Shown: one piece after another, positions 1-64,000 of the stretch
How positions within the stretch are numbered: position 1 is the stretch's first letter
How the letters are laid out: every line of letters starts with the position of its first letter
Assembly (NCBI GenBank): GCA_021787985.1
Contig: JAJYLG010000004.1
Span: forward strand, 22,869 to 86,868
Direction of reading: 5' to 3'
DNA: 64,000 nt
DNA from: Chloroflexota bacterium
Lineage (GTDB): Bacteria > Chloroflexota > Dehalococcoidia > DSGV01
Notes under the pieces: model-generated
Told to the model about the DNA's origin: nothing
Databases searched by the model: none
Seen by the model: the letters and a program-made list of their open reading frames with translations, nothing else
Made by a program: the position numbers and the translations under genes

Positions 1-1203
1 CTCCTTGAACAGGCCCACCGGACGCCCGGGCTGCACGCGGACGGCGATGTCGCCCTCCTCGCCCGGCTCGCAGCGTCCGCCGTCCTCGCGGATCACGGCC
101 ACCTCGAAGCCCGGCGATGGCTTGCCCATCGAGCCCGGCCTCACCTCCATGCCCGGGAAGTTCCCCACGAGCAGCACCGTCTCCGTCTGCCCGTAGCCGT
201 CCCGGATCGTCATGCCGGTCGCCTCGCGCCAGATGTCGATGACCTCGGGGTTGAGCGGCTCGCCCGCGCCGACGCAGCTTCGGAGCTCGGGGAAGCGGTA
301 CTGCTTCAGGTCCTCGAGCACCATCACGCGGTAGGCGGTCGGCGGCGCGCAGAAGCTGGTCACGCCCTCCTCCTCCAGCAGTCGCAACGTCAGCCGCGGG
401 TCGAACTTGCCGACGGCATCATGGATGAACAGCGCCGCGCCCTGCGACCATGGCCCGAAGAAGCAGCCCCACGCCGCTTTCGCCCAGCCGGTGTCCGACA
501 GCGTCCAGTGCAGGTCGTTCGGCCCCACCGCCAGCCACGCGCCGCCGGTGACGCGATGCCCGATGCCGTAGCTGGCGTGCGTGTGCACCACCATCTTCGG
601 GTAGCCCGTCGTGCCGGATGTGAAGTAGATCAGCATCGGCTCACTGGACGGGAACGGCTCGCTGGCGAAGACCGGCGCCTCGCGCGCGGCCTCATCGAGC
701 AGATTGACGGCTCCGGCCGGCGCGTCGCCGACGACGAACACTGTCTGCACCGTCTCGAGCTGACCGCGCACCTCGATCACCTTGTGCACGTTCTCCGCGT
801 CAGTGACGATCGCCTTCGCCTTCGCGCTGTTCGAACGGAAGACGAAGTCGCGGCCGGTCAGCAGCGTGGTCCCCGGCACCGCCACCGCGCCCAGTCGCAT
901 CAGCGCCAGCAACGTCTCCCACCATGCCGGGATGCGCGACAGCACCACCACCACGTTTTCGCCACGGCCGATCCCATGCCGTGCGAACACGTTGGCGATG
1001 CGCTTCGAGCCGTTCGCGAACTCGCGGAACGTGACCGTGCGGCGTTCGCCGTCGCGCCCACGCCACACCATGCCGACGCGGTTGCGCTCCTCGGCCCAGC
1101 GGTCGACAACGTTCGTGGCGAAGTTGAAGGTCGCCGGAACCTCCAGGTGGAAGGTCTGCAGCAGCCGGGTGTAGGGGTCCTCGTGCTCGGCCGTCGTTGC
1201 CAT
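1..1203 (-). CDS. AMP-dependent synthetase/ligase (acyl-CoA synthetase family). Start codon is at 1203; the C-terminus runs off the window edge
   Basis: Minus-strand translation begins MATTAEHEDPYTRLL and contains the AMP-binding signature IYFTSGTTGYPK and GYGQTE. It is absent from the ORF track because it runs off the edge. Confidence 0.8.
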   Translation of the reverse strand, partial: MATTAEHEDPYTRLLQTFHLEVPATFNFATNVVDRWAEERNRVGMVWRGRDGERRTVTFREFANGSKRIANVFARHGIGRGENVVVVLSRIPAWWETLLALMRLGAVAVPGTTLLTGRDFVFRSNSAKAKAIVTDAENVHKVIEVRGQLETVQTVFVVGDAPAGAVNLLDEAAREAPVFASEPFPSSEPMLIYFTSGTTGYPKMVVHTHASYGIGHRVTGGAWLAVGPNDLHWTLSDTGWAKAAWGCFFGPWSQGAALFIHDAVGKFDPRLTLRLLEEEGVTSFCAPPTAYRVMVLEDLKQYRFPELRSCVGAGEPLNPEVIDIWREATGMTIRDGYGQTETVLLVGNFPGMEVRPGSMGKPSPGFEVAVIREDGGRCEPGEEGDIAVRVQPGRPVGLFKE

Positions 1204-1325
1204 ACCATCTCCCCCCAACGTCTCTTGTGCTTCGGTTCCCCCATTATGCGGCCCTCATCCCGGCGGGGCGAGCGGACGCGCGGGCTGGCATGCGCCTCAG
1301 CGCCGCCCGGCCGTAGCATGGACCC

Positions 1326-2066
1326 ATGGGCACCACACCGGGGATCTACCTGGACCTCCAGTTCCCCGACCCGCCGCCGGGTCGCCCGTACGTCTACTGC
1401 AACATGGTCAGCTCGCTCGACGGCAAGGTCGTCGTCGACGGGACCGAGCGCGGCCTGGGCTCTTCAGCGGATCGGGGAGCCATGCGCGAGCTCCGGCTCC
1501 ATGCCGACGCCGTGATCAATGGCGCCGGCACACTCCGCGCCAGCGGCGCCTCGCCACGCCTGCCCGACGACCTGGCGGCCCTGCGGTTGGCGGCCGGTCG
1601 CACGCGCTATCCCCTGGCGGTGGTTGTCAGCGCCAGCGCCGACCTGCCGCTCGACCAGCCCTTCTTCCGTGATGGCTCGTTCCACGCGGCCGTGTTCGTC
1701 CGCGAGGACGCCCCCGCCGAGCGGCTCGGGCGCCTGCGCGCCACCGGGCGGCGGGTTGTCGCGCTCCCGGCGGAGGGATTCGTCGGCGCCGTCCTTGCCG
1801 CGCTACGGGGCGATTTCGGTGTCCGCCATCTGCTGTGCGAGGGCGGCCCACGGCTCAACCGCGCGTTGCTCGACGCGGGCGCGCTCGACGAGCTCTTCCT
1901 CACCCTGACGCCGAAGATCGTGGGCGGCGAGGGGCTCACCGCCGTCCATGGCGGTGGCCCCTACCCGCGCGCCGCACTCCCAAGGTTCGGCCTCGTCTCC
2001 GTCCGGCCGTGGCCCGAGACGGGCGAATGCTTCCTGCGCTACCGGTATGAACGACGAGACGGCTGA
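1326..2066 (+). CDS. RibD C-terminal domain / dihydrofolate-reductase-like reductase family protein
   Basis: 246 aa. Contains VSSLDGK...GG.LN..L..VDEL.L..P...GG, typical of the bacterial bifunctional deaminase-reductase C-terminal domain. Confidence 0.7.
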   Translation: MGTTPGIYLDLQFPDPPPGRPYVYCNMVSSLDGKVVVDGTERGLGSSADRGAMRELRLHADAVINGAGTLRASGASPRLPDDLAALRLAAGRTRYPLAVVVSASADLPLDQPFFRDGSFHAAVFVREDAPAERLGRLRATGRRVVALPAEGFVGAVLAALRGDFGVRHLLCEGGPRLNRALLDAGALDELFLTLTPKIVGGEGLTAVHGGGPYPRAALPRFGLVSVRPWPETGECFLRYRYERRDG

Positions 2067-2379
2067 ACGCCCGCTGCCGGCGCTGGAGACGGCGCACGCT
2101 CCCCGCGCCGCCATCGCTCGGCTGGAGAAGGGCGGCAGGCTGCGCCTTCCCGAGGAGATGCTGCGCCGCTACGGGCTCCGCCCGGGCCAGCCCGTCGCCG
2201 TCCAGGAGCGGGGCGACGGGCTGCGCGTTGTGGCGCTCGACGTGCTGCTGGCGGAGATGTGGGGCGGCACCGCCGGCTATCTCGCCGAGCGGGACATCAC
2301 CACCGGCGACCTGATCGAGGCGGCCCGCACCGCACGCCGCGACTGCTACCGCGACGTCTTCCTGGCGCGAGATGGCTGA
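2047..2379 (+). CDS. AbrB/MazE (SpoVT_AbrB) family antitoxin, VapB-like
   Basis: Internal ATG at 2047 in ORF 1948..2379. Swapped-hairpin-like segment RLRLPEEMLRRYGLRPGQPVAVQERGDGLRVV. Its stop overlaps the start of the downstream PIN gene (ATGGCTGA). Confidence 0.55.
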   Translation: MNDETAERPLPALETAHAPRAAIARLEKGGRLRLPEEMLRRYGLRPGQPVAVQERGDGLRVVALDVLLAEMWGGTAGYLAERDITTGDLIEAARTARRDCYRDVFLARDG

Positions 2380-2791
2380 GCCGCGTGTCTTTATCGACAG
2401 CAGCGTCCTGCTTGCGGCGTTCGCCGGCGACGCGCAGGCGCAGCGCGTCGTGCTGGCGGCGGCGCGCGGCCGCATCCGCGCGGTCGTCAGCGACTGGGTG
2501 GCCGAGGAGGTGACACGGGCGTTGGCCCGTCGCGCGCCGGCCATCGCGCCGACCGTCTCGCTCGTCCTCGACGCGCTCCAAGCGGACGAGGTCATCGTCC
2601 CGACGGACGAGGAGGCGGCGGACTACATCGGCGGCGAGCCGATCGACGGGCCGATGATCGCTGCCGCCGAGGAGGGCGACGCCCGCTATCTGGTCACGTG
2701 CGACCCGGCGCTGCTGGACCGGCGGCAGGCGATCGCGAAGCGCCACGTTCAGGCGCTCACCCCGGCCGAGGCCGCCGCCCGCTGGCGCTAG
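2372..2791 (+). CDS. PIN-domain ribonuclease toxin, VapC-like
   Basis: 139 aa. N-terminal VFIDSSVLLAAF with conserved acidic residues. Overlaps the upstream antitoxin by 8 nt. Confidence 0.7.
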   Translation: MAEPRVFIDSSVLLAAFAGDAQAQRVVLAAARGRIRAVVSDWVAEEVTRALARRAPAIAPTVSLVLDALQADEVIVPTDEEAADYIGGEPIDGPMIAAAEEGDARYLVTCDPALLDRRQAIAKRHVQALTPAEAAARWR

Positions 2792-2823
2792 CCAGCCGCC
2801 CCGGCACGCCTGCCGCCGTGTGG

Positions 2824-3666
2824 TCACCCGAGCTCGAGCGGCAGCCGAGGGTGCGACCGTCCGTCTGGCCGGAAGCCCGCGAACACCCGAACGTCCGGGT
2901 AGCCCAGGCGTCTGAGGGCCAGAAAGGCGACCGCCGCGTGCGTCCAATGACTTCCGTACAGGACAACGGTCTTGTCCGGGGTCACGCCCCGCCCCAGGAA
3001 CATCGCCTGGGCCGTGGCCGCCGGTACCATGGCTCCGGTCGCCGCCAGCAGCTCACCCCAATACAGCCAAGCGGCCAGCGGCAGGTGGCCGGCCCGCCAT
3101 CCCGGCGCCGGCATGTCGAACCCGCGGAACTCGGGCTCCGTCCGCACGTCCAGCAGGACCGCGGACTCGAATCGGTCCAGGACGTCCATCACTTCATCGG
3201 CGGTCGCGACGACCGGCGTCCTCGACGCGGAGGTCGCGTCGCTGCCCGGGCCCGCGAGGTGATCGCCGCTCGCCGCCCTCGTCGCGGGTTCGTTTCGCTT
3301 CAACGCCGTGAAGCCGCCGTCCAGCACGCACACGTTCCGCACGCCCGCGGCGCACAACGCCAGGTAGCAGCCGGCGCTCACGGGGTCCGTCGTGTTTCCG
3401 CAGAGCACGATCCGACGGCCCTGCAGCGGCTGGAGCGCAGCGCCGAGCGCCTCCCACGCCCGCATGTCCACGCCAAGCCGCCCCGGCTGGCTCAGCGCGC
3501 GCCGCAGGAGCCGCCACGGCACGCCGTGCGCCGCCGCCGGCCGCATCAGCCTGCGCTGCTCCGGCGCTCGCACATCGACCAGGACCGCCTTCCCCTGCGC
3601 GGCCAGCTCGTGGCAGCGATCGGGGGCGATCAACGCGGACCGCGTGTCTTCAGCCGTCGTCTGCAC
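2824..3666 (-). CDS. Rhodanese-domain protein (two rhodanese-like domains)
   Basis: VLLDVRTEPEFRG...GH.PLA and VLVDVRAPEQ...CGNTTDPVS rhodanese motifs. Probable GTG start at 3666, overlapping the upstream gene's stop by 1 nt. The ORF-track start at 3738 would overlap the upstream gene by 72 nt. Confidence 0.65.
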   Translation of the reverse strand: MQTTAEDTRSALIAPDRCHELAAQGKAVLVDVRAPEQRRLMRPAAAHGVPWRLLRRALSQPGRLGVDMRAWEALGAALQPLQGRRIVLCGNTTDPVSAGCYLALCAAGVRNVCVLDGGFTALKRNEPATRAASGDHLAGPGSDATSASRTPVVATADEVMDVLDRFESAVLLDVRTEPEFRGFDMPAPGWRAGHLPLAAWLYWGELLAATGAMVPAATAQAMFLGRGVTPDKTVVLYGSHWTHAAVAFLALRRLGYPDVRVFAGFRPDGRSHPRLPLELG

Positions 3667-4517
3667 TAGCTCACCTCGAGCGGGAAGTCGTCTGGAAGCC
3701 TCGTCCACTCGTACATCGACCCGAGGTACACGCGACACGGGTAGCCGAGCTCTCGGAGGACGAGGTACGTGTTGCTGGCCCGGTGACTTCGCTGGCAGTA
3801 CACGATGGTCTCGCGCCCACGGGACACGCCGAGCTCGCCGAGCATCGCCTCGAGCTCCTGCCGCGGCCGTAGACGACGTTCGTCGGTCAGGAAATCAACC
3901 CAGTGGGTCCACGCAACCCCGGGCAGATGGCCGACGCGCGGGTTCCCCTGCAGACGCACCCAGCCGCGGAACTCCGCCTCGCTGCGGACGTCCAGCACCG
4001 TGACTCCCGCTCCGTCGACGAGCAAGCTGCGCAGCTCGGAGGCAGAGCAGACCATCTCCTGCCGCGGGGCAGGGCGCCACGCCGGTCCACGGGCGTGCGT
4101 CGCTTCGCCGCGACCGCGGGCCACCGGGCCGCCCGCCTCCACCCAATCAGGGAACCCTCCGTGCAGCACATACGCCCGCGGGTGTCCCAGGTAGCGGAGG
4201 ATGAAGAGCCCGCGCGGCGCGCGGTTGCTCAAACCCTTGTCGTACAGCACGACGGTGGTGTCCGGCGTGACGCCGACGGCGGCGTAGAGCGCCGCCCACT
4301 GCCGCCGCACCGCACCCAAGCTCCGCGGGTCCGTCCCGCCGATCAGGCGCAGGAAGGTCGGCAGGTGTACGGCGCCGGGGATGTGACCCGCCTCGTACTC
4401 GGCGCGAGGGCGCTCGTCGATGACCAGCGCCGGCTCGGCGGCGAGCCGCTGCCGCAGCCAGCCGGCGCTCACGAGCCAGGAATCGCGGCCGAGGTCATCC
4501 GAACTCGAGCTAGGCAT
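3666..4517 (-). CDS. sseA: 3-mercaptopyruvate/thiosulfate sulfurtransferase (SseA-like, tandem rhodanese)
   Basis: Internal start MPSSSSDDLGRDSWLVSAGWL at 4517. Two rhodanese domains with catalytic CQRSHRAS. The first 150 aa of the listed ORF are Arg/Gly-rich junk. Confidence 0.75.
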   Translation of the reverse strand: MPSSSSDDLGRDSWLVSAGWLRQRLAAEPALVIDERPRAEYEAGHIPGAVHLPTFLRLIGGTDPRSLGAVRRQWAALYAAVGVTPDTTVVLYDKGLSNRAPRGLFILRYLGHPRAYVLHGGFPDWVEAGGPVARGRGEATHARGPAWRPAPRQEMVCSASELRSLLVDGAGVTVLDVRSEAEFRGWVRLQGNPRVGHLPGVAWTHWVDFLTDERRLRPRQELEAMLGELGVSRGRETIVYCQRSHRASNTYLVLRELGYPCRVYLGSMYEWTRLPDDFPLEVS

Positions 4518-4531
4518 ACGCACCACCTTCG

Positions 4532-4948
4532 TCAGGTCTTGGGCGTCTCGGGAGGGCGAAACGAGAACGCGTGCTCGATCGTCACCGGTGACCTGAGCGT
4601 GTTGCTGATCGTGCAGCGCGTGCCGACCCGCTCCACCATCTCCATCTGGCGCTCGCTCAAGCCGCGGTGACGCACTTCCGCGGATACGCGGATCTCTCCA
4701 TAGCGTCGCGGGCTCGCGGTCGGCTCCGCTTCCAGGGACAGCGCCAGCGCTTCGATCGCCCCTTTGCCCAGGGCCTCGTGCTGCAGCAAGGTCCGCATCG
4801 TGCAGAGCGCGAGCGCCATGAGCAGCAGGTCTCCCGAGCGGGGCATCTCGGGGTCGCCCTCGCCACCGTCGGGGAGCTGCAACCGGAACCCGCCGGCATC
4901 GAAGCAGAACCCTTCCCCGTCTTTGTAGGACGCGACCAGCCTCGCCAC
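4532..4948 (-). CDS. OsmC/Ohr family peroxiredoxin-like protein
   Basis: LLLMALALCTMRTLLQHEALGKG and the C-terminal fold motif of OsmC. GTG start chosen at 4948; the ORF-track start at 5023 is probably too long. Confidence 0.65.
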   Translation of the reverse strand: MARLVASYKDGEGFCFDAGGFRLQLPDGGEGDPEMPRSGDLLLMALALCTMRTLLQHEALGKGAIEALALSLEAEPTASPRRYGEIRVSAEVRHRGLSERQMEMVERVGTRCTISNTLRSPVTIEHAFSFRPPETPKT

Positions 4949-5006
4949 CAGACCTGCCCCCTTTCGCCTGCGCCACGAATCCGACCGATTGCTTTGCGGC
5001 CCGCCG

Positions 5007-6704
5007 CTAGGTCCTGTACGCATCGACCAGGTACTCCTGCCCCATCGTGAATATCCAGCTCATATGCACGTTCGCCTGGTGTATGTGATAGCTGATGTCG
5101 AGCACATGCGGGACGTTGTACATCCGGTCAGCCATGATGTCTACGACGTTCTTCACGTCTTCCGTCCGCTTCCGTGGATCGAGCTCCCGCCGCTGCTTCT
5201 CGATCGCCGCCAGCAGCTCCGCGTCGTCAGACAGGAGCGGCCCGAGGCCGGGAGCGAGCAGCCGTGGGCTGCCCGGGGCCCACAGCACGGCGAAGTACAC
5301 GTCTGGGTCCGCCGCGACGAGATTGGCGCCGATCGCGAATCCGCCCTTCCACTTCCCGCCCGTCACCACCGTCGAGTAGAACTCGGCGAACGGCAGCGAC
5401 TTGAGATTGGTGGTCACGCCCACCGCCTTCAGCTCCTGCTGCGTCAGCTCAGCATCCTGCAACTGGCCCGGCGTCCACACGTTCGACGCGAGGAAGTCAT
5501 AGGGCCCGATCTTGTCCGCGCCGGCCGCGCTGAGCAGCGCCTTGGCCTCGCCCGGGTTGTGAGCGTAGTACTTGGCGTTCGGGAAGGCACCCTTCGTTGG
5601 GTCGAAGTAGAATTCGTTCAGCACGCCATACGGCAGGCACCACATCCCCTGGCCGTAGGGCCTGATGAGATCGTCCCGATTCAAGCTCATCGACAACGCC
5701 TGCCGCACGCGCTTGTCCTGGAACACACGCTCGTTGAGGTCGAAGCCGAGCCAGTTGTTCCCTTGCCTCGGATAGGGCAGGAACGTTCCGCCCGGCAGCG
5801 CGCCTTTCAGCGATGAAACGTCATTGGCGCCGACCACTCCCGTCCACCCCAGGGAGTCGAGATCCTTGGTTCTCAACGCCGACATCGTCGTCGACGGATC
5901 CGGCACGATCTTGTAGAGCACCCGGTCGAGGTAGGGCCGGTCGGGGATGAAGTAGCTCGGGTTGCGCTCGAAGGCCACCTGTGCTCCCACCTGATACCCG
6001 CGGAAGAGAAACGGGCCCGCGCTCCACATGTCCTTCTTCAACTGATCTCCGTCGAACAGCTCCGGCGGCTGAATGCAGAACATGTTCGGCGCGGTCAAGT
6101 GGTTCAGGAACGGCCCGAGCGGCTTCGACAGCGTGAATCTCACCGTCTGGTCGTCCACGGCCTCGACCTTGTTCACGTCCTTCAGCAGGAGCCGGTTGAC
6201 GCTCGCGGTTCGGAAGCGCTCCCAGTTCTGCAGGACGTCATGGGCGGTGACTGCGCGCCCATTGAGCGGCGCCTTCTCCTCCCATCGTGCCTTGCGCAGC
6301 TTGAAGACATAGGTCGTCGTATCCGGCTGCTCCGGCATCGCCGCGGCCAGGTCGGGCACGCTCCGGTAGTCGATCGGGCCGATCCCGGGGCCGGTGGCGT
6401 ACTTCAGCAGGCGCGGGTACACCATCGCGGCGTACATGACCGAGCGATAGTTCGGCGTCTTCATGTAGTCGAAGCTCGGCGGATCGCCGTCGTCGTGGAG
6501 GGTCAGCGTGCCACCCTTGACCGGCGCAGCCGTAGCCGATGTTGCGGCGGTCCCGGTTGACTCCGGCGCAGCCGGCTTGCTCTTGCCGCCGCACCCGGCC
6601 ACGAAGCCGGCCGCGCCCAGTCCCGTGACGGCGACCCCTCCCAGGAAGACCCGCCTCCGGATCCTGCGCGCAGCGTATCGCTCCCAGTAGGACGTCTCTG
6701 GCAT
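5007..6704 (-). CDS. ABC transporter substrate-binding protein, family 5 (peptide/nickel type), Tat/lipoprotein signal
   Basis: Start MPETSYWERYAARRIRRRVFLGGVAVTGLGAAGFVAGC gives a twin-arginine motif plus a lipobox. The rest is an SBP_bac_5-like body of about 560 aa. Confidence 0.8.
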   Translation of the reverse strand: MPETSYWERYAARRIRRRVFLGGVAVTGLGAAGFVAGCGGKSKPAAPESTGTAATSATAAPVKGGTLTLHDDGDPPSFDYMKTPNYRSVMYAAMVYPRLLKYATGPGIGPIDYRSVPDLAAAMPEQPDTTTYVFKLRKARWEEKAPLNGRAVTAHDVLQNWERFRTASVNRLLLKDVNKVEAVDDQTVRFTLSKPLGPFLNHLTAPNMFCIQPPELFDGDQLKKDMWSAGPFLFRGYQVGAQVAFERNPSYFIPDRPYLDRVLYKIVPDPSTTMSALRTKDLDSLGWTGVVGANDVSSLKGALPGGTFLPYPRQGNNWLGFDLNERVFQDKRVRQALSMSLNRDDLIRPYGQGMWCLPYGVLNEFYFDPTKGAFPNAKYYAHNPGEAKALLSAAGADKIGPYDFLASNVWTPGQLQDAELTQQELKAVGVTTNLKSLPFAEFYSTVVTGGKWKGGFAIGANLVAADPDVYFAVLWAPGSPRLLAPGLGPLLSDDAELLAAIEKQRRELDPRKRTEDVKNVVDIMADRMYNVPHVLDISYHIHQANVHMSWIFTMGQEYLVDAYRT

Positions 6705-6854
6705 GATCCGCTCCTCCCCCGTTGTGCCGCTCCGACAGACCGCCAGAACGCACGCGCCAAGCCTGGCCACGCGGATCGCCGCGGGCGCTCCCCGACGCGT
6801 GACCGCGCCTCATACCGGCGCGACGGCGGCCCCCCCTGCCGGATGCCACCGAGA

Positions 6855-6870
6855 GTAACCGGACGGTTAC
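6855..6870. promoter_or_regulatory. Perfect palindrome GTAACCGgaCGGTTAC about 150 nt upstream of the substrate-binding protein gene; candidate operator
   Basis: 7-bp inverted arms with a 2-nt spacer in the 5' intergenic region of the minus-strand transporter gene. Confidence 0.3.
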
Positions 6871-6974
6871 CATCTGTCAACCGCTTGCGCTCGCTCGAAC
6901 ACCGCCGACTGGGCTCAGGGCTGCTTCGCCCGACCGGGCTCCTTGTGCTGACCAAGGAGCTTCGCGCCGCGCCT

Positions 6975-8198
6975 CTACGGTCGGCCACGCTCCCGTAGCA
7001 GCGCGACCACCTCGTCCCAGATGCGCTGGGCAACCGCGTACTTCGGCAGCAGCGGCAACGGTATCTCGCTCCCGTCGCGCCGCAACATCGTCACCCGGTT
7101 GGTGTCGCTGCCGAAGCCGCTGCCCGCCGCCGTCACGTCATTCACCACCAGCAGGTCCAGACCCTTGCGGACCATCTTCGACCGGGCCGCCTCCAGCACC
7201 TCGTGCGTCTCCGCCGCGAACCCCGCGATCAGGCATCCAGGACCCGCCGACGCCTTCGCCTCCGCCAGCACGTCCGGCGTCCGCGCCAGCTCCAGCGCCA
7301 GCGACTCGCGCTCACCGCGCTTGATCTTGCGCTGCTCGCTCGCCGCCGGCGCGAAGTCCGCCACCGCCGCCGCCATGACCAGCGCGTCCGCCTCGCTCAC
7401 CGCCGCGACGACCGCGTCGCGCATCTCCGCCGCGCGCTCGACGGCCACGTGCTCGATGCCGTACGCCGTCTCCGGCGGCGGCACCGTCGAGACGAGCACC
7501 ACCTGCGCCCCGCGGTCCCGAGCAGCCTCGGCCAGGGCGAACCCCATCTTGCCGGACGAGCGGTTGCCCACGTAGCGCACCGGGTCGATCGGCTCGCGTG
7601 TACCGCCGGCGGTGACGACCACCCGCCGGCCGGCCATGTCGCCCGAACGCCCGAGCAGCCAGCGCACGGCGCCGAGCAGCGCCGGCACCTCGACCATGCG
7701 CCCGGTGCCGCTGGCCCCGCTGGCGAGTCGCCCCTCGGCCGGGCCGACCACGTGCACCCCGCGCTCGCGCAGCCGCGCCAGGTTGGCCTGGGTCGCCGCG
7801 TTGGCGTGCATGTGCTCCTCCATCGCCGGGGCGATGAGGAGCGGCGCAGCCGTGGCGAGCGCCGTCAGGGTCACCATGTCGTTCGCCATGCCCGCCGCCA
7901 GGCGCGCGATCGCGTCGGCGCTGGCAGGCGCCACGACCATCACCTCGGCCCGTTGCGCCAGGCCGACGTGCTCGACCGCCAGCTCGCTGTGGACGTCGAA
8001 CGGGTCAAGCGCCACCGGCCGGCCGGAGAGCGCGCGGAACGTCAGCGGGGCGATGAACCGCGCGGCGGCGGGCGTCATCGCCACGTCCACCGTAGCGCCG
8101 AGCTGCGTCAGCTTGCTGACCAGGTCGGCCGCCTTGTAGGCCGCGATGCTGCCCGTGACGCCGACGACGACGCGCCTAGCGCTCAGCATGCGGGCCAC
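6975..8198 (-). CDS. coaBC: Bifunctional phosphopantothenoylcysteine decarboxylase / phosphopantothenate-cysteine ligase
   Basis: 407 aa. N-terminal flavoprotein VVVGVTGSIAAYKA and C-terminal DFP/CoaB domain VVTAGGTREPIDPVRYVGNRSSGKMG. Confidence 0.9.
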   Translation of the reverse strand: MARMLSARRVVVGVTGSIAAYKAADLVSKLTQLGATVDVAMTPAAARFIAPLTFRALSGRPVALDPFDVHSELAVEHVGLAQRAEVMVVAPASADAIARLAAGMANDMVTLTALATAAPLLIAPAMEEHMHANAATQANLARLRERGVHVVGPAEGRLASGASGTGRMVEVPALLGAVRWLLGRSGDMAGRRVVVTAGGTREPIDPVRYVGNRSSGKMGFALAEAARDRGAQVVLVSTVPPPETAYGIEHVAVERAAEMRDAVVAAVSEADALVMAAAVADFAPAASEQRKIKRGERESLALELARTPDVLAEAKASAGPGCLIAGFAAETHEVLEAARSKMVRKGLDLLVVNDVTAAGSGFGSDTNRVTMLRRDGSEIPLPLLPKYAVAQRIWDEVVALLRERGRP

Positions 8199-8952
8199 GG
8201 TTCAGGTCGTAGATGATGCGCAGCCCCGTCAGCGTCAGGTTCGGTTCCACCTGCTGGATGGCCGGTGTCTCGCGCGCAATGAGCGAGGCGTAGCCGCCGG
8301 TGGCCACCACGGTCGCGTTCCCGCCCAGCTCGCGCTGGAAGCGGTCCACGATCCCCTCCACCAGCCCCACGTAGCCGAACATGATGCCGCTCTGCATCGC
8401 ATGCACGGTGTTCTTGCCGATAGCGCACCGTGGCCGTTCGAGCTCGATGCGGTACAGCATGGCGGCATGCTCGAAGAGCGCGTTGGCCGCGATGCCGATC
8501 CCGGGCGCGATCGCGCCGCCCAGATAGTCGCCCTCGCGAGAGACGGCGTCGAACACCGTGGCCGTGCCGAAATCGACCACGATCACGGGCGGGCCGTACA
8601 GGCGGATGGCGGCGACGGCGTCGATGATCCGGTCCGGGCCGACGTCACGCGGGCTGTCGTAGAGGATGCGCACGCCGGTGCGCACGCCAGAGCCGACGAC
8701 GAGCGGCTGGATGCCGAAGTAGCGCCGCGCGAGCTCCTCGAACGTCTGAGTCAGCGGCGGCACCGTGCTGCCCAGGACGCAGTCGCTGATCTGCTCCGGG
8801 CTGACTCCGCCGTTGCGGAGCAGCGAGAGGATGATGATGGCGTACTCGTCAGTGAGCCGGTTGGCGTTGGCCGCGAGGCGGTAGCTGGCGACCAGCTCCT
8901 CGCTGCGGAACACCCCCAAGTGCACGCTGGTGTTGCCGATGTCGACCGCCAT
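8176..8952 (-). CDS. coaX: Type III pantothenate kinase
   Basis: Start MAVDIGNTSVHLG at 8952. Motifs VVDFGTATVFD and GKNTVHAMQSG. Its stop overlaps the coaBC start. Confidence 0.85.
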   Translation of the reverse strand: MAVDIGNTSVHLGVFRSEELVASYRLAANANRLTDEYAIIILSLLRNGGVSPEQISDCVLGSTVPPLTQTFEELARRYFGIQPLVVGSGVRTGVRILYDSPRDVGPDRIIDAVAAIRLYGPPVIVVDFGTATVFDAVSREGDYLGGAIAPGIGIAANALFEHAAMLYRIELERPRCAIGKNTVHAMQSGIMFGYVGLVEGIVDRFQRELGGNATVVATGGYASLIARETPAIQQVEPNLTLTGLRIIYDLNRGPHAER

Positions 8953-9148
8953 CAGCAGGTCGGGCTGCTCTGTGACCACGAGGGACCTCCCGTGCCGGAC
9001 AACGAAGCGCGCCGATCGTAGCGGAGGCGAGCGCCCCTGGCAACGCCGCCCGGGCGCCCGCCGCCATGCGAGGCCAACGACGGCCATCTGAGGTACGGCG
9101 GGCCCGCGGTCCCCCCGGGGTCCACCCCGCCCGCCCCTGGCTCGCGGG

Positions 9149-10336
9149 CTAGCTCTGGCGTCGCGGCAGCAGGGCGAGGCCCGCGCCCGCCAGCGCGAGC
9201 GCCGCGCCGGCGAGCAGAAGCAAGGCGCGCGACGAGCCGCCCCCAGCCGGCCCCGTGCCCGTCCCCGGCGCCTTGATGATCCCGAGCACCTCGGACACGC
9301 CGGTTGCCGTGCTCGTGGGGGTGGAGGTCGGCGTGGCGGTGGGCGTCGCCGTTGGCGTGAGCGTGGGCGTGCCCGTGGGGGTGGAGGTCGGCGTGGCGGT
9401 GGGCGTCGCCGTTGGCGTCAGCGTGGGCGTGCCCGTGGGGGTGGAGGTCGGCGTGGCGGTGGGCGTCTCCGTGGGCGTTGGCGTCAGCGTGGGCGTGCCC
9501 GTGGGGGTGGAGGTCGGCGTGGCAGTAGGCGTCGCCGTTGGCGTGAGCGTGGGCGTGCCGGTCGGTGTGCCGGTCGGTGTGCCCGTCGGCGTGGCGGTAG
9601 GCGTCTCCGTTGGTGTTGGCGTGAGCGTGGGCGTGCCGGTCGGTGTGCCCGTCGGCGTGGCGGTAGGAGTCTCCGTGGGCGTCGGCGTGAGCGTGGGCGT
9701 GCCGGTCGGTGTGCCCGTCGGCGTGGCGGTGGGCGTCTCCGTGGGCGTTGGCGTGAGCGTGGGCGTGCCGGTCGGTGTGCCCGTCGGCGTGGCGGTGGGC
9801 GTCTCCGTGGGCGTCGGCGTTGGCGTCGGAGTCGCGCAATCCACCCACACGTTGGCCTTCGCCTGGGTATGCAGCAACTCGTACTGGTTGTCTTGCGGCC
9901 CGTCCAGGTAGGCCGTGTTGAATGGGTCGTTGCAACCGGGCGTACCGGGAGCCTCGTTCACGGTGGCGGTCACGGTGAGCTCGCGAGTCTCGCCGGGGCC
10001 GAGGTCGAAGGTCTTGAAGCAGAACCACAGGCCGCTGCCCAACGGCTCGCACCACGAGCTGCCGCCCGGGGCGCTTCCGTTGTCATCCGAGGCAGTCACC
10101 GTGTACGGCGGGGACGAAGGGATATCGGCAACGGTCAGGCCGCCGGCGTCCGCGCCGCCCGTGTTCGACACGACGATGGTGAACGTCACCGAGCCACCGT
10201 TGCTGACGTAGATGGGGCTCGCCTTCTTGGTGATGTCCAGGACTGCTCCCGAAGGGTCCGCTGAGAGAAAGGGCGCGCGCGCGCTCAGGACGCCGGTGCT
10301 CAGCCACACCGTCGCGAGCGTGAGCACACTGAGCAT
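9149..10336 (-). CDS. Secreted DUF11 (conserved repeat domain) protein with a long Thr-Pro repeat linker and a C-terminal AP-G-TG-T-GP + TM + RR anchor
   Basis: Signal peptide [24 protein letters not shown]11-like segment [24 protein letters not shown]. About 180 aa of TPTxTPTGTP repeats. C-terminus [43 protein letters not shown]. Confidence 0.7.
9290..9830. repeat. Tandem repeat, about 8 units of 60-66 bp, encoding [22 protein letters not shown]-type linker units
   Basis: Directly visible periodicity in the DNA (ggcgtgagcgtgggcgtgcc...). The antisense frame gives the PVGV-repeat ORF 9255..9911. Confidence 0.85.
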
Positions 10337-10927
10337 CAGCCCGCGCCGCCATCCGCGCCCGGTCACGTTCGCGCCTTTCCGGTCGGTGTGGCCATGCGGT
10401 CTCCCCGCGGAGTGGGGGGGCGGGACGCGCCCCTCACCTCCCTGGGGCCACGCTGAGCCCTCGCTCGGTGACACTTCAATGGCGGTGGTGGCACGTTCCG
10501 GTTAGGATCCCGCGAAGAGCGAGCAAGGGACTGGTGACAAGATCGTTACTTCGGTGACGTCCACGTCACCGGATCACGTCGCTCGTTCCCGAGCGGGGAG
10601 CGCGTGGCTCGGGGCGGGGCGACGGCGTGAGCGCGGTCCCGGCCGCGGTCGGTTTTCTTGTCGCGCTCAATACCCGGAAATTTCCCCCGGTAAGGCGACA
10701 GAAGAGGGTTGTCGGGCCACACGTGGCATGTGCTACGCTCGCCCACGTCCAGCGAACCCTTTCCCCCTGCGGACCGGCGGACGGCGCCGGCGCTCAACGG
10801 GACGGCAACCCGCGAAGGCTCGCACGATGCATCGCGCGCGAGCTGGGGGTCGTCGCGCCCTGGGCGCGCGCACGCTCGCCAGCCGCCCAACGCGGGTTTG
10901 GCTCGTACGGGCCTGGAGGCACGGGAC

Positions 10928-12313
10928 ATGCAAAGTTCGGCGCCCGATCGCGTCTGGCAGGCAATCCTGCACCATCTGCGAACGCTGGTCACCGGCCCGG
11001 TCTACCAGACCTGGTTCGATGGCACGGTGGGCATCGCCATCGAGGGCAACCTGCTCACCGTCAACACGCCCAACGACTTCGTCACCGAGTACCTGCGCTC
11101 GCGCCTCGCGGGCGTCGTCGGGCGCGCGGTCGCGGATGTGGCAGGCGCGGACGTGCGCGTCTCCTACCGCTCTGGGACGGTGATCTCCGAGCCGCCGCCG
11201 CCCCCCCTCACCCCACCGCCGGGAGCACCGTCGGCGGCTTCCGCGCCCCTTTTCTCTCACCCGGTGCGGGCGCCGAAGCCGATGCTGCGCCCCGAGTACA
11301 CTTTCGATCGCCTCGTCGTCGGGCGCTGCAACCAGGTCGCGCACTCCGCCGCCGTCGCCGTCGCCGCCGACCCCGGCCGGGTCTATAATCCGCTCTTCTT
11401 CTTCGGCCCCACCGGTGTGGGCAAGAGCCACCTGCTGACCGCGATCGGTCACGAAACCCTCGACCTCGGCCAGCACGTCGCCTTCGTCACCTGCGACCAG
11501 TTCATCAACGAGTTCGTCACCGCGCTGCGCGAGCGCCGCGCCGACGAGTTCCGCCAGCGCTATCGCGCCGCAGACGTCTTCCTGCTCGACGACGTGCACC
11601 AGCTCCAGGGCAAGGAGCAGACGATCGAGGAGTTCTTCAACCTGTTCAACGACCTCCACGCCGCCGGCACCCAGATCGTGCTCACCAGCGACCGCGCGCC
11701 GCGCAGCCTGGGGCTGATCGAGCCGCGCCTGCGCAGCCGCTTCGAGTGGGGGCTGCTCGCCGACGTGTCCGTCCCCGACCTCGAGACCCGCCAGGCGATT
11801 GTCCGGCGCAAGGCCGAAGAGCGGCAGATCGACCTCCCGGTGGAGGTGCTCGACTTCATCGCCCAGCGGTCGGCGGAAAGCGTGCGCGAGCTGGAAGGCA
11901 ACCTGAACCGTGTCATCATGTTCCTCAAGGTCCAGAACAAGCCCACCAGCGTGGCGCTCGCCGCCGAGGCGCTGCGTAGCATAGACGCGCGTCCTGCCGG
12001 GCGCCCGCCGGTTCCCGAGGCGATCGTCGAGGCGGTCTGCGCGTTCTACGGCGTCCGCGAGGCGGAGCTGACGGGCAAGGGCCGCACCGCCCGCGTCGTC
12101 CGCGCCCGCCACGTGGCGATGTTCCTGATGCACCACGACGCCGGCCGCGCGCTCACCGAGATCGGACGCGCCTTGGGCGGCCGCGACCACTCCACGGTCC
12201 TGCACGCGTCCACGAAGATCACCGCGCAGCTCGAGCGCGATGCCGACCTCTGCCGCGAGGTGGAGGAGCTGCGTGCCGTGCTGCAGCGGCGGGAGCGCCG
12301 CGCGGCGGGCTAG
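10928..12313 (+). CDS. dnaA: Chromosomal replication initiator protein DnaA
   Basis: Start MQSSAPDRVWQAILHHLRTL. Walker A GPTGVGKSHLL. AAA+ sensor motifs. C-terminal DNA-binding domain HVAMFLMH...GGRDHSTVLHA. Confidence 0.9.
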   Translation: MQSSAPDRVWQAILHHLRTLVTGPVYQTWFDGTVGIAIEGNLLTVNTPNDFVTEYLRSRLAGVVGRAVADVAGADVRVSYRSGTVISEPPPPPLTPPPGAPSAASAPLFSHPVRAPKPMLRPEYTFDRLVVGRCNQVAHSAAVAVAADPGRVYNPLFFFGPTGVGKSHLLTAIGHETLDLGQHVAFVTCDQFINEFVTALRERRADEFRQRYRAADVFLLDDVHQLQGKEQTIEEFFNLFNDLHAAGTQIVLTSDRAPRSLGLIEPRLRSRFEWGLLADVSVPDLETRQAIVRRKAEERQIDLPVEVLDFIAQRSAESVRELEGNLNRVIMFLKVQNKPTSVALAAEALRSIDARPAGRPPVPEAIVEAVCAFYGVREAELTGKGRTARVVRARHVAMFLMHHDAGRALTEIGRALGGRDHSTVLHASTKITAQLERDADLCREVEELRAVLQRRERRAAG

Positions 12314-12340
12314 GGCGGGCGCCGCACCGCGTCGGCGGCG

Positions 12341-13207
12341 TCAGGGCTTCGCCTGGTAGGTGTAGAACCCGCGCCCTGTCTTGCGGCCCAGGTGCCCGGC
12401 CGCCACCAGCCGCTTCAGCACCGTCGGCGGCTTGAACCGCGCTTCGCCGTACTCCTCGTAGAACGAGTCGGCCACGTGCATCATCGTATCCAGCCCGATC
12501 AGGTCGCTCGTCGCCAGTGGCCCCATCGAGTGGCCGAGCCCGAGCTGGCAGCCGCGGTCGATGTCCTCGGCCGAGGCCACGCCTGATTCGTACAGCCGCA
12601 TCGCGTCCAGCGCCATCGGCACGAAGAGCCGGTTCACCACGAAGCCCGGCGTGTCCTTCACGCGGATCGGCACGTGGCCGACCGCGGTGACGAAGGCGAC
12701 CGCCCGTTCCACCGCTTCGGTCGCGGCCGTGAGCGGCGCCACGATCTCCACCAGCTTGAGCTGCTGGGGCGGGTTGAAGAAGTGGGTCCCTACCACCCGC
12801 TCCGGGTGCCGCGCCGCCGCCGCCATCTCTACCACCGGCAGCGACGACGTGTTCGAGCTCAGCACCACCTCCGAGTCGCAGACTTCGCCCAGCTTCTGAA
12901 ACACCTGCCGCTTGACGTCCGGCAGCTCGACGATCGCCTCCACCACCAGGTCGCGGTCCGCCAAGCGCTGGTACTCCGTCGTCACGCGCAGCCGCCCCAG
13001 CGCCTCGTCGCGCGCGGCCGCGCTCAGCTTGTCGCGCTCCACCAGCCGGCCGAGGTTCTTGCGCACGATCCCCTCACCGCGCTGCGCGAGCTGCTCGTTC
13101 GCCTCCAGGCCGACCACGTCGAGCCCCGCCTGGATGCAGACCTGCGCGATCGCCGCGCCCATCGTCCCGAGTCCGACCACGCCGATCCGCCGCGGTGGCG
13201 CTACCAT
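12341..13207 (-). CDS. 3-hydroxyacyl-CoA (3-hydroxybutyryl-CoA) dehydrogenase
   Basis: Start MVAPPRRIGVVGLGTMGAAIA (NAD Rossmann fold). 3HCDH N- and C-terminal domain motifs. Confidence 0.85.
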   Translation of the reverse strand: MVAPPRRIGVVGLGTMGAAIAQVCIQAGLDVVGLEANEQLAQRGEGIVRKNLGRLVERDKLSAAARDEALGRLRVTTEYQRLADRDLVVEAIVELPDVKRQVFQKLGEVCDSEVVLSSNTSSLPVVEMAAAARHPERVVGTHFFNPPQQLKLVEIVAPLTAATEAVERAVAFVTAVGHVPIRVKDTPGFVVNRLFVPMALDAMRLYESGVASAEDIDRGCQLGLGHSMGPLATSDLIGLDTMMHVADSFYEEYGEARFKPPTVLKRLVAAGHLGRKTGRGFYTYQAKP

Positions 13208-13496
13208 CTTCGTTCCGTACCTCCACGACATCCGGCCATCTATAGACCGCATCTATCGCGGGCATCATAGAAACTCGCACGCCTAGGAGCAACGACCCGC
13301 CGGCCGGCGGCTCTGCCGTCCGGTCTGCCCCGAATCTCAGATCCGTCCTCCCGCCGCCCACGCCTCGAATCCGCCCGGCCCCGCTGACCCGGTGACTGAA
13401 TACGCATCGGTTCTTGACTAATATCGGGGTGCGCGCGCGCCGAGAGTGGTACTAACGCGACGCTGACCACCGCCGCACGCGGGCGACGTCGCAGGG

Positions 13497-15620
13497 GTGC
13501 ACGTGGCCGCCGAACAACAGACGCACGGCGACAGCGAGACACTGAGCCGACTGCTGGAGATCGTTCAGGCAAGCGCGGACCTCATCGGCACCGCCGACCG
13601 GGACGGGCGATTGCTGTACTTCAACCCCGCCGGCCGCCGCCTGCTGGAGATCGGCGACGAGGAGGACATCTCCTCCCTCACGATCGCCGACGTCCACCCG
13701 GAGCGCCTGCGGCCCGTGTTCCTCAACGAGTGGCTTCCGACGACCGTGCGCGAAGGCGTCTGGCGCGTTGAGTGTCCGCTGCTGACCAGGAGCGGCCGAG
13801 AGGTGCCGGTTTCCCTGACCGCCGTCGCGCACAAGAGCGCCGACGGCGCCGTGGCCTTCTTCTCCGCCATCGCCCGTGACGACACCGTGCGCAAGCACGC
13901 TGAAGAGGCGCTCAGGGAGGCCAAGGAGCGGCTCGAGGCCGTCGTCGAGGCATCGCCCGTGGGCATCGTGTCGCTCGATTCGCGGGGAAACGTTCGCACC
14001 TGGAACTCGGCCGCGGAGCGCATCTTCGGCTGGCGAGCGCAGGAGGTGCTGGGGCGTCCCCCGCCCTTCATCCCGCCGGACAAGCAGGAGGAGCATCATG
14101 CCCTGAAGGCGCGCGCGTTGCGAGGCGAGCAGGTGAAGGCGGAGCTGCGCCGGGAGCGACGGGGTGGCATTCCCATCGATGTCGGCATCGCCGTGGCGCC
14201 CCTGCATGACGCCGCCGGGGCGGTCACCGGCCTGATCGCCACCATCGAGGACATCACCGACCGCAAGCGGTTCGAGGAGCGGCTCGGCTACCTGGCCAGC
14301 CACGACCAGCTCACCGGCCTATTCAATCGCCAGCGCTTCGAGGATGAGCTGGAGCGAGAGCTGATCCGTGCCAGGCGCTACGGCACGCACGGCGCGCTGC
14401 TGCTGATGGACCTGGACCGCTTCAAGACGATCAACGACGCGTTGGGCCACCGCGCTGGCGACGAGCTCCTGACCGGCGTTGCCGACCTCCTCCGGCATGA
14501 GGTCCGGGAGATAGACCTCGTCGCTCGCCTGGGGGGCGACGAGTTCGCCGTCATCCTGCCGCAGACCGGCCCGGACCAGGCCCGTGGGGCGGCCGAGCGC
14601 ATTCTGGCAGCCGTGCGCCGGCATGTCTCCGGCCCCGTCAGGCGACCGTTCAAGGTCACCGCCAGCCTCGGGATCGCCCTCTTCCCCGAGCACGCCCGCA
14701 CGGTCGGCCAGCTCCTGGCTCGGGCCGACCTGGCCATGTACTCGGCCAAGGAGAGCGGGCGCGACAACCTGTCCGTCTACCAGCCCGATCGCCGCTGGCA
14801 GGCTCGAGCGCAGTCAGGCATCCGGTGGGAGACGCGCATCCGGGAAGCCTTGGAGAAAGACACCCTCGCGTTCGAGCTGCAGCCCATCGTCGACCTGCGC
14901 AGCCGTGAGGTGTGCCAGTACGAGGTGTTGGCGCGCCTGCCAGGCGAGAAGGGAGAGCTGGTCCCCGCCAGCGCCTTCATCGGGATCGCCGAGGAGCTGG
15001 GCCTCATCCACGCCATCGACCGGAGGGTGGTGCGGCACGCCATTCATCTGATGGCGGAGCAACAGCGTGCTGGCCGGGACGTCCACCTGAGCGTCAACCT
15101 CTCTGCCAAGTCGTTCTCGGATAGTGAGCTGCTGTCCCTCATGCGCAAGGAGCTGACGGTCGCGGGCGTGGACCCCTTCCGCCTCACCCTGGAGGTGACG
15201 GAAACGGCCGCCATCTCCGACATGGGCCAGGCCCGCCGTTTCATCGGCGCGCTCAAGGACCTGGGCTGCCGCTTCGCCCTCGACGATTTCGGCGTCGGCT
15301 TCGCCTCCTTCGACCACCTCAAGCAGTTGCCCGTGGACTACCTGAAGATCGACGGCAGCTTCATCAGCCAGGTCCGCAACAGCGCGGTGGACCAGCACCT
15401 CGTCAAAGCCATGACCGAGGTGGCTCATGCCCTGAGCAAGCGCACCATCGCCGAGTTCGTGGGCGACGAGGAGACGGCGCGACTGCTGCAGGAGTACGGC
15501 GTGGACCTCGGCCAGGGCTACTACCTGGGGCGTCCGCAACCCGTGTCGAGCGTCTGGGGCAGCGATGTCCCGGCGGAGAAAACCGATAGCTCCCGGCGGA
15601 CGCGACGCGCGGCGTCCTGA
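13497..15620 (+). CDS. PAS-PAS-GGDEF-EAL signalling protein (diguanylate cyclase/phosphodiesterase)
   Basis: GTG start at 13497. Two PAS-like segments, GGDEF motif RLGGDEFAVILP, EAL domain with EVLARL, DDFG.G and KIDGSFI. Confidence 0.85.
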   Translation: MHVAAEQQTHGDSETLSRLLEIVQASADLIGTADRDGRLLYFNPAGRRLLEIGDEEDISSLTIADVHPERLRPVFLNEWLPTTVREGVWRVECPLLTRSGREVPVSLTAVAHKSADGAVAFFSAIARDDTVRKHAEEALREAKERLEAVVEASPVGIVSLDSRGNVRTWNSAAERIFGWRAQEVLGRPPPFIPPDKQEEHHALKARALRGEQVKAELRRERRGGIPIDVGIAVAPLHDAAGAVTGLIATIEDITDRKRFEERLGYLASHDQLTGLFNRQRFEDELERELIRARRYGTHGALLLMDLDRFKTINDALGHRAGDELLTGVADLLRHEVREIDLVARLGGDEFAVILPQTGPDQARGAAERILAAVRRHVSGPVRRPFKVTASLGIALFPEHARTVGQLLARADLAMYSAKESGRDNLSVYQPDRRWQARAQSGIRWETRIREALEKDTLAFELQPIVDLRSREVCQYEVLARLPGEKGELVPASAFIGIAEELGLIHAIDRRVVRHAIHLMAEQQRAGRDVHLSVNLSAKSFSDSELLSLMRKELTVAGVDPFRLTLEVTETAAISDMGQARRFIGALKDLGCRFALDDFGVGFASFDHLKQLPVDYLKIDGSFISQVRNSAVDQHLVKAMTEVAHALSKRTIAEFVGDEETARLLQEYGVDLGQGYYLGRPQPVSSVWGSDVPAEKTDSSRRTRRAAS

Positions 15621-15679
15621 GGCGCCGGGCAAATCGCAGACGGTTGGTGGCTTGCGCGGCGACGGCCGTCCGCACGCGA

Positions 15680-16294
15680 TCACAGCAAGCTCAGGAAGGC
15701 CAGCAAGCCGAACGCGGTGATGATCGCGCCCGAGATTCGGTTCACCGAGCGCAGGCCACGCCCGTCGATCCGGGCGCGGAACACGCTCACCGCCCCGGTG
15801 AGCGCCAGCCACCACGCGGCCGAGCCGAGGAAGACGCCGCCCACCAGGGCAGTCGCGCCCAGGTATCGTCCGGAGGCGCCGCCGAGGCCCAACCCGGCAA
15901 AGATCGCCGCGAACGAGATGATGGTCAGCGGGTTCGTCAGAGTGAGGAGGAACGTCGTACCGTACGCGCCAGGCAGGCCGCCCTCCCTCGCTGCCGCGCC
16001 CACCGTGGCGGGTCGCGAGAGGAAGGTCTTCACGCCCAGGTAGCAGAGAAACCCGCCCCCGACGAGACGCAGCCAGGCCTGGTGGCTGATCAAGAGCTGG
16101 GAGACGAAGGTCAGGCCGAAGCCGGCGATGGCGCCGTAGAAGGCGTCAGCGGTGGCCGCCCCCAGACCGGAAGCCAGACCGGCAGCGCGACCCGAAGCGA
16201 GCGTGCGGCGGATGCACAGCACGCCGATCGGCCCGACCGGCGCCGCGATCGAGAAGCCGATCACCAATCCGCGCAAGAGAAGACTGATCGCCAA
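15680..16294 (-). CDS. LysE/RhtB family amino-acid exporter
   Basis: 204 aa. Six-TM profile with N-terminal GLVIGFSIAAPVGPIGVLCI, typical of the LysE family. Confidence 0.8.
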   Translation of the reverse strand: MAISLLLRGLVIGFSIAAPVGPIGVLCIRRTLASGRAAGLASGLGAATADAFYGAIAGFGLTFVSQLLISHQAWLRLVGGGFLCYLGVKTFLSRPATVGAAAREGGLPGAYGTTFLLTLTNPLTIISFAAIFAGLGLGGASGRYLGATALVGGVFLGSAAWWLALTGAVSVFRARIDGRGLRSVNRISGAIITAFGLLAFLSLL

Positions 16295-16427
16295 TCTCCT
16301 CGTCCCGCACGAAGCGCGCCTTCATGACCAGTGTGCGCTCGCTTTCCGCCCGCGACCGAAGTCCTCGCTGCTGCCGCCGGCTCCGCCATCCTAGCACGGC
16401 CGCCCGCGTGCCGCGTACCGGCCGCCT

Positions 16428-16482
16428 TCGCGGGAATGACGAAGGGCGGGTGCGGGAATGACGGGAGAGCGCGGGAATTGGA
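16428..16482. repeat. Copy A of a small dispersed intergenic repeat (GCGGGAATGACG[A/G]..GGG units, 2-3 units)
   Basis: cgcgggaatgacgaagggcgggtgcgggaatgacgggagagcgcgggaattgg. Copy B at 27378..27420 shares 17 of 18 nt (gcgggaatgacggg(g)gagag). Confidence 0.5.
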
Positions 16483-16620
16483 GATCGGGGATCTGAGACC
16501 TGAGAGCCGGGATCCGCCGTCCAGCATCCCCGATCGCAAGTCTCAAATCCGGGCCGCGTGCTGCTACATTCGTGGCGAACGCGGTGCGGCGCCCGCTCCG
16601 CACCAGGCAGGAGCCCGACG

Positions 16621-18000
16621 ATGACGACGAGCGATGACGTCTACACCGAGCCGGCCGGCAGGATCTACGAGCGATACTCGCGTTACGTGAACCACCGCTT
16701 CGCGCGCGTGGTCGAGCTCATCGGCTTCGACAAGGTGTTCACCCGCGCGGAGGGCGCCTGGCTGTGGGACCAGGGCGGCCGCAAGTACCTGGACTTCCTC
16801 GGCGGTTACAGCGTGTTCAACGTCGGACGCAACCACCCGCGCGTGAAGCAGGCCCTGGTCGACTGGCTCCAGCGCGAGGGCGCGAGCCTGGTGCAGATGG
16901 ACTGCAGCCCGCTGGCCGCCGTGCTCGGCCAGAAGCTGGCGCAGCTCACCCCGGGCGCCCTGGACACCAGCTTCTTCACCAACAGCGGCTCCGAGACCAC
17001 CGAGGTCGCGCTCAAGATGGCTCGCAAGTCCACACGCCGGCCGCGCATCCTGCATGCCGAACTCAGCTTCCACGGGCTCACGTTCGGCGCGCTCTCCGTC
17101 ACCGATGACCGGATGTGGCGCGAGGGCTTCGAGCCGCTGCTGCCCGGCACGGCCGTGGTGCCGTTCAACGACCTCGACGCGCTGGAGCGCGAGCTGAGCG
17201 GGCGCGACGTTGCCGCCTTCATCACCGAGCCGATCCAGGGCGAGGCGGGCGTGCGCATCCCGGCGGACGACTACCTGCCCGAGGCCGCTCGGCTGTGCCA
17301 CAAGTACGGCTCGCTCCTCATCGTCGACGAGATCCAGACCGGCTTCGGCCGCACCGGCCGCTGGTTCGCCTGCGATCACTGGGGCGTCGAGCCAGACATC
17401 ATGCTTCTCTCCAAGGCGCTTTCCGGCGGCTACGTCCCGGTCGGCGCGGTCATCACCCGCCGCGCGATCTTCGACAAGGTCTTCGAGGACCTGGCGCACG
17501 CCGTCGTCCACACGACGACCTTCGGCGGCAACGCCATGGCGATGACCGCCGCCCTGGCCGTCATCGAGGTGATGGAGGACGAGGGGCTGGTGGAGAACGC
17601 CGCTTCGGCCGGCGCCATGCTGACGGAGGGCATCGGCCGGCTGGCGCCGCGTTTCGAGATGGTGAAGGAGGTGCGTGGCAAGGGCCTGATGATCGGCGTC
17701 GAGTTCGGCGAGCCGCGTTCGCTCAAGCTGAAGGCGGGCTGGAAGATGGTGCACAAGGCGAGCCAGGGGCTTTTCGGCCAGATGCTCGCCATCCCGCTGA
17801 TGCGCGACCACGGCATCCTGACACAGGTCGCCGGACACAACCTGGATGTGCACAAGCTCGCCCCGCCCTTGATCATCGGCCAGGATGAGATCGACCATTT
17901 CCTGCGCGCCTACGAGAAGGTCCTTGGCGACCTGCACCGCTTCCCCGGCCCGCTGTGGGACCTCGGCATGACGCTCATGAAGAACAGCATCTCCTGGTAG
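16621..18000 (+). CDS. Class III pyridoxal-phosphate aminotransferase (GABA/ornithine/putrescine aminotransferase family)
   Basis: Start MTTSDDVYTEP at 16621. Motifs DEIQTGFGRTG and LSKALSGG (PLP lysine). The N-terminal 21 aa of the listed ORF were rejected. Confidence 0.85.
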   Translation: MTTSDDVYTEPAGRIYERYSRYVNHRFARVVELIGFDKVFTRAEGAWLWDQGGRKYLDFLGGYSVFNVGRNHPRVKQALVDWLQREGASLVQMDCSPLAAVLGQKLAQLTPGALDTSFFTNSGSETTEVALKMARKSTRRPRILHAELSFHGLTFGALSVTDDRMWREGFEPLLPGTAVVPFNDLDALERELSGRDVAAFITEPIQGEAGVRIPADDYLPEAARLCHKYGSLLIVDEIQTGFGRTGRWFACDHWGVEPDIMLLSKALSGGYVPVGAVITRRAIFDKVFEDLAHAVVHTTTFGGNAMAMTAALAVIEVMEDEGLVENAASAGAMLTEGIGRLAPRFEMVKEVRGKGLMIGVEFGEPRSLKLKAGWKMVHKASQGLFGQMLAIPLMRDHGILTQVAGHNLDVHKLAPPLIIGQDEIDHFLRAYEKVLGDLHRFPGPLWDLGMTLMKNSISW

Positions 18001-18095
18001 ACACGGCGTCAAGACCGGCCGAACGCGCGCCCGGACGTGTCTAACCCTCCGCGAGCGTGGCACTCTAGAAACACAGGGAGCAGGAGGTGCGGGTG

Positions 18096-20012
18096 ATGGC
18101 CCAGCGATACGCCCGACTTACCCGGCCGCTTGTCCGCGAGGGCGGAGCGCTGCGCACGGCAACCTGGGATGAGGCGCTCGACCGGGCAGCGGCCGGATTC
18201 CGGGACGCCGTCGCGCGAAGCGGCCCGCGGAGCTTCGGCCTGTTTAGCTGCTCGAAGGCCACCAACGAGATCAACTTCATCGCCCAGAAGTTCGCGCGTG
18301 CCGTCATCGGCAGCAACAACATCGATAGCTGCAATCGCACCTGACACGCGCCGAGCGTCGTCGGTCTGGCGACGGTATTCGGCGCGGGCGGCGGCACCAG
18401 CTCCTACCGTGAGGTCGAGGAGACCGACCTGATCGTGCTCTGGGGCTCGAACGCTCGCGAGACCCACCCGATCTTCTTCCACCACGTGCTCCGCGGATTG
18501 CGCAACGGGGCCCGCTTGTACGCGGTGGACCCGCGCCGCACCACCTCCGCACAGTGGGCGCACGCCTGGCTGGGGCTCCAGGTCGGCTCCGACATCGCCC
18601 TGGCCAACGCCATCGGCCGCGAGATCATCGCCGCGGGCCTCGCCAACGAGACGTTCATCGCCCGCGCTACCGCCGGTTTCGACGAGTACCGCCGCTGCGT
18701 CGACCGCTACACCCTCGACTACGCCCAGCGCGAGACGGGCGTGCCGGCGGAGACGATCCGCGAGCTGGCGCACGCCTACGCCCGCGCCGACCGGGCGATG
18801 ATCTGCTGGACGCTGGGCGTGACGGAGCACCACAACGCGGTGGACACCGTGCTGGCGATCATCGACCTGGCGTTGCTGACCGGCCACGTCGGCCGCTACG
18901 GCTCCGGACTCAACCCGTTGCGGGGACAGAACAACGTCCAGGGCGGCGGTGATATGGGCGCGCTGCCCGATCGGCTGCCGGGCTTCCAGCACGTCGAGGA
19001 CGACGCCGCGCGCGCGAAGTTCGAGCGCGCCTGGGGCGTCCGCATCCCGCCGAAGCGGGGCTGGCACCTCACCGGCATGTTCGAGGCGATGGAGCGGGGC
19101 GATCTCACCGCGCTCTACGTCATCGGCGAGAACCCCGCTCAGTCCGAAGCCGACGCCGGCCGGGCCGTGCGGCTCCTGGGCGGTCTCGGGCACCTGGTCG
19201 TGCAGGACATCTTCCTGACGCCCACCGCCGAGCTGGCGCACGTCGTGCTCCCGGCGGCCGCGAGCTGGTGCGAATGCGAGGGCACCGTCACCAGCAGCGA
19301 GCGTCGCGTGCAGCGCGTGCGCAAGGCGCTGGAGCCGCCGGGCGAGGCCCGCGACGACATCACGATCATCCGCGACCTGGCCCGCCGCTTCGGCCACAAC
19401 TGGGGCTCGCCCAGCGCCGAGGACGTCTGGAACGAGCTGCGCAGCCTGAGCCCGATCCACGCCGGCATGAGCTACCGCCGCCTCGAGGCACTGGGCGGGC
19501 TCCAGTGGCCCTGCCACGACGAGACCCACCCTGGTGAGCAGTTCCTCCACGGCCGCCTCTGGGAGGAGCCGCTGCGCGGCCCGCGGACGCCCTTCCACGC
19601 TGTCCTGCACGAGCCGCCCGTGGACCCGGTCGACGACGAGTTCCCGATCCGCCTCACCACCGGCAGGCAGCTCGATTCGTTCAACACCGGCGTCCAGAGC
19701 GGGCTCTACCGCTCGCCGTTGCGCCACGGAGAGACGCTCCAGATCTCGCCGGACGACGGCCGCCGCTACGGCGCCCTCGACGGCGAGCGCGTGCGCGTGC
19801 GCTCACGCCGCGGCGCGGTGGAAGTGTCGGTCCACTACGAAGGCACCCTGCGCCCCGGCCTCGCGTTCATGACGCTTCACTTCCCGGACGAGGTGGCGAC
19901 GAACCTGCTGACGATCGACGCCGCCGACCCGAGGTCCGGCACGGCCGAGTTCAAGGCCACTGCCATCCGCATCGAGAAGATCGCGACGTCGACGGACGGC
20001 GCGGAGGGCTGA
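18096..20012 (+). CDS. fdhA: Formate dehydrogenase catalytic (molybdopterin bis-MGD) subunit, selenocysteine-containing. In-frame TGA at 18342-18344 is read as Sec. The N-terminal Fe-S domains are encoded separately (see 21823..22779)
   Basis: ATG at 18096 with AGGAGG 8 nt upstream. ...FIAQKFARAVIGSNNIDSCNRT-TGA-HAPSVVGL aligns with the E. coli FdhF ...CARV-U-HGPSVAGL. Downstream motif GQNNVQGGGDMGALP contains the conserved Arg. ORFs 18087..18344 and 18435..20012 are the same frame joined through the UGA. Confidence 0.8.
18345..18388 (+). promoter_or_regulatory. SECIS-like recoding hairpin immediately 3' of the UGA codon
   Basis: Outer stem cgcgccga (18347-18354) pairs with tcggcgcg (18379-18386). 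Inner stem cgtcg pairs with cgacg. Apical loop ucGGUCugg contains the GGUC element expected of bacterial SECIS loops. Confidence 0.5.
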
Positions 20013-21826
20013 TGGACATCCACCTGTCGGCAACCGAGGCCAGCCCGATCGAGCGCGCCGCCGTGGACGCGGCACTCGGACCTCGGGACACCCGCCCACC
20101 GCCGCGCGACCGGCTCCTGCCCGCGCTGTGGGCCGTTCAATCACGCGTCGGCCACATCGGCGAGGGCGCGCTCAGCTACATCTGCGAGCGGCTCGACGTC
20201 CCGCCGGCCGAGGCGTACTCCGTCGCCAGCTTCTACGCCCTCTTCTCGCTCGACCCGTCTGCCGGGCAGCCGCTGGTCGCGCACGTCTGCGACGACATCG
20301 CCTGCCGCGCGGCCGGTGCCGAGCAGATCTGCGCCCGGCTCGAGACGGCGCTCGGCCCGCCCGGCACTCCGACCAGCGACGGCCGGGCCACCTGGCGGCG
20401 CGCGTCCTGCCTCGGGCAGTGTGACCGGGCGCCGGCCGCGCTGGTCATGGCCGCCGGTTCGCAGCCTATCGAGCGTGCCCTCGCGCCGGTGGACCCGCCA
20501 GCGCTGCAGACGGCGTTGCGCGACGGCGCGCTTTCCCCCGCGACGGACGCGGAGACAGCCACGCTTCCACGGATCGGCGGCGCCAGCCTGCGATTGCTGC
20601 GCCGCGTCGGCCGGATCGACCCGACCAGCCTGGACGACTATCGCGCCCACGGCGGCTACGAGGCGCTACGACGCGCCGTGCGGCTCGGACCCGACGGCGT
20701 CATCCGCGAGGTCGTCGACGCCAAGCTCGTCGGTCGCGGCGGCGCGGCCTTCCCCACCGGGCGCAAGTGGGAAGCGGTCGCGCACGCGGCCGCGCGACCG
20801 CACTACCTGGTCTGCAACGCCGACGAGTCCGAGCCTGGCATGTTCAAGGACCGCGTGCTCATGGAGCACGACCCGTTCGCCATCATCGAGGCGATGACGA
20901 TCGCCGGCTACGCCACCGGCTGCGAGCAAGGCTACGTCTACGTCCGTGGCGAGTACCCGCTGGCGTTCTCCCGGCTGCGGAACGCGGTCGCGCAGGCGCA
21001 GGCGAAAGGACTGCTGGGCGACGACGTGCTGGGACGGGGTTTCCGCTTCGACATCGAGCCGCGGCGCGGCGCGGGCGCCTACGTCTGCGGCGAGGAGACC
21101 GCGCTGTTCAGCTCGATCGAGGGCTACCGCGGCGAGCCGCGCAACCGGCCGCCGTTCCCCACCCAGTCCGGGCTCTTCGGAAGACCAACGGCGGTCAACA
21201 ACGTCGAGACGCTGGTCAACGTGCTCGAGATCCTGCGCGAGGGTGGGCCGGCGTTCGCGGCCATCGGCACTCGCGACTCCACCGGGACGAAGCTGTTCTG
21301 TGTCTCCGGGCGGGTCGACCGCCCCGGCGTGTACGAGGTGCCGTTCGGCACCACGCTGCGCGCGCTGCTCGACCTGGCGGGCGGGCTGCCCGCGGGGCGG
21401 ACGTTGCGGGCCGTGCTGCTCGGCGGCGCTGCGGGTAGCGTGATCCCGCCGGAGCAGGTCGACATGCCGCTCACGTTCGAGGCCGCCCGGGCGCGCGGCG
21501 TCGCGCTCGGCTCCGGGGCCGTCATCGTCTTCGACGACACGGTCGACCTACGGCGCATCTTGCTGCGCGTCGCGGCCTTCTTCCGCGATGAGTCGTGCGG
21601 CCAGTGCGTGCCGTGCCGTATCGGCACCGTCCGCCAGGAGGAGCTGCTCGAGCGACTGGTCTCCGGTCGCCCGCACAGCTCGGTGCGGGACGAGCTGGCC
21701 CTGCTGGCGGATATCGGCCGGGCGATGCGCGACGCTTCGATCTGCGGTCTCGGCCAGACGGCGAGCACCGCCGTCGAGTCGGCGGTGCGCGAGCTGAAGC
21801 TCTTTGCGGACGGAGGTGACACGTGA
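20012..21826 (+). CDS. fdsGB: NAD-dependent formate dehydrogenase gamma-beta fusion (NuoE-like 2Fe-2S thioredoxin-fold domain fused to NuoF-like FMN/NADH/4Fe-4S domain)
   Basis: N-terminal NuoE-like segment LPALWAVQSRVGHIGEGALSYICERL...HVCDDIACR. NuoF-like GRGGAAFPTGRKWE, YLVCNADESEPG and ESCGQCVPCRIG. Start overlaps the fdhA stop (TGATG). Confidence 0.85.
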   Translation: MDIHLSATEASPIERAAVDAALGPRDTRPPPRDRLLPALWAVQSRVGHIGEGALSYICERLDVPPAEAYSVASFYALFSLDPSAGQPLVAHVCDDIACRAAGAEQICARLETALGPPGTPTSDGRATWRRASCLGQCDRAPAALVMAAGSQPIERALAPVDPPALQTALRDGALSPATDAETATLPRIGGASLRLLRRVGRIDPTSLDDYRAHGGYEALRRAVRLGPDGVIREVVDAKLVGRGGAAFPTGRKWEAVAHAAARPHYLVCNADESEPGMFKDRVLMEHDPFAIIEAMTIAGYATGCEQGYVYVRGEYPLAFSRLRNAVAQAQAKGLLGDDVLGRGFRFDIEPRRGAGAYVCGEETALFSSIEGYRGEPRNRPPFPTQSGLFGRPTAVNNVETLVNVLEILREGGPAFAAIGTRDSTGTKLFCVSGRVDRPGVYEVPFGTTLRALLDLAGGLPAGRTLRAVLLGGAAGSVIPPEQVDMPLTFEAARARGVALGSGAVIVFDDTVDLRRILLRVAAFFRDESCGQCVPCRIGTVRQEELLERLVSGRPHSSVRDELALLADIGRAMRDASICGLGQTASTAVESAVRELKLFADGGDT

Positions 21827-22779
21827 GCGTCGGACCTGCTGCAGCACCCACCGGGCTCGTTGAGCTGACCATCGACGGACAGACGGTGCAGGTGCCGGAG
21901 GGGAGCGCGTTGCTGCAAGCATGCCGCGCGCGCGGGGTAGCCACGCCGACGGTCTGCTACGCGGAGAACCTGACGCCTGTCAACGTGTGCCGCGTGTGCG
22001 TGGTCGAGGTCGAAGGTTCACGAGCGCTCGTCCCCGCCTGCTCGCGCCCCGTGGAGCGTGGAATGGTCGTTCACACGGACTCGGAGCGCGTCCGCCATAG
22101 CCGTCGCATGGTGCTCGAGCTGCTCGCCTCGGCCACCGACCTGTCGCTCGCGCCGGAGGTGGAGGAGCACCTGCGACGCTACGGCGGCCGACCGGAGCGC
22201 TTTGGCCCGGCTGCGCCGCCGACACCCGGCGCGGACCATCGGCACACGCAGGCCGGCCATCACCGTCCCACGGACGGCTCGACCGCGGCGACGGTCACGC
22301 AGCCGACCCTCATCGACAACGAGCTCTACGTGCGCGATTACTCACGCTGCGTCCTCTGCTACAAGTGCGTCGAGGCGTGCGGCGTCGACGCCCAGAACAC
22401 CTTCGCCATCGCCGTAGCCGGGCGCGGCTTCGAGGCGCGCATCTCGACCGAGTTCGGCCTGCCGTTGCCGGACTCCGCCTGCGTCTACTGTGGCAACTGC
22501 ATCGGCGTGTGCCCCACCGGCGCGCTGATGTTCCGCAGCGAACACGAGATGCGCCGAAACGGAACCTGGGACGAGACCCGGCAGCAACGCACCGACACGA
22601 TCTGCCCGTACTGCGGCGTCGGCTGCACGCTCACCCTGCACGTCCAGGACGGCCGCATCGTCAAGGTCAGCTCGCCGCCGGAGCACGACGTCGCCGGCGG
22701 CCACCTGTGCATCAAGGGCCGCTTCGGCTGGGAGTTCGTGCAGGTGCTCGAGGACCCGGCGCCCGCCTCCGACCGTTGA
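21823..22779 (+). CDS. Formate dehydrogenase Fe-S subunit, equivalent to the N-terminal one-third of FdsA/FdhF (2Fe-2S ferredoxin, 4Fe-4S clusters and the Mo-domain-associated 4Fe-4S)
   Basis: GTG start overlaps the fdsGB stop (GTGA). Motifs CRVCVVEVEG, CVLCYKCVEACGV, CVYCGNCIGVCPTGA, and TICPYCGVGCTL...GHLCIKGRFGWEF, which matches the FdhF N-terminus up to the domain boundary. Confidence 0.8.
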   Translation: MSVGPAAAPTGLVELTIDGQTVQVPEGSALLQACRARGVATPTVCYAENLTPVNVCRVCVVEVEGSRALVPACSRPVERGMVVHTDSERVRHSRRMVLELLASATDLSLAPEVEEHLRRYGGRPERFGPAAPPTPGADHRHTQAGHHRPTDGSTAATVTQPTLIDNELYVRDYSRCVLCYKCVEACGVDAQNTFAIAVAGRGFEARISTEFGLPLPDSACVYCGNCIGVCPTGALMFRSEHEMRRNGTWDETRQQRTDTICPYCGVGCTLTLHVQDGRIVKVSSPPEHDVAGGHLCIKGRFGWEFVQVLEDPAPASDR

Positions 22780-22893
22780 GTCGCCGCCGCGAAGACCGCC
22801 CCGTGCGGGGTATACTGCGCGGGGCGCCTCGTCCCGTGACCCCACGGCTCGGACGGTGATACGCGTGCAATCCCCGGCTCCGCGAGACCGCCG

Positions 22894-23394
22894 GTGAACT
22901 GGGTCGACGTGGTCGTCGTCGCCACGTTGCTCTGGTTTACGCTCGACGGCTGGCGCACCGGGATCATCCGCCAGGTGACCACCATTCTGGCGGTCATCCT
23001 GGGGGCGGTTCTCGCCGGCAGGCTCTACGGCCGCCTGGCGGATGACGTGCACATCTTCGTCGGCAGCCGCGTTGCCTCGGACGTGATCGCGTTCCTCGCG
23101 ATCTTCTTCGCCATCATCGGCTTCGGCCAGCTTGCCGCCTGGTACCTGCGCCGTCTGGCCTCGGTGCTGCTCCTCGGCCCCGCGGACAACATCCTGGGCG
23201 CGTTGTTCGGCTTCGCCAAGGGCTTTCTGCTCGTCGAGGCGCTACTGCTGCTGTTCATCACCTTTCAGGTGGGCGGCGTGACGCGCACCATCAACCACGC
23301 GCTGCTCGCGCCGCTCTTCGTGCAGGGCTTCCCCATCCTGCTGCACGTGCTACCGCGCGAGTTCCACCGTGCCGCGGACATGTTCGGCCGTTGA
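22894..23394 (+). CDS. CvpA family membrane protein
   Basis: 166 aa, 4 TM. N-terminal MNWVDVVVVATLLWFTLDGWRTG is typical of colicin V production protein family members. Confidence 0.65.
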   Translation: MNWVDVVVVATLLWFTLDGWRTGIIRQVTTILAVILGAVLAGRLYGRLADDVHIFVGSRVASDVIAFLAIFFAIIGFGQLAAWYLRRLASVLLLGPADNILGALFGFAKGFLLVEALLLLFITFQVGGVTRTINHALLAPLFVQGFPILLHVLPREFHRAADMFGR

Positions 23395-23458
23395 GCCGCA
23401 CGATTCGTTGCCGGCCCGCACACCGCTCTGCTACCGTGAAGCCAGCGAGGCAGGGCTC

Positions 23459-23986
23459 ATGGGGCCATCACCGGTACTCGTCCTGAACCAGAACTACGAG
23501 CCGCTGAACGTGTGTGGCCCGCACCGCGCCTTCGTCCTCCTGGACCGCGGGAAGGCCGAGATCCTCGAGGAGTCTGACCTCGTCTTGCGCAGTCCCTCCT
23601 ACGAGTTCCGGCTCCCCAGCATCATCCGTATGGTCTACCTCATCCGCCGCCCGCGGCCGCAGATGCGGCTGACGCGACGCGACATCTTCCAGCGCGACCG
23701 CTACACCTGCCAGTACTGCGGCCGTCAGGGTCGCGACCTCACCATCGATCACGTGGTCCCGCGGCACCGCGGCGGGAGGCACGCCTGGGAGAACCTGGTT
23801 AGTGCCTGCCGACCGTGCAACCACCGCAAGGCCGGGCGCACACCGAGCGAGGCGCACATGCGCCTGCTGCGCGAACCCCACCGGCCAACGGCCCCCAGCT
23901 ACTATCTTTTCTACGACTACTGCAATCATCGCGAGGGATGGCGTAAGTTCATCCCAGGCTGGGAGGAGATGATCGGGGCGATGTAG
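23459..23986 (+). CDS. HNH endonuclease
   Basis: Start MGPSPVLVLNQNYEP. HNH motif region CQYCGRQGRDLTIDHVVPRHRGGRHAWENLVSACRPCNHRK. Confidence 0.75.
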   Translation: MGPSPVLVLNQNYEPLNVCGPHRAFVLLDRGKAEILEESDLVLRSPSYEFRLPSIIRMVYLIRRPRPQMRLTRRDIFQRDRYTCQYCGRQGRDLTIDHVVPRHRGGRHAWENLVSACRPCNHRKAGRTPSEAHMRLLREPHRPTAPSYYLFYDYCNHREGWRKFIPGWEEMIGAM

Positions 23987-24030
23987 CGCCCCGCGAAACG
24001 CGACAACCGGCCAGAATCGGTGAGGAGGGT

Positions 24031-24855
24031 TTGATGTACGAGGCCGTGCTGGTGCCCCTGGATGGCTCGGAGCTGGCGGAACGCGCCCTGATCTCGGCCG
24101 CGAAGATCGCGCAGGCGGACGGCGCCGCCATCAAGCTGTTCAGCGTCGTGGAAGACACGGAGCACGTCGCGGAGCGGCGCGCCTATCTCGAGGCGAAGGC
24201 CAAGGAGCTCGGCCCTCGGGCGTCGGCCATGGAGCCGGTGGTGGCCAGGGAACCGGCGGGGGCGATCGCGGGCGCGATCACGGACCGTCCCAACGTCCTG
24301 CTTTGCATGTCCACCCACGGCCGCACCCCCGTGAGCCGCGTCTTCCTGGGCAGCGTCGCCGGCGAGGTCGTCCGCACCATCCCCGGCCCTGTGCTCGCCG
24401 TCGGCCCGCACTTCGACTCCGCGCGCTGCACGACGCTCACCGAGATGGTCGTCCCGGTCGATGGCTCCCGCTTTTCGGAGGCCGTGCTGCCGCTGGCCGT
24501 CTCGTGGGCCCAGGCGCTCAGGCTCAGCATGATCCTCGTCAGCGTTCTGCCGCCGTCGAACACCCCCTACATCGGCCAGACGGACGTATTCGAGTCGGCC
24601 TACGTCTCGAACCTGAGCTCCGACCTGCGGCGGCAGGGTGTCAACGTTCAGTGGGAGGTCCTGCACGGCGACCGTCCAGCCGAGGCGATCCTCGACTTCA
24701 TCAGCCGCCGGACATCCGGCTGCCTGCTCGTCATGAGTACGCACGGCCGCAGCGGCCTGGAGCGCGTGGTGATGGGCAGTGTCGCCGGCGCGCTGGTGGC
24801 CCGCGTGCCCTGCCCGATGCTGGTGATCCGGCCGCGCGACCTGACCGAAGGCTGA
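24031..24855 (+). CDS. Universal stress protein, tandem UspA domains
   Basis: Two USP domains: VLVPLDGS...LCMSTHGRT...GSVAGEV and MVVPVDGS...VMSTHGRSGLERVVMGSVAG. Confidence 0.8.
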   Translation: MMYEAVLVPLDGSELAERALISAAKIAQADGAAIKLFSVVEDTEHVAERRAYLEAKAKELGPRASAMEPVVAREPAGAIAGAITDRPNVLLCMSTHGRTPVSRVFLGSVAGEVVRTIPGPVLAVGPHFDSARCTTLTEMVVPVDGSRFSEAVLPLAVSWAQALRLSMILVSVLPPSNTPYIGQTDVFESAYVSNLSSDLRRQGVNVQWEVLHGDRPAEAILDFISRRTSGCLLVMSTHGRSGLERVVMGSVAGALVARVPCPMLVIRPRDLTEG

Positions 24856-24996
24856 GCGGCGCGGGCGCTGTCGAGCGCAACCGGGGGGGCATCGCGGGAG
24901 TAACCCGCCGGGTCGCCCATCCGCGTTCATCGGGGTTCCCGGGCCGGTGCGGAAGGCCGTGCGCGCAACGCCGGGCTACGTTACGGTGGTGGTGAC

Positions 24997-25890
24997 ATGT
25001 CCACCACCGTCACCGTCCGCGTACCCGCCAGCACCGCCAACCTTGGCCCCGGCTTCGACAGCCTCGGCATGGCGCTCGACCTGCACGGCGAGCTGACGCT
25101 CACCGTGCGCGACGAGCCGGCGCTCTTCCCCAGCGAGCGCGGCAAGCGACTGGCGCTGGCGGCGGCGCGCGCCGTCTGGCAGCACGCCGGCCAGCCGGCG
25201 CCCCGCGGCCTGGTGGCCGCGTACTCCGGCGAGATCCCCATCGGCCGTGGGCTGGGCGCCAGCGCCGTGCTGCGCGTCGGTGCGGTCGTCGCGGCCAACG
25301 AGCTGATCGGCCGTCGCTTCGACCGCGAGGAGCTCCTGCTGTTGGCGACGGAGCTGGAAGGCCATGCCGATAACGCCACGCCGGCCATGTTCGGCGGCCT
25401 GCAGGTGGTCGTCTGGTCCGACCGCGGCGTGGAGCACGTCCGGGTGCCCGTCCCGGCCGCGCTGCGCTGCGTCGTGTTCGTCCCCGACCTGGACATGCCG
25501 ACCAGCGAGGCGCGCAAGCTGCTACCGGCGGAGCTGACGCGGCGCGAGTGCGTCTACAACATCGGCCGAACGGCGCTGCTGGTGGCCGCCCTCGCCACCG
25601 GCGACCTGCAGCGCCTGCGCACCGCTACCCAGGACGCTTTGCACCAGCCGGCGCGCACGGCGATCTTCCCCGCCATGCCGGAGCTGTTCGCCGCCGCGCT
25701 CGACGCGGGCGCGTGCGGCGCCTTCCTTTCGGGCGCGGGCAGCGGCGTGATGGCGTTCGTCGACGGTGACGCCCTCGCCGAGCCGGTCGGCCGCGCGATG
25801 TCCGCCGCGGCCACGGCGCATGAGCTCACCGGCCGCACGATCTACACCTGCCCCGGCGAGCGGGGCGCCGAGGTAACCGCGGGACCGTGA
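24997..25890 (+). CDS. thrB: Homoserine kinase
   Basis: GHMP kinase motif VRVPASTANLGPGFDSLGMAL. 297 aa. Confidence 0.85.
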   Translation: MSTTVTVRVPASTANLGPGFDSLGMALDLHGELTLTVRDEPALFPSERGKRLALAAARAVWQHAGQPAPRGLVAAYSGEIPIGRGLGASAVLRVGAVVAANELIGRRFDREELLLLATELEGHADNATPAMFGGLQVVVWSDRGVEHVRVPVPAALRCVVFVPDLDMPTSEARKLLPAELTRRECVYNIGRTALLVAALATGDLQRLRTATQDALHQPARTAIFPAMPELFAAALDAGACGAFLSGAGSGVMAFVDGDALAEPVGRAMSAAATAHELTGRTIYTCPGERGAEVTAGP

Positions 25891-27179
25891 CCAGCCGTGG
25901 CGGGACCATCGTTCAGAAATACGGGGGCACGAGCGTCGGCAGCGCCGAGCGTATCCGACGCGTGGCAGCGCGCATCGCCCGCAACCTCGACTCGCGCCGC
26001 GGGCTCGTCGTGGTCGTCTCGGCCATGGGCGACACGACGGACGACCTGATCGAGCTGGCGTACCAGGTTTGCGACGAGCCGTCGGACCGCGAGATGGACG
26101 TGCTCGTCTCGACCGGCGAGATCATCTCCTCATCGCTGCTGGCGATGGCGCTGCGCCACCTGGACGTGCCCGCCATCAGCCTCAGCGGCCCACAGGCGGG
26201 CATCCGCACGGACACCCGCCACAGCAAGGCGCGGATCACCGCCGTCGAGCCGGAGCGCGTGCTGCGGGAGTTGACCCGCGGCGACGTGGTGGTCGTGGCG
26301 GGGTTCCAGGGCGTCAACCCCGAGATGGACATCACCACCATCGGGCGCGGCGGCAGCGACACCACCGCCGTCGCGCTGGCGGCCGCGCTGCGCGCCGAGC
26401 GCTGCGAGATCTACACGGATGTGGATGGCGTCTACACGACCGACCCGCGCATCGAGCCGCGCGCGCGCAAGCTGACGGACATCACCTACGAGGAGATGCT
26501 GGAGATGGCCAGTCACGGCGCACGCGTGATGCACCCGCGCGCCGTGGAGCTGGGCGAGGTCTACGGCATCCCCATCCTCGTCGCGAGCAGCTTCCGCGAG
26601 GTGCCCGGTACGCTGATCCATGGAGGCTCCACGGTGGAACCGGTCAACAAGGTGCGCGGCATCGCGCACGACTTCGACATCGCCAAGGTGACCGTGCGCG
26701 GCGTGCCGGACCGGCCGGGCATCGCCGCGCGCATTTTCGAGCCGCTGGCCGAGGCCGCCGTCACGGTGGACACGATCGTCCAGAACGCCAGTGTGGACGG
26801 CATCGCGGACCTGACCTTCACCGTCTCGCGCGGCGAGCTGCCGCGCGCGCTGCGCCTGGTGGAACCGCTGGCGCGCGAGCTGGGCGGCGCGGGAATCGTC
26901 ACCAACGATCGGCTGGGCAAGGTCTCGATCGTCGGCACCGGTATGCAGAACACCCCCGGCTACGCCAGCCGCATGTTCCGCACACTCTACGACGCCGGCA
27001 TCAACATCGAGCTGATCACGACGAGTGAGATCCGCATCACCTGCATCATCGCCGAAGACCGGGTCAAAGACGCCGTGCGCGCGCTGCACGAGGCGTTCCA
27101 CCTCGAGACGAGCGGGCCGGACTCGGAGCTCGAGGCGGCGCAGACGCGCCGCGCCCGGGCCGAGCGCGCGCCGGACTGA
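25887..27179 (+). CDS. ask: Aspartate kinase with C-terminal ACT domains
   Basis: VQKYGGTSVGS, VVVVSAMGDTTD, and two ACT domains at the C-terminus. Overlaps the thrB stop by 4 nt. Confidence 0.9.
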   Translation: MTSRGGTIVQKYGGTSVGSAERIRRVAARIARNLDSRRGLVVVVSAMGDTTDDLIELAYQVCDEPSDREMDVLVSTGEIISSSLLAMALRHLDVPAISLSGPQAGIRTDTRHSKARITAVEPERVLRELTRGDVVVVAGFQGVNPEMDITTIGRGGSDTTAVALAAALRAERCEIYTDVDGVYTTDPRIEPRARKLTDITYEEMLEMASHGARVMHPRAVELGEVYGIPILVASSFREVPGTLIHGGSTVEPVNKVRGIAHDFDIAKVTVRGVPDRPGIAARIFEPLAEAAVTVDTIVQNASVDGIADLTFTVSRGELPRALRLVEPLARELGGAGIVTNDRLGKVSIVGTGMQNTPGYASRMFRTLYDAGINIELITTSEIRITCIIAEDRVKDAVRALHEAFHLETSGPDSELEAAQTRRARAERAPD

Positions 27180-27377
27180 CCGCCAGGCCGCGGTCGTCGG
27201 GGAGTGGAGTGCCTTGCCAACGTGATCCCGGCGATCGCTGGCTTGCCAGCATCCGAGGCTGACGCCGGCGGACCGCGCCCGATCGCCTGCCTGCAGCAGG
27301 CAGGCCAAGCGAGTGGATGCGAGCGCGAGCCGGAGTCCAGGGCTGGCAGCAAGTCGCTCGAGGCTGGATTCCTGCCT

Positions 27378-27420
27378 GCGCGGGAATGACGGGGGAGAGC
27401 CGGAATGACCAAGGGTGGGC
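27378..27420. repeat. Copy B of the dispersed GCGGGAATGAC repeat family
   Basis: gcgcgggaatgacgggggagagccggaatgaccaagggtgggc, in the convergent intergenic region between ask and the bPH_2 gene. Confidence 0.5.
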
Positions 27421-27447
27421 GCGTACTGCTACGGCGGCGAGCACGCC

Positions 27448-28371
27448 TCAGCGGACGGCGTTCAGCGCGCCGATCGCCAGCGCCAGCTCGCAGGCGAGGG
27501 TCGCGGCGAGCAGCGTGAGCGCCATGACGCGGCTGACGTTGCGCACCAGCAGCGCGCCGCCGGCGTTCACCACCAGCAGGATCGCGCCGAAGACCGGGAT
27601 GGCCAGCACGGCCGAGCGCGAACCGACGCGGACGACGCTGCCCTCGGGGAAGCGGACGGTGATAGTGGCCGGCAGCGAGTTGAAACGGGCGTAGACGACG
27701 ATGCCGACCAGGACGGCCGCCACGGCCGCGGCGAGCATCAGGCCTTGCGCCCAGCGGTCCAGCCAGAAGGGCAACGCGGCGACGAAGCCGCGCACCGGCG
27801 CGTGGCGGAGCTGCACCTCCGGCCCGACCTCCTGGGCGCGCTGTACCTCGAGCGCGAAGCGAGCCGGCTCGCGGACGGTCAGCCCGTAGGTGGCATCCGG
27901 CGTCACGACATACAGCAGGTCGTCCGGCGTGCGGTGCGTGCTGAAGAAGCAGACCTCGCCCAGCCGGCGCACCTCGCCCCTGCCGACGTGCAGCCCCGGC
28001 AGGTTCAGCCCGCGGACGCGCGGCGCGCCCAGGCTCCGCCCCAGCACGATGCGCTCGATGTCGGACATCGGTACGAGGACGCGCATCGTCCCCCACTGGA
28101 TGGCCAGCCCGTTGCGGTCGACGATGTAGCGCAGCGCCGCCGCCGCGTAGGCCAGGTAAAGCGCGCCGAAGCAGAATAGCCCGAGCACGCAGGCGACGGC
28201 GTAGGAGAGATAGCCGGCCAGCGAGGGCCCGGTGCTCAGCCCGCGAGCGGCCAACCCCAGGCCGAGCCCGCCGCAGAACGCGGCGGCGAGCAGGGCGACG
28301 ACGATCGGCGTGCCGCGCGGCGGCCGGACCAGGTAGCCGGTCGGCGGCGCGGTCGGGGCAGCGAGCGTCAC
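27448..28371 (-). CDS. Membrane protein with bacterial PH (bPH_2/YdbT-like) domain
   Basis: TM helices flanking YIVDRNGLAIQWG...IERIVL. GTG start at 28371 abuts the ilvE stop; the ORF-track start at 28407 overlaps ilvE. Confidence 0.55.
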   Translation of the reverse strand: MTLAAPTAPPTGYLVRPPRGTPIVVALLAAAFCGGLGLGLAARGLSTGPSLAGYLSYAVACVLGLFCFGALYLAYAAAALRYIVDRNGLAIQWGTMRVLVPMSDIERIVLGRSLGAPRVRGLNLPGLHVGRGEVRRLGEVCFFSTHRTPDDLLYVVTPDATYGLTVREPARFALEVQRAQEVGPEVQLRHAPVRGFVAALPFWLDRWAQGLMLAAAVAAVLVGIVVYARFNSLPATITVRFPEGSVVRVGSRSAVLAIPVFGAILLVVNAGGALLVRNVSRVMALTLLAATLACELALAIGALNAVR

Positions 28372-29306
28372 TGCGCGGCGGCGACCCGTGGGCTCACCGG
28401 CGTGCACCAGTGGCGGTACTTGGGCAGGCGGCCCGTGACGGCGTCGAAGTAGAGCTCTTGCAGCCGGCCGGCCACGGGGCCGATCTGACCGTCGCCCACC
28501 GGGCGGTGGTCGATCTCGACCACGGGCGTGAGGTGCGCGGCGGTCCCGGTCATGAAGACCTCGTCGGCGATGTACAGCTCCGACCGGTCGATGGGGCGCT
28601 CCTCCGTCTCAACGCCGAGCTCCTCCCGCGCCAGGGTGATGGCGGTGTCGCGGGTGATACCCTCGAGGACATCGCCGTACACCGGCGGCGTGATCAGCCT
28701 GCCCTTGCGCAGAATGAAGAGGTTCTCGCCCGAGCCTTCGGAGACGTGCCCGCTCTCGTCGAGCATGATCGCTTCGTCAAAGCCGTTGAGGACGGCCTCG
28801 CTCTTGGCCAGGGCGGAGTTGACATAGATCCCGGTGACCTTGGCGCGTGCCGGGATCCCGGTGTCGGCCACACGCCGCCAGGAGCTGGTGCAGCAGCGAG
28901 CGCCGCGGCTCGTGTCCAGATAGGCGCCGAACGGCGTCACGAACACCAGCAGGTCGGAGTCGATGTTGTGCAGCCGAACGCCGACCACCTCGCCGCTCTT
29001 GTAGGCGATCGGCCGGATGTAGACATCCTCTTCGAAGTCGCACATGCCGACCAGCCGGGTCGTGAGGTCGGCTAGCTCGTCCGCGGACTGTGGCAGGTCG
29101 ATGAGCAGGACCTTGGCCGAGTTCTTGAGGCGCTCATAGTGCTCGCGCACGCGGAAGAGATAGAGCGTACGGTCGTCCGAGTTCCAGTTGCCGCGGATCC
29201 CCTCGAAGCACGCCGTACCGTAGTTGAAGGCGTGCGTCATTACCCCGACCTTTGCCTCGGACAGCGGCACGAACTCCTTGCGGATATAGGCCATCGCCTG
29301 GGGCAT
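28368..29306 (-). CDS. ilvE: Branched-chain amino acid aminotransferase
   Basis: 312 aa. Class IV aminotransferase motifs (FEGIRGNWN, YIRP, TGTAAHLTPV). Confidence 0.9.
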   Translation of the reverse strand: MPQAMAYIRKEFVPLSEAKVGVMTHAFNYGTACFEGIRGNWNSDDRTLYLFRVREHYERLKNSAKVLLIDLPQSADELADLTTRLVGMCDFEEDVYIRPIAYKSGEVVGVRLHNIDSDLLVFVTPFGAYLDTSRGARCCTSSWRRVADTGIPARAKVTGIYVNSALAKSEAVLNGFDEAIMLDESGHVSEGSGENLFILRKGRLITPPVYGDVLEGITRDTAITLAREELGVETEERPIDRSELYIADEVFMTGTAAHLTPVVEIDHRPVGDGQIGPVAGRLQELYFDAVTGRLPKYRHWCTPVSPRVAAAQ

Positions 29307-29390
29307 CGGGGTAGACTCCTTTCAGTATGACCGGCCAAGAAGGCCCGCTTGCGACAGTATAGCGCAGGGGCCTTCGATTTCCGGCCGGAA

Positions 29391-30290
29391 ATGGAGGGCT
29401 GGATGCCGCGACCGTTCCCCGTCTATCGCGTGGGCGATCTCGAGGTCACCGTCATCTCGGACGGCACCTTCTGGCTGGACGCGGGGTCCGTCTTCGGCCC
29501 GGTTCCCCGCACCGTGTGGGAGCCGGTGGTGGGGGACGCGCTGAACGCGCTCAACCAGATCCCCCTATCGCTCAACTGCCTGGTGGTGCGCGGCTCCGCG
29601 GCGGCGCGCGTCGTGCTCATCGAGACCGGGATGGGGAACAAGCTGGACGAGCGCGGCCGCAGGTTCTATCCCGGCGACTACGGCTACCTGGTGCGCGAGC
29701 TGGCGGAGCTGGGCATCTTCCCCGACGAGGTGGACATCGTCATCAACACGCACCTGCACCAGGACCACTGCGGCTGGAACACGACCCGGCTGCACGGCGC
29801 GCTCGTGCCCACCTTCCCCAACGCGCGCTACTACGTGCAGCGCAAGGAGCTGGACCTGATCGAGCACCCGAACGAGCGCACGCGCGCCACCTACGTGGCG
29901 GACAACATCCAGCCGCTGATGGAGACCAAGCAGGTGACGTTCCTGGACGACGAGTTCCAGGTGACGCCCGAGGTGCGGATCGTGCCGACGCCCGGACATA
30001 CGCCGGGGCACGCCTCGGTGGTGCTGGCCAGCGGCCACGAGACGGGGGTCTATATCGGCGACATCGGGCAGCACCGGGCGCAGGTCGAGCGGCTGGCGTG
30101 GATGTCGGGCTTCGACCTGATGCCGCTCGTCTCGCTCGAGACGCGCCGTCGCCTGCTGCGCGAGGCCGTCGCGAGGAACGAGCTGCTGTTCTGCGCGCAT
30201 AACCCGTATCCCGGCGTGGGCCGGCTGCGCGAGGACGAGTCCGGGCAGCGCACGCTGGTGGACGAGCCGCCCGCGGAGACGCTGCCGTGA
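29391..30290 (+). CDS. MBL-fold metallo-hydrolase
   Basis: HLHQDHCGWN metal-binding motif and TPGHTPGH. Immediately upstream of gcvT. Confidence 0.75.
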   Translation: MEGWMPRPFPVYRVGDLEVTVISDGTFWLDAGSVFGPVPRTVWEPVVGDALNALNQIPLSLNCLVVRGSAAARVVLIETGMGNKLDERGRRFYPGDYGYLVRELAELGIFPDEVDIVINTHLHQDHCGWNTTRLHGALVPTFPNARYYVQRKELDLIEHPNERTRATYVADNIQPLMETKQVTFLDDEFQVTPEVRIVPTPGHTPGHASVVLASGHETGVYIGDIGQHRAQVERLAWMSGFDLMPLVSLETRRRLLREAVARNELLFCAHNPYPGVGRLREDESGQRTLVDEPPAETLP

Positions 30291-30318
30291 GGCGGCGCCG
30301 TTGCCCGGGGCGCCTCAC

Positions 30319-31431
30319 GTGAGCTCGGCCACACCGCGTCAGACCGCCCTCAACCCGCGGCACCGCGCGGCCGGCGCGCGGATGGTGCCGTTCGCCGGCT
30401 GGGAGATGCCGCTGCAGTACCGCGGCATCGTGGAGGAGCACCTCGCGGTCCGCCGCCGGGTCGGCGTGTTCGACGTCTCGCACATGGCGCGTTTCTTCCT
30501 CGCCGGGGCGGACGCGGGCGCGGTCATCCGCCGGACGGTCACGTACGACGTGCTGGCAATGGAGCCGGAGACCGGCCACTACAGCGTCGCGTGTGATGAC
30601 GCGGGCGGCATCCTGGATGACCCCTACGTCTACCGGCTCGGCCCGCAGCGCTGGATGGTGGTGGGCAACGCCGCGCGTCGCGAGGTCGACCTGGAGGCGC
30701 TGCGGGCGGCAGTTCGCTCCGGAGACGACGTGGAGCTGGACGATCGGACGGAAGCGACGGCAATGCTGGCGGTCCAAGGGCCGCAAGCGGCCTCCCTCCT
30801 CGGCGCCCTGCTGGCCCCCGAGATCGTCGGGCGCGTGGAGCCACACCACACCACCGAGGTGGCGCTGGTGGGTTACAAGGCGCTGGTCAGCCGCACCGGC
30901 TACACGGGCGAGGACGGCTTCGAGCTGGTGCTGGCGGCGGCGGTAGCGGCCGAGGTCTGGGACCGCCTGCTGTCCGGCGGCGCTGAGCCCTGCGGACTGG
31001 GTGCGCGTGACACGCTGCGGCTCGAGGCGGCGCTGGCGCTGTATGGCAACGACATCGACGTGACGACCGACCCGTTTGAGGCGGGCCTTGGTTGGGTGGT
31101 CTCGCTCGAAGATGCAGGGGACTTTCGCGGCCGGGCCGCGCTCGTCGGCAGGAAGGCGGCCGGCCGAACGCGAGCGCTCGCCTGCATCCGCGCCGCCGAA
31201 CGCGGGCCGGTGTTCCGCCACGGCTGCGCCGTGCTGGCGGGCGGCGCGCGGGTCGGCGGGCTGACCAGCGGCGGTTACTCGCCTGTGCTGGAGACGTCGA
31301 TCGGGATGGGCTACCTGCCGGTCGAGCAGGCGAAGTCGGGGACGCGCGTGGAGGTGGAGGTGCGCGGACGACGCGAGCGGGCGGAGGTGGTGCGGCGGCC
31401 GTTTTACCGGCGGGCGGCCGGGTCATCCTGA
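30319..31431 (+). CDS. gcvT: Glycine cleavage system T protein (aminomethyltransferase)
   Basis: GARMVPFAGWEMPLQY and VGVFDVSHM. GTG at 30319 preferred over the TTG at 30301. Confidence 0.85.
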   Translation: MSSATPRQTALNPRHRAAGARMVPFAGWEMPLQYRGIVEEHLAVRRRVGVFDVSHMARFFLAGADAGAVIRRTVTYDVLAMEPETGHYSVACDDAGGILDDPYVYRLGPQRWMVVGNAARREVDLEALRAAVRSGDDVELDDRTEATAMLAVQGPQAASLLGALLAPEIVGRVEPHHTTEVALVGYKALVSRTGYTGEDGFELVLAAAVAAEVWDRLLSGGAEPCGLGARDTLRLEAALALYGNDIDVTTDPFEAGLGWVVSLEDAGDFRGRAALVGRKAAGRTRALACIRAAERGPVFRHGCAVLAGGARVGGLTSGGYSPVLETSIGMGYLPVEQAKSGTRVEVEVRGRRERAEVVRRPFYRRAAGSS

Positions 31432-31480
31432 GGCGAGCGGGCCGTATACTCGGAGCACAACGTATCTGAGGGGGCGAGCC

Positions 31481-31861
31481 GTGCAATTCCCCGCCGAGCT
31501 GCGATACTCCCGCGAGCACGAGTGGGTCCGAGTGGAAGACGGAGCGGCGGTGGTCGGGATCACCGACTTCGCCCAGGACCAGCTCGGCGACGTGGTGTTC
31601 GTCAGCCTGCCGGCCGTCGGGAGCAAGGTGGCCGCGCTCGAGAAGATGGGCGAGATCGAGTCGGTGAAATCGGTCTCGGAGCTCTACTCGCCGGTGTCGG
31701 GGACCGTGGTCGAGATCAACCAGGCCGCGGTTGACAGCCCCGAAACGATCAACCGTGACGCGTACGGCGAGGGCTGGCTGCTGCGCGTCGCGATGGATGG
31801 CGGCCTGCCGGATGGCCTGCTCTCCGCCGACGAGTATCGCGCCGTGGTGGGCGCCGAGTAG
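31481..31861 (+). CDS. gcvH: Glycine cleavage system H protein
   Basis: 126 aa. Lipoyl-lysine motif EKMGEIESVKSVSELYSPVSG. Confidence 0.9.
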   Translation: MQFPAELRYSREHEWVRVEDGAAVVGITDFAQDQLGDVVFVSLPAVGSKVAALEKMGEIESVKSVSELYSPVSGTVVEINQAAVDSPETINRDAYGEGWLLRVAMDGGLPDGLLSADEYRAVVGAE

Positions 31862-31880
31862 CCTCGGACTGGAGTTGACC

Positions 31881-33188
31881 GTGCGCAACCCCTACGTGCC
31901 GCACGTCGCGGACGAGCGGCGGGCGATGTGCGACGTGATCGGCGTCGCGTCTGCTGACGATCTGTTCGCCGATCTGCCGGCCCATCTGCGCGACCCACGG
32001 ATCGAGCTCCCGCCGCCGATGGCCGAGGCCGAGCTGCTGCGCCACTACCGCGCGCTCGCGGCGCGCACGGCCGATGCGCTCGCCGTGCCGTGCTTCCTTG
32101 GCGGACCGCTGCAGCGCCACGCCGTGCCGGCGGTGACGGCGTACGTTCTCGGCCGCGGCGAGTTCTCGACCGCGTACACCCCGTATCAGCCGGAGATCGC
32201 GCAGGGCACGCTCCAGGCGGCGTTCGAGTTCCAGTCCGCCGTCGCCGAGCTGACCGGGATGGACGTGGCCAACGCCGGCATGTATGACGGCCCGTCGGCG
32301 CTGGCCGAGGCCTGTCTGATGGCCGCGGCCGTCACCGGGCGTCGTCGCGTCGTGCTCGATGAGGGCGTCGACCCCGTCGCGGCCGACGTGGTGCGCACGT
32401 ACGCTTCCGGACACCAGCTCCAGGTCGAGACGGCCCGCGCGGCCGACGCTGACCTGGCGGGCGCCGCTGCGCTGGCGGTGCAGTACCCGGACGTGCTGGG
32501 CCAGGTCCGCCCGCTGGCGCCGCTCGCCGCACGGGCGCACGCCGCCGGCGCGCTGGTGTGCGCCAGCGCCGACCCGGTGGCGCTGGCGCTGCTGCAGCCT
32601 CCCGGCGAGGCCGGCGCCGACATCGTGGTCGGCGAGGGTGGGCCACTGGCGGCGCCGCCGACCTTCGGCGGGCCGAACCTGGGGCTGTTCGCCTGTCGCA
32701 AGGAGCTGGTCCGCCAGATGCCGGGCCGCATCGTCGGCGCCACCGTCGACGCGCGAGGCCGGCGCGGCTTCGTGCTGACGTTGCAGACGCGCGAGCAGCA
32801 CATCCGCCGCGAGCGGGCGACCTCGAACATCTGCACGGCCCAGCAGCTTCTGGCGACGGGGTTCGCGGTCACGCTGGCGCTGCTCGGCCCGGCAGGGCTG
32901 CGCGAGCTGGCGGAGACCTGCTACCAGCGAGCGCACGCGCTCGCCGCCCGCATCGCCACGCTGCCGGGATGGTCGGTGGCCAGCGAGCCGCCGTTCTTCC
33001 ATGAGTTCGCGGTCGCCGGCCCGTTGCCCCCGCGGGCAGTTAACGCGAGGCTGTGGGAGCACGGGATTGTCGGTGGGCGGCCGCTGGTCTGGCGCGGGAC
33101 GGAAGTGCTCGTCCTGTCCGTCACCGAGCTCAATCCGCCCGATCAGCTCGACGCGCTGGTCGCGGCGCTGACGGAGCCGCGGTCGTGA
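31881..33188 (+). CDS. gcvPA: Glycine dehydrogenase (decarboxylating) subunit 1
   Basis: GTG at 31881 with GGAG upstream. N-terminal NPYVPH...RRAMCDVIG. The ORF-track start at 31731 lies inside gcvH. Confidence 0.85.
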   Translation: MRNPYVPHVADERRAMCDVIGVASADDLFADLPAHLRDPRIELPPPMAEAELLRHYRALAARTADALAVPCFLGGPLQRHAVPAVTAYVLGRGEFSTAYTPYQPEIAQGTLQAAFEFQSAVAELTGMDVANAGMYDGPSALAEACLMAAAVTGRRRVVLDEGVDPVAADVVRTYASGHQLQVETARAADADLAGAAALAVQYPDVLGQVRPLAPLAARAHAAGALVCASADPVALALLQPPGEAGADIVVGEGGPLAAPPTFGGPNLGLFACRKELVRQMPGRIVGATVDARGRRGFVLTLQTREQHIRRERATSNICTAQQLLATGFAVTLALLGPAGLRELAETCYQRAHALAARIATLPGWSVASEPPFFHEFAVAGPLPPRAVNARLWEHGIVGGRPLVWRGTEVLVLSVTELNPPDQLDALVAALTEPRS

Positions 33189-34657
33189 ACCGGCGTGACG
33201 ACCGACTGACGTTCGAGCGCTCCGTACCCGGACGGCGTGGGCTGGGTGTGCCGGCGCCCGGCGTGCCAGAGCAGGAGCCGCTGCCGGGCGAGCTGCGGCG
33301 AGCCGCACCGCCCGGTCTGCCGGAGCTGAGCCAAGCGGAGGTGGTGCGCTACTACGTCGGTCTCGGACGGCTGAACTACAGCATCGAGACGGGCATGTAT
33401 CCGCTCGGCTCGTGCACGATGAAGTACAACCCGAAGGCGAACGACGAGGTGGCGGGGCTGTCGGGCTTCGCCGGCGCCCATCCGCTGCAGCCGGACGAGC
33501 TCAGCCAGGGCGTGCTGGAGGCGCTCTGGGAGCTGCAAGAGGCGCTCAAGGCGCTCACCGGCATGGCGGAGGCGACGCTCTGCCCGGCGGCCGGCGCGCA
33601 GGGAGAGCTCACCGGCATGCTGATGGTGCGGGCGTGGCACCGCGGGCGCGGCGAGGACGAGCGGCGGCGCAAGGTGCTGGTGCCGGACTCCGCGCACGGC
33701 ACGAACCCGGCCACGGCGGCGATGTGCGGCTATCAGGTGGTGGCCGTCCCCACGGACCCGGCCGGCAACATGGACATGGACGGGCTGCGCGCGGCCCTGG
33801 GCGACGACGTCGCCGGCCTGATGCTGACGCTGCCGAACACCCTGGGGCTATGGGAGCAGCACATCCTCGAGATCGCCGACGCGGTCCACGGGGCTGGCGC
33901 GCTGCTCTATGGCGACGGGGCGAACTTCAACGCCATCGCCGGACATGTCCGCCCGGGCGACCTGGGCTTCGATGCGATGCACGTCAACGTGCATAAGACG
34001 TTCAGCACGCCGCACGGCGGTGGCGGCCCGGGCGCTGGCCCCGTCTGCTGCGCGGCGGCGCTGGCGCCGTTCCTGCCCGATCCGCACATCGAACGCCGCG
34101 ACGGTCGCCTGGTGCGCGTGCGGCCCGAGCGGAGCATCGGCCGGGTCGGTCCCGGGCCGGGCAGCGTTGGCGTGCTGCTGCGCGCGGCGGCGTACCTGCG
34201 GACGCTGGGCCTCGATGGCATCCGCGAGATGAGCGCCGCCGCCGTCCTCAACGCGAACTACCTGCGTGTGCGGCTCGCTGCGACGTACGATCAGCCGTAC
34301 GACCGCCCCTGCATGCACGAGGCCGTCTTTTCGGCGCGCGCACTGAGGAGACAGGGTGTCCGCGCGCTCGACGTGGCCAAGCGCCTGATCGACTATGGGT
34401 TCCACCCGCCGACGATGTACTTCCCGCTGATCGTGGAAGAGGCGCTGATGATCGAGCCGACCGAGTCGGAGACGAAGGAGTCGCTCGATGCCTTCGCCAA
34501 GGCGATGCATGCCATCGCCGACGAAGCGGCGACCGAGCCGGAGCTGCTGCACGACGCGCCGCACGACGCCCCGGTGGGGCGACTTGATGAGGCGCTGGCC
34601 GCGCGGCGGCCGGTCCTGCGCTGGACGCCGGAGCAGTCGGTGGTGCCAGCGGGCTGA
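33185..34657 (+). CDS. gcvPB: Glycine dehydrogenase (decarboxylating) subunit 2
   Basis: GTG start overlaps the gcvPA stop (GTGA). Motifs GSCTMKYNPK and HVNVHKTFSTPHGGGGPG (PLP lysine). Confidence 0.85.
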   Translation: MNRRDDRLTFERSVPGRRGLGVPAPGVPEQEPLPGELRRAAPPGLPELSQAEVVRYYVGLGRLNYSIETGMYPLGSCTMKYNPKANDEVAGLSGFAGAHPLQPDELSQGVLEALWELQEALKALTGMAEATLCPAAGAQGELTGMLMVRAWHRGRGEDERRRKVLVPDSAHGTNPATAAMCGYQVVAVPTDPAGNMDMDGLRAALGDDVAGLMLTLPNTLGLWEQHILEIADAVHGAGALLYGDGANFNAIAGHVRPGDLGFDAMHVNVHKTFSTPHGGGGPGAGPVCCAAALAPFLPDPHIERRDGRLVRVRPERSIGRVGPGPGSVGVLLRAAAYLRTLGLDGIREMSAAAVLNANYLRVRLAATYDQPYDRPCMHEAVFSARALRRQGVRALDVAKRLIDYGFHPPTMYFPLIVEEALMIEPTESETKESLDAFAKAMHAIADEAATEPELLHDAPHDAPVGRLDEALAARRPVLRWTPEQSVVPAG

Positions 34658-34663
34658 GGGAAG

Positions 34664-35452
34664 TCAGGCGAGGGCGGCGAGGAACTGCCGCAGCTCGGCC
34701 GTGAACAGGTCGGCCGTTTCCAGGTTGCTCAGGTGGCCGGCGCCGGGCAGACGGATGAGCACGGAGTGCGGCGCCTTGCGCGCGATGGTGGCGAAGTCCT
34801 TGGGGGTGGTGAGCGCGTCCTCGCTCCCGACCATGACGAGGACGGGAGCCTGACAGCGGGCGAGGGCGGGCCGCGCGTCTGCGCGGCTGGCCATCATCTC
34901 CAGTGAGCCGGCCAGGCCTTCGGGCGTGGTGCTCAGCGCCAGCTCACGGACGCGGGCCGTCACCTCGGGCCGGCGCGCGCGCGTCGTCCTCCCGAGCAGG
35001 CGCGGCAGCAGCTCCTCCACCACCGGGGCGACGCCCTCCGAGCGCGCGCGTTGGGCTTGCGCTCGGCGTGCGTGAATGCGGGCCGGAGTGTCCGGCCCGG
35101 CGCGGGTGTCGGCCAGCACCAGGGCGCGGACGCGTCCGGGGGCGGCACGGGCGACCGCCATCGCCACGTAGCCGCCCATCGAGAGGCCGCAGAAGAACGC
35201 CTGGGCGAAGCCGAGCCGGTCGAGAATCGCCAACGCGTCGCCGGCCAGGTCATCCACCGTCCAGGGTGGCGTGACGCGCGTGCGGCCGTGGCCGCGCAGG
35301 TCGGGGATGACGCAGGTCATCTCCGCGCGGAGGCGACAGACCTGTTGCTCCCACATGTCGCCGTTGAGCGGAAAGGCATGGAGGAAGACGAGCGCCGGAC
35401 CGTTCCCCTGGACGTCGTAGTAGACCCGCGCCCCGGGGCGCTCGATCTCCAC
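34664..35452 (-). CDS. Alpha/beta hydrolase fold protein
   Basis: VFLHAFPLNGDMW, GLSMGGYVAMAV (nucleophile elbow), and a C-terminal His. Confidence 0.7.
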   Translation of the reverse strand: MEIERPGARVYYDVQGNGPALVFLHAFPLNGDMWEQQVCRLRAEMTCVIPDLRGHGRTRVTPPWTVDDLAGDALAILDRLGFAQAFFCGLSMGGYVAMAVARAAPGRVRALVLADTRAGPDTPARIHARRAQAQRARSEGVAPVVEELLPRLLGRTTRARRPEVTARVRELALSTTPEGLAGSLEMMASRADARPALARCQAPVLVMVGSEDALTTPKDFATIARKAPHSVLIRLPGAGHLSNLETADLFTAELRQFLAALA

Positions 35453-35456
35453 GAGG

Positions 35457-36023
35457 TCAGGCCTGGGCCGGCCGGTCGTCAGACGGAGACGAGGCGAAGC
35501 CGCGCCTGGCCGCGTCCTTGAAGCGCGCTGACTCGTGCTGCAGGACCGCTGCCACGTCGCGCGGCCGGGCCACTCCGCGGAAGGCGAAGTGTCGCTGCTC
35601 GGCGGCGGTCTGGCACTCGAGGTCGCCGAAGTTGAAGAGCGTGCCAAGCACGCCGCTGATGCGCGTCGTCTGATCCTCGATCTCGTCCAGGTCCGCCTCG
35701 GACATGTGGTAGTTGAACGGCGAGGTGCGCACCAGGTCGATCACCCGCCGGTCGGTGATCACCCACAGGTCGTTGACGTAGCGATACCAGAGCAGCCAGA
35801 TGCGGAACGCCAGCCACAGCCCCCAAGCGATCGAGATGGCCAGGGCGATCTTCCAGCCGATTCCGGCCGCCCAACCGGCCAGCCCCAGCAGATACCAGAG
35901 CAACGCCGGCGGCGCGACGAGCAGGATGAGGTCAAGGAGGAGATGAGGAAGGAAGTAGAGCCAGTGCCGACGTGTCAGCAGCACGATGCGCTCATTCGCC
36001 TGCAGGCTGAAGGGAAGGCTCAC
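35457..36023 (-). CDS. Membrane protein with bacterial PH (bPH_2/YdbS-like) domain
   Basis: Two N-terminal TM helices followed by WVITDRRVIDL, similar in architecture to 27448..28371. Confidence 0.6.
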   Translation of the reverse strand: MSLPFSLQANERIVLLTRRHWLYFLPHLLLDLILLVAPPALLWYLLGLAGWAAGIGWKIALAISIAWGLWLAFRIWLLWYRYVNDLWVITDRRVIDLVRTSPFNYHMSEADLDEIEDQTTRISGVLGTLFNFGDLECQTAAEQRHFAFRGVARPRDVAAVLQHESARFKDAARRGFASSPSDDRPAQA

Positions 36024-36234
36024 ATGTGCCTCCGCGTCGTATTCGCGGTCAGTATACGCGGCAGGCCGATGGTCGGGCGGCGGTCGGCCGCGGGCGAGCT
36101 ACCTCAGACCTCGTACACCTTCGGCGCTTCGTCGCCGCCGCGCTTGATGACCTTGACGGCGGTCTTCTCCCTCCTGGCGCGGGGCAAAGGCCGGCTGCGG
36201 GTGGGGTGGAGGGACGACCAGGGTGGCCTCGTCG

Positions 36235-36558
36235 TCAGGCGGCATATACGGTCCGGGCCGAGCCGAGGATGCGCTTGCGGCGCAGCCCATTCCGGCTTTC
36301 GAGGATGGCCTCGCGGTTCACCAGGTCCACCTCGCGGCCGAGGATCGCGGCGAGCTCCGCCTTCATGTCGAGGTACTCGCGCAAGCTGTTGCCCGCGCCC
36401 GTCGCGAAGGTCACCAGCACGTCGATGTCGCTGTCGGGGCGGAAGTCGTCGCGCAGGACGGAACCGAAGAGCGCGAGCTCCACGTCCCCCCACCTCTCAC
36501 AAGAAGCGCGGATCTGGTCCTCGGGGATGGTGATACTCGAGCGGTCAAGCCCCTTCAT
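36235..36558 (-). CDS. MNT-type nucleotidyltransferase domain protein (antitoxin-like); no HepT partner detected
   Basis: Start MKGLDRSS. Motif LFGSVLRDDFRPDSDIDVLV. The start ATG overlaps the stop of a 49-aa upstream ORF (36562..36711). Confidence 0.65.
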   Translation of the reverse strand: MKGLDRSSITIPEDQIRASCERWGDVELALFGSVLRDDFRPDSDIDVLVTFATGAGNSLREYLDMKAELAAILGREVDLVNREAILESRNGLRRKRILGSARTVYAA

Positions 36559-36775
36559 AGCGGAACCTCCCGCGCCATCATGCCCCGGACCACGTCCTGG
36601 GCATGCGACGGGTCGGTGATCTCGACAGAGCCCCGCAGCGGGTCGAGTCGATGGTGTCGCAGGGCGAAGCACGGAGGCGGACTCGCGATGATGACCAGGG
36701 CCATGGGCCAACCCTCACGCTCTGATCGTGCGTCGCCGCGCGGGACCTCTCGCAGGGCAGTGTATTCGCGTCGAG

Positions 36776-39367
36776 CTACCCCGCGGCGGGCGTCCTCACG
36801 GCCGCGGCCGCCCCGTCGCCGCCGGCTGGCGGCTGCGCCAGCGCCTCGAGCTTCTCCAGCCGCTGGCGCAGGTCGGCGTTCTCCTTCTGCAGGCGCTCGA
36901 CGTCGTCGCGCAGCCGCTGCACGTCCTCGCCGCGGCGCTTGCCCTCCTGGATCTGGGCGATCGCCTCGCGCGCGCGGCGAATGACGCGGCCGTCGAGGTC
37001 ACGCGCGGCGAGACGGCGCAGCGCGGGCACGGCGGCCGCGTCGTTGCAGGCCGCCAGGGAGACAGTCGCCGCCTGGCGCACACGGAGGTCCGGGTCGTCG
37101 AGCAGCGTCGCCAGGTACTCGACGACGTGCTTCTTGTCTTCGCCGAGGCGGCCCAGCAGGCCGATGGCCGCCACGCGCGCCTGCCAGGACTTACCAGGCG
37201 CGGACCACTCCTTCGCCAGCGGCACGGCGCGCTCGTCCAGCAGCGCGCCCAGCCCCTCGAAGGCGAGCTGGCGGACGACATCCTGCCAGCTCTCGCGCGT
37301 GCGGATGACCTCCGCCAGCGCCTCGAAGGCGCCCGGCTGGCGGGTGCGGCCCAGCGACCGCGCAGCCTCGGCCTCGACGAAGTAGGACGGGTCGCCGTGG
37401 CGCAGCAGCTCGGTGAGCGCCTCCGCGGCGCGCGGTCGCAGGAACTGGCCGAGCGCCGACACGACTCCGCGCCGGCCCTTCGGGTGCGGGACGTCGAGCA
37501 GCGCGGTCAGCCGGTCGAGCGCCTCTGCCGTGCGCACATCGCCGAGGGCGCGCGCGGCTTCGGCTTGCACGGCCCAGTGGGTGTCCTGGCGCACGGCCCG
37601 CGCCAACGCCTCGACCGCCTGGTGCGAGCCGAGCTTGCCCAGATCCTGAGCGGCGCGCACGCGGCCGATGACGTCGGGGTCCGACCGCAGTTGCTCGACC
37701 AGCTCCTCCGGTCCCTTCTTGAACTCGACGGTTTTCAGGAGGTGGTTTCCCGGGTCGAAGCGCACCAGGGTCGGTCGCTTGGGCAGCTTGACGTAGAGCG
37801 ATTCCTCGGCCCGGCGGATGTGCACCACCGCCTGCTGCGAGCCGCCGTCCCAGCGGAAGTCCACCGGCACGTCGGCGCGGAAGACCGCCACCGTCCCGTC
37901 GGACGTGTCCTGAGCCTGGCGAGCGGTCAGGCGCGCGCTGGACGTTGTGTCGTCCCACGACCATTCGACCTTGAAGTCGGGGTGACCGGCTTTGTAGACC
38001 CACTGGTCGAAGAACCAGTCCAGGGTGCGGCCGGTGGCCTCCTCGATCGCGCGCTGGAGGTCCGGGGTGGTGACCACGCCCTCGCGGTGGCGCGACACGT
38101 AGTGCCGCACGCTGCGCCAGAACAGCCGGTCGCCCAGCTCGCGCCGGAGCATGTGCAGCACCAGCGCGCCCTTCTCGTACAGGTGCCGGTCGAAGATGTC
38201 GATCGGCTCGTTGTAGACGTTGCTGACGATCGGGCGGCCGTATCGTCCCGTCTCGGAGAAATAGACCTGGGCGTCCTCCCAGCGCTTCATGGCCGCCTCG
38301 TCCGCGCCCTGGTACGCTTCGCGCCACACGATCTCCATGAACGAGGCGAAGCCCTCGTTGAGCCAGGCGTGCGCCCACTCGCGGCAGGTAAGCAGGTCAC
38401 CGAACCACTGGTGCGCCAGCTCGTGTGAGACCAGGTCGTCCGCGTCGCGATCGATCGCGGCCCGTTCGTCGAGCAGCACCGTGTCGGTGAGCGTGGTGGC
38501 GCCGATGTTCTCCATGCCCCCGAAGATGAACTCCGCGACGAAGGTCTGCAGGTACTGCGGATAGGGGTACTTCACGCCGATCAGCCGCTCGAACTCGCGG
38601 ATCATGCGCGGCGTGCGCTCGAGCGTTCGCTGGGCCTCGGGCTCGCGGGCGCGCTGGACGTAGTAGCGCACGGGAAGGTCAGGCAGGTCGGCCTGAAGCT
38701 CGGAGAAGTCGCCGGCTGCCACGCTCAGCAGATAGGTGACGTGCGGCACGTCCATCTGCCAGTGGTAGGTGGCGGTCCCCGCGGCCCGGTCCTCGCTGCG
38801 CTCCACCAGGCGGCCGTTGCCGACGGCCGTCCAGCCCGCGGGGACGGTGACGATCAGCTCGCTGGTCGCTTTCTCATTGGGGAAGTCGTGGCAAGGGAAC
38901 CAGTGGCGCGAGTCCTCGTCCTGCCCCTGGCTCCAGAGCTGGCGCGGGCGGTCGGGGTAGAGCTCGTCGGGTGCGATGAAGTAGAGGCCGCGGCGCGGGT
39001 GCGCGCCATACGCGACGGTGACGGTGTGACGCCTGCCCGCGGCCAGGCGTCGGGGGAAGCGGACCGTCAGCCGAGCCCCGTCGTAGTCGTACTGCAGGGC
39101 GCGTCCGCGTTCGTCCACGACCGAGTCGATGCGCATCTCGACGGCGTCGAGTCCCAGGTGCTGGATCCCCTCACCCAGCGGGCTGAACTCGAGCGTGCAG
39201 CGGCCGTTGATGCTGCGCTGCTCGACGTCCACCGCCAGGTCGAGGCGGTAGTGACGGATGTCCGCGACGCGGTCGGGCGCGTAGTGCGGCGTGTCGCCGG
39301 GGAGGGGGAACGGGCGCAGCGGCCCTGCGGCCACGGCACAGCGGGCCTGCGCGGAACGCTCTGGCAT
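36776..39367 (-). CDS. pepN: M1-family aminopeptidase N with C-terminal HEAT/PBS-lyase repeats and a coiled-coil tail
   Basis: FGGMEN, the HELAHQWFGDLLT zinc motif, NEGFASF, about 5 HEAT-like repeats (AAQDLGKLGS..., ARSLGRTR...), and RLRDDVERLQKENADLRQRLEKLE. Confidence 0.85.
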   Translation of the reverse strand: MPERSAQARCAVAAGPLRPFPLPGDTPHYAPDRVADIRHYRLDLAVDVEQRSINGRCTLEFSPLGEGIQHLGLDAVEMRIDSVVDERGRALQYDYDGARLTVRFPRRLAAGRRHTVTVAYGAHPRRGLYFIAPDELYPDRPRQLWSQGQDEDSRHWFPCHDFPNEKATSELIVTVPAGWTAVGNGRLVERSEDRAAGTATYHWQMDVPHVTYLLSVAAGDFSELQADLPDLPVRYYVQRAREPEAQRTLERTPRMIREFERLIGVKYPYPQYLQTFVAEFIFGGMENIGATTLTDTVLLDERAAIDRDADDLVSHELAHQWFGDLLTCREWAHAWLNEGFASFMEIVWREAYQGADEAAMKRWEDAQVYFSETGRYGRPIVSNVYNEPIDIFDRHLYEKGALVLHMLRRELGDRLFWRSVRHYVSRHREGVVTTPDLQRAIEEATGRTLDWFFDQWVYKAGHPDFKVEWSWDDTTSSARLTARQAQDTSDGTVAVFRADVPVDFRWDGGSQQAVVHIRRAEESLYVKLPKRPTLVRFDPGNHLLKTVEFKKGPEELVEQLRSDPDVIGRVRAAQDLGKLGSHQAVEALARAVRQDTHWAVQAEAARALGDVRTAEALDRLTALLDVPHPKGRRGVVSALGQFLRPRAAEALTELLRHGDPSYFVEAEAARSLGRTRQPGAFEALAEVIRTRESWQDVVRQLAFEGLGALLDERAVPLAKEWSAPGKSWQARVAAIGLLGRLGEDKKHVVEYLATLLDDPDLRVRQAATVSLAACNDAAAVPALRRLAARDLDGRVIRRAREAIAQIQEGKRRGEDVQRLRDDVERLQKENADLRQRLEKLEALAQPPAGGDGAAAAVRTPAAG

Positions 39368-39440
39368 TCTCTGGGCTCCAGTCTCTCGAAGATGGTCCGT
39401 TTGGGCGCACTGCGCCGATTATATCGACCGCGCCGGGAGT

Positions 39441-39866
39441 CTACTCGGGTGGCGCTGGCGCGGCGGTGAAGAGTTGGAAGAGCACGCCGCCGCTGTCTTT
39501 CGGGTGGATGAAGGTCTGCCGCCAGCCGTCGTAATGCACGTTGGGGAAGGGCTCAATCCCGTTCGTGCGCAGCGCATCGGCGGCGCGCTCGATGTCTTCC
39601 ACCTCGATCGTGACGTGGTGGATCCCCGGTCCGCGTTCGCGCAGGAACTTAGCCACGAAGGAGTCCTCGCTGGTCGGCTCGATCAGCTCGAACTGGAGCG
39701 TGCTGTTGGGGATCGCGAAGGTCTCCCAGCGGTATTCCTGCGCTTCGCTGACGCCGCCGCTGAGTCGCTTCACCCCGAAGACGCGCTCGAGGAATGCGGC
39801 CTGCTGGTCGATGGACCAGACCGCCATCGACACGTGGTCGACCCGCTTTACGCCGATGTCGCTCAT
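39441..39866 (-). CDS. VOC-family protein, methylmalonyl-CoA epimerase-like
   Basis: VDHVSMAV...GIHHVTIEVEDIERA...FIHPKDSGGVLFQLF. Confidence 0.65.
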   Translation of the reverse strand: MSDIGVKRVDHVSMAVWSIDQQAAFLERVFGVKRLSGGVSEAQEYRWETFAIPNSTLQFELIEPTSEDSFVAKFLRERGPGIHHVTIEVEDIERAADALRTNGIEPFPNVHYDGWRQTFIHPKDSGGVLFQLFTAAPAPPE

Positions 39867-39922
39867 GGCCGTCCCTGCCCCAGGTATGCCGCGCGGCGGG
39901 CGCCGCTCGCGCGCACGCTACA

Positions 39923-40918
39923 ATGATGCCCACCGTGGACGTCTTGACGGAAGGCAGAGCGGCCAGCGCGAGGCGCACGCTGCGCGCTACGTTCGTGGTG
40001 AACCCGAACGCGCGTGGCGTGCCCTCGCCCGAGCGCCTGATGCTGGCTCCCGCCTGGCTGCGGGTCGCCGGCTGGCAGACGGCCGTCGAATACACGCGCG
40101 GGCCGGGCCACGCCACGGAGCTTGCGCGGGCGGCCGCCGCCGCTGGCGTGGGCGTGGTGGTGGCGGTCGGCGGCGACGGCACGGTGAACGAGGTGGTCAA
40201 CGGGCTGGTCGGGACGGACACCGCGCTGGCCGTGCTGCCCTGCGGCACCGCCAACGTGTGGGCGCGCGAGATCGGCATGCCGCATGCGCCCGACCGTGCG
40301 GCGGCGGCCATCCACCGCGGCTGGCTGCGACGCGTCGACACCGGACGCGTCGGATCGCGGCACTTCCTGCTGATGGCCTCACTCGGGCTCGACAGCCAGG
40401 TCGCGGCGCTGGTCGAGCCGCTGCGTAAGCGACGCTGGGGCGCGCTGGCATACGCCGGCCGCGGGCTCCGGGAGGCGATCGCGTACACCTCGCACCGGGC
40501 GATGGTCTGGCTCGACGGCCAGCGGCTCGACTGCAACCTCATGGTGATGGTGGTCGGCAACACGCGCAGCTACGGCGGCGTGCTGCAGGTCACGAACGAG
40601 GCGCGGGTCGACGATGGGCTGCTGGACGTGGTGGTCTACAACGGCAGCGGGGTGAACCGCTTGCTGCGCCATCTGGCGCGTACGCTGCTCGGCCGGCACG
40701 CCAACACCGGGGAATCCGTCTACACGCAGGCGCGCGAGATCCGCGTGGAGCTGCCGCGGCCGCTGCCGGTGCAGGCGGACGGCGACGTGGTCGGCAGCAC
40801 GCCGGTGGAGATCATCTGCGCGCCGGGGTCGCTCTGGGCCGTGGTGCCGCGCACCTATCGCGGGCCGCTCTTCCGCCGGCAGCTCGCGGCCACGCTCGAG
40901 CCGGTGGCACGCCGCTAG
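39923..40918 (+). CDS. Diacylglycerol kinase catalytic-domain family lipid kinase (YegS/DagK-like)
   Basis: Start MMPTVDV at 39923. Motifs VVAVGGDGTVNEVVNGL and LPCGTAN. Confidence 0.8.
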   Translation: MMPTVDVLTEGRAASARRTLRATFVVNPNARGVPSPERLMLAPAWLRVAGWQTAVEYTRGPGHATELARAAAAAGVGVVVAVGGDGTVNEVVNGLVGTDTALAVLPCGTANVWAREIGMPHAPDRAAAAIHRGWLRRVDTGRVGSRHFLLMASLGLDSQVAALVEPLRKRRWGALAYAGRGLREAIAYTSHRAMVWLDGQRLDCNLMVMVVGNTRSYGGVLQVTNEARVDDGLLDVVVYNGSGVNRLLRHLARTLLGRHANTGESVYTQAREIRVELPRPLPVQADGDVVGSTPVEIICAPGSLWAVVPRTYRGPLFRRQLAATLEPVARR

Positions 40919-42558
40919 CTTCCGCCGGGCGCGCCAGCCACCGATCGGGGCTGGGAAACCGCGGCGGCCGGCGCGCACGAGCGCAGCCGTGCGCCGATCG
41001 CCCAGATCAGCAGCAGGTTGAGGACGGCGATTGCGCCCAGGCCGATGTTGAGCAGGAGCTCGAGCTGGACGTCGCTCAGTCCATGGGTGGGCGCCAGGAC
41101 GCGCTGGCCCACCAGCACGCTGGCGCCGTTCCAGGCGCCATGCAACGCCCAAGCCGCCAGGAATAGCGGCGGCAAGCGCCACCAGCGCCCCCGCGACGCC
41201 CCGTACCAGCCGAGCGCCACCAACCCGGTCGCCAGGCAGTGCAGCGTGGTCGAGCCCGCGCGCACCAACGCGCCGCTCCACCACTGGTTCGCTCCCCCGT
41301 GAACGGCAAGCGCCACGTAGCCCACACCTTCGAACGCCGCGAAGCCCGCGCCGACAAGCACGCCGATGCCGAACGCGTCTCGCGCCGAGGCGCAGGCGCG
41401 CACGGCGATCGGGTAGCCGAATCCCTTCGTGAGCTCCTCGACGAACGGCCCGATCAGGGCGTAGATGAGCAGCGTGTTGCCCGTGACCTCGCGCTGGGTC
41501 AGGTAGCGATCGATGTGCTCGAAAAGGCCTCGGTATCCGGGCCCGTTCGTCACCAGGGCGAACGCGTGCGTGCGGGAGAGGGCCAGGGCGAAGACGGCGA
41601 ACTCCGCGGCGATCTCGATCATGGCGGCGGCGAAGGTCGCGCAGACGGCGCCCCAGGCCCAGGCCGTCCACATCTGGCGCCAGGTCAGCGGTCCTCGCTC
41701 GCGATGCCAGCGGAGGCCCACGAAAGCCAGGCCGGCGAAGGCGAGGCCCGGCAGCAGACCCGCCGGCACGGTCAGCGCGGCCAGCGCGCCGCCCTGCATG
41801 CGGGCGCTCCGCGCAGCGGCCGCTCCAACCGCGACGACGGCCGTGGCCACCAGGACCCACGGCCAGAAGCGCGGCAGGTTGGCGCGGCCGGACAGCGAGC
41901 CCGTCACCGCCGACGCGGCGTGATAGAGGAGCGCGCTGCCCGCCATGGCGAGGATCACGGCGGTCCCGACCTGGGCAATCACGGGCGCCGCAACCGGGTA
42001 GTGGCGCCGCGTCTCGCGCAGCGCCTGGTACACGACGGCCGGCAGCGAGGCGACGAGGCCGGTCGCGAGCAGCAGGAGCAGCGTGGCGTAGATGGCAGCC
42101 CCCACCGCGACGCCCTTGGAAGTGGGTCGGCCGCCGCGACGCAGCAGCGTCAGCGCCAGCCAGGTGAGCAGAGCAAGCGCGACGACGATCGCGGCCGCGC
42201 CGCCGATGGCAGCGACGGCCCGCATCCGCGATGGGTCGAGGCCCTGCGGTCGCACCTGGCCCAGCCCCGGGGCGGCGGCCAGGGTGGCGATGCCGACCGG
42301 CAGCAGCACGAGCCCGGCGACCGCCCAGCAAGCGCGCGCCAGACCAGGCGCAGCCCAGCCGAGCGCCAGGCCGGCAAACCCCAATACCACCACGCCGACG
42401 CCGCCCGGCCAAACCGCCACCGCCGTGCTCCCGGGCGCGCGTGTGGCATCCCACATCAGCTCGCCGACGAGCAGCGCCCAGCCGCCGACGAAGGCGTGCA
42501 GCGCAGCCGTCGCGGCCCACGCCCGACCGGCCGTCCACGGGCGCGACGCCGTGATCAC
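40915..42558 (-). CDS. Polytopic membrane protein with C-terminal PrsW-family protease domain
   Basis: GTG at 42558 overlaps the recF stop (GTGA). About 12 TM segments. PrsW-type motifs IGPFVEELTKGFGY, HCLATG and HGAWNG. The 1039-aa ORF-track call (40915..44034) overlaps recF and was rejected. Confidence 0.65.
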   Translation of the reverse strand: MITASRPWTAGRAWAATAALHAFVGGWALLVGELMWDATRAPGSTAVAVWPGGVGVVVLGFAGLALGWAAPGLARACWAVAGLVLLPVGIATLAAAPGLGQVRPQGLDPSRMRAVAAIGGAAAIVVALALLTWLALTLLRRGGRPTSKGVAVGAAIYATLLLLLATGLVASLPAVVYQALRETRRHYPVAAPVIAQVGTAVILAMAGSALLYHAASAVTGSLSGRANLPRFWPWVLVATAVVAVGAAAARSARMQGGALAALTVPAGLLPGLAFAGLAFVGLRWHRERGPLTWRQMWTAWAWGAVCATFAAAMIEIAAEFAVFALALSRTHAFALVTNGPGYRGLFEHIDRYLTQREVTGNTLLIYALIGPFVEELTKGFGYPIAVRACASARDAFGIGVLVGAGFAAFEGVGYVALAVHGGANQWWSGALVRAGSTTLHCLATGLVALGWYGASRGRWWRLPPLFLAAWALHGAWNGASVLVGQRVLAPTHGLSDVQLELLLNIGLGAIAVLNLLLIWAIGARLRSCAPAAAVSQPRSVAGAPGGS

Positions 42559-43706
42559 GCGCGCTCCAGGGCGAGCGGACGCAGCGTGCCCGCGTGCACG
42601 TGCCAGGCGGCGGCCAGCGGCACGCCGGCGAAGTGCGCCGGGTCGGGCGAGGTGAGCAGCGCTTGGCTGACGCCGGCAACGTGCGACAGCGCGGCAAGGC
42701 GCCGCTCCGGATCGAACTCGGAGAGAATGTCGTCGAGCAAGAGGACCGGCGGTTCGTCCAAGCGTTCCTCCATCACCGCGGCCTCGGCCAGCCGCAGCGC
42801 CAGCGCGCTCGTGCGCTGCTGCGCCCGCGAACCAAAGCTCGCGAGCGGCCGCCCGTTCAGGGCGAAGGATAGATCGTCGCGATGCGGCCCGTGGAGCGTC
42901 ATGCCGGCGGCCAGCTCGCGACGCCGCTCGTGGCGGAACGCCGCGCGCCACGAGGACGCGTCGGTGGGCGGCGCCACGCCGCTCGGGGCCGCGGGGCGGT
43001 AGTCGATCGTCAGCGACTCTCCGGGCGCCAGGGCGGCGTGGGCCGCCGCCGCGTGCAGCGCAAGGGCGGGCGTGACGGCCGCGCGGGCTGTGCTGATCGC
43101 GGCCGCGCCGGCGGCGAGCAGATCGTCCCAATAGTCGAGCTGCGCCTCGTCGCCGCCCTGCTCGCGCAGCGTACGCAAGAGCTGATTGCGCTGACGCAGA
43201 ACGCGGGCGTAGCGGTTGAGCTCGGTCGCGTGCCCGTGGACCGTCTGGGCGAGGAGCAGGTCGAAGAAGCGCCGGCGCGCGGCGGGCGGGCCGGTGACCA
43301 GCTCCACGTCCAGCGTCGAGAAGAAGACGGCCGCGAGCAGCCCCACGACTTCCGTCGCCCGCCGCGGCACGCCGTTCACACGGATGCGCCGCGCGGCCTG
43401 GCTGCTGACGGCGGGCCAGCCGCGCGGCGCGACGATGACCTCGACGGTGAACGTGTCCCCGTGCCGCACGAAGGTGCATGCCGCCCGGGCGGCCGGTGGT
43501 CCCTCCGCTTCGGCGCCTTCGCGGACCAGCTCCAGGTCGGACACGGTGCGCAGGGAGCGTGTGGTGGCGCAGAGGTAGATCGCCTCGAGCAGGTTGGTCT
43601 TGCCCTGGGCGTTCGGGCCGGCGAAGAGGACCAGTCCCGGTTGCAGGTCGAGCTCCAACCGACGGATGTTGCGGAAGTCGGTCAGGCTCAGGTGTGTCAG
43701 GTACAC
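42555..43706 (-). CDS. recF: DNA replication and repair protein RecF
   Basis: MYLTHLSLTDFRNIRRLEL, Walker A GPNAQGKTNLLEA, and ABC signature and D-loop at the C-terminus. Confidence 0.9.
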   Translation of the reverse strand: MYLTHLSLTDFRNIRRLELDLQPGLVLFAGPNAQGKTNLLEAIYLCATTRSLRTVSDLELVREGAEAEGPPAARAACTFVRHGDTFTVEVIVAPRGWPAVSSQAARRIRVNGVPRRATEVVGLLAAVFFSTLDVELVTGPPAARRRFFDLLLAQTVHGHATELNRYARVLRQRNQLLRTLREQGGDEAQLDYWDDLLAAGAAAISTARAAVTPALALHAAAAHAALAPGESLTIDYRPAAPSGVAPPTDASSWRAAFRHERRRELAAGMTLHGPHRDDLSFALNGRPLASFGSRAQQRTSALALRLAEAAVMEERLDEPPVLLLDDILSEFDPERRLAALSHVAGVSQALLTSPDPAHFAGVPLAAAWHVHAGTLRPLALERA

Positions 43707-43817
43707 GGGGGAAGCTCCGCCGTTGGCCGCCCGTCCATGGACTCATTGTGCAGGCGGCGTGCCGTGCGGGCGACGTAGCACGGGGCGCCGACGCACGCAC
43801 GCGGTAGCATTCAGGAG

Positions 43818-45500
43818 ATGGACGGCGGCGGACGGCGCAGGCGCATACGTTGGATGCAGCGCGAGCGGCGTATTGTCCTGGTGCTGGCGCGGCACGGCCT
43901 CGGCTGGGTGGTAGACGTGTTCGGCCTCGGCTGGCTGGTGCCGTTCCACCGCGGCATCCTGGGCCACGCGCGCCGGGAGGCGCCGTATACCGGACCCGAG
44001 CACCTGCGAATGGCGCTCGAAGAGCTCGGTCCAACGGCGATCAAGTTCGGGCAGGTGCTGAGCAGCCGTCCCGACATCCTGCCGCCCGCCTACGTCCAGG
44101 AGCTGGAGAAGCTTTGGGACCGAGTCCCGCCGGTGCCCGGTTCCGAGGTGCGGGCGCGCATCGAGGCGGAGCTCGGCCGGCCCATCGACGAGCTGTTCGC
44201 CCGCTTCGACGACGCGCCGCTGGCCGCGGCCTCCATCGGCCAGGTGCACAGCGCGCTCCTGCCGGATGGCACGGAGGTCGTGGTCAAGGTCCGCAAGACC
44301 GGCGTGCTCGACACGGTGGAGGACGACCTGGCGATCCTGCGACGGCTGGCCCGAGCGGCCGAGCGGCGCAGCGCACTGGCGCGGCAGTACGAGGCGGTCG
44401 CGGTCGTCGAGGAGTTCGCGTGGACCATCCGCGCCGAGATGGACTACATGCGCGAGGGCCGCAACGCCGAGCGCCTGCGCAGGACCTACCGCCCGATGCC
44501 AGCCGTGCGCGTGCCGGTCATCTACTGGAGCCACACGTCACGGGGCGTGCTCACGATGGAACGGCTGTATGGCATCCGCATCAACGAGCTGGCCGAGCTC
44601 GACGCGGCGGGGGTGGATCGCCGGCGGGTGGCGAGACTCGGTGCGCGCATGCTGATGCACTCGGTGCTGCGCGAGGGCTTCTTCCACGCCGACCCGCACC
44701 CGGGGAACTTCCTCGTGCAGACGGACGGCTCGATTTGCCTGCTCGACTACGGCATGACCGGGAGCGTCGACCCACGGCTGCGCTTCCAGATGGTGCGCGT
44801 CGGCAGCGCGTTGGTGCGGCGCGACATCGTCGGCGTGGTGGACGGCATCGCCGACGTGGGCATGATCCGGCAGGAACGGAGCCTGGAGCCGCTGCAGCGC
44901 GAGCTGGAGCACTTGCTGGACCGCTACTACGGCATGACGTTGCGCGACGTGGACCCCGCCGTGGTGGTGCACGACATGTTCGGCGTGGTGCGACGGCAGT
45001 CGCTGCGGCTGCCGCCCAGCCTGGCGCTGCTGGCCAAGACCCTGGTGATGCAGGAGGGGCTCTGGCGGCAGCTCGATCCGGAGTTCAACGCCGCCGGGGT
45101 GATGGAGCCGTACGTGCGGGCGCTGGCGCGGGAGATGCGGTCGCCGGGGCGTTGGGCGCGCGAGGCGGCGCACGCCGCGCAGGAGGCGGCGATCCTGTCG
45201 CTGGATCTGCCCACCTGGGCGCGGCGCACGCTGCGGCGGCTGGACCGCGGCGACCTGGAGCTCAGCCTGCGTCACGGCGAGCTGCACGAGGCGCTCGGGC
45301 GCCTGGAGCGGATGGTCACCCGCCTGAGCGCGTCGATCGTGTTCGCCGCGCTGCTGGTGGGCGTCGCCCTGCTGCTGGCGGCGATCCGCTTCCCCGGGTG
45401 GAACTACCTGGTGGGCGCGATGATCGCGCTGGGCACGCTGGGGATGGCGGCGATGGCGACCTGGTCGGCCTGGCTGCTTCTGCGAACGCCGCCGGAGTGA
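43818..45500 (+). CDS. ABC1/UbiB-family atypical kinase with C-terminal TM helices
   Basis: AIKFGQVLSSRPDILPPAY, FHADPHPGN, LLDYGMTG. Confidence 0.85.
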   Translation: MDGGGRRRRIRWMQRERRIVLVLARHGLGWVVDVFGLGWLVPFHRGILGHARREAPYTGPEHLRMALEELGPTAIKFGQVLSSRPDILPPAYVQELEKLWDRVPPVPGSEVRARIEAELGRPIDELFARFDDAPLAAASIGQVHSALLPDGTEVVVKVRKTGVLDTVEDDLAILRRLARAAERRSALARQYEAVAVVEEFAWTIRAEMDYMREGRNAERLRRTYRPMPAVRVPVIYWSHTSRGVLTMERLYGIRINELAELDAAGVDRRRVARLGARMLMHSVLREGFFHADPHPGNFLVQTDGSICLLDYGMTGSVDPRLRFQMVRVGSALVRRDIVGVVDGIADVGMIRQERSLEPLQRELEHLLDRYYGMTLRDVDPAVVVHDMFGVVRRQSLRLPPSLALLAKTLVMQEGLWRQLDPEFNAAGVMEPYVRALAREMRSPGRWAREAAHAAQEAAILSLDLPTWARRTLRRLDRGDLELSLRHGELHEALGRLERMVTRLSASIVFAALLVGVALLLAAIRFPGWNYLVGAMIALGTLGMAAMATWSAWLLLRTPPE

Positions 45501-45569
45501 CTGGCTCATCCCGTCGCCCCTGGCGGAACACGGTGGGGATCCACGCGTCGACGGCGCAGGCTCCGCCGG

Positions 45570-46790
45570 CTACGGTCCGCTGCAGCCCGCTCTCACGGTC
45601 AGCGAATGTATGTCGAACGTGAACCGTTGGCTTGCCACAGTGAGGCACGCGATGCCGGCAGCCGTGTCGAACGTGGCGCTGTCCACCGGGCCTCTGGCCA
45701 CGGGGAGCGGCACGAACGTCCAGTGATCGAGGAACAGGTCCCACGGGGCCAGCAACGCGCCGTTCGAGTTGAGCCAGCCGCAGTGCTCCGCAATAGCTAT
45801 CCCTTGCGGCTGGGGAGCGCGACAGACCAGCAGCCCCGGCTGTGGGCTCTCACCGACCACATCGGCGCGCGTGCTCCCGTTGACGACCCCGAGGAGCGTG
45901 CCGCCGAACAGGCCGCAGAACGCCGCCGAGCCATGCTGCGCGAACAGGGGCGTGAGGGTGGAGTTCCCCAGATCCAGGAAGGCGTCACACGGGCGCTGCT
46001 CTATGGCGCTTGGTAACCAACCACCCAGGCGCCTGCTTATCAACGCGCCCGGTGGCACGGTGCAGCCCGGTGTGTACGCCCCCGTGTCGAGGTGGAACGT
46101 CCAGAGTTGGCTCGCGTTGCCGACGCAGCGGTACGCTTGCGGCCACACGATGTAGCCGATGGGGTGAGCGTCTGCCGCCGGGAAGGAGTAGAAGTGCCAG
46201 TTCGCTAGCAGGCGGCTCACCTCGCTGACGGCGCTCAGCAGGCCGCAGTACGGCCCCTGGTAGTTGGGCGGCCGCTCGCAGTGGAGAAAGCCGGCCCTGG
46301 GGTCGCCGCCTGCCACGCCGGGCACGGCACCCCAGATGACCATGCGGAGCTGCGACAGCCGGGGGCCGTTGGGACAGCCGTTCGGCTGCCCGTTCAGCCC
46401 CTGCACAGGAAGGCACTCGAGCTCACTCGCCGTGTAGAACAGGTTGAGGCACTCGCTTGGCTGACCATGACGACGCAGCAACGCCTTGGCGACCGGCCCA
46501 ATTCCGGGTGAGTAGAGGTCCCGACAGGAACCGATGGGAGGACCGTACTTGGCTGGCGGACCGTAACGGGGTGTACCCGACGCGGTTGCGGCCGGTCGGG
46601 TCGCTGTCTGCGCAGCGGTACGGTCGACCTTCGACGAATCCGAGCAAGCCGCCGCGAAGCCGGCCACGGCGAACACGCTGACGAGCACGAACGCTGCGCG
46701 AGGGATCCGGGAGCGCCTTCTGTCTAACGTATCGGTGAGATTCCTTGGCAACACTGGTCTCCTCCTGCCCAGGAGCCGCTCGCTCAGCAC
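45570..46790 (-). CDS. Cys-rich lipoprotein of unknown function
   Basis: Lipobox FAVAGFAAAC after an Arg-rich n-region. 14 Cys. No recognisable domain. Locally lower GC. Confidence 0.55.
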   Translation of the reverse strand: MLSERLLGRRRPVLPRNLTDTLDRRRSRIPRAAFVLVSVFAVAGFAAACSDSSKVDRTAAQTATRPAATASGTPRYGPPAKYGPPIGSCRDLYSPGIGPVAKALLRRHGQPSECLNLFYTASELECLPVQGLNGQPNGCPNGPRLSQLRMVIWGAVPGVAGGDPRAGFLHCERPPNYQGPYCGLLSAVSEVSRLLANWHFYSFPAADAHPIGYIVWPQAYRCVGNASQLWTFHLDTGAYTPGCTVPPGALISRRLGGWLPSAIEQRPCDAFLDLGNSTLTPLFAQHGSAAFCGLFGGTLLGVVNGSTRADVVGESPQPGLLVCRAPQPQGIAIAEHCGWLNSNGALLAPWDLFLDHWTFVPLPVARGPVDSATFDTAAGIACLTVASQRFTFDIHSLTVRAGCSGP

Positions 46791-55805: not shown

Positions 55806-57227
55806 TCATGCCCGAGTGCGTGGTCGAGTGGCGGGGGGTGATGCGGAGGCGCGGGCCCAGGCCGACCCCCGTGGCTCTCGCGCATGGGCGGGAGTGATGA
55901 CGGGGCTGCCCCTGCCCGCCGCCACTTGCGCGAGCACCAGCGCGCCCAGCGTCGCCGCCATCGAGAGCGCGAACAGATCCACATGCAGGTGCTGGTTGGG
56001 ATAGAGGGCCAGCCGCAGCACGGTCCAGGCGAACAGGAGGGAGACGCCCGCGGCGAGACGCTGGCGCCCCCGCATGACGGCGGTCACCGCCGCCGCGGCC
56101 GGCACCAGCAGCACCGTATCTTGCAGGTAGAGATGCGGGTCCGCCAGCACGGTTGCCAGCGTGAGCGCCAGCCACTGGACCGGGAACCGCCGAGTCCCCG
56201 GCCGCAGCTCACCCCGCCAGAGCAGCGCGGCCGCCGCGAGCGTGCCCAGAGGCAGCACGGCGGCAGCGAGCACGCGGTGGTGCAAGGAGTCGCCGCCGGA
56301 CGCGGCGAGGATGCCCATCCAATTGAACATCAGGTTTGACGCCACGCCGCCGTTGTTCCAGGTCGTGGAGTCCATGAGGTAGCCCGGGTAGGCGAGCGCC
56401 GCCGGGATGCCGACGATCGCGATCGAGATGCCCGCGGTAGCCAGCGCGAGCGGCACGAGCGTCGAGAAGACGCGGAAGCGCCGCTTCCACGCGAGGAAGA
56501 CGGCCACCGGCAAGAGCAGCTCCGGCTTGATCAGCAGCGGCGCGAGCGCGAAGCCGGCGAGCCGTTCGCGGCCCTGTCGCAGGAGCAGGTAGCCGGCGCC
56601 CCAGGCGGCTTGCAGGATCAGCGAGAACTGGCCAAGGCGCAGGCCGAAGGTGACCGGGTAGAGCGTCAGGTAGCCCACGAGCAATGCCGTCCGCCAGGGG
56701 CGGGGCAGCGGTGCGGCGATCCGCCACAGCAGCCAGCCATTGAGCGCGAGCAGCCCGAGGCTCAGGATTGTCCAGACCTGGTACGCCTGTTCCAACGAGA
56801 GCACGGTCAGCGGCGCGAAGGCCAGCGCGAAGAACGGTGGGTTGAAGTACGCCAGCACGCCGGTGCCACCGACCTGGTGGCCCGCCGCCGCGCGCTCGGC
56901 CGCGGCGATGGCGCTGATGTCGAAAATGCGGTGGCCAGAGCCTGAGATTATCAGCTTGGCGGCCGCGTAGAAGGCCGTGAAATCCTCGGCTATCCAGAAG
57001 GGCGTTCGCCGCCCGAGAAACGCCGCCGCCACCTCGATCCACGGGCCCGCGCCTGCCGCCACGAGCGCGAGGCACACGGCACCCGCTCGCCACGGGACGG
57101 GCACACGACTCCACAGTCCCCCTGCGCTGCGCAGCCATCCTGCTGGGGAGCGAGTCACCTGCCGGGGCGCTGTCGGGACGCGTTCAGATGGGCGCGGGTC
57201 CACCGTGGGGCGGTAGTTCCACAGCAT
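55806..57227 (-). CDS. GT87/DUF2029-family polytopic glycosyltransferase (polyprenol-phosphate-sugar dependent)
   Basis: Start MLWNYRPTV at 57227. 10+ TM segments. The LIKPELLLPVAVFL region is typical of DUF2029 mannosyltransferase-like proteins. Confidence 0.6.
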   Translation of the reverse strand: MLWNYRPTVDPRPSERVPTAPRQVTRSPAGWLRSAGGLWSRVPVPWRAGAVCLALVAAGAGPWIEVAAAFLGRRTPFWIAEDFTAFYAAAKLIISGSGHRIFDISAIAAAERAAAGHQVGGTGVLAYFNPPFFALAFAPLTVLSLEQAYQVWTILSLGLLALNGWLLWRIAAPLPRPWRTALLVGYLTLYPVTFGLRLGQFSLILQAAWGAGYLLLRQGRERLAGFALAPLLIKPELLLPVAVFLAWKRRFRVFSTLVPLALATAGISIAIVGIPAALAYPGYLMDSTTWNNGGVASNLMFNWMGILAASGGDSLHHRVLAAAVLPLGTLAAAALLWRGELRPGTRRFPVQWLALTLATVLADPHLYLQDTVLLVPAAAAVTAVMRGRQRLAAGVSLLFAWTVLRLALYPNQHLHVDLFALSMAATLGALVLAQVAAGRGSPVITPAHAREPRGSAWARASASPPATRPRTRA

Positions 57228-57571
57228 CAGTCCTCCTGCAGCATCGCGGTGGCCCGTGAGCTCGGGGTCGGCTGGATGGCGAGCGCCCTCGCTCGCCCAC
57301 GGGGGTGGACTGCCGTCCCTGAGCTCCGCCGGGTATCCGCATGCACCCTCGGCCCGGCCGCACGGCCGGCGAGGTCGTAGTTGCCATGCCCGCCCGTCTG
57401 TTACAACGCTCAAGTCTGGCACGGGCCGGGCGGGACAGTGTTAGGAGAATGCAAAGCCGGCGTTGTCGCATCGCCAAGGATCACTCAGGATCCGCGTCGC
57501 ACCGGGCGGCGAGGAAGCTGGACCTCCGTCCGCCGGGGATCGCCCGGATGTGGCGAGGTGGGGACCACGGG

Positions 57572-57670
57572 AAACGCGGAGGGCGCGGAGACGGCAGAGA
57601 ACGCGGAGGGGGATGGGACGGGGAACGAGGGCGGACGAACCGCGGAGGACGCGGAGGACGCGGAGGGGAA
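57572..57670. repeat. Purine-rich degenerate tandem repeat (ACGCGGAGG about 6 times) in the MMPL-GT87 intergenic region
   Basis: aacgcggagggcgcggagacggcagagaacgcggaggg...aaccgcggaggacgcggaggacgcggagggg. Confidence 0.7.
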
Positions 57671-57755
57671 GCGGGCGGGAGATGGCCGGTCGTCGCGAGC
57701 CGCCGCCGGCGCTGCCGGCGGCCCGGCATCGCGATGTGCGGGCGCCCGGGCCGTG

Positions 57756-59954
57756 TCAACGTTCGCCGGCGGCCTCAGGGCGGCGCGCCCTTGCTGCCTC
57801 GACGTGGATCGTGGGCAGCCAGCGCAGCCAGCGCGGCAGGAACCAGTTCACGTTTCCCAGTAGCGTCATGCTTGCCGGCACCAGCACCGTGCGGACGATC
57901 GTCGCGTCGAGGAAGACCGCGACGGCGAGCCCGAAGCCCAGTTGCTGAAAGATCACCAGGTGTCCGGCGGCGAAACCGCTGAAGACGGCGACCATGATCG
58001 TGGCCGCGCCGGTGATGATGCCAGCCGTCGAACGGATGCCGAACGCCACCGAGCGGCGGTTGTCGCGCGTCTCGTCGAAGTGCTCGCGGATGCGGGCCAG
58101 CAGGAAGACGTGGTAGTCCATCGAGAGCCCGAAGAGCACGGCGAAGAGGAAGAGTGGCACCCAGGCCTCGATGCGGTCCACCTGCTCGAAGCCGAACAGG
58201 CGATGCCCGACGCCGTGCTGGAAGACGAGCACCAGCAGCCCGTAGGCCGCAGCGACCGATAGCAGGTTCATCAGGATCGCCTTCAGCGGCACCACGATCG
58301 ATCGGAAGACGACCAGCAAGATGAGGAAGGTGGCGCCCAGGACGAAGGCGAAGACGATCGGCGTGTTGGTGTGGATCACGCCGACGAAGTCGACCACGCC
58401 GGCGGTGGCGCCGGTGACCAACGCCCGAGCGCCCGAGCCGTGGAACGCCGCCGGAATGTAGATGTCGCGCAGCCGCGTGAGGGCGGCGGTGGCGAGCCCT
58501 CCGGCCGCGTCGCCGGCGAGCGGCACGGAGATGAGCGCCAGCGTGCCAGAGGAGTTGGTGACGGTGGTCGCCGGGCCGAAGGCCGGATCCTGGCGGAGGG
58601 AGCTGACCAGTTTCCCGATCGCCTCCTGGACGGGGGGCGCATCGACGTTGGGCGCGTCGACGACGATCTGCGCCGGCGTCATCATCCCGGGGGTGAACTG
58701 GCGCTCGAGGATGTCGAACGCGCGGCGCGGATCACTTTGGCGGGGGAGGGTGCCGGCACCGGCACTGCCCAGGCGGATGGTGAAGTAGGGCGCCGCGGCG
58801 CCGAGCAGGATGACCAGGGAGATGATGACGCTCACCGCGGGGCGGCGCATCACCGCGCCCGTGACGGCGTTCCAGAACCTGCTCGCGCGCGGTCCGCGCT
58901 GCTCACGGTGGAGCAGTGGCACGCGCAGCGCGTTGATCCGGTCGCCGAGAAGGTGCAACGTGGCCGGCAGCAGCGTGAGCGCCGTCATGACCGCCGCGAC
59001 CACGGCGACGATCGCGCCCACGGCCATGCTGCGGAAGATCATGTCCGGTACGAAGAGCAGACCGGCCAGCGCGACGATGACGGTCAGCCCGGAGAAGAGC
59101 ACCGCGCGGCTGGCCGTGGCACCGGCGCGGGCGATCGCCTCGTCACGCCCGGCGCCGCCACGACGCTCTTCGCGGAAGCGCTCGACGATCAGCAGCGTGT
59201 AGTCGATCCCGACTGCCAGGCCCATCATCAGGATCATCTGCGTGACGAAGATCGACAGCCCAAGCACGCGGCCGATCACGGCCGTGGCGCCGATCGACAC
59301 GGCGATGCTCAGCAGCGAGACCACGATCGGCACCCCCGCCGCCACCGCCGCGCCGAAGACGACGAGCAGGACGACGAGCGCGACCGGGATGTCGATCAGC
59401 TCAACGCGCTTCAGGTCGTGCTCCGACACCTGGCGGAAGGACTGGGCCACGCTCGCGTCGCCGCCGGTGACCACGGTGTAGCTGTCGCGGCCATCCACGG
59501 AGTGGAGCAGGTTGAGCAGCGGACCGATCGCTTGGCTTCCGTCACCCGCAAGCGAAATGGCGACGATGGTCGTGTGCCGGTCGCCGGAGACCAGCAAGGG
59601 CTCTTGCGCCTGATACCAGGTAACTACCGACTGCACCCCTTGCAGTGCGCGGATGCGGCCGCCCAGATTCGAGACGAAGTCGCGGAATGCCGGGTCGCCG
59701 ACCGTAAGCGAGTGCGAGCGCACGACCACCAACTCCTGGGCGCCGCTCTCGTTGTGCAGGCGCTCGCGCAGTAGCTGGTCGGCCTGGCGGGACTCGGAGC
59801 TGGTGGTGAGGCCGGAGTCGGTGGTGAGGACAGCGCCGATGCCCGATCCCAGGAAGAGCCCCGCGCCGAGGAGGACGATCCAGAACGCGACCACAAGCCA
59901 CGGGCGCCCGGCGCTGAACCGCGCCAGTCCTTCGGTGGAGAGTGCGGCGCGCAT
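57756..59954 (-). CDS. MMPL-family RND-superfamily transporter
   Basis: Start MRAALSTEG at 59954. Two 6-TM bundles with large periplasmic loops. MMPL motifs (GIDYTLLIVERFREE; GLSMDYHVFLLARIRE). Confidence 0.85.
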   Translation of the reverse strand: MRAALSTEGLARFSAGRPWLVVAFWIVLLGAGLFLGSGIGAVLTTDSGLTTSSESRQADQLLRERLHNESGAQELVVVRSHSLTVGDPAFRDFVSNLGGRIRALQGVQSVVTWYQAQEPLLVSGDRHTTIVAISLAGDGSQAIGPLLNLLHSVDGRDSYTVVTGGDASVAQSFRQVSEHDLKRVELIDIPVALVVLLVVFGAAVAAGVPIVVSLLSIAVSIGATAVIGRVLGLSIFVTQMILMMGLAVGIDYTLLIVERFREERRGGAGRDEAIARAGATASRAVLFSGLTVIVALAGLLFVPDMIFRSMAVGAIVAVVAAVMTALTLLPATLHLLGDRINALRVPLLHREQRGPRASRFWNAVTGAVMRRPAVSVIISLVILLGAAAPYFTIRLGSAGAGTLPRQSDPRRAFDILERQFTPGMMTPAQIVVDAPNVDAPPVQEAIGKLVSSLRQDPAFGPATTVTNSSGTLALISVPLAGDAAGGLATAALTRLRDIYIPAAFHGSGARALVTGATAGVVDFVGVIHTNTPIVFAFVLGATFLILLVVFRSIVVPLKAILMNLLSVAAAYGLLVLVFQHGVGHRLFGFEQVDRIEAWVPLFLFAVLFGLSMDYHVFLLARIREHFDETRDNRRSVAFGIRSTAGIITGAATIMVAVFSGFAAGHLVIFQQLGFGLAVAVFLDATIVRTVLVPASMTLLGNVNWFLPRWLRWLPTIHVEAARARRPEAAGER

Positions 59955-60271
59955 CAGTAGCTCGCCACTGCGGCGGCCGCAGCGGCGCACGCCTCCGGGT
60001 GCTCCGGGGCTGGTTGCGTCATTCGCTTCCTTCCGGGGGCGCGACTCGGCCGGGCGGGGGCGTCGCGGCGTGCTGGCATGCGGCGCGGCCCATCGTGAAC
60101 GCCCCGCCTGCTCTACCGAGGAACGCCTCGGGGAAGGTGACGGGGTGGCGTTAGGCCGCGCGGGTTCGGCGGCTCATCGGCACAACACCGCCGGCGCGCC
60201 GCGCGGTATCGCGTACGCGCCAGCGATGGGTGAAACGCCTCGTCTAGCGGGCTGAGGCGGTCGGCAGGCCG

Positions 60272-60628
60272 CTACCAGCGCCCGCCGCGGCTCGAAGAAC
60301 GCTGTCCGAAGTCGCGCCCGCCGGGTCGCTGGGTGCCCTGGGTCTTGCGGAAGCAGTCCGAGCAGTAGACCGGGCGGTCGCCGCGGGGCTGGAAGGGGAC
60401 GCGCGCTTCCTTGCCGCACGAGGAGCAGGTGGCAGTGTACATCTCACGCTCGCCATAGCCCGCGCCCGCGCCGCCGTCGCGCTGGCCGCGGCGCTGCGAG
60501 CGGCAGGTCGGGCAACGCTTCGGGTCGTTGGTGTAGCCCTTCTCGGCGTGGTAGGTCTGGTCCTCGGCGGTGAAGACGAAGCTGGCGCCGCAGTCGACGC
60601 AGGTGAGTGTTCGATCGGTGAACGACAT
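60272..60628 (-). CDS. Zinc-ribbon domain protein (two CxxC...CxxC units)
   Basis: CVDCGASF...CPTC and CSSCGKEARVPF...CSDC. Gly/Arg-rich tail. Confidence 0.6.
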   Translation of the reverse strand: MSFTDRTLTCVDCGASFVFTAEDQTYHAEKGYTNDPKRCPTCRSQRRGQRDGGAGAGYGEREMYTATCSSCGKEARVPFQPRGDRPVYCSDCFRKTQGTQRPGGRDFGQRSSSRGGRW

Positions 60629-60804
60629 CGATGACCTCCGTAGGTGTGGGCAACGTCAGTCATCGAGCGCGGCTGCGGGCGGGTGGCCCGGCACCAGGTT
60701 CTCTGAGGACGTGGCTCCTGTCAGCAGTGTAGCACGGCCGGGGTAGCCCTGCTCGCCAAGGGGGTACGCGGTAAGAGAATACAATCGACCTGGCCACCCG
60801 TGCG

Positions 60805-62106
60805 GTGGCGGAGGTTGCGGTGCCGCGTGTGCTCCTGCTGATCCCCAGCGCCAGCTATCGAGCGGCTGACTTCCTCGACGCGGCGGCGCGCATCGGCGTC
60901 GAGGTCGTCGTCGGGTCGGACGGCCAGCAGGCGCTCGAGGCGCTCCATCCGGGTTGCGCGCTGCGCGTGGACCTGGCGCACCCCGAGCGCGGGACCGAGC
61001 AGGTGGTGCGCTTCGCCGGGTCGAACCCGCTGGCGGCGATCGTCGCGGTCGATGACGGTGGGGCGGTGGTCGCGGCGCTGGCGAGCCGGCAGCTCGGGTT
61101 GCCGCACCATCCGGTGCACGCCGTCCGTGCTACCCGGAATAAGTACCTGATGCGCGAGCGGATGGTGGAGTCGGACGTGCCCTCTCCCCACTTCCACCTG
61201 CTGCGGCTCGACGGCGACGCGCGACGCGCGGCCAGCGAGGTGCGCCTGCCCGCCGTGCTCAAGCCGCTCTCGCTCTCCGGTAGTCGCGGCGTTATCCGGG
61301 CCGACGACCCCGAGGGTTTCGCGGCGGCCTTCGAGCGCGTCCGACGGCTGCTCCGGGATCCGTCCGTCGCGGGAGAGTGCGGCGAGCCCCCGCGGGAGCT
61401 GCTGGTCGAGGACTACATTCCCGGGGACGAGGTGTCGCTGGAGGGGCTGCTGCTGGCCGGGCGGCTGACGACTCTGGCGCTGTTCGACAAGCCGGACCCG
61501 CTCGTCGGGCCGTTCTTCGAAGAAACCATCTACGTGACGCCCTCACGCTTGCCGCCCGCTCAGCAAGCGCTGGTCATCGACACGGCGGAGCGGGCCGCAC
61601 GGGCGCTCGGCCTGCGCGATGGCCCGGTCCACGCCGAGCTGCGCGTCAACGAGCGTGGCGCCTGGCCGGTGGACATCGCGGCGCGCTCGATCGGAGGGCT
61701 CTGCTCGCGGACGCTGAGCTTCGGCACGGGCCTGTCGCTCGAGGAGATCATCCTGCGCCACGCGGTCGGCGCGCCGATCACGTCGTTGAAGCGCGAATCG
61801 GCCGCGGCGGGCGTGATGATGATCCCGATTCCCGCTGCCGGGGTGCTGCGCGAGGTACGCGGTGTGGCAGAGGCGGAGGCCGTCCCGAGCGTGGTCGGCG
61901 TCACGATCTCGATCCGGCGCGGGCAGCCGGTGGTGCCGCTGCCGGAGGGCAGCGAGTATCTGGGCTTCATCCTCGCGCGCGGCACGACGCCCGCGGCCGT
62001 CGAGGCGGCGCTGCGGGCGGCTCACGCCCGCCTGCGGTTCGAGATCGAGGCGCCGCGTGAGGGAGCGCCGCTGGCGTTCATGCCTGGACGCCCCCGCTCG
62101 GACTGA
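60805..62106 (+). CDS. ATP-grasp domain protein (carboxylate-amine ligase type)
   Basis: Pre-ATP-grasp N-terminal region, then KYLMRERM...LPAVLKPLSLSGSRGV...LLVEDYIPGDEVSLEG...HAELRVNERG, typical of ATP-grasp folds. Confidence 0.7.
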   Translation: MAEVAVPRVLLLIPSASYRAADFLDAAARIGVEVVVGSDGQQALEALHPGCALRVDLAHPERGTEQVVRFAGSNPLAAIVAVDDGGAVVAALASRQLGLPHHPVHAVRATRNKYLMRERMVESDVPSPHFHLLRLDGDARRAASEVRLPAVLKPLSLSGSRGVIRADDPEGFAAAFERVRRLLRDPSVAGECGEPPRELLVEDYIPGDEVSLEGLLLAGRLTTLALFDKPDPLVGPFFEETIYVTPSRLPPAQQALVIDTAERAARALGLRDGPVHAELRVNERGAWPVDIAARSIGGLCSRTLSFGTGLSLEEIILRHAVGAPITSLKRESAAAGVMMIPIPAAGVLREVRGVAEAEAVPSVVGVTISIRRGQPVVPLPEGSEYLGFILARGTTPAAVEAALRAAHARLRFEIEAPREGAPLAFMPGRPRSD

Positions 62107-62188
62107 CCGGCCGAAATCCGCGGACGGCGCGGCCCTACACCGCCAGGGCCTTGTCGAGGGGAGCTAACTGCTCCCCGCTGGGCTCCGC

Positions 62189-63576
62189 TCAGCAGAACCA
62201 GGGCTCGCTGAGCCCCGGCGCCACCTCCCGCGGCTGAGGAAGAACCGCCATCAGCCCGTCGCCCGCTCCGAGGGCGCGCAGCGCCGCGCGCTTCACCTCG
62301 GCGAACGTCCGCGCCGGGTCGGGCATGGTGCCGTCCTCGCGGCGCCGTGCGCCCGCCTCGACGATGGCGGTGACCTCGGCTCGCAAGGGCCGGGTGCGCG
62401 GGTCGAGGTCGGGCCAGGTCCAGGTGAGGCCGGCGGGGTCAAAGGGGCCGAGGCGTCCCTCGGCCCGAAGCAGCGCGGCCAGCGGGGACCCGGGAGGCAC
62501 GAGCAGCCGCAGCGCGTACTGCACCGGCTGCACGTTGCGGACGAGCCCGTGCTGCTCGACAAACCGCAGAAGCTCGGCGAAGTCCTCCGCCGCGCTCCAC
62601 GGCGTGAACGGCACCCAGGTCGGACGCAGGGCCAACCCGGCTTGTCGCACGAGCACGACGGCCCGCTCCAGGTCGGCCCTCGTGTGTCCCTTGTCCAGCC
62701 GCTCGAGCACCGCGTCGTTGCACGACTCAAAGGCCGACGTGACGAACAGGCAACCGAGCTCGCGCAGGCGCGGCAGGGCGGCCGCGTGCTCGATCAGGTG
62801 CTCGACTTTGACCGTGACGTCGAACGTCACGCCTGGATGGTGAGCGTGGGCCGCTTCCAGGACGGCCAGCGAGTGCGGCACGGCGTTGAAGAAGTCGGCG
62901 TCGCCGAAGGTGATGTGGCGCGCGCCCATGCGCACGAGCTGGGCGATGTCGGCGAGCACGGTCTCCCGCTCCACCAGCCGCAGGCGGCCGCCGTAGACGG
63001 GCGTGAGGGGGCAGTGGCGGCAGCGGTGCGCGCAGCCCCGCGGGTCGCCTCGACGTACCCGGCCGGGACGGGCTCACCGCCGGATAGGAGGTGGGCGTAG
63101 CGCTGCAGCGGCGGGAGTCCCGCGCGGTCCGGCACCGGGTAACGCCGCCGGTCGAAGCGGGGCGTGGCGCCGACTCCCGCGGGCGGGCACGCCGGGTCGA
63201 ACCGGTCGGCGGCGAGCGCGTCGGCCAGGGCGACCAACCCCGCTTCGTACTCGCCGCCGACGATCGAGTCGGCCACGCCGTCGCCAACGAGCAGATCGTG
63301 CAGCGGCGCCGCGTAGAGGCCGTAGAAGCAGATGTGTGCGCGCGGCGCCAGCCTCCGGGCGCGGCGCGCCAGCTCGATGCCGAGCCGGGCGGCCGTGTGC
63401 ATCGGGACCGAGACGCCGAGCAGGTCCGCCTTGCCGAAGATTCCCGCGTCCAGCGGCTCGACGGAGAGGTCGAAGCAGCGCACCTCGTGCCCGGCGGCAC
63501 GGAGCGCCGCGGCGGGCGCGGCCAGCCCCAGCGGCTGGTGCCCGAGCTCGTACGTGGAGACCAGCAGGACACGCAT
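62189..63576 (-). pseudogene. B12-binding radical SAM protein interrupted by an apparent 1-nt frameshift in a C4 run (63036-63039). Either a pseudogene or a homopolymer sequencing error
   Basis: The N-terminal B12-binding domain (MRVLLVSTYELGHQPLGLAAPAAALRAAGHEV...) ends at ...GYVEATRG. Inserting one G (minus-strand sense) restores ...TRGGCAHRCRHCPLTPVYGGRLRLVERETVLADIAQLVRMGARHITFGD, i.e. the CxxxCxxC radical SAM motif, continuous with ORF 62189..62974. Confidence 0.6.
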
Positions 63577-63632
63577 GCACAGCCTCGCGCCGCTGGAGCC
63601 GCGCGGACGTCTCGGCCGCGCGGCCGCCGCGG

Positions 63633-63992
63633 CTACTTCTTCGACGGCTTGTAGTACGGGTTGCTCCCGGAGGCGTGGTCGGTAGTGTCGACTACCTCCG
63701 CGATCTCAGGCACCGCCTCTTTGACTGCGACCTCAATTCCCTGCTTGAGCGTCACCGAGGCCATGCCGCAGCCCTGGCAGCCGCCGCCCAGCTCGACGTA
63801 GGCGACCGTTCCCTTCACTTCCAGCAGGTTCACGTATCCGCCGTGGGCGGCGATGCTCGGGTTGATGGAGCGGTCGAACAGCTCCTGGACCCGCAGCGCC
63901 AACGGGTCACGCCAGAGCGGGTTTGGGTTCTCGAACTCGAGACCACTGATCTGCGGCCCCTTGTACTGGTAATGGATCCGCACTCCGTCCAT
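63633..63992 (-). CDS. NifU/Nfu-like Fe-S cluster assembly domain protein
   Basis: GGCQGCGMASVTLKQGIEVAVKEAVPEI matches the Nfu/NifU C-terminal domain CxxC motif. Confidence 0.7.
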   Translation of the reverse strand: MDGVRIHYQYKGPQISGLEFENPNPLWRDPLALRVQELFDRSINPSIAAHGGYVNLLEVKGTVAYVELGGGCQGCGMASVTLKQGIEVAVKEAVPEIAEVVDTTDHASGSNPYYKPSKK

Positions 63993-64000
63993 GTACGACG

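Follow-up and report, generated by a model that had tools for sequence, protein, structure and literature searches.

Two surface-protein genes and their C-terminal tails

The window, meaning the whole 64-kb stretch of DNA analysed here (~ 70% GC throughout), encodes two surface proteins with a shared type of C-terminal tail. The gene of the first protein is located at 9149..10474 (-), and its longest open reading frame (ORF) in the ORF list comprises 441 aa. The true start is likely the GTG at 10366, which would give a product of 405 aa with a classical signal peptide. A single DUF11 domain was detected (Pfam, E 3.7e-9, residues 79-177), followed by Thr/Pro-rich tandem repeats at 9308..9834 (-), which were delineated with Tandem Repeats Finder and by translation (66-nt period, ~ 8 copies, 22-aa unit). 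Judging from known sortase substrates, these repeats probably act as an extended wall-spanning spacer upstream of the sorting signal. The tail of the protein comprises the sorting motif, which begins I-K-A-P (9248..9277 (-)), a spacer AGGGSSR (9227..9247 (-)), a hydrophobic helix of 20 residues (9167..9226 (-)), and a basic end PRRQS (9152..9166 (-)) before the stop codon (9149..9151 (-)). Searches of the protein collection with any of four start codons did not recover the DUF11 protein, and a word-index homologue search with its DUF11 N-domain gave no match.

The second gene, at 52236..53282 (+), encodes a cupredoxin of 348 aa that is 100% identical to a public protein (P0001). Its longest ORF spans 52077..53282 (+), while the start called in the public data is 52236. 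The protein matches the Pfam families Cupredoxin_1 (E 2.4e-11) and Copper-bind (E 1.4e-9), with the domain at about 52332..52589 (+), and consists of a signal peptide (MHRFFRTFGLPVAVLAAVAAALGGG...ARA), the cupredoxin domain, a Pro/Thr/Ser linker, and a C-terminal domain without an assigned family. NCBI names such proteins only as 'cupredoxin domain-containing protein'. The C-terminal end reads ...GTVTAPNTGHGPSSAGAEWWWLAIAGAAIVVGGTGTLVLARRRAR, and the tail is made up of the sorting motif V-T-A-P-N-T-G-H-G-P (53151..53180 (+)), a spacer SSAGAE (53181..53198 (+)), a hydrophobic helix of 22 residues, WWWLAIAGAAIVVGGTGTLVLA (53199..53264 (+)), and a basic end RRRAR (53265..53279 (+)), followed by the stop codon (53280..53282 (+)). 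For both tails the positions were read from the sequence, together with the motif table for the motifs and the geometry table for the helices.

Common to the two tails are AP[GN]TG[TH]GP, a Gly/Ser spacer of 6-7 residues, a hydrophobic helix of 20-22 residues, and a basic end. A Val or Ile is additionally found two residues before the Ala in both cases (I-K-A-P and V-T-A-P). N-terminal Sec signal peptides were recognized on both proteins by inspection, from the starts at 10366 and 52236. The GC content at the third codon position was 0.94 for each tail and ranged from 0.88 to 0.91 across the genes (0.88 for the DUF11 gene), which makes the reading frames of the tails credible. When a loose regular expression was applied to the 703 six-frame ORFs of the window, it returned both tails and otherwise one spurious ORF of 67 aa. 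Coordinates, sequence and this search all agree with an earlier, sequence-only reading of the window, which had described the two ORFs and their tails. The DUF11 and cupredoxin domains also bear out its view that two unrelated, secreted proteins possess a common C-terminal module, which has three parts and is built like that of a sortase substrate.

Many of the tail helices collected in this work, including those of the window (9152-9226 and 53199-53264), start with Trp, and 'AG[AT]G' or 'GGTG' recurs near their C-terminal end. These sequence features suggest that recognition may involve the helix as well. Tails derived from the profile search described below are biased towards the 'AG[AT]G'/'GGTG' feature, and those from the DNA scan show only part of it.

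The window is matched by a 73.6-kb ENA contig (ERZ27233565 k141_1518207), a Logan assembly (SRR13170411), and a 93.6-kb NCBI contig. About a dozen single-base differences and one indel separate it from the ENA copy. A gene for a B12-binding radical SAM protein (62189-63574 (-)) is intact in the ENA copy (461 aa), whereas the window copy has a shifted frame in its N-terminal part and runs into a stop. The frame break points to an indel difference and represents either a strain pseudogene or an assembly error.

The DUF11 gene is arranged head-to-head with dnaA (10694-12310 (+)). The E. coli DnaA box TTATCCACA, with one mismatch allowed, was not found in the spacer between them (10475-10693) and occurs twice in the whole window, which is the level expected by chance; the GC skew of the window gave no clear origin signal. 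Among the listed matches to GTDB species representatives, the best relatives of the neighboring CoaBC are from Chloroflexota metagenome-assembled genomes (MAGs; 53-58% identity), and the matches listed in the CoaBC genome scan included neither a close relative nor a genome with synteny for the DUF11 gene. Further downstream, an in-frame TGA (18342-18344 (+)) joins two ORFs of a molybdopterin oxidoreductase (18069-20009, Molybdopterin and Molydop_binding domains), with genes for a NuoF-like and an Fe-S subunit downstream. The context of the TGA, N-R-T-[TGA]-H-A-P-S, resembles the selenocysteine site of formate dehydrogenase (R-V-U-H-G-P-S in E. coli FdhF), and the sequence suggests that the oxidoreductase is probably a selenoprotein.

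Recurrence of the tail outside the window

Many other proteins were found to carry the tail; the sequence-only reading would have taken a lack of such proteins, together with the lack of a sortase-like gene in the genome, as a sign of coincidence. A HMMER profile constructed from three tails was searched against 1.84 billion representative proteins (E <= 1e-3). The eight matches comprised one repeat artefact, a protein already included in the query profile (P0066), and six C-terminal tails. These six were found on a beta-helix protein (P0211, AAPNTGTGP), a small Ser/Thr-rich protein (P0213, TGPNTGTGP), a double cupredoxin (P0214, SAPNTGNGP), and three further proteins (P0210, PPETGTGP; P0212, AVPDTGTGD; P0215, LPQTG). 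A three-tail alignment used in a genome scan gave 112 matching stretches; as a query it was too short for any of them to pass tblastn.

JGI metagenome contigs were also scanned at the DNA level with only P-N-T-G-T-G-P fixed and the flanks unconstrained. This yielded 120 stretches, nine of which had the heptapeptide 31-40 residues before a stop together with a spacer, a helix and basic residues. Neither the Ala nor the Val/Ile position was specified in the scan, and both proved enriched: Ala directly preceded the Pro in 6/9 tails compared to 8/97 other PNTGTGP matches (Fisher p = 1.2e-4), and a Val or Ile stood two residues upstream of the Ala position in 7/9 compared to 7/97 (p = 4.5e-6).

A total of 17 tails were collected, which are not fully independent because several belong to related double cupredoxins. 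Within this set the P, T, G and G are invariant and the final Pro is present in all but one tail (16/17). Ala occupies position 1 in 12 tails, including both window proteins (Leu in one), and the upstream Val/Ile is found in 13 of the 16 tails that have a residue at that position. The geometry is also conserved: the Gly lies 35-44 residues from the C-terminus, the motif is followed by 31-40 residues, and 6-12 residues separate motif and helix. The consensus is [VI]-x-A-P-N-T-G-T-G-P. The pentapeptide xPxTG with Ala at position 1, as first proposed from the sequence, is indeed present, but it is incomplete, as the conserved unit is [VI]-x-A-P-x-T-G-x-G-P.

The proteins that carry the tail include the DUF11 protein, single and double cupredoxins, a Big_1/invasin-like (Ig-like) protein, a right-handed beta-helix protein, a protein with a weak beta-propeller match, small Ser/Thr-rich proteins, and proteins without Pfam domains. 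When unrelated secreted proteins have a short C-terminal module in common, this is the hallmark of a sorting signal. The excess of cupredoxins among the carriers of the tail suggests copper electron carriers exposed at the cell surface. On one contig (L166), two adjacent genes both encode tailed proteins (APNTGTGP and APSTGTGP), i.e. a double cupredoxin at 1179-2492 (+) and a 578-aa protein with a weak beta-propeller match at 2371-4104 (+). The APxTGxGP tail is portable between unrelated proteins, and its conservation extends to residues on which the searches placed no condition.

A second contig (L147) carries a double cupredoxin gene (5240-6496 (+)) syntenic with that of L166. Downstream of the double cupredoxin, both contigs have a homologous large gene on the opposite strand, the products of which share the end ...QNAYIRRLQHQMAQRYNL.SRSQGREPYRRV. 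PNTGTGP was also observed inside large proteins in the conserved context ...R.DDP..PNTGTGP....DRGA.E[FY]... (L095, L098, L105, L106, L114, L115, L118, L131, L156, L162 and L201-L203), where it represents a distinct motif unrelated to the C-terminal tails.

All contigs with the tail have a GC content of 0.67-0.73, and the only named relatives are MAGs assigned to Chloroflexota or 'Dehalococcoidia bacterium'. The module is accordingly lineage-restricted, as had been proposed. The double cupredoxin of L166 falls in the same 90%-identity cluster as MHB8377634.1, 'MAG: cupredoxin domain-containing protein [Dehalococcoidia bacterium]', and the named relatives of the cupredoxin belong to Dehalococcoidia, Limnocylindria or Chloroflexota.

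Homologues of the window cupredoxin show how the tail varies. Relatives sharing its C-terminal domain carry TPATG or VPPTG ahead of a terminal helix and basic residues, and other Chloroflexota-like homologues have APNTG (P0038, P0058 and P0066, the last as TAPNTGTGP), APATG or PPATG. More distant cupredoxins carry canonical LPKTG, LPNTG, LPSTG or LPVTG in the same tail layout, and JGI annotates several of them as 'LPXTG-motif cell wall-anchored protein'. These endings indicate that the xPxTG core is kept in the same layout while position 1 varies with lineage.

Two other types of ending were observed. In six cupredoxin homologues (P0019, P0035, P0045, P0047, P0048 and P0057), the tail consists of 'DLGSGPGP' or 'GPGPGP', a helix, and YRRR or LRRR, without xPxTG; one member of this group is named Candidatus Limnocylindria. 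From its sequence, this ending may be another lineage-specific C-terminal signal on the cupredoxin family. Small Thr/Pro/Ala-rich proteins are encoded beside CoaBC in Anaerolineales MAGs (L026, 11353-11979 (-); L030, 4050-4652 (-)), and end ALPDSGFADNIGAPGLL...ARRLRA and ALPQSGFAEDIGATGLL...ARRLRA, respectively. By sequence these are LPxSG-type tails, another Chloroflexota variant.

Candidate anchoring mechanism and alternatives

The APxTGxGP tail recurs on many unrelated proteins of uncultured, high-GC Chloroflexota, which makes a lineage-specific version of the LPXTG cell-wall anchor its most likely identity. Both window proteins would be exported by the Sec pathway via their N-terminal signal peptides, after which the C-terminal helix and arginine tail would keep them in the membrane. 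This would place [VI]-x-A-P-x-T-G-x-G-P just outside the membrane, where it could be recognized by a dedicated enzyme; the most likely candidate is a cysteine transpeptidase of the sortase family whose gene lies in another part of the genome. Such an enzyme would cut between Thr and Gly and link the carboxyl group of the Thr to peptidoglycan, and the wall of a single-membrane Chloroflexota cell would thereby display both the cupredoxin and the DUF11 protein. We lean towards this sequence of export, helix retention, sortase cleavage and wall display. Peptidoglycan, the acceptor, is to be expected in the group, because a tail-bearing contig from a relative carries ddl-ftsQ-ftsA-ftsZ. If the wall-anchoring signal is genuine, it would add evidence for a single-membrane, peptidoglycan-bearing envelope in these Chloroflexota.

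Several observations favor a sortase. The invariant residues are those of sortase signals, and the 6-12 residues between motif and helix are as in sortase signals and unlike exosortase-type signals. Moreover, the homologues described above carry genuine LPXTG in the same layout, and the tails have affinity only for sorting-signal models, almost all of the sortase/xxxTG kind. Against a sortase are the Ala instead of Leu at position 1 and the scores of the window tails, which fall below every curated cut-off. To our knowledge, the upstream Val/Ile and the downstream G-P are not features of known sortase signals.

The 64-kb window contains no sortase (PF04203) detectable with a TLxTC regular expression, with phmmer searches using three sortases, or with Pfam (large ORFs with high third-position GC at 1-42.5 kb and a precomputed Pfam list for 42-63 kb), and no exosortase-like or rhombosortase-like gene was found in it with Pfam. 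A 7.5-kb extension of the contig past the window's right end, and related loci totalling about 2 Mb, likewise yielded neither a sortase nor an exosortase. Precomputed Pfam lists gave no sortase around five other tail-bearing genes, and the contexts of P0088, P0211, P0212, P0213 and P0214, together with the right end of the source contig, showed no sortase and no recurrent neighbor. Homologues retrieved with a class E sortase profile all came from Streptomyces, and a tblastn search of a sortase against plasmids gave no Chloroflexota record. The missing sortase is weak evidence, as the loci examined cover little of any single genome. With none found in the window or the related loci, we infer the sortase mechanism and, with it, the class of the enzyme, the site of cleavage and the link to the wall. 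Of the originally suggested sortase or exosortase-like anchoring system, the sorting signal is upheld, while the window, its extension and the fetched loci yielded no sorting enzyme.

The only membrane protease in the window is a PrsW-family protein (40918..42558 (-), 547 aa), which is polytopic with 10 or more predicted helices and has its protease domain in the C-terminal half. It was set aside as the processing enzyme, being encoded 10 kb from the cupredoxin and absent from the other contexts.

It is possible, although doubtful, that the Chloroflexota have a sorting system of their own, in which the 10-residue [VI]-x-A-P-N-T-G-T-G-P together with the helix would be read by either a natural APXTG sortase or an enzyme family new to sorting. 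As far as we know, APXTG specificity has so far been found only in laboratory-evolved sortases used to ligate histone H3 tails.

Alternatively, a true sorting signal could be read by an enzyme other than a sortase, such as an exosortase/archaeosortase-like or rhombosortase-like protein or an undescribed membrane protease or transpeptidase of this Chloroflexota group, with the 10-residue motif, and perhaps the helix, as the recognition element. The conserved unit is longer than any sortase pentapeptide, with Val/Ile upstream and G-P downstream, and 'AG[AT]G' recurs near the end of many helices. In addition, the closest curated model, GVDTG-CTERM, lacks the Pro and is not named as sortase-dependent, and no sortase was found in the window or related loci. 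The extra conserved residues and the labelling of GVDTG-CTERM keep such an enzyme a serious rival. However, the motifs of exosortase, archaeosortase and rhombosortase substrates abut the helix, whereas a spacer of 6-12 residues is found here; of their models, PEP-CTERM, PGF-CTERM and GlyGly-CTERM gave no match, and MYXO-CTERM and VPEID-CTERM only marginal ones (E 0.077-0.16). The window encodes no such enzyme, its PrsW-family gene being 10 kb away and without recurrent linkage, and the LPXTG-bearing homologues with the same layout also argue for a sortase. Overall, we consider a non-sortase enzyme unlikely.

Similarly, the helix could anchor the proteins without being cleaved, in which case APxTGxGP would be a structural hinge or a modification site, e.g. 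for O-glycosylation of the Thr. Abundant Thr, Pro and Gly make the region similar to glycosylated linkers, genes for PMT_2 and GT87 glycosyltransferases are present on these contigs, and a processing enzyme was looked for and none identified. The invariant P, T, G and G, the conserved flanks and the fixed distance to the C-terminus nevertheless fit recognition by an enzyme and not a flexible linker. Canonical LPXTG in homologue tails of the same layout likewise makes an uncleaved anchor improbable. A coincidence of two low-complexity tails, conceivable for sequences rich in Gly, Ala, Pro and Thr in a 70% GC genome, is hardly credible, since the motif recurs in no fewer than 15 additional tails of unrelated proteins and residues unused in the searches show enrichment (p = 1e-4 and p = 4e-6); chance resemblance is refuted by this flanking-residue enrichment in the DNA scan and by the motif and geometry tables.

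Comparison with known sorting signals

Our preferred reading, a sortase-type signal, was compared with the curated models. None of the NCBIfam or Pfam sorting-signal models accepts either window protein. LPXTG_anchor (TIGR01167) matched neither full protein nor the DUF11 tail, and the isolated cupredoxin tail scored 15.3 bits against a cut-off of 15.9; Gram_pos_anchor (PF00746) did not match the window proteins. The tail of P0214 reached 19.1 bits on LPXTG_anchor, through the helix and the basic part only and not the pentapeptide. The best-matching curated model was GVDTG-CTERM (NF058571), with 7/16 tails at E <= 1 and scores of 14.8-16.8 bits for the window tails and 14-21.1 bits for related tails compared to a cut-off of 29. 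The models strep_LAETG, Microco_LAVTG and LAXTG_small_WW gave 13-21 bits against cut-offs of 27-65. Only sorting-signal models showed any affinity, nearly all of them of the sortase/xxxTG kind. No match at all was obtained with PEP-CTERM, PGF-CTERM and GlyGly-CTERM, and the matches of MYXO-CTERM (E 0.077) and VPEID-CTERM of the exosortase E system (E 0.15-0.16) were marginal. The window proteins are therefore not members of any curated family, and their proposed surface anchoring, along with the extracellular location of copper electron carriers in this poorly known phylum, is invisible to current annotation pipelines. The APxTGxGP motif could seed a new curated model.

Compared to L-P-x-T-G, position 1 is Ala in both window proteins, with P, T and G present. 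In LAXTG, Ala follows Leu at position 2, which here is an invariant Pro. Unlike exosortase, archaeosortase and rhombosortase substrates, motif and helix are separated by 6-12 residues, and no matching model or polytopic enzyme was found. The motif is thus not the textbook one, as the sequence-only reading had noted from the Ala at position 1, and the sub-threshold scores of the window proteins agree with this.

The similarity to LPXTG sortase substrates extends to the signal peptide, the invariant Pro, Thr and Gly, the short spacer, the helix of ~ 20 residues, and the basic C-terminus, as well as to the portability between unrelated surface proteins and the Pro/Thr-rich spacer before the signal. 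The tail differs in the Ala for Leu at position 1, in the extra Val/Ile two residues upstream and x-G-P after the Gly, and in its host, which belongs to Chloroflexota and not to Bacillota or Actinomycetota. Pilins carry YPxTG, IPxTG and VPxTG. An xPxTG signal with a small non-Leu residue at position 1 is also known from Clostridium difficile, in which SrtB, a lineage-specific sortase, recognizes (S/P)PXTG (PMC4155245, PMC5118464). Those substrates have Ser or Pro instead of Ala, lack the G-P extension and the upstream Val/Ile, and belong to a class B sortase of a low-GC Gram-positive bacterium.

The tails also resemble the class E LAXTG signals of Actinomycetota, a housekeeping type of anchor signal, in coming from a high-GC organism and in having a similar helix and Arg tail, which accounts for the sub-threshold matches. 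The class E signals keep the Leu and have Ala at position 2, whereas the window tails keep the Pro and have Ala at position 1. With GVDTG-CTERM, the T-G is aligned and the spacer, helix and basic end are in register. The motif of that model, G-V-D-T-G, lacks the Pro, and NCBIfam does not label it as sortase-dependent.

In the literature searched, the papers that mention APXTG together with sortase all concern peptide ligation and protein chemistry, among them reviews of engineered sortases, and there was nothing on sortase signals or LPXTG in Chloroflexi/Chloroflexota classes and nothing relevant on GVDTG. The A-P-x-T-G pentapeptide of the window tails is shared with the substrate of the laboratory-evolved Staphylococcus aureus sortase A variants F40 and cW11, which accept APXTG (PMC8248031, PMC11638967). 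A sortase, if that is what reads the tails, would provide a natural ligase specific for APXTG, a specificity that has so far been evolved artificially (PMC8248031, PMC11638967). Taken together, the APxTGxGP tail is real and represents a variant, so far missing from annotation, of a type of signal that is already known; it does not amount to a new kind of system.

Follow-up and report, generated by a model that had tools for sequence, protein, structure and literature searches.

A putative selenocysteine-containing formate dehydrogenase with a conserved in-frame UGA and an fdhF-type hairpin in an uncultured high-GC, Chloroflexota-like bacterium

Within the 64-kb stretch of DNA that was analysed as a whole (hereafter the window; GC content 71%), two neighbouring open reading frames of the plus strand, 18087..18344 (85 aa) and 18435..20012 (525 aa), lie in the same frame, and the question is whether they represent the remains of a broken gene, two separate genes, or a single gene that is read through a stop codon. 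A previous sequence-only reading had favoured the last of these, namely a molybdopterin subunit of a formate dehydrogenase that is divided by a selenocysteine-encoding TGA and followed by a SECIS-like hairpin. From our point of view, it is very likely that the region indeed constitutes one gene for a soluble, NAD(H)-linked Mo/W formate dehydrogenase, here named fdhA, in which the UGA is decoded as selenocysteine (Table 1).

Table 1. Features of the formate dehydrogenase locus, in positions of the window.
Feature	Position	Strand	Description and basis
AGGAGG ribosome-binding site (putative)	18082..18087	+	8 nt before ATG 18096; read from the sequence, function inferred
fdhA, predicted Sec-containing Mo/W-bis-PGD formate dehydrogenase catalytic subunit	18096..20012	+	638 residues, U = residue 83; PF00384 and PF01568, TIGR01591, FdhF/FdsA structures, alignment to U140/H141/R333
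In-frame UGA, probably read as selenocysteine	18342..18344	+	Reading frame and codon conservation
Candidate SECIS hairpin, whole	18347..18386	+	Lower stem 18347-18355/18378-18386, 3-nt bulge 18375-18377, upper stem-loop; MFE fold
Candidate SECIS core, presumed SelB-binding element	18356..18374	+	7-bp upper stem 18356-18362/18368-18374, GGUCU loop 18363-18367
fdhB, NuoE-NuoF fusion (2Fe-2S, FMN/NAD(H) site, 4Fe-4S), predicted diaphorase subunit	20012..21826	+	PF01257, PF01512, PF10531, PF10589
fdhC, NuoG-N-terminal-like Fe-S subunit	21823..22779	+	PF13510, Fer4 families, PF04879 at residues 255-306

Translation of the 638-codon frame revealed the TGA as its sole internal stop, which confirms that both open reading frames belong to one frame, and the peptide around it reads ...SNNIDSCNRT(TGA)HAPSVVGL.... 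The position of the ATG is supported by an equivalent start Met in homologues (MAQR.../MARY...). Third-position GC content is of the coding type on both sides of the codon (GC3 of 0.84 upstream and 0.95 downstream), and no other in-frame TGA within the window is flanked on both sides by such a composition. At the same time, TGA is the ordinary stop codon in the window, where it terminates 25 of 34 confident genes including fdhA itself. In the public ENA gene calls for a ~99.5% identical assembly (ERZ27233565 k141_1518207), the gene is cut into pieces of 82 aa and 525 aa. The same split by the ENA gene caller indicates that the same stop codon is present in that assembly, and it is a direct example of the mis-annotation as two fragments that had been anticipated for selenoproteins.

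With regard to the enzyme family, Pfam assigns PF00384 to residues 7-430 (E 1.2e-66) and PF01568 to residues 519-622 (E 4e-23) of fdhA, and the Pfam as well as the NCBIfam domains run across the TGA. The nearest solved chains are the formate dehydrogenases FdhF, HDCR-FdhF and FdsA (E 1e-140 to 1e-122), whereas the FDH-N/O chains give weak matches only (E ~1e-37). In a pairwise alignment, U140, H141 and R333 of E. coli FdhF correspond to residue 83 (the TGA), H84 and R276, so that the active-site context which the sequence-only reading had recognised from the flanking peptide holds over the catalytic residues as well. Against the NCBIfam model TIGR01591 (Fdh-alpha), fdhA matches profile positions 50-672 with 636.2 bits, slightly less than the equivalog cut-off of 666.25; the missing profile positions 1-49 are matched by residues 259-307 of fdhC with 56.1 bits, giving a rough sum of 692 for both proteins, which would exceed the cut-off. 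The start of fdhA corresponds to residue 60 of FdhF, and Pfam found no N-terminal 4Fe-4S (Molybdop_Fe4S4) domain on fdhA, the respective PF04879 match being located on the third gene instead. This division between the Fe4S4 and catalytic parts, which the sequence-only reading had not remarked upon, is common to all close relatives. Taken together, the sequence comparisons support the assignment of fdhA as the catalytic subunit of an FdhF/FdsA-type formate dehydrogenase, the activity of which is predicted.

If the TGA encoded selenocysteine, one would look for its conservation among relatives. From a scan of genome contigs the best 80 loci were taken; the genome of the window itself is not among them, and the closest is 76% identical. 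At the homologous codon, 64 of 80 species-level genomes of relatives, which span many phyla, have TGA and the other 16 a cysteine codon (TGC/TGT), with Streptomyces, Nonomuraea, Amycolatopsis and Nocardiopsis among the genera that carry the Cys-type orthologue. Downstream of the codon, conservation is complete in both types, in line with what the sequence-only reading had expected of a selenocysteine codon. One related metagenome contig has CGA (Arg) instead, which shows that point differences do occur at this position. The closest matches in the protein database (76-80% identity) are only ~540-547 aa long and begin just past the TGA, and the full-length matches there carry cysteine and are only 65-67% identical.

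The hairpin downstream of the TGA was recovered by minimum free energy folding at the predicted place, with the 40-nt extent and the GGUC-containing loop that had been claimed. Its stability, however, does not exceed that of shuffled sequences: the MFE of -29.4 kcal/mol compares with -25.4 +/- 2.95 for 200 shuffles, 23 of which are equally stable (z = -1.36), and the fold energy alone is thus not significant. In DNA of 71% GC, the hairpin taken alone would be no better than chance, and we placed the weight on covariation instead. Counted from the U of the UGA, the hairpin covers nt 6-45 and the GGUCUG motif nt 22-27, which is the identical offset as in E. coli fdhF. In an alignment of 54 sequences, none lacks any of the six upper-stem pairs 16-21/27-32, and compensatory changes occur, for example at pair 18-30 (CG 45, GC 8, UA 1), and these changes fall at synonymous sites. 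In the lower stem, 73% of the cells are paired over the 54 orthologues, and pair 9-42 of this stem covaries too (UA 14, GU 8, GC 4, AU 3, UG 3, CG 1). For the whole structure the covariation score amounts to 0.175, a value that none of 500 shuffles reached (0.099 +/- 0.008) and that dropped to 0.045-0.091 in slid registers.

The structure is furthermore confined to genes with the TGA codon. The full upper stem is present in 56/56 of the Sec sequences first analysed but in none of 13 Cys orthologues; among more distant loci that were added later, GGUCU occurs in 9/9 Sec loci and all six pairs in 8 of these 9, whereas three further Cys orthologues lack the full stem (0/16 Cys in total). Of the 56 Sec sequences, 53 have the GGUCU loop. 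The glycine encoded at the loop has the codon GGT in 53/56 Sec compared to 1/13 Cys sequences, although this codon is rare in the window (45 of 651 Gly codons). No Rfam family matched the hairpin at the gathering threshold; the SECIS_3 model (RF01989) falls on the right spot, 18339-18395, with 15.9 bits against a gathering threshold of 63 (E = 1.2), which is not significant. A covariance model of this hairpin family (R1) identified a single site in the window with 78.5 bits, a score that is to be expected as the site belongs to the training set; the next match in the window scores 14.6 bits. The same model gives 28-49 bits for Cys orthologues, because their coding sequence is homologous, and 13 bits for the E. 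coli fdhF site; for telling Sec from Cys genes, the pair counts are the stronger evidence. In the SECIS upper stem of E. coli fdhF, the loop measures 4 nt and U17 is bulged; the window hairpin has a 5-nt loop and, in the predicted fold, no such bulge was seen, as U17 pairs with A31 (G31 in 11 of the 54 sequences). Judging from position, loop and the covarying stem, which is found in TGA genes only, the hairpin is very probably a SECIS of the fdhF type, to which SelB would bind to permit read-through.

The catalytic gene is followed by two further subunit genes, in the order catalytic subunit, NuoE/F fusion and Fe-S subunit, and this order is kept in all close relatives irrespective of whether they carry Sec or Cys. 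The start of fdhB overlaps the stop of fdhA (TGATG), and fdhB and fdhC overlap by 4 nt (GTGA). Besides its Pfam domains, fdhB is matched by the NCBIfam NuoF and NuoE/FDH-gamma models, and the C-terminus of fdhC bears the Molybdop_Fe4S4 domain that fdhA is without. Beyond the operon, no synteny of the flanking genes with the 80 related loci was found. A glycine-cleavage gene cluster is located 8 kb from the operon, and the ~4 kb to the left of the window contain DJ-1, luciferase-like and AMP-binding genes. The DnaA protein encoded in the window is 43-48% identical to those of named relatives, all of which are Chloroflexota or Dehalococcoidia metagenome-assembled genomes.

Decoding of the UGA requires a selenocysteine insertion machinery. 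Searches of the 64-kb window by ARAGORN, Rfam, tblastn (queries: SelA, SelB and SelD of E. coli) and Pfam on ~40 ORFs yielded neither selA, selB, selD nor a tRNA-Sec, and the ~4 kb past its left end showed no sel genes either. One could hence imagine that the gene and its SECIS are intact while the lineage has lost selenocysteine insertion, such that the locus is a recent relic from which only an 82-residue fragment is made, and indeed the loss of the Sec trait in single lineages (PMC1794560) and mycobacterial formate dehydrogenase pseudogenes (PMC13449736) are on record. However, most Sec-using bacteria simply have their sel genes elsewhere in the genome, where they presumably reside in the present organism as well. 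There is also no sign of decay: the gene has neither frameshifts nor further stops, its GC3 past the TGA is 0.95, the SECIS is perfect with the rare GGT codon retained, and the two subunit genes that follow are both intact and coupled in translation. We therefore regard a relic as quite improbable. In five relatives, sel genes adjoin the fdh operon: selD, selA and selB lie beside the orthologue in loci L010, L036 and L072, and selD does so in L002 and L047. In L010, L029, L036 and L072, a tRNA-Sec lies no more than 10 kb from the orthologue.

The TGA could also stand in place of a Cys codon through a nonsense mutation or through a mistake in sequencing or assembly, leaving a pseudogene or an artefact. 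TGA is one base away from TGC/TGT, orthologues of the Cys type exist, and the CGA contig mentioned above shows that this codon can differ, but such an event would have to account for a ~99.5% identical assembly that is split at the same place, for TGA in 64 related genomes, and for a Sec-specific hairpin and loop codon that are present here and absent from the Cys orthologues, which makes it very improbable. It is hardly conceivable, finally, that the subunit is naturally split, each of the two open reading frames encoding a polypeptide of its own, or that TGA specifies one of the standard amino acids in this organism. Gene callers do report two ORFs, and the enzyme is already divided elsewhere, given that its Fe4S4 domain is encoded by a separate gene. 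Yet the first possible start after the TGA is at 18435, and strong conservation extends over the 30 codons in between, among them that of the catalytic His84, while orthologues carry Cys rather than Trp or Gly at the position in question and TGA acts as the stop of 25 of the 34 genes. The code-reassignment, split-gene and pseudogene readings were rejected on these grounds.

For the preferred reading, i.e. one gene with a decoded UGA, a mechanism can be modelled on the E. coli fdhF paradigm. When a ribosome reaches the UGA, the downstream mRNA would fold such that the upper stem of 6-7 bp presents the GGUCU loop 18 nt past the UGA. SelB-GTP and Sec-tRNA(Sec) would bind this loop and deliver selenocysteine, and it is proposed that, as a result, release factor 2 does not terminate translation. 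Sec83 would then coordinate the metal, Mo or W, of the bis-PGD cofactor, with His84 and Arg276 as its neighbours. The electrons from formate would pass via the 4Fe-4S/2Fe-2S clusters of fdhC to the FMN of fdhB and from there to NAD+ as the presumed acceptor, and the reaction may also proceed in reverse.

Among characterised systems, a counterpart is the cytoplasmic, NAD+-dependent Sec formate dehydrogenase FDH3 (FdhA3/FdhB3/FdhC3) of Actinomycetospora chiangmaiensis DSM 45062, an organism in which formate removal was selenium-dependent and all three FDH3 subunits were detected in the proteome (PMC7176365). The gene sizes are alike (640/614/316 aa compared to 638/604/318 aa in the window), and both systems place Sec in the alpha subunit and have a predicted SECIS past the UGA. 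In Actinomycetospora lemnae (L039), an orthologue at 65-67% identity has the same TGA, hairpin and gene order. The host of the window differs in being uncultured and in having a GC content of 71%. With E. coli FdhF, the window enzyme has the Sec-His motif and the conserved Arg in common, at 38% identity over 634 aligned positions, and in both genes the hairpin directly follows the UGA and GGUCUG encodes the same Gly-Leu. FdhF, however, carries the N-terminal 4Fe-4S domain on its one polypeptide chain and docks onto hydrogenase 3, whereas the window enzyme has this domain on another subunit and NuoE/F/G-like partners.

Enzymes of the FdsABG type, as in Rhodobacter capsulatus (6TGA/6TG9), Cupriavidus necator and Methylobacterium (FDH1), have a homologous catalytic domain (E ~1e-124 to 6tg9_A), and the window operon likewise contains NuoE-, NuoF- and NuoG-like electron-transfer modules. 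In FdsA, one polypeptide of ~958 aa comprises the NuoG-like Fe-S region together with the Fe4S4 and catalytic domains, and the active-site ligand is Cys. In the window, by contrast, the protein is cut between the Fe4S4 and catalytic domains, the genes are permuted to the order catalytic, NuoEF and Fe-S, with NuoE and NuoF joined in one protein, and Sec is the predicted ligand. The mycobacterial FDH-O/N enzymes resemble the window case as Sec-containing FdhA proteins of high-GC bacteria whose genes are likewise broken in two by annotation at the UGA, which a SECIS follows directly on the 3' side, but, at ~1064 aa, they belong to the FdoG/FdnG-related class and not to the FdhF/FdsA type (PMC13449736).

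As an instance of a Sec formate dehydrogenase, the locus is ordinary and reveals no new biology. Its enzyme family is known: among bacterial selenoproteins FdhA is the most common (PMC1794560), and a three-subunit Sec formate dehydrogenase family has been reported (PMC7176365). The cut-and-permuted architecture, with Fe4S4 at the C-terminus of the NuoG-like subunit that is encoded last, is real, and it is already implicit in the published FDH3 of 640/614/316 aa (PMC7176365). One could go further and see in these genes a widespread clade of cut-and-permuted FdsA, found here in a deep-branching, high-GC, Chloroflexota-like host, that might reduce CO2 in a reductive-glycine-type C1 assimilation. 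We consider this broader view improbable, and the CO2-reducing, reductive-glycine role of the enzyme is speculation.

Overall, if the UGA is decoded as proposed, the organism requires selenium. As the gene, like most of its nearest relatives in the databases, is recorded in fragments, the capacity to oxidise formate or reduce CO2, and the dependence on selenium, are under-called in many uncultured lineages from soil and freshwater. The signature of a UGA, a spacer of 11-12 nt, a stem of 6-7 bp and a GGUCU loop provides a simple, testable rule by which such genes could be rescued automatically.

The TGA at 18342-18344 is, from sequence comparison, very probably a selenocysteine codon with a covariation-supported SECIS. 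As the sequence-only reading had claimed, this codon splits the molybdopterin subunit into two same-frame ORFs (18087..18344 and 18435..20012 in the ORF listing), and translation of 18096-20012 gives 638 sense codons with no other internal stop, the peptide reading SNNIDSCNRT before and HAPSVVGL after the TGA. The expected mis-annotation is real, as current gene calls give fdhA as two fragments. Window GC is 70.9%, GC3 of fdhA is 0.84 before and 0.95 after the TGA, and no other in-frame TGA in the window is flanked on both sides by coding-type composition. The Pfam Molybdopterin domain (PF00384, residues 7-430) spans the TGA, Molydop_binding (PF01568) is also present, and the top NCBIfam model is TIGR01591 (Fdh-alpha, 636 bits). 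The closest solved structures (7qv7_S, 7bkb_D, 1aa6_A and 6tg9_A; E 1e-140 to 1e-124) are all FdhF/FdsA-type formate dehydrogenases. In an alignment with E. coli FdhF (reference from NC_000913.3; 38% identity, 634 aligned positions), Sec140, His141 and Arg333 fall on window residue 83 (the TGA), H84 and R276, which bears out the proposed FdhF active-site context.

Other explanations of the TGA include codon reassignment and a nonsense mutation or sequencing error. The former is excluded, since TGA is an ordinary stop that ends 25 of 34 confident genes in the window, fdhA among them. Regarding the latter, one genome per species was scanned, and among the best 80 loci 64 have TGA at the homologous codon and 16 have TGC or TGT, with the sequence on both sides conserved in all 80; neither mutation nor error can account for this pattern. 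TGA-bearing loci come from the cultured species Actinomycetospora lemnae and from MAGs of phyla including Chloroflexota, Actinomycetota, Acidobacteriota, Gemmatimonadota, Planctomycetota, Dormiibacterota, Eremiobacterota, Methylomirabilota, Bacillota and Desulfobacterota, while the TGC/TGT loci include Streptomyces, Nonomuraea, Amycolatopsis, Nocardiopsis, Sphaerisporangium and Methanothrix. The protein matches already showed a selenoprotein clade signature: the nearest (76-80% identity) are 540-547 aa long and start just past the TGA position, whereas full-length matches (634-650 aa; Saccharopolyspora, Streptomyces, Kutzneria, Thermopolyspora) reach just 65-67% identity and have the peptide SCNRTCHAPSV. 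In one related farmland metagenome contig (L090, ENA ERZ1761205; gene 170-2107, protein P0001) CGA (Arg) replaces the TGA, although the SECIS stem and GGUCU loop are intact; the cause is a T-to-C error of sequencing or else an inactivating mutation of very recent date.

Features of the window and sel/tRNA-Sec genes of related loci (L numbers are handles for related loci or contigs)
Feature	Coordinates	Strand	Remark
AGGAGG	8 nt 5' of fdhA ATG at 18096	+	read from sequence
SECIS lower stem	18347-18355/18378-18386	+	9 bp; fold of RNA from 18342
SECIS upper stem	18356-18362/18368-18374	+	7 bp; same fold; 3-nt bulge between stems
GGUCU loop	18363-18367	+	same fold
NuoE-NuoF fusion	20012..21826	+	start overlaps fdhA stop (TGATG)
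318-aa Fe-S protein	21823..22779	+	4-nt overlap with fusion gene
CvpA-family membrane protein, HNH endonuclease	22894-23986		~25-nt overlap; directly after FDH operon
GcvT, then two GcvP subunits	30121-34657		~8 kb downstream of FDH operon
Rhodanese-domain genes (two, tandem), OsmC-family gene	~2800-5000	-	ENA gene calls, L085; adjoin family-5 solute-binding protein gene
66-bp tandem repeat	9308-9820		~7.9 copies, 89% matches; inside minus-strand ORF without Pfam match, just upstream of dnaA
dnaA	10928-12313		no adjacent dnaN
RecF/SMC_N-type ATPase	42555-43742		30 kb from dnaA, opposite strand
Three ORFs (429/304/213 aa)	45570-47698 and 35457-36098	-	clear coding-type GC3
sel/tRNA-Sec, L010	4381-8197
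sel/tRNA-Sec, L036	5446-9178, 15074-15166
sel/tRNA-Sec, L072	1393-4802
sel/tRNA-Sec, L029	9775-9868
sel/tRNA-Sec, L002	94-981
sel/tRNA-Sec, L047	3250-4140

The hairpin described after the TGA was recovered in our fold, yet its stability by itself proves nothing: at -29.4 kcal/mol (z = -1.36; 23 of 200 shuffles equally stable) it is unremarkable because the sequence is GC-rich. That its position and shape are those of a bacterial SECIS is supported by covariation, by the contrast between orthologues with TGA (Sec-type) and TGC or TGT (Cys-type), and by the loop offset shared with E. coli. When 54 distinct Sec-type sequences were aligned without gaps over 54 nt from the TGA and read on the window structure, all six upper-stem pairs 16-21/27-32 (counted from the U of UGA) formed in every sequence, the changes being compensatory and at synonymous sites (pair 18-30: CG 45, GC 8, UA 1; 20-28: UG 29, CG 21, UA 4; 21-27: CG 52, AU 1, GC 1). 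The complete structure has paired bases in 82.9% of cells (78.0 +/- 0.6% in shuffles, 34-54% in slid registers) and a covariation score of 0.175 (0.099 in shuffles, of which 0/500 reach 0.175; at most 0.091 in slid registers). Pairing is weaker in the lower stem (73%), though pair 9-42 covaries. The full 6-bp upper stem is present in 56/56 Sec-type and 0/13 Cys-type sequences, and the GGUCU loop, like GGT as the loop Gly codon, in 53/56 and 1/13. Since GGT makes up only 45 of the 651 Gly codons in window genes, the loop codon is constrained for reasons that have nothing to do with the protein. Among 12 distant loci found later, outside the alignment, the nine with TGA have GGUCU in 9/9 and all six pairs in 8/9, and the three with Cys have the full stem in 0/3.

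GGUCUG lies at nt 22-27 in both the window gene and E. coli fdhF, and the 11-12 nt spacer ahead of the upper stem presumably agrees with the minimal E. coli SECIS. The window element differs in its 5-nt instead of 4-nt loop and in U17, which is paired in the predicted fold but bulged in fdhF. An Rfam search of the window gave no match at threshold; SECIS_3 lay exactly over the site below threshold (15.9 bits, E = 1.2). A covariance model of the element matched the window only at this site (78.5 bits, the site being in the training set), the next best match in the window scoring 14.6 bits.

Within the window, ARAGORN found no tRNA of any kind, Rfam no tRNA-Sec, tblastn no match to E. coli SelA, SelB or SelD, and Pfam no sel domains in ~40 ORFs; nor were sel genes found in ~4 kb beyond the left end. 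Four relatives have tRNA-Sec no more than 10 kb from the orthologue: L010, L029 (where it sits ~130 nt 5' of fdhA), L036 and L072. The orthologue is adjoined by selD, selA and selB in L010, L036 and L072 and by selD in L002 and L047. Linkage between fdhA and sel genes is already known (PMC1794560), and these arrangements are consistent with it. The relatives with sel genes near the operon are MAGs of Chloroflexia, Thermoleophilaceae and Geodermatophilaceae.

The third gene of the operon encodes a 2Fe-2S domain, ferredoxin-type 4Fe-4S motifs and a C-terminal Molybdop_Fe4S4 domain (PF04879). As TIGR01591 positions 1-49 match this C-terminus and positions 50-672 match fdhA, the enzyme corresponds to a canonical FdsA-like polypeptide that was cut between its Fe4S4 and catalytic domains, with its gene order permuted. 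Every close relative with enough downstream sequence, Sec and Cys alike, has the same order, and in many 40-45% identical relatives the Fe-S part immediately precedes the catalytic domain and is continuous with it. Neither the CvpA-family nor the HNH gene lies beside the operon in related loci. It is pure speculation that the glycine-cleavage genes, with a reversible FDH, hint at formate/glycine C1 metabolism.

The window derives from a MAG. ENA contig ERZ27233565 k141_1518207 (73.6 kb) is ~99.5% identical to the window, which is 192 bp longer over the repeat array, suggesting a copy-number difference; an NCBI contig of 93.6 kb also exists. The three ORFs of 429, 304 and 213 aa matched no Pfam family at E <= 0.001. 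DnaA shares just 43-48% identity with its best named relatives (Dehalococcoidia/Chloroflexota MAGs), and the host is therefore taken to be a deep-branching uncultured lineage.

No bacterial selenoprotein is more widespread than FdhA, which occurs in 67 of 75 Sec-using genomes (PMC1794560). FDH3 of Actinomycetospora chiangmaiensis, described as cytoplasmic and NAD+-dependent with a SECIS predicted by bSECISearch, comprises FdhA3 (640 aa, Sec), FdhB3 (614 aa) and FdhC3 (316 aa), all found in the proteome, and formate removal by that strain is selenium-dependent (PMC7176365). By size these subunits match those of the window (638/604/318 aa), and A. lemnae (L039) carries an orthologous, TGA-bearing operon, whereas the mycobacterial Sec-FDH (PMC13449736) is of the FDH-O type, unlike the window enzyme. 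By its sequence, the latter is assigned to the soluble three-subunit formate dehydrogenases, a family that is already known. As such, it represents a new family member from an uncultured lineage, of low novelty and surprise.

Follow-up and report, generated by a model that had tools for sequence, protein, structure and literature searches.

A probable NAD-linked, selenocysteine-type formate dehydrogenase with its α subunit in two pieces

Three genes on the forward (+) strand form an operon at 18096..22779 of the window, the 64-kb stretch of DNA analysed here. They encode a Mo subunit, a NuoE-NuoF fusion and an Fe-S subunit, in this order. An initial annotation read the locus as a formate dehydrogenase α subunit that had been split and rearranged around fused γ and β subunits. 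Is this arrangement an accident of one genome, a decaying operon, or an established form of the enzyme? The evidence strongly favors an NAD-linked formate dehydrogenase of the selenocysteine (Sec) type, with its α subunit in two pieces. We judge the operon to be an unexceptional example of a variant of NAD-dependent formate dehydrogenase that is widespread, and the present window adds one member and no new principle. Neither a paper nor a solved structure that describes the split came to light, and the literature and the PDB yielded no purified member of the split family and no biochemical data on one. Every NAD-dependent metal formate dehydrogenase studied is fused and of the Cys type (2026 review; PDB).

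Gene products and the break in the α subunit

A Pfam domain search bore out the open reading frames and domain contents given initially, and with them the rotated gene order (αC, γ-β fusion, αN). The Mo/W-bisPGD subunit (αC, 18096..20012, +) was identified from Pfam, TIGR01591 and PDB matches and spans 638 codons with one TGA read as Sec. A Shine-Dalgarno-like GGAGG (18083..18087, +) is located 8 nt 5' of its ATG at 18096. The diaphorase subunit (20012..21826, +), assigned from Pfam, NCBIfam and its cysteines, is 604 residues long. The Fe-S subunit (αN, 21823..22779, +), assigned from Pfam, TIGR01591, PDB matches and cysteines, has 318 residues and a GTG start. The start of the fusion overlaps the stop of the Mo gene in TGATG (20010-20014), and the GTG of the Fe-S gene overlaps the stop of the fusion in GTGA (21823-21826). 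These overlaps are real, although there are two such junctions instead of the three first reported. A GGAGG-like site is found 5' of both.

The Mo subunit contains the Molybdopterin (PF00384, E = 1e-66) and Molydop_binding (PF01568, E = 4e-23) domains, and no Fe4S4 domain was found in it with Pfam. An upstream Fe-S domain is not hidden by a frameshift, a case that the initial annotation had raised. An in-frame TAG (18066-18068) lies 10 codons before the ATG, and 5' of the Mo gene comes an intact gene for a class-III aminotransferase (Pfam). The window also holds MMPL and GT87 genes.

The break in the α subunit can be placed precisely. Positions 50-672 of TIGR01591 (Fdh-alpha) match residues 4-626 of the Mo subunit (636.2 bits), and positions 1-49 match residues 259-307 of the Fe-S subunit (56.1 bits), which puts the break at model position 49/50. 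Neither piece reaches the curated equivalog cut-off of 666.25 bits, whereas their sum, about 692, exceeds it. In Rhodobacter capsulatus FdsA (6tg9_A), residues 24-302 match the Fe-S subunit and 306-932 the Mo subunit. The break is thus directly after the FS0 [4Fe-4S] domain, at a domain boundary as had been proposed. Residues 61-690 of E. coli FdhF align to residues 7-631 of the Mo subunit, in keeping with the earlier estimate that it starts near FdhF residue 60. The active-site residues Sec83 and His84 (CNRT-U-HAPS) and Arg276 (LRGQNNVQG) correspond at a constant offset of 57 to FdhF Sec140, His141 and Arg333.

The Fe-S subunit is composed of Fer2_4 (13-87), Fer4 and Fer4_Nqo3 (172-235) and Molybdop_Fe4S4 (255-306) domains (Pfam). 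It has 16 invariant cysteines (45/56/59/73, 176/179/182/186, 220/223/226/230 and 261/264/268/296), predicted to bind one [2Fe-2S] and three [4Fe-4S] clusters. The last of these is FS0, with ligands C261, C264, C268 and C296 and with K298 in a CIKG motif at the C-terminus. FS0 therefore resides on the Fe-S subunit, unlike in FdhF and FdsA, where it shares a chain with the Mo site. NuoG and HoxU models also hit the Fe-S subunit, but its best solved match is the N-terminus of FdsA (residues 24-302). It is the missing N-terminal module, as first suggested, and no generic paralog. An AlphaFold2 model of this subunit from a 26-row alignment (mean pLDDT 50.3) was too poor for use.

In the diaphorase subunit, 2Fe-2S_thioredx (30-145), Complex1_51K (235-405), SLBB and NADH_4Fe-4S (516-594) domains are joined in one product (Pfam), which matches both the NuoF and NuoE NCBIfam models and agrees with the reported fusion of γ and β. 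Cysteines 93/98/133/137 and 529/532/535/578 are present, and PDB relatives include FdsB, HoxF, HydB and MeFdh1B. The subunit is predicted to have the FMN/NAD(H) site, the [4Fe-4S] cluster and the NuoE-like [2Fe-2S] cluster of the FdsABG/MeFDH1 class.

The closest PDB relatives of the fusion also include the bifurcating HydB, NfnB and Hyl-type subunits, and the Fe-S subunit resembles the N-termini of HydA and HoxU. These similarities would fit the formate dehydrogenase arm of a complex of the HylABC-Fdh or HydABC type, electron-bifurcating or coupled to a hydrogenase, in which ferredoxin is used along with NAD. However, bifurcating HydB-type subunits carry extra clusters. The fusion ends at residue 604, 10 residues past NADH_4Fe-4S, and has neither a Fer4 domain nor additional ferredoxin-type clusters at its C-terminus. 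A gene for a hydrogenase or a ferredoxin is absent from the operon and from its flanks, both in the window and in those relatives that we examined. Such a coupling has very little chance of being correct.

Another substrate was also considered. The Mo subunit matches NasC (386 bits) and NasA (358 bits), as might an NAD(P)H-linked assimilatory nitrate reductase, and the NuoG and HoxU matches of the Fe-S subunit could indicate a NuoEFG paralog lacking formate activity. The proteins of the family are already in the databases, where PGAP gives them generic names only. In contrast, Fdh-alpha scores far higher than the nitrate reductase models, with 636 bits and a further 56 on the Fe-S subunit. The Sec-His and Arg triad is characteristic of formate dehydrogenases, fdhD (a sulfurtransferase) is the commonest neighbor in relatives, and no further nuo genes are nearby. 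A substrate other than formate is highly unlikely. For the formate dehydrogenase, formate would be the substrate and NAD+ the acceptor.

A predicted selenocysteine codon and the hairpin that follows it

The initial annotation treated 18096..20012 as a plain reading frame and missed the in-frame TGA at 18342..18344 (+). This codon lies in the motif DSCNRT-U-HAPS and aligns to FdhF Sec140. Gene callers split the gene at this point into ORFs of 82 and 525 residues, and this, together with the absence of Sec machinery from the window, would suit a pseudogene with a nonsense codon, in an operon that is decaying or yields a truncated product. The comparison with relatives argues against it. TGA occupies the catalytic Sec/Cys position in 70 of the 70 loci with the motif (the present contig and two duplicates included), and actinomycete homologs have Cys (TGC/TGT) there. 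The frame is intact on either side of the TGA, with a GC3 of 0.95. At one related locus (L004), the NCBI pipeline calls a 650-residue product across the TGA.

A SECIS-like hairpin is predicted directly downstream (18348..18385, +), from its fold and from covariation. Counted from the UGA, nt 7-14 pair with 37-44 in a lower helix and nt 15-21 with 27-33 in an upper helix, which closes an apical loop GGUCU at nt 22-26. GGUCUG is found at nt 22-27, the same distance as in E. coli fdhF. U17 forms a bulge in the E. coli element, whereas the predicted fold has it in a base pair. The folding energy (-29.4 kcal/mol, z = -1.36) is not unusual for the G+C content. Across 65 sequences, 93.6% of the cells of the upper helix are paired, with compensatory CG to GC changes at pair 18-30, and none of 500 shuffles reached the covariation score. 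In a control, slid registers paired in 32-57%, compared to 86.6% in the predicted one. Within nt 15-30, the third positions of codons hardly vary, unlike those on the flanks. The hairpin appears to be kept at synonymous sites beyond the needs of coding. At gathering thresholds Rfam gave no RNA family match in the window, so the SECIS assignment rests on our comparison with E. coli fdhF and the relatives.

ARAGORN found no tRNA in the 64-kb window. No selA, selB, selC or selD was found there with ARAGORN and a Pfam search of about 45 ORFs, and no fdhD, mobA or moa genes with the latter. Sec decoding and maturation would therefore rest on genes outside the window, and the host presumably carries the Sec machinery. 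In relatives, this machinery is linked to the operon. At one locus (L043), fdhD and the operon are immediately preceded by tRNA-SeC and a SelD-type gene, and SelD is also near the operon in three others (L033, L039 and L042). A pseudogene is very improbable. The Mo gene product is a predicted selenoprotein, and we regard the TGA as its Sec codon and not as a defect.

Distribution and origin of the split operon

Relatives of the Fe-S subunit are encoded in the genomes of at least 590 species. Of 71 related loci with sufficient upstream DNA, 69 show the order Mo, NuoEF, FeS. These loci come from about ten phyla, including Acidobacteriota, Chloroflexota, Actinomycetota, Methylomirabilota, Gemmatimonadota and Planctomycetota. 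Cultured actinomycetes share the order in Cys-type operons, and Cys versions with fdhD are present in Streptomyces, Saccharopolyspora and Thermopolyspora. The Streptomyces Fe-S protein belongs to a cluster of 2212 members. The fdhD gene adjoins the operon in about 33 related loci, among them all three actinomycete loci, and is directly downstream in those of Streptomyces and Thermopolyspora. A MobA-like gene adjoins it in about 10 loci. We conclude that the operon family is old and widely distributed, with Sec and Cys forms.

The tight overlap noted initially is seen in the window and in the actinomycete loci. The other loci show apparent spacers with medians of about 59 and 90 nt, both upper estimates taken from the ends of tblastn alignments. 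Inserts of 0.7-2.2 kb separate the Mo and NuoEF genes in eight related loci, and one of about 4.9 kb does so in L072. The inserts of L033 and L040 contain genes with no relation to the system, of which one is methyltransferase-like and on the opposite strand and the other a solute-binding/transglycosylase-like ORF, and we rejected them as parts of it.

These data bear on the initial proposal of fission and rearrangement, in so far as it implies that a fused fdsA was split recently and in the lineage of the present genome. The layout is indeed unlike that of every solved or reviewed NAD-dependent formate dehydrogenase, and the overlaps in the window could mean a compact, newly reorganized operon. 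However, the same break point and order recur in the 69 loci from many phyla, and in the Cys-type actinomycete operons. Family members are 62-78% identical to each other, but only 37-42% to their nearest fused relatives. The comparative data contradict a recent fission, which we consider extremely improbable. Instead, the layout is common to hundreds of bacterial species and no one-off event.

Most homologues listed for the Mo subunit, truncated at UGA, are 76-80% identical to it, and identity to loci of other phyla reaches 78%. The DnaA of the present organism has no relative above 48% identity, the nearest being from Chloroflexota/Dehalococcoidia metagenome-assembled genomes and not from the actinobacteria that the MMPL and GT87 genes had at first suggested as the source. 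Because the Mo subunit is so much closer to its homologues than DnaA is to its own (at most 48%), horizontal transfer or strong constraint is indicated. About 100 of the best 120 database homologs of the Mo subunit are fragments cut at the UGA. In a representative library, the family forms one 50% cluster with many fragments, so that length statistics from it are of limited value. The library also revealed Sec-type relatives of the fused kind, cut short at ...CARL. Streptomyces coelicolor SCO6559-6562, considered as a candidate for this operon, had no support in the library and was dropped.

The split operon probably arose once. If an α/β-γ operon was duplicated in tandem and its outer parts were then lost, fission and rotated order could have come about together, in a single step. 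Subsequent spread by horizontal transfer is part of the explanation that we favor, one that is very likely as a whole. A functional rather than historical basis for the split and the gene order is unlikely. In such a case, the Sec gene would come first, with its UGA at codon 83, and tight start/stop coupling would make synthesis of the downstream Fe-S and flavoprotein subunits depend on Sec insertion. Failed read-through would release a harmless 82-residue peptide, whereas a fused α subunit would leave a cluster-loaded fragment of roughly 385 residues, which could occupy the diaphorase. A second functional reading is that the split would let FdhD mature the cofactor-loaded catalytic piece, or let this piece be exchanged, without involving the Fe-S/flavin module. 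Both functional readings are weakened because the Cys-type operons have the same order and most Sec-type loci have spacers instead of overlaps.

Proposed electron path and comparison with known enzymes

We propose that the operon encodes a soluble, complex I-related NAD(H)-linked formate dehydrogenase of the FdsABG/MeFDH1 type, made of three polypeptides compared to the usual two to four. The two α pieces would assemble like the fused FdsA. The first gene product would oxidize formate at a bis-pyranopterin site with Mo or W, where Sec83 would be the ligand and His84 and Arg276 would assist. Electrons would pass to FS0 on the separate third gene product, then to two ferredoxin-type [4Fe-4S] clusters and a [2Fe-2S] cluster, all on the Fe-S subunit. 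The [4Fe-4S] cluster and FMN of the fusion would follow, and NAD+ would be reduced there.

The design is shared with FdsABG(D) of R. capsulatus and Cupriavidus necator (PDB 6tg9, 6tga), which combines Mo-bisPGD, NuoG-like, NuoF-like and NuoE-like modules. In the R. capsulatus enzyme, the direct chain consists of bis-MGD, A1, A2, A3, A5, B6 and FMN, and A4 and G7 are off the path (Radon et al. 2020, PMC7171172). Ligands for all the chain clusters and for G7 are present here, those for A1, A2, A3 and A5 on the Fe-S subunit and those of FdsB and FdsG type on the fusion. A4 alone, the His-ligated [4Fe-4S] cluster at the dimer interface, is missing, as the Fe-S subunit lacks the equivalents of RcFdsA His117, Cys121, Cys124 and Cys130. 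The FdsABG/MeFDH1 class holds a [2Fe-2S], four [4Fe-4S] clusters and the Mo site in a single chain, 958 residues long in FdsA. Here there are three [4Fe-4S] clusters, and the chain is broken between FdsA positions 302 and 306 into the first and last genes. Further differences are Sec in place of the FdsA Cys ligand, a fused instead of separate FdsB and FdsG, and an operon without fdsD. The family suggests that A4 is dispensable and that the pterin-proximal cluster can sit on a separate polypeptide.

The β subunit of Methylobacterium extorquens FDH1 (PDB 7e5z, 7vw6), also a soluble NAD-linked enzyme, is likewise a NuoE-NuoF fusion, of 572 residues compared to 604 here. The γ-β fusion was thus already known from Fdh1B (7e5z_B), a precedent that the initial annotation had overlooked. 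Fdh1A, however, is fused (about 990 residues) and has a Cys ligand and tungsten. E. coli FdhF (formate dehydrogenase H, PDB 1aa6) shares the Sec-containing active site and the position of the SECIS loop, but it has its own FS0 domain (residues 1-60) and feeds the hydrogenase-3 complex instead of an NAD-reducing module. The N-terminal Fe-S modules of HoxU and NuoG, from NAD-reducing hydrogenases and complex I, have the same core of [2Fe-2S] and ferredoxin-type [4Fe-4S] clusters and pair with a NuoF/HoxF-type flavoprotein. Compared to them, the Fe-S subunit adds the C-terminal Molybdop_Fe4S4 domain (FS0) but is without the His-ligated cluster.

Among bacteria of soil and sediment the family seems to be very common, most of its at least 590 species being uncultured, with many Streptomyces in addition. 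Since gene prediction breaks the Sec gene in two at the UGA, metagenomic surveys probably under-count formate dehydrogenases and selenoproteins. For work on CO2 reduction, an NAD-linked formate/CO2 catalyst that contains Sec and whose catalytic subunit is detachable could be of interest. A related fold in two polypeptides has a precedent in FwdB/FwdD of formylmethanofuran dehydrogenase, where the formate dehydrogenase-like Mo/W-pterin fold is divided. There, the C-terminal pterin-binding domain is split off, whereas here it is the N-terminal FS0 and NuoG-like module.

Domain organization and break point of the operon

Three consecutive frames on the plus strand, with third-position G+C of 0.88-0.95 in a window of about 70% G+C, very probably encode a soluble NAD(H)-linked selenocysteine (Sec) formate dehydrogenase of three polypeptides. 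According to Pfam, the Mo subunit (18096..20012, +) contains Molybdopterin oxidoreductase and Molydop_binding domains and no Fe-S domain. The next gene (20012..21826, +) encodes a NuoE-NuoF fusion composed of a thioredoxin-like [2Fe-2S] NuoE domain, the NuoF FMN/NAD domain, an SLBB domain and the NuoF [4Fe-4S] region. The Fe-S subunit (21823..22779, +) contains Fer2_4, ferredoxin-type Fer4 and a C-terminal Molybdop_Fe4S4. The initial annotation had described a Mo module, a NuoE-NuoF fusion and an N-terminal Fe-S module. Its domain reading of the three genes is correct by Pfam, and the layout is also confirmed by TIGR01591, the NCBIfam formate dehydrogenase alpha equivalog, and by alignments with solved structures. 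The γ-β fusion it pointed out is present as well by Pfam, but was already known from MeFdh1B, which the NuoE-NuoF protein of the window resembles in this respect.

The linkage of the three genes and the break point in the α subunit are observed directly. TIGR01591 positions 1-49 match residues 259-307 of the Fe-S subunit, and positions 50-672 match residues 4-626 of the Mo subunit. In comparison with solved structures, the Fe-S subunit aligns with R. capsulatus FdsA residues 24-302, and the Mo subunit with FdsA residues 306-932 and E. coli FdhF residues 61-690. The break is clean in these alignments. Unlike the split chain here, the α subunit is fused in all solved relatives (RcFdsA, 9wxb, MeFDH1, ForC/YjgC, HDCR FdhF and FdhF).

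Three start/stop junctions had been claimed, but only two exist, TGATG at 20010-20014 and GTGA at 21823-21826. A GGAGG-like site is located ahead of each. An in-frame TAG is found 10 codons 5' of the ATG at 18096, and the gene before it encodes a complete class-III aminotransferase. The Mo gene has therefore not lost an Fe-S domain through a frameshift, a case that the initial annotation had considered and that is now excluded. The operon is directly followed (22894..23986, +) by a gene of the CvpA (colicin V production) family and one for an HNH endonuclease; the start of the CvpA ORF contains a terminator-like hairpin (22905..22929).

Selenocysteine codon and recoding hairpin

The Mo gene contains an in-frame TGA (18342..18344, +), overlooked in the initial annotation, in the motif DSCNRT-TGA-HAPS. 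When it is counted as residue 83, Sec83, His84 and Arg276 correspond to Sec140, His141 and Arg333 in the published numbering of E. coli FdhF, each shifted by a constant 57 residues. Another substrate, or descent as a paralog of complex I, is unlikely. The Mo subunit has the Sec-His-Arg triad, the formate dehydrogenase α model scores much higher, and the operon is linked to fdhD in relatives.

The recoding signal is likewise directly observed. A SECIS-like hairpin (18348..18385, +) starts 6 nt past the U of the UGA. Its apical loop GGUCU occupies nt 22-26, numbered from the same U; in E. coli fdhF (MG1655 sequence), GGUCUG occupies nt 22-27. The free energy of the hairpin is unremarkable at this base composition (z = -1.36), and the case for it rests on comparative data instead. 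Among the 70 loci with the Mo-gene motif, which include the window's own contig and two duplicates, all 70 have TGA at the Sec codon and all 70 have the hairpin core GTCG(T/C)CGGTCTGGCG(A/G)C. Across 65 aligned sequences, the upper helix shows pairing in 93.6% of cells, pair 18-30 shows CG to GC exchanges, and pair 20-28 alternates between UG, CG and UA. The observed covariation score was reached by 0 of 500 shuffles. Slid-register controls pair at 32-57%, compared to 86.6% in the true register. Third-codon positions are near-invariant inside the helix and freely variable in its flanks.

These data contradict the alternative that the Mo gene is a pseudogene. Its frame is intact, the TGA is universally conserved in the motif loci, the downstream hairpin is conserved, and sel genes are linked to the operon in relatives. 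Since neither sel genes nor tRNA genes were found in the 64-kb window, Sec decoding in this organism is something we infer. In a related locus from Candidatus Limnocylindrales (L043, 1031..8499), a tRNA-SeC gene and a SelD-type (AIRS/AIRS_C) gene are located directly upstream of a cluster with the order fdhD, Mo(Sec), NuoEF, FeS and MobA-like guanylyltransferase. SelD-like genes are also found near the operon in loci L033, L039 and L042. One 73% identical protein from an ENA contig (P0276, 645 aa) reads DSCNRT-R-HAPS, with Arg in the place of Sec or Cys. A TGA-to-CGA change or a sequencing error may account for this, or the copy may be inactive.

That the Sec gene is systematically mis-called is of practical relevance. 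Gene callers divide it into one ORF of about 82 aa and another of about 530-545 aa, and of the best 120 database hits for the Mo subunit, about 100 are fragments of 531-565 aa that callers truncated at the UGA. The NCBI pipeline calls the full 650 aa in one related locus (L004).

Iron-sulfur clusters and the predicted electron path

The cluster ligands can be read directly from the sequence of the Fe-S subunit, in which 26 aligned family members share 16 invariant Cys in four groups. Cys45/56/59/73 form a [2Fe-2S] site, Cys176/179/182/186 and Cys220/223/226/230 form two ferredoxin-type [4Fe-4S] sites, and Cys261/264/268/296 form the site of FS0, the [4Fe-4S] cluster nearest the pterin. The last is followed by Lys298 in a CIKG motif. 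Aligned to FdsA, the Fe-S subunit lacks the His-x3-Cys-x2-Cys-x5-Cys motif that ligates cluster A4 (His117, Cys121, Cys124 and Cys130 in R. capsulatus FdsA); FdsA SDHPLDCLTCAANGDC is replaced by SATDLSLAPEVEEHL. The subunit has no Pfam match to PF10588.

In R. capsulatus, the direct chain runs through bis-MGD, A1, A2, A3, A5, B6 and FMN, and A4, at the dimer interface, and G7 are off the electron path (Radon et al. 2020, PMC7171172). Because only the A4 ligands are missing, all on-path clusters are retained. The lost cluster, A4, is the proposed linker between the two protomers. Actinomycete Fe-S subunits also lack A4. The stretch replacing it (residues ~101-166, window 22123..22320) is conserved in the Sec clade, with Gly145 and His147 invariant, and is 24 residues longer there than the linker in the Cys-type actinomycete proteins.

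For the predicted enzyme, we infer the following assembly, substrate, acceptor and metal. Formate would be oxidised at Mo or W ligated by Sec83. Electrons would move between subunits to FS0 on the Fe-S polypeptide, probably bridged by Lys298; Lys44 has this bridging role in FdhF. They would then pass through the two [4Fe-4S] clusters and the [2Fe-2S] cluster of the Fe-S subunit, and on to the [4Fe-4S] cluster and FMN in the NuoE-NuoF fusion, where NAD+ would be reduced. An electron-bifurcating complex is unlikely, as the fusion lacks additional ferredoxin-type clusters and the operon is not linked to genes for ferredoxin or hydrogenase.

Distribution and origin of the split layout

Compared to the order γ-β, αN, αC, where αN and αC are the Fe-S and Mo subunits, the order αC, γ-β, αN is a cyclic rotation. 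The simplest explanation we can offer is that an ancestral operon was duplicated in tandem and its outer parts were then lost; fission and new order would both result from this. The split and rotated order described in the initial annotation stands, but not as an event of this genome. The order Mo, NuoEF, FeS on one strand is common to 69 of 81 distinct related loci, 10 of the 81 being cut by a contig end. Only two (L079 and L083) have 5 kb of upstream DNA yet lack the Mo gene. Inserts between the Mo and NuoEF genes measure 0.7-2.2 kb in eight loci and about 4.9 kb in L072; the two examined (L033 and L040) contain unrelated genes. The gene fdhD adjoins the operon in about 33 related loci.

The best 120 homologs of the Fe-S subunit (69-77% identity) come from metagenome-assembled genomes (MAGs) of several phyla. 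They share its architecture; 118 are 306-360 aa, and the other two 353 and 392 aa. With one genome scanned per species, relatives are encoded in at least 590 species genomes. The best 80 are all MAGs, from Acidobacteriota, Chloroflexota, Actinomycetota, Methylomirabilota, Rokubacteria, Gemmatimonadota, Planctomycetota, Thermoanaerobaculia, Nitrospinota and Polyangiaceae. Full-length Cys-type Mo proteins (634-652 aa, DSCNRTCHAPS, 65-67% identical) are found in cultured actinomycetes, namely Streptomyces samsunensis, malaysiensis and violaceusniger, Saccharopolyspora, Kutzneria, Thermopolyspora flexuosa and Nonomuraea. Their operon is Mo, NuoEF, FeS, FdhD, with genes abutting or overlapping, and the Fe-S proteins of Streptomyces alone form a cluster of 2212 members at 90% identity. 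A recent local fission in the window's genome is contradicted by this sharing of the layout across several phyla and the Cys-type actinomycetes. Its conservation indicates instead that fission and rotation date back to the ancestor of a large family, which has both a Sec and a Cys branch.

Split family members are mutually 62-78% identical, but their next relatives in a representative library only 37-42%. The latter include fused chains (900-976 aa) as well as N-terminal pieces of fused Sec-type enzymes, which end in ...CARL immediately ahead of the UGA. The nearest fused relatives there, P0228 and P0240 (378 and 441 aa), end in ...NNID(H/N)CARL and are N-terminal halves of fused Sec-type α subunits cut at the UGA. 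P0228 also lacks the His-cluster motif.

PGAP names the proteins '2Fe-2S iron-sulfur cluster-binding protein' and 'molybdopterin-dependent oxidoreductase', and JGI submissions use 'NAD-dependent formate dehydrogenase catalytic subunit / flavoprotein subunit / iron-sulfur protein'. A full-text literature search found no description of a split α subunit. One metagenome paper placed Chloroflexi fdhA beside nuoG, hoxF and hoxE with no comment on the layout. A 2026 review of metal formate dehydrogenases gives MeFDH1, CnFdsDABG and RcFdsABGD, all Cys-type, as the only characterised cytoplasmic NAD+-dependent enzymes. The split layout has thus reached annotation, but neither biochemistry nor structural biology. 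The most fitting description of the operon is an ordinary representative of a widespread variant of NAD-dependent formate dehydrogenase that is still uncharacterised; it overturns no expectations. In this variant α is split, FS0 sits on a chain of its own, A4 is absent and γ and β are fused; the window holds its Sec form. FS0 on a separate chain and the obligate-Sec clade are worth a specialist's look.

The window Mo subunit shares 76-80% identity with most listed homologues, which are UGA-truncated, and as much as 78% with loci from other phyla. In contrast, DnaA of the window has no relative above 48% identity, the nearest being Chloroflexota/Dehalococcoidia MAGs, which places the organism in a poorly sampled lineage. 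This difference points to horizontal spread, very strong constraint, or both. The DnaA gene (10709..12313, +; 461 aa in the version called by databases) is about 6 kb upstream of the operon, and the cumulative GC skew of the whole window is lowest near 24-26 kb. An origin of replication may thus lie nearby.

A glycine-cleavage set (30301..34657, +) comprises gcvT, a likely gcvH (31481..31861) and a two-part P-protein, with no evident link to the operon. At 1948..2791 (+), a PIN-domain gene (2372..2791) behind a small overlapping ORF (1948..2379) may form a toxin-antitoxin pair with it. Two long ORFs overlap on opposite strands at 23926..24930 (-) and 24031..24855 (+). Only the latter has a family match, with two Usp domains, and it agrees with the public gene call; the 334-aa ORF on the minus strand is probably an artefact of high G+C.
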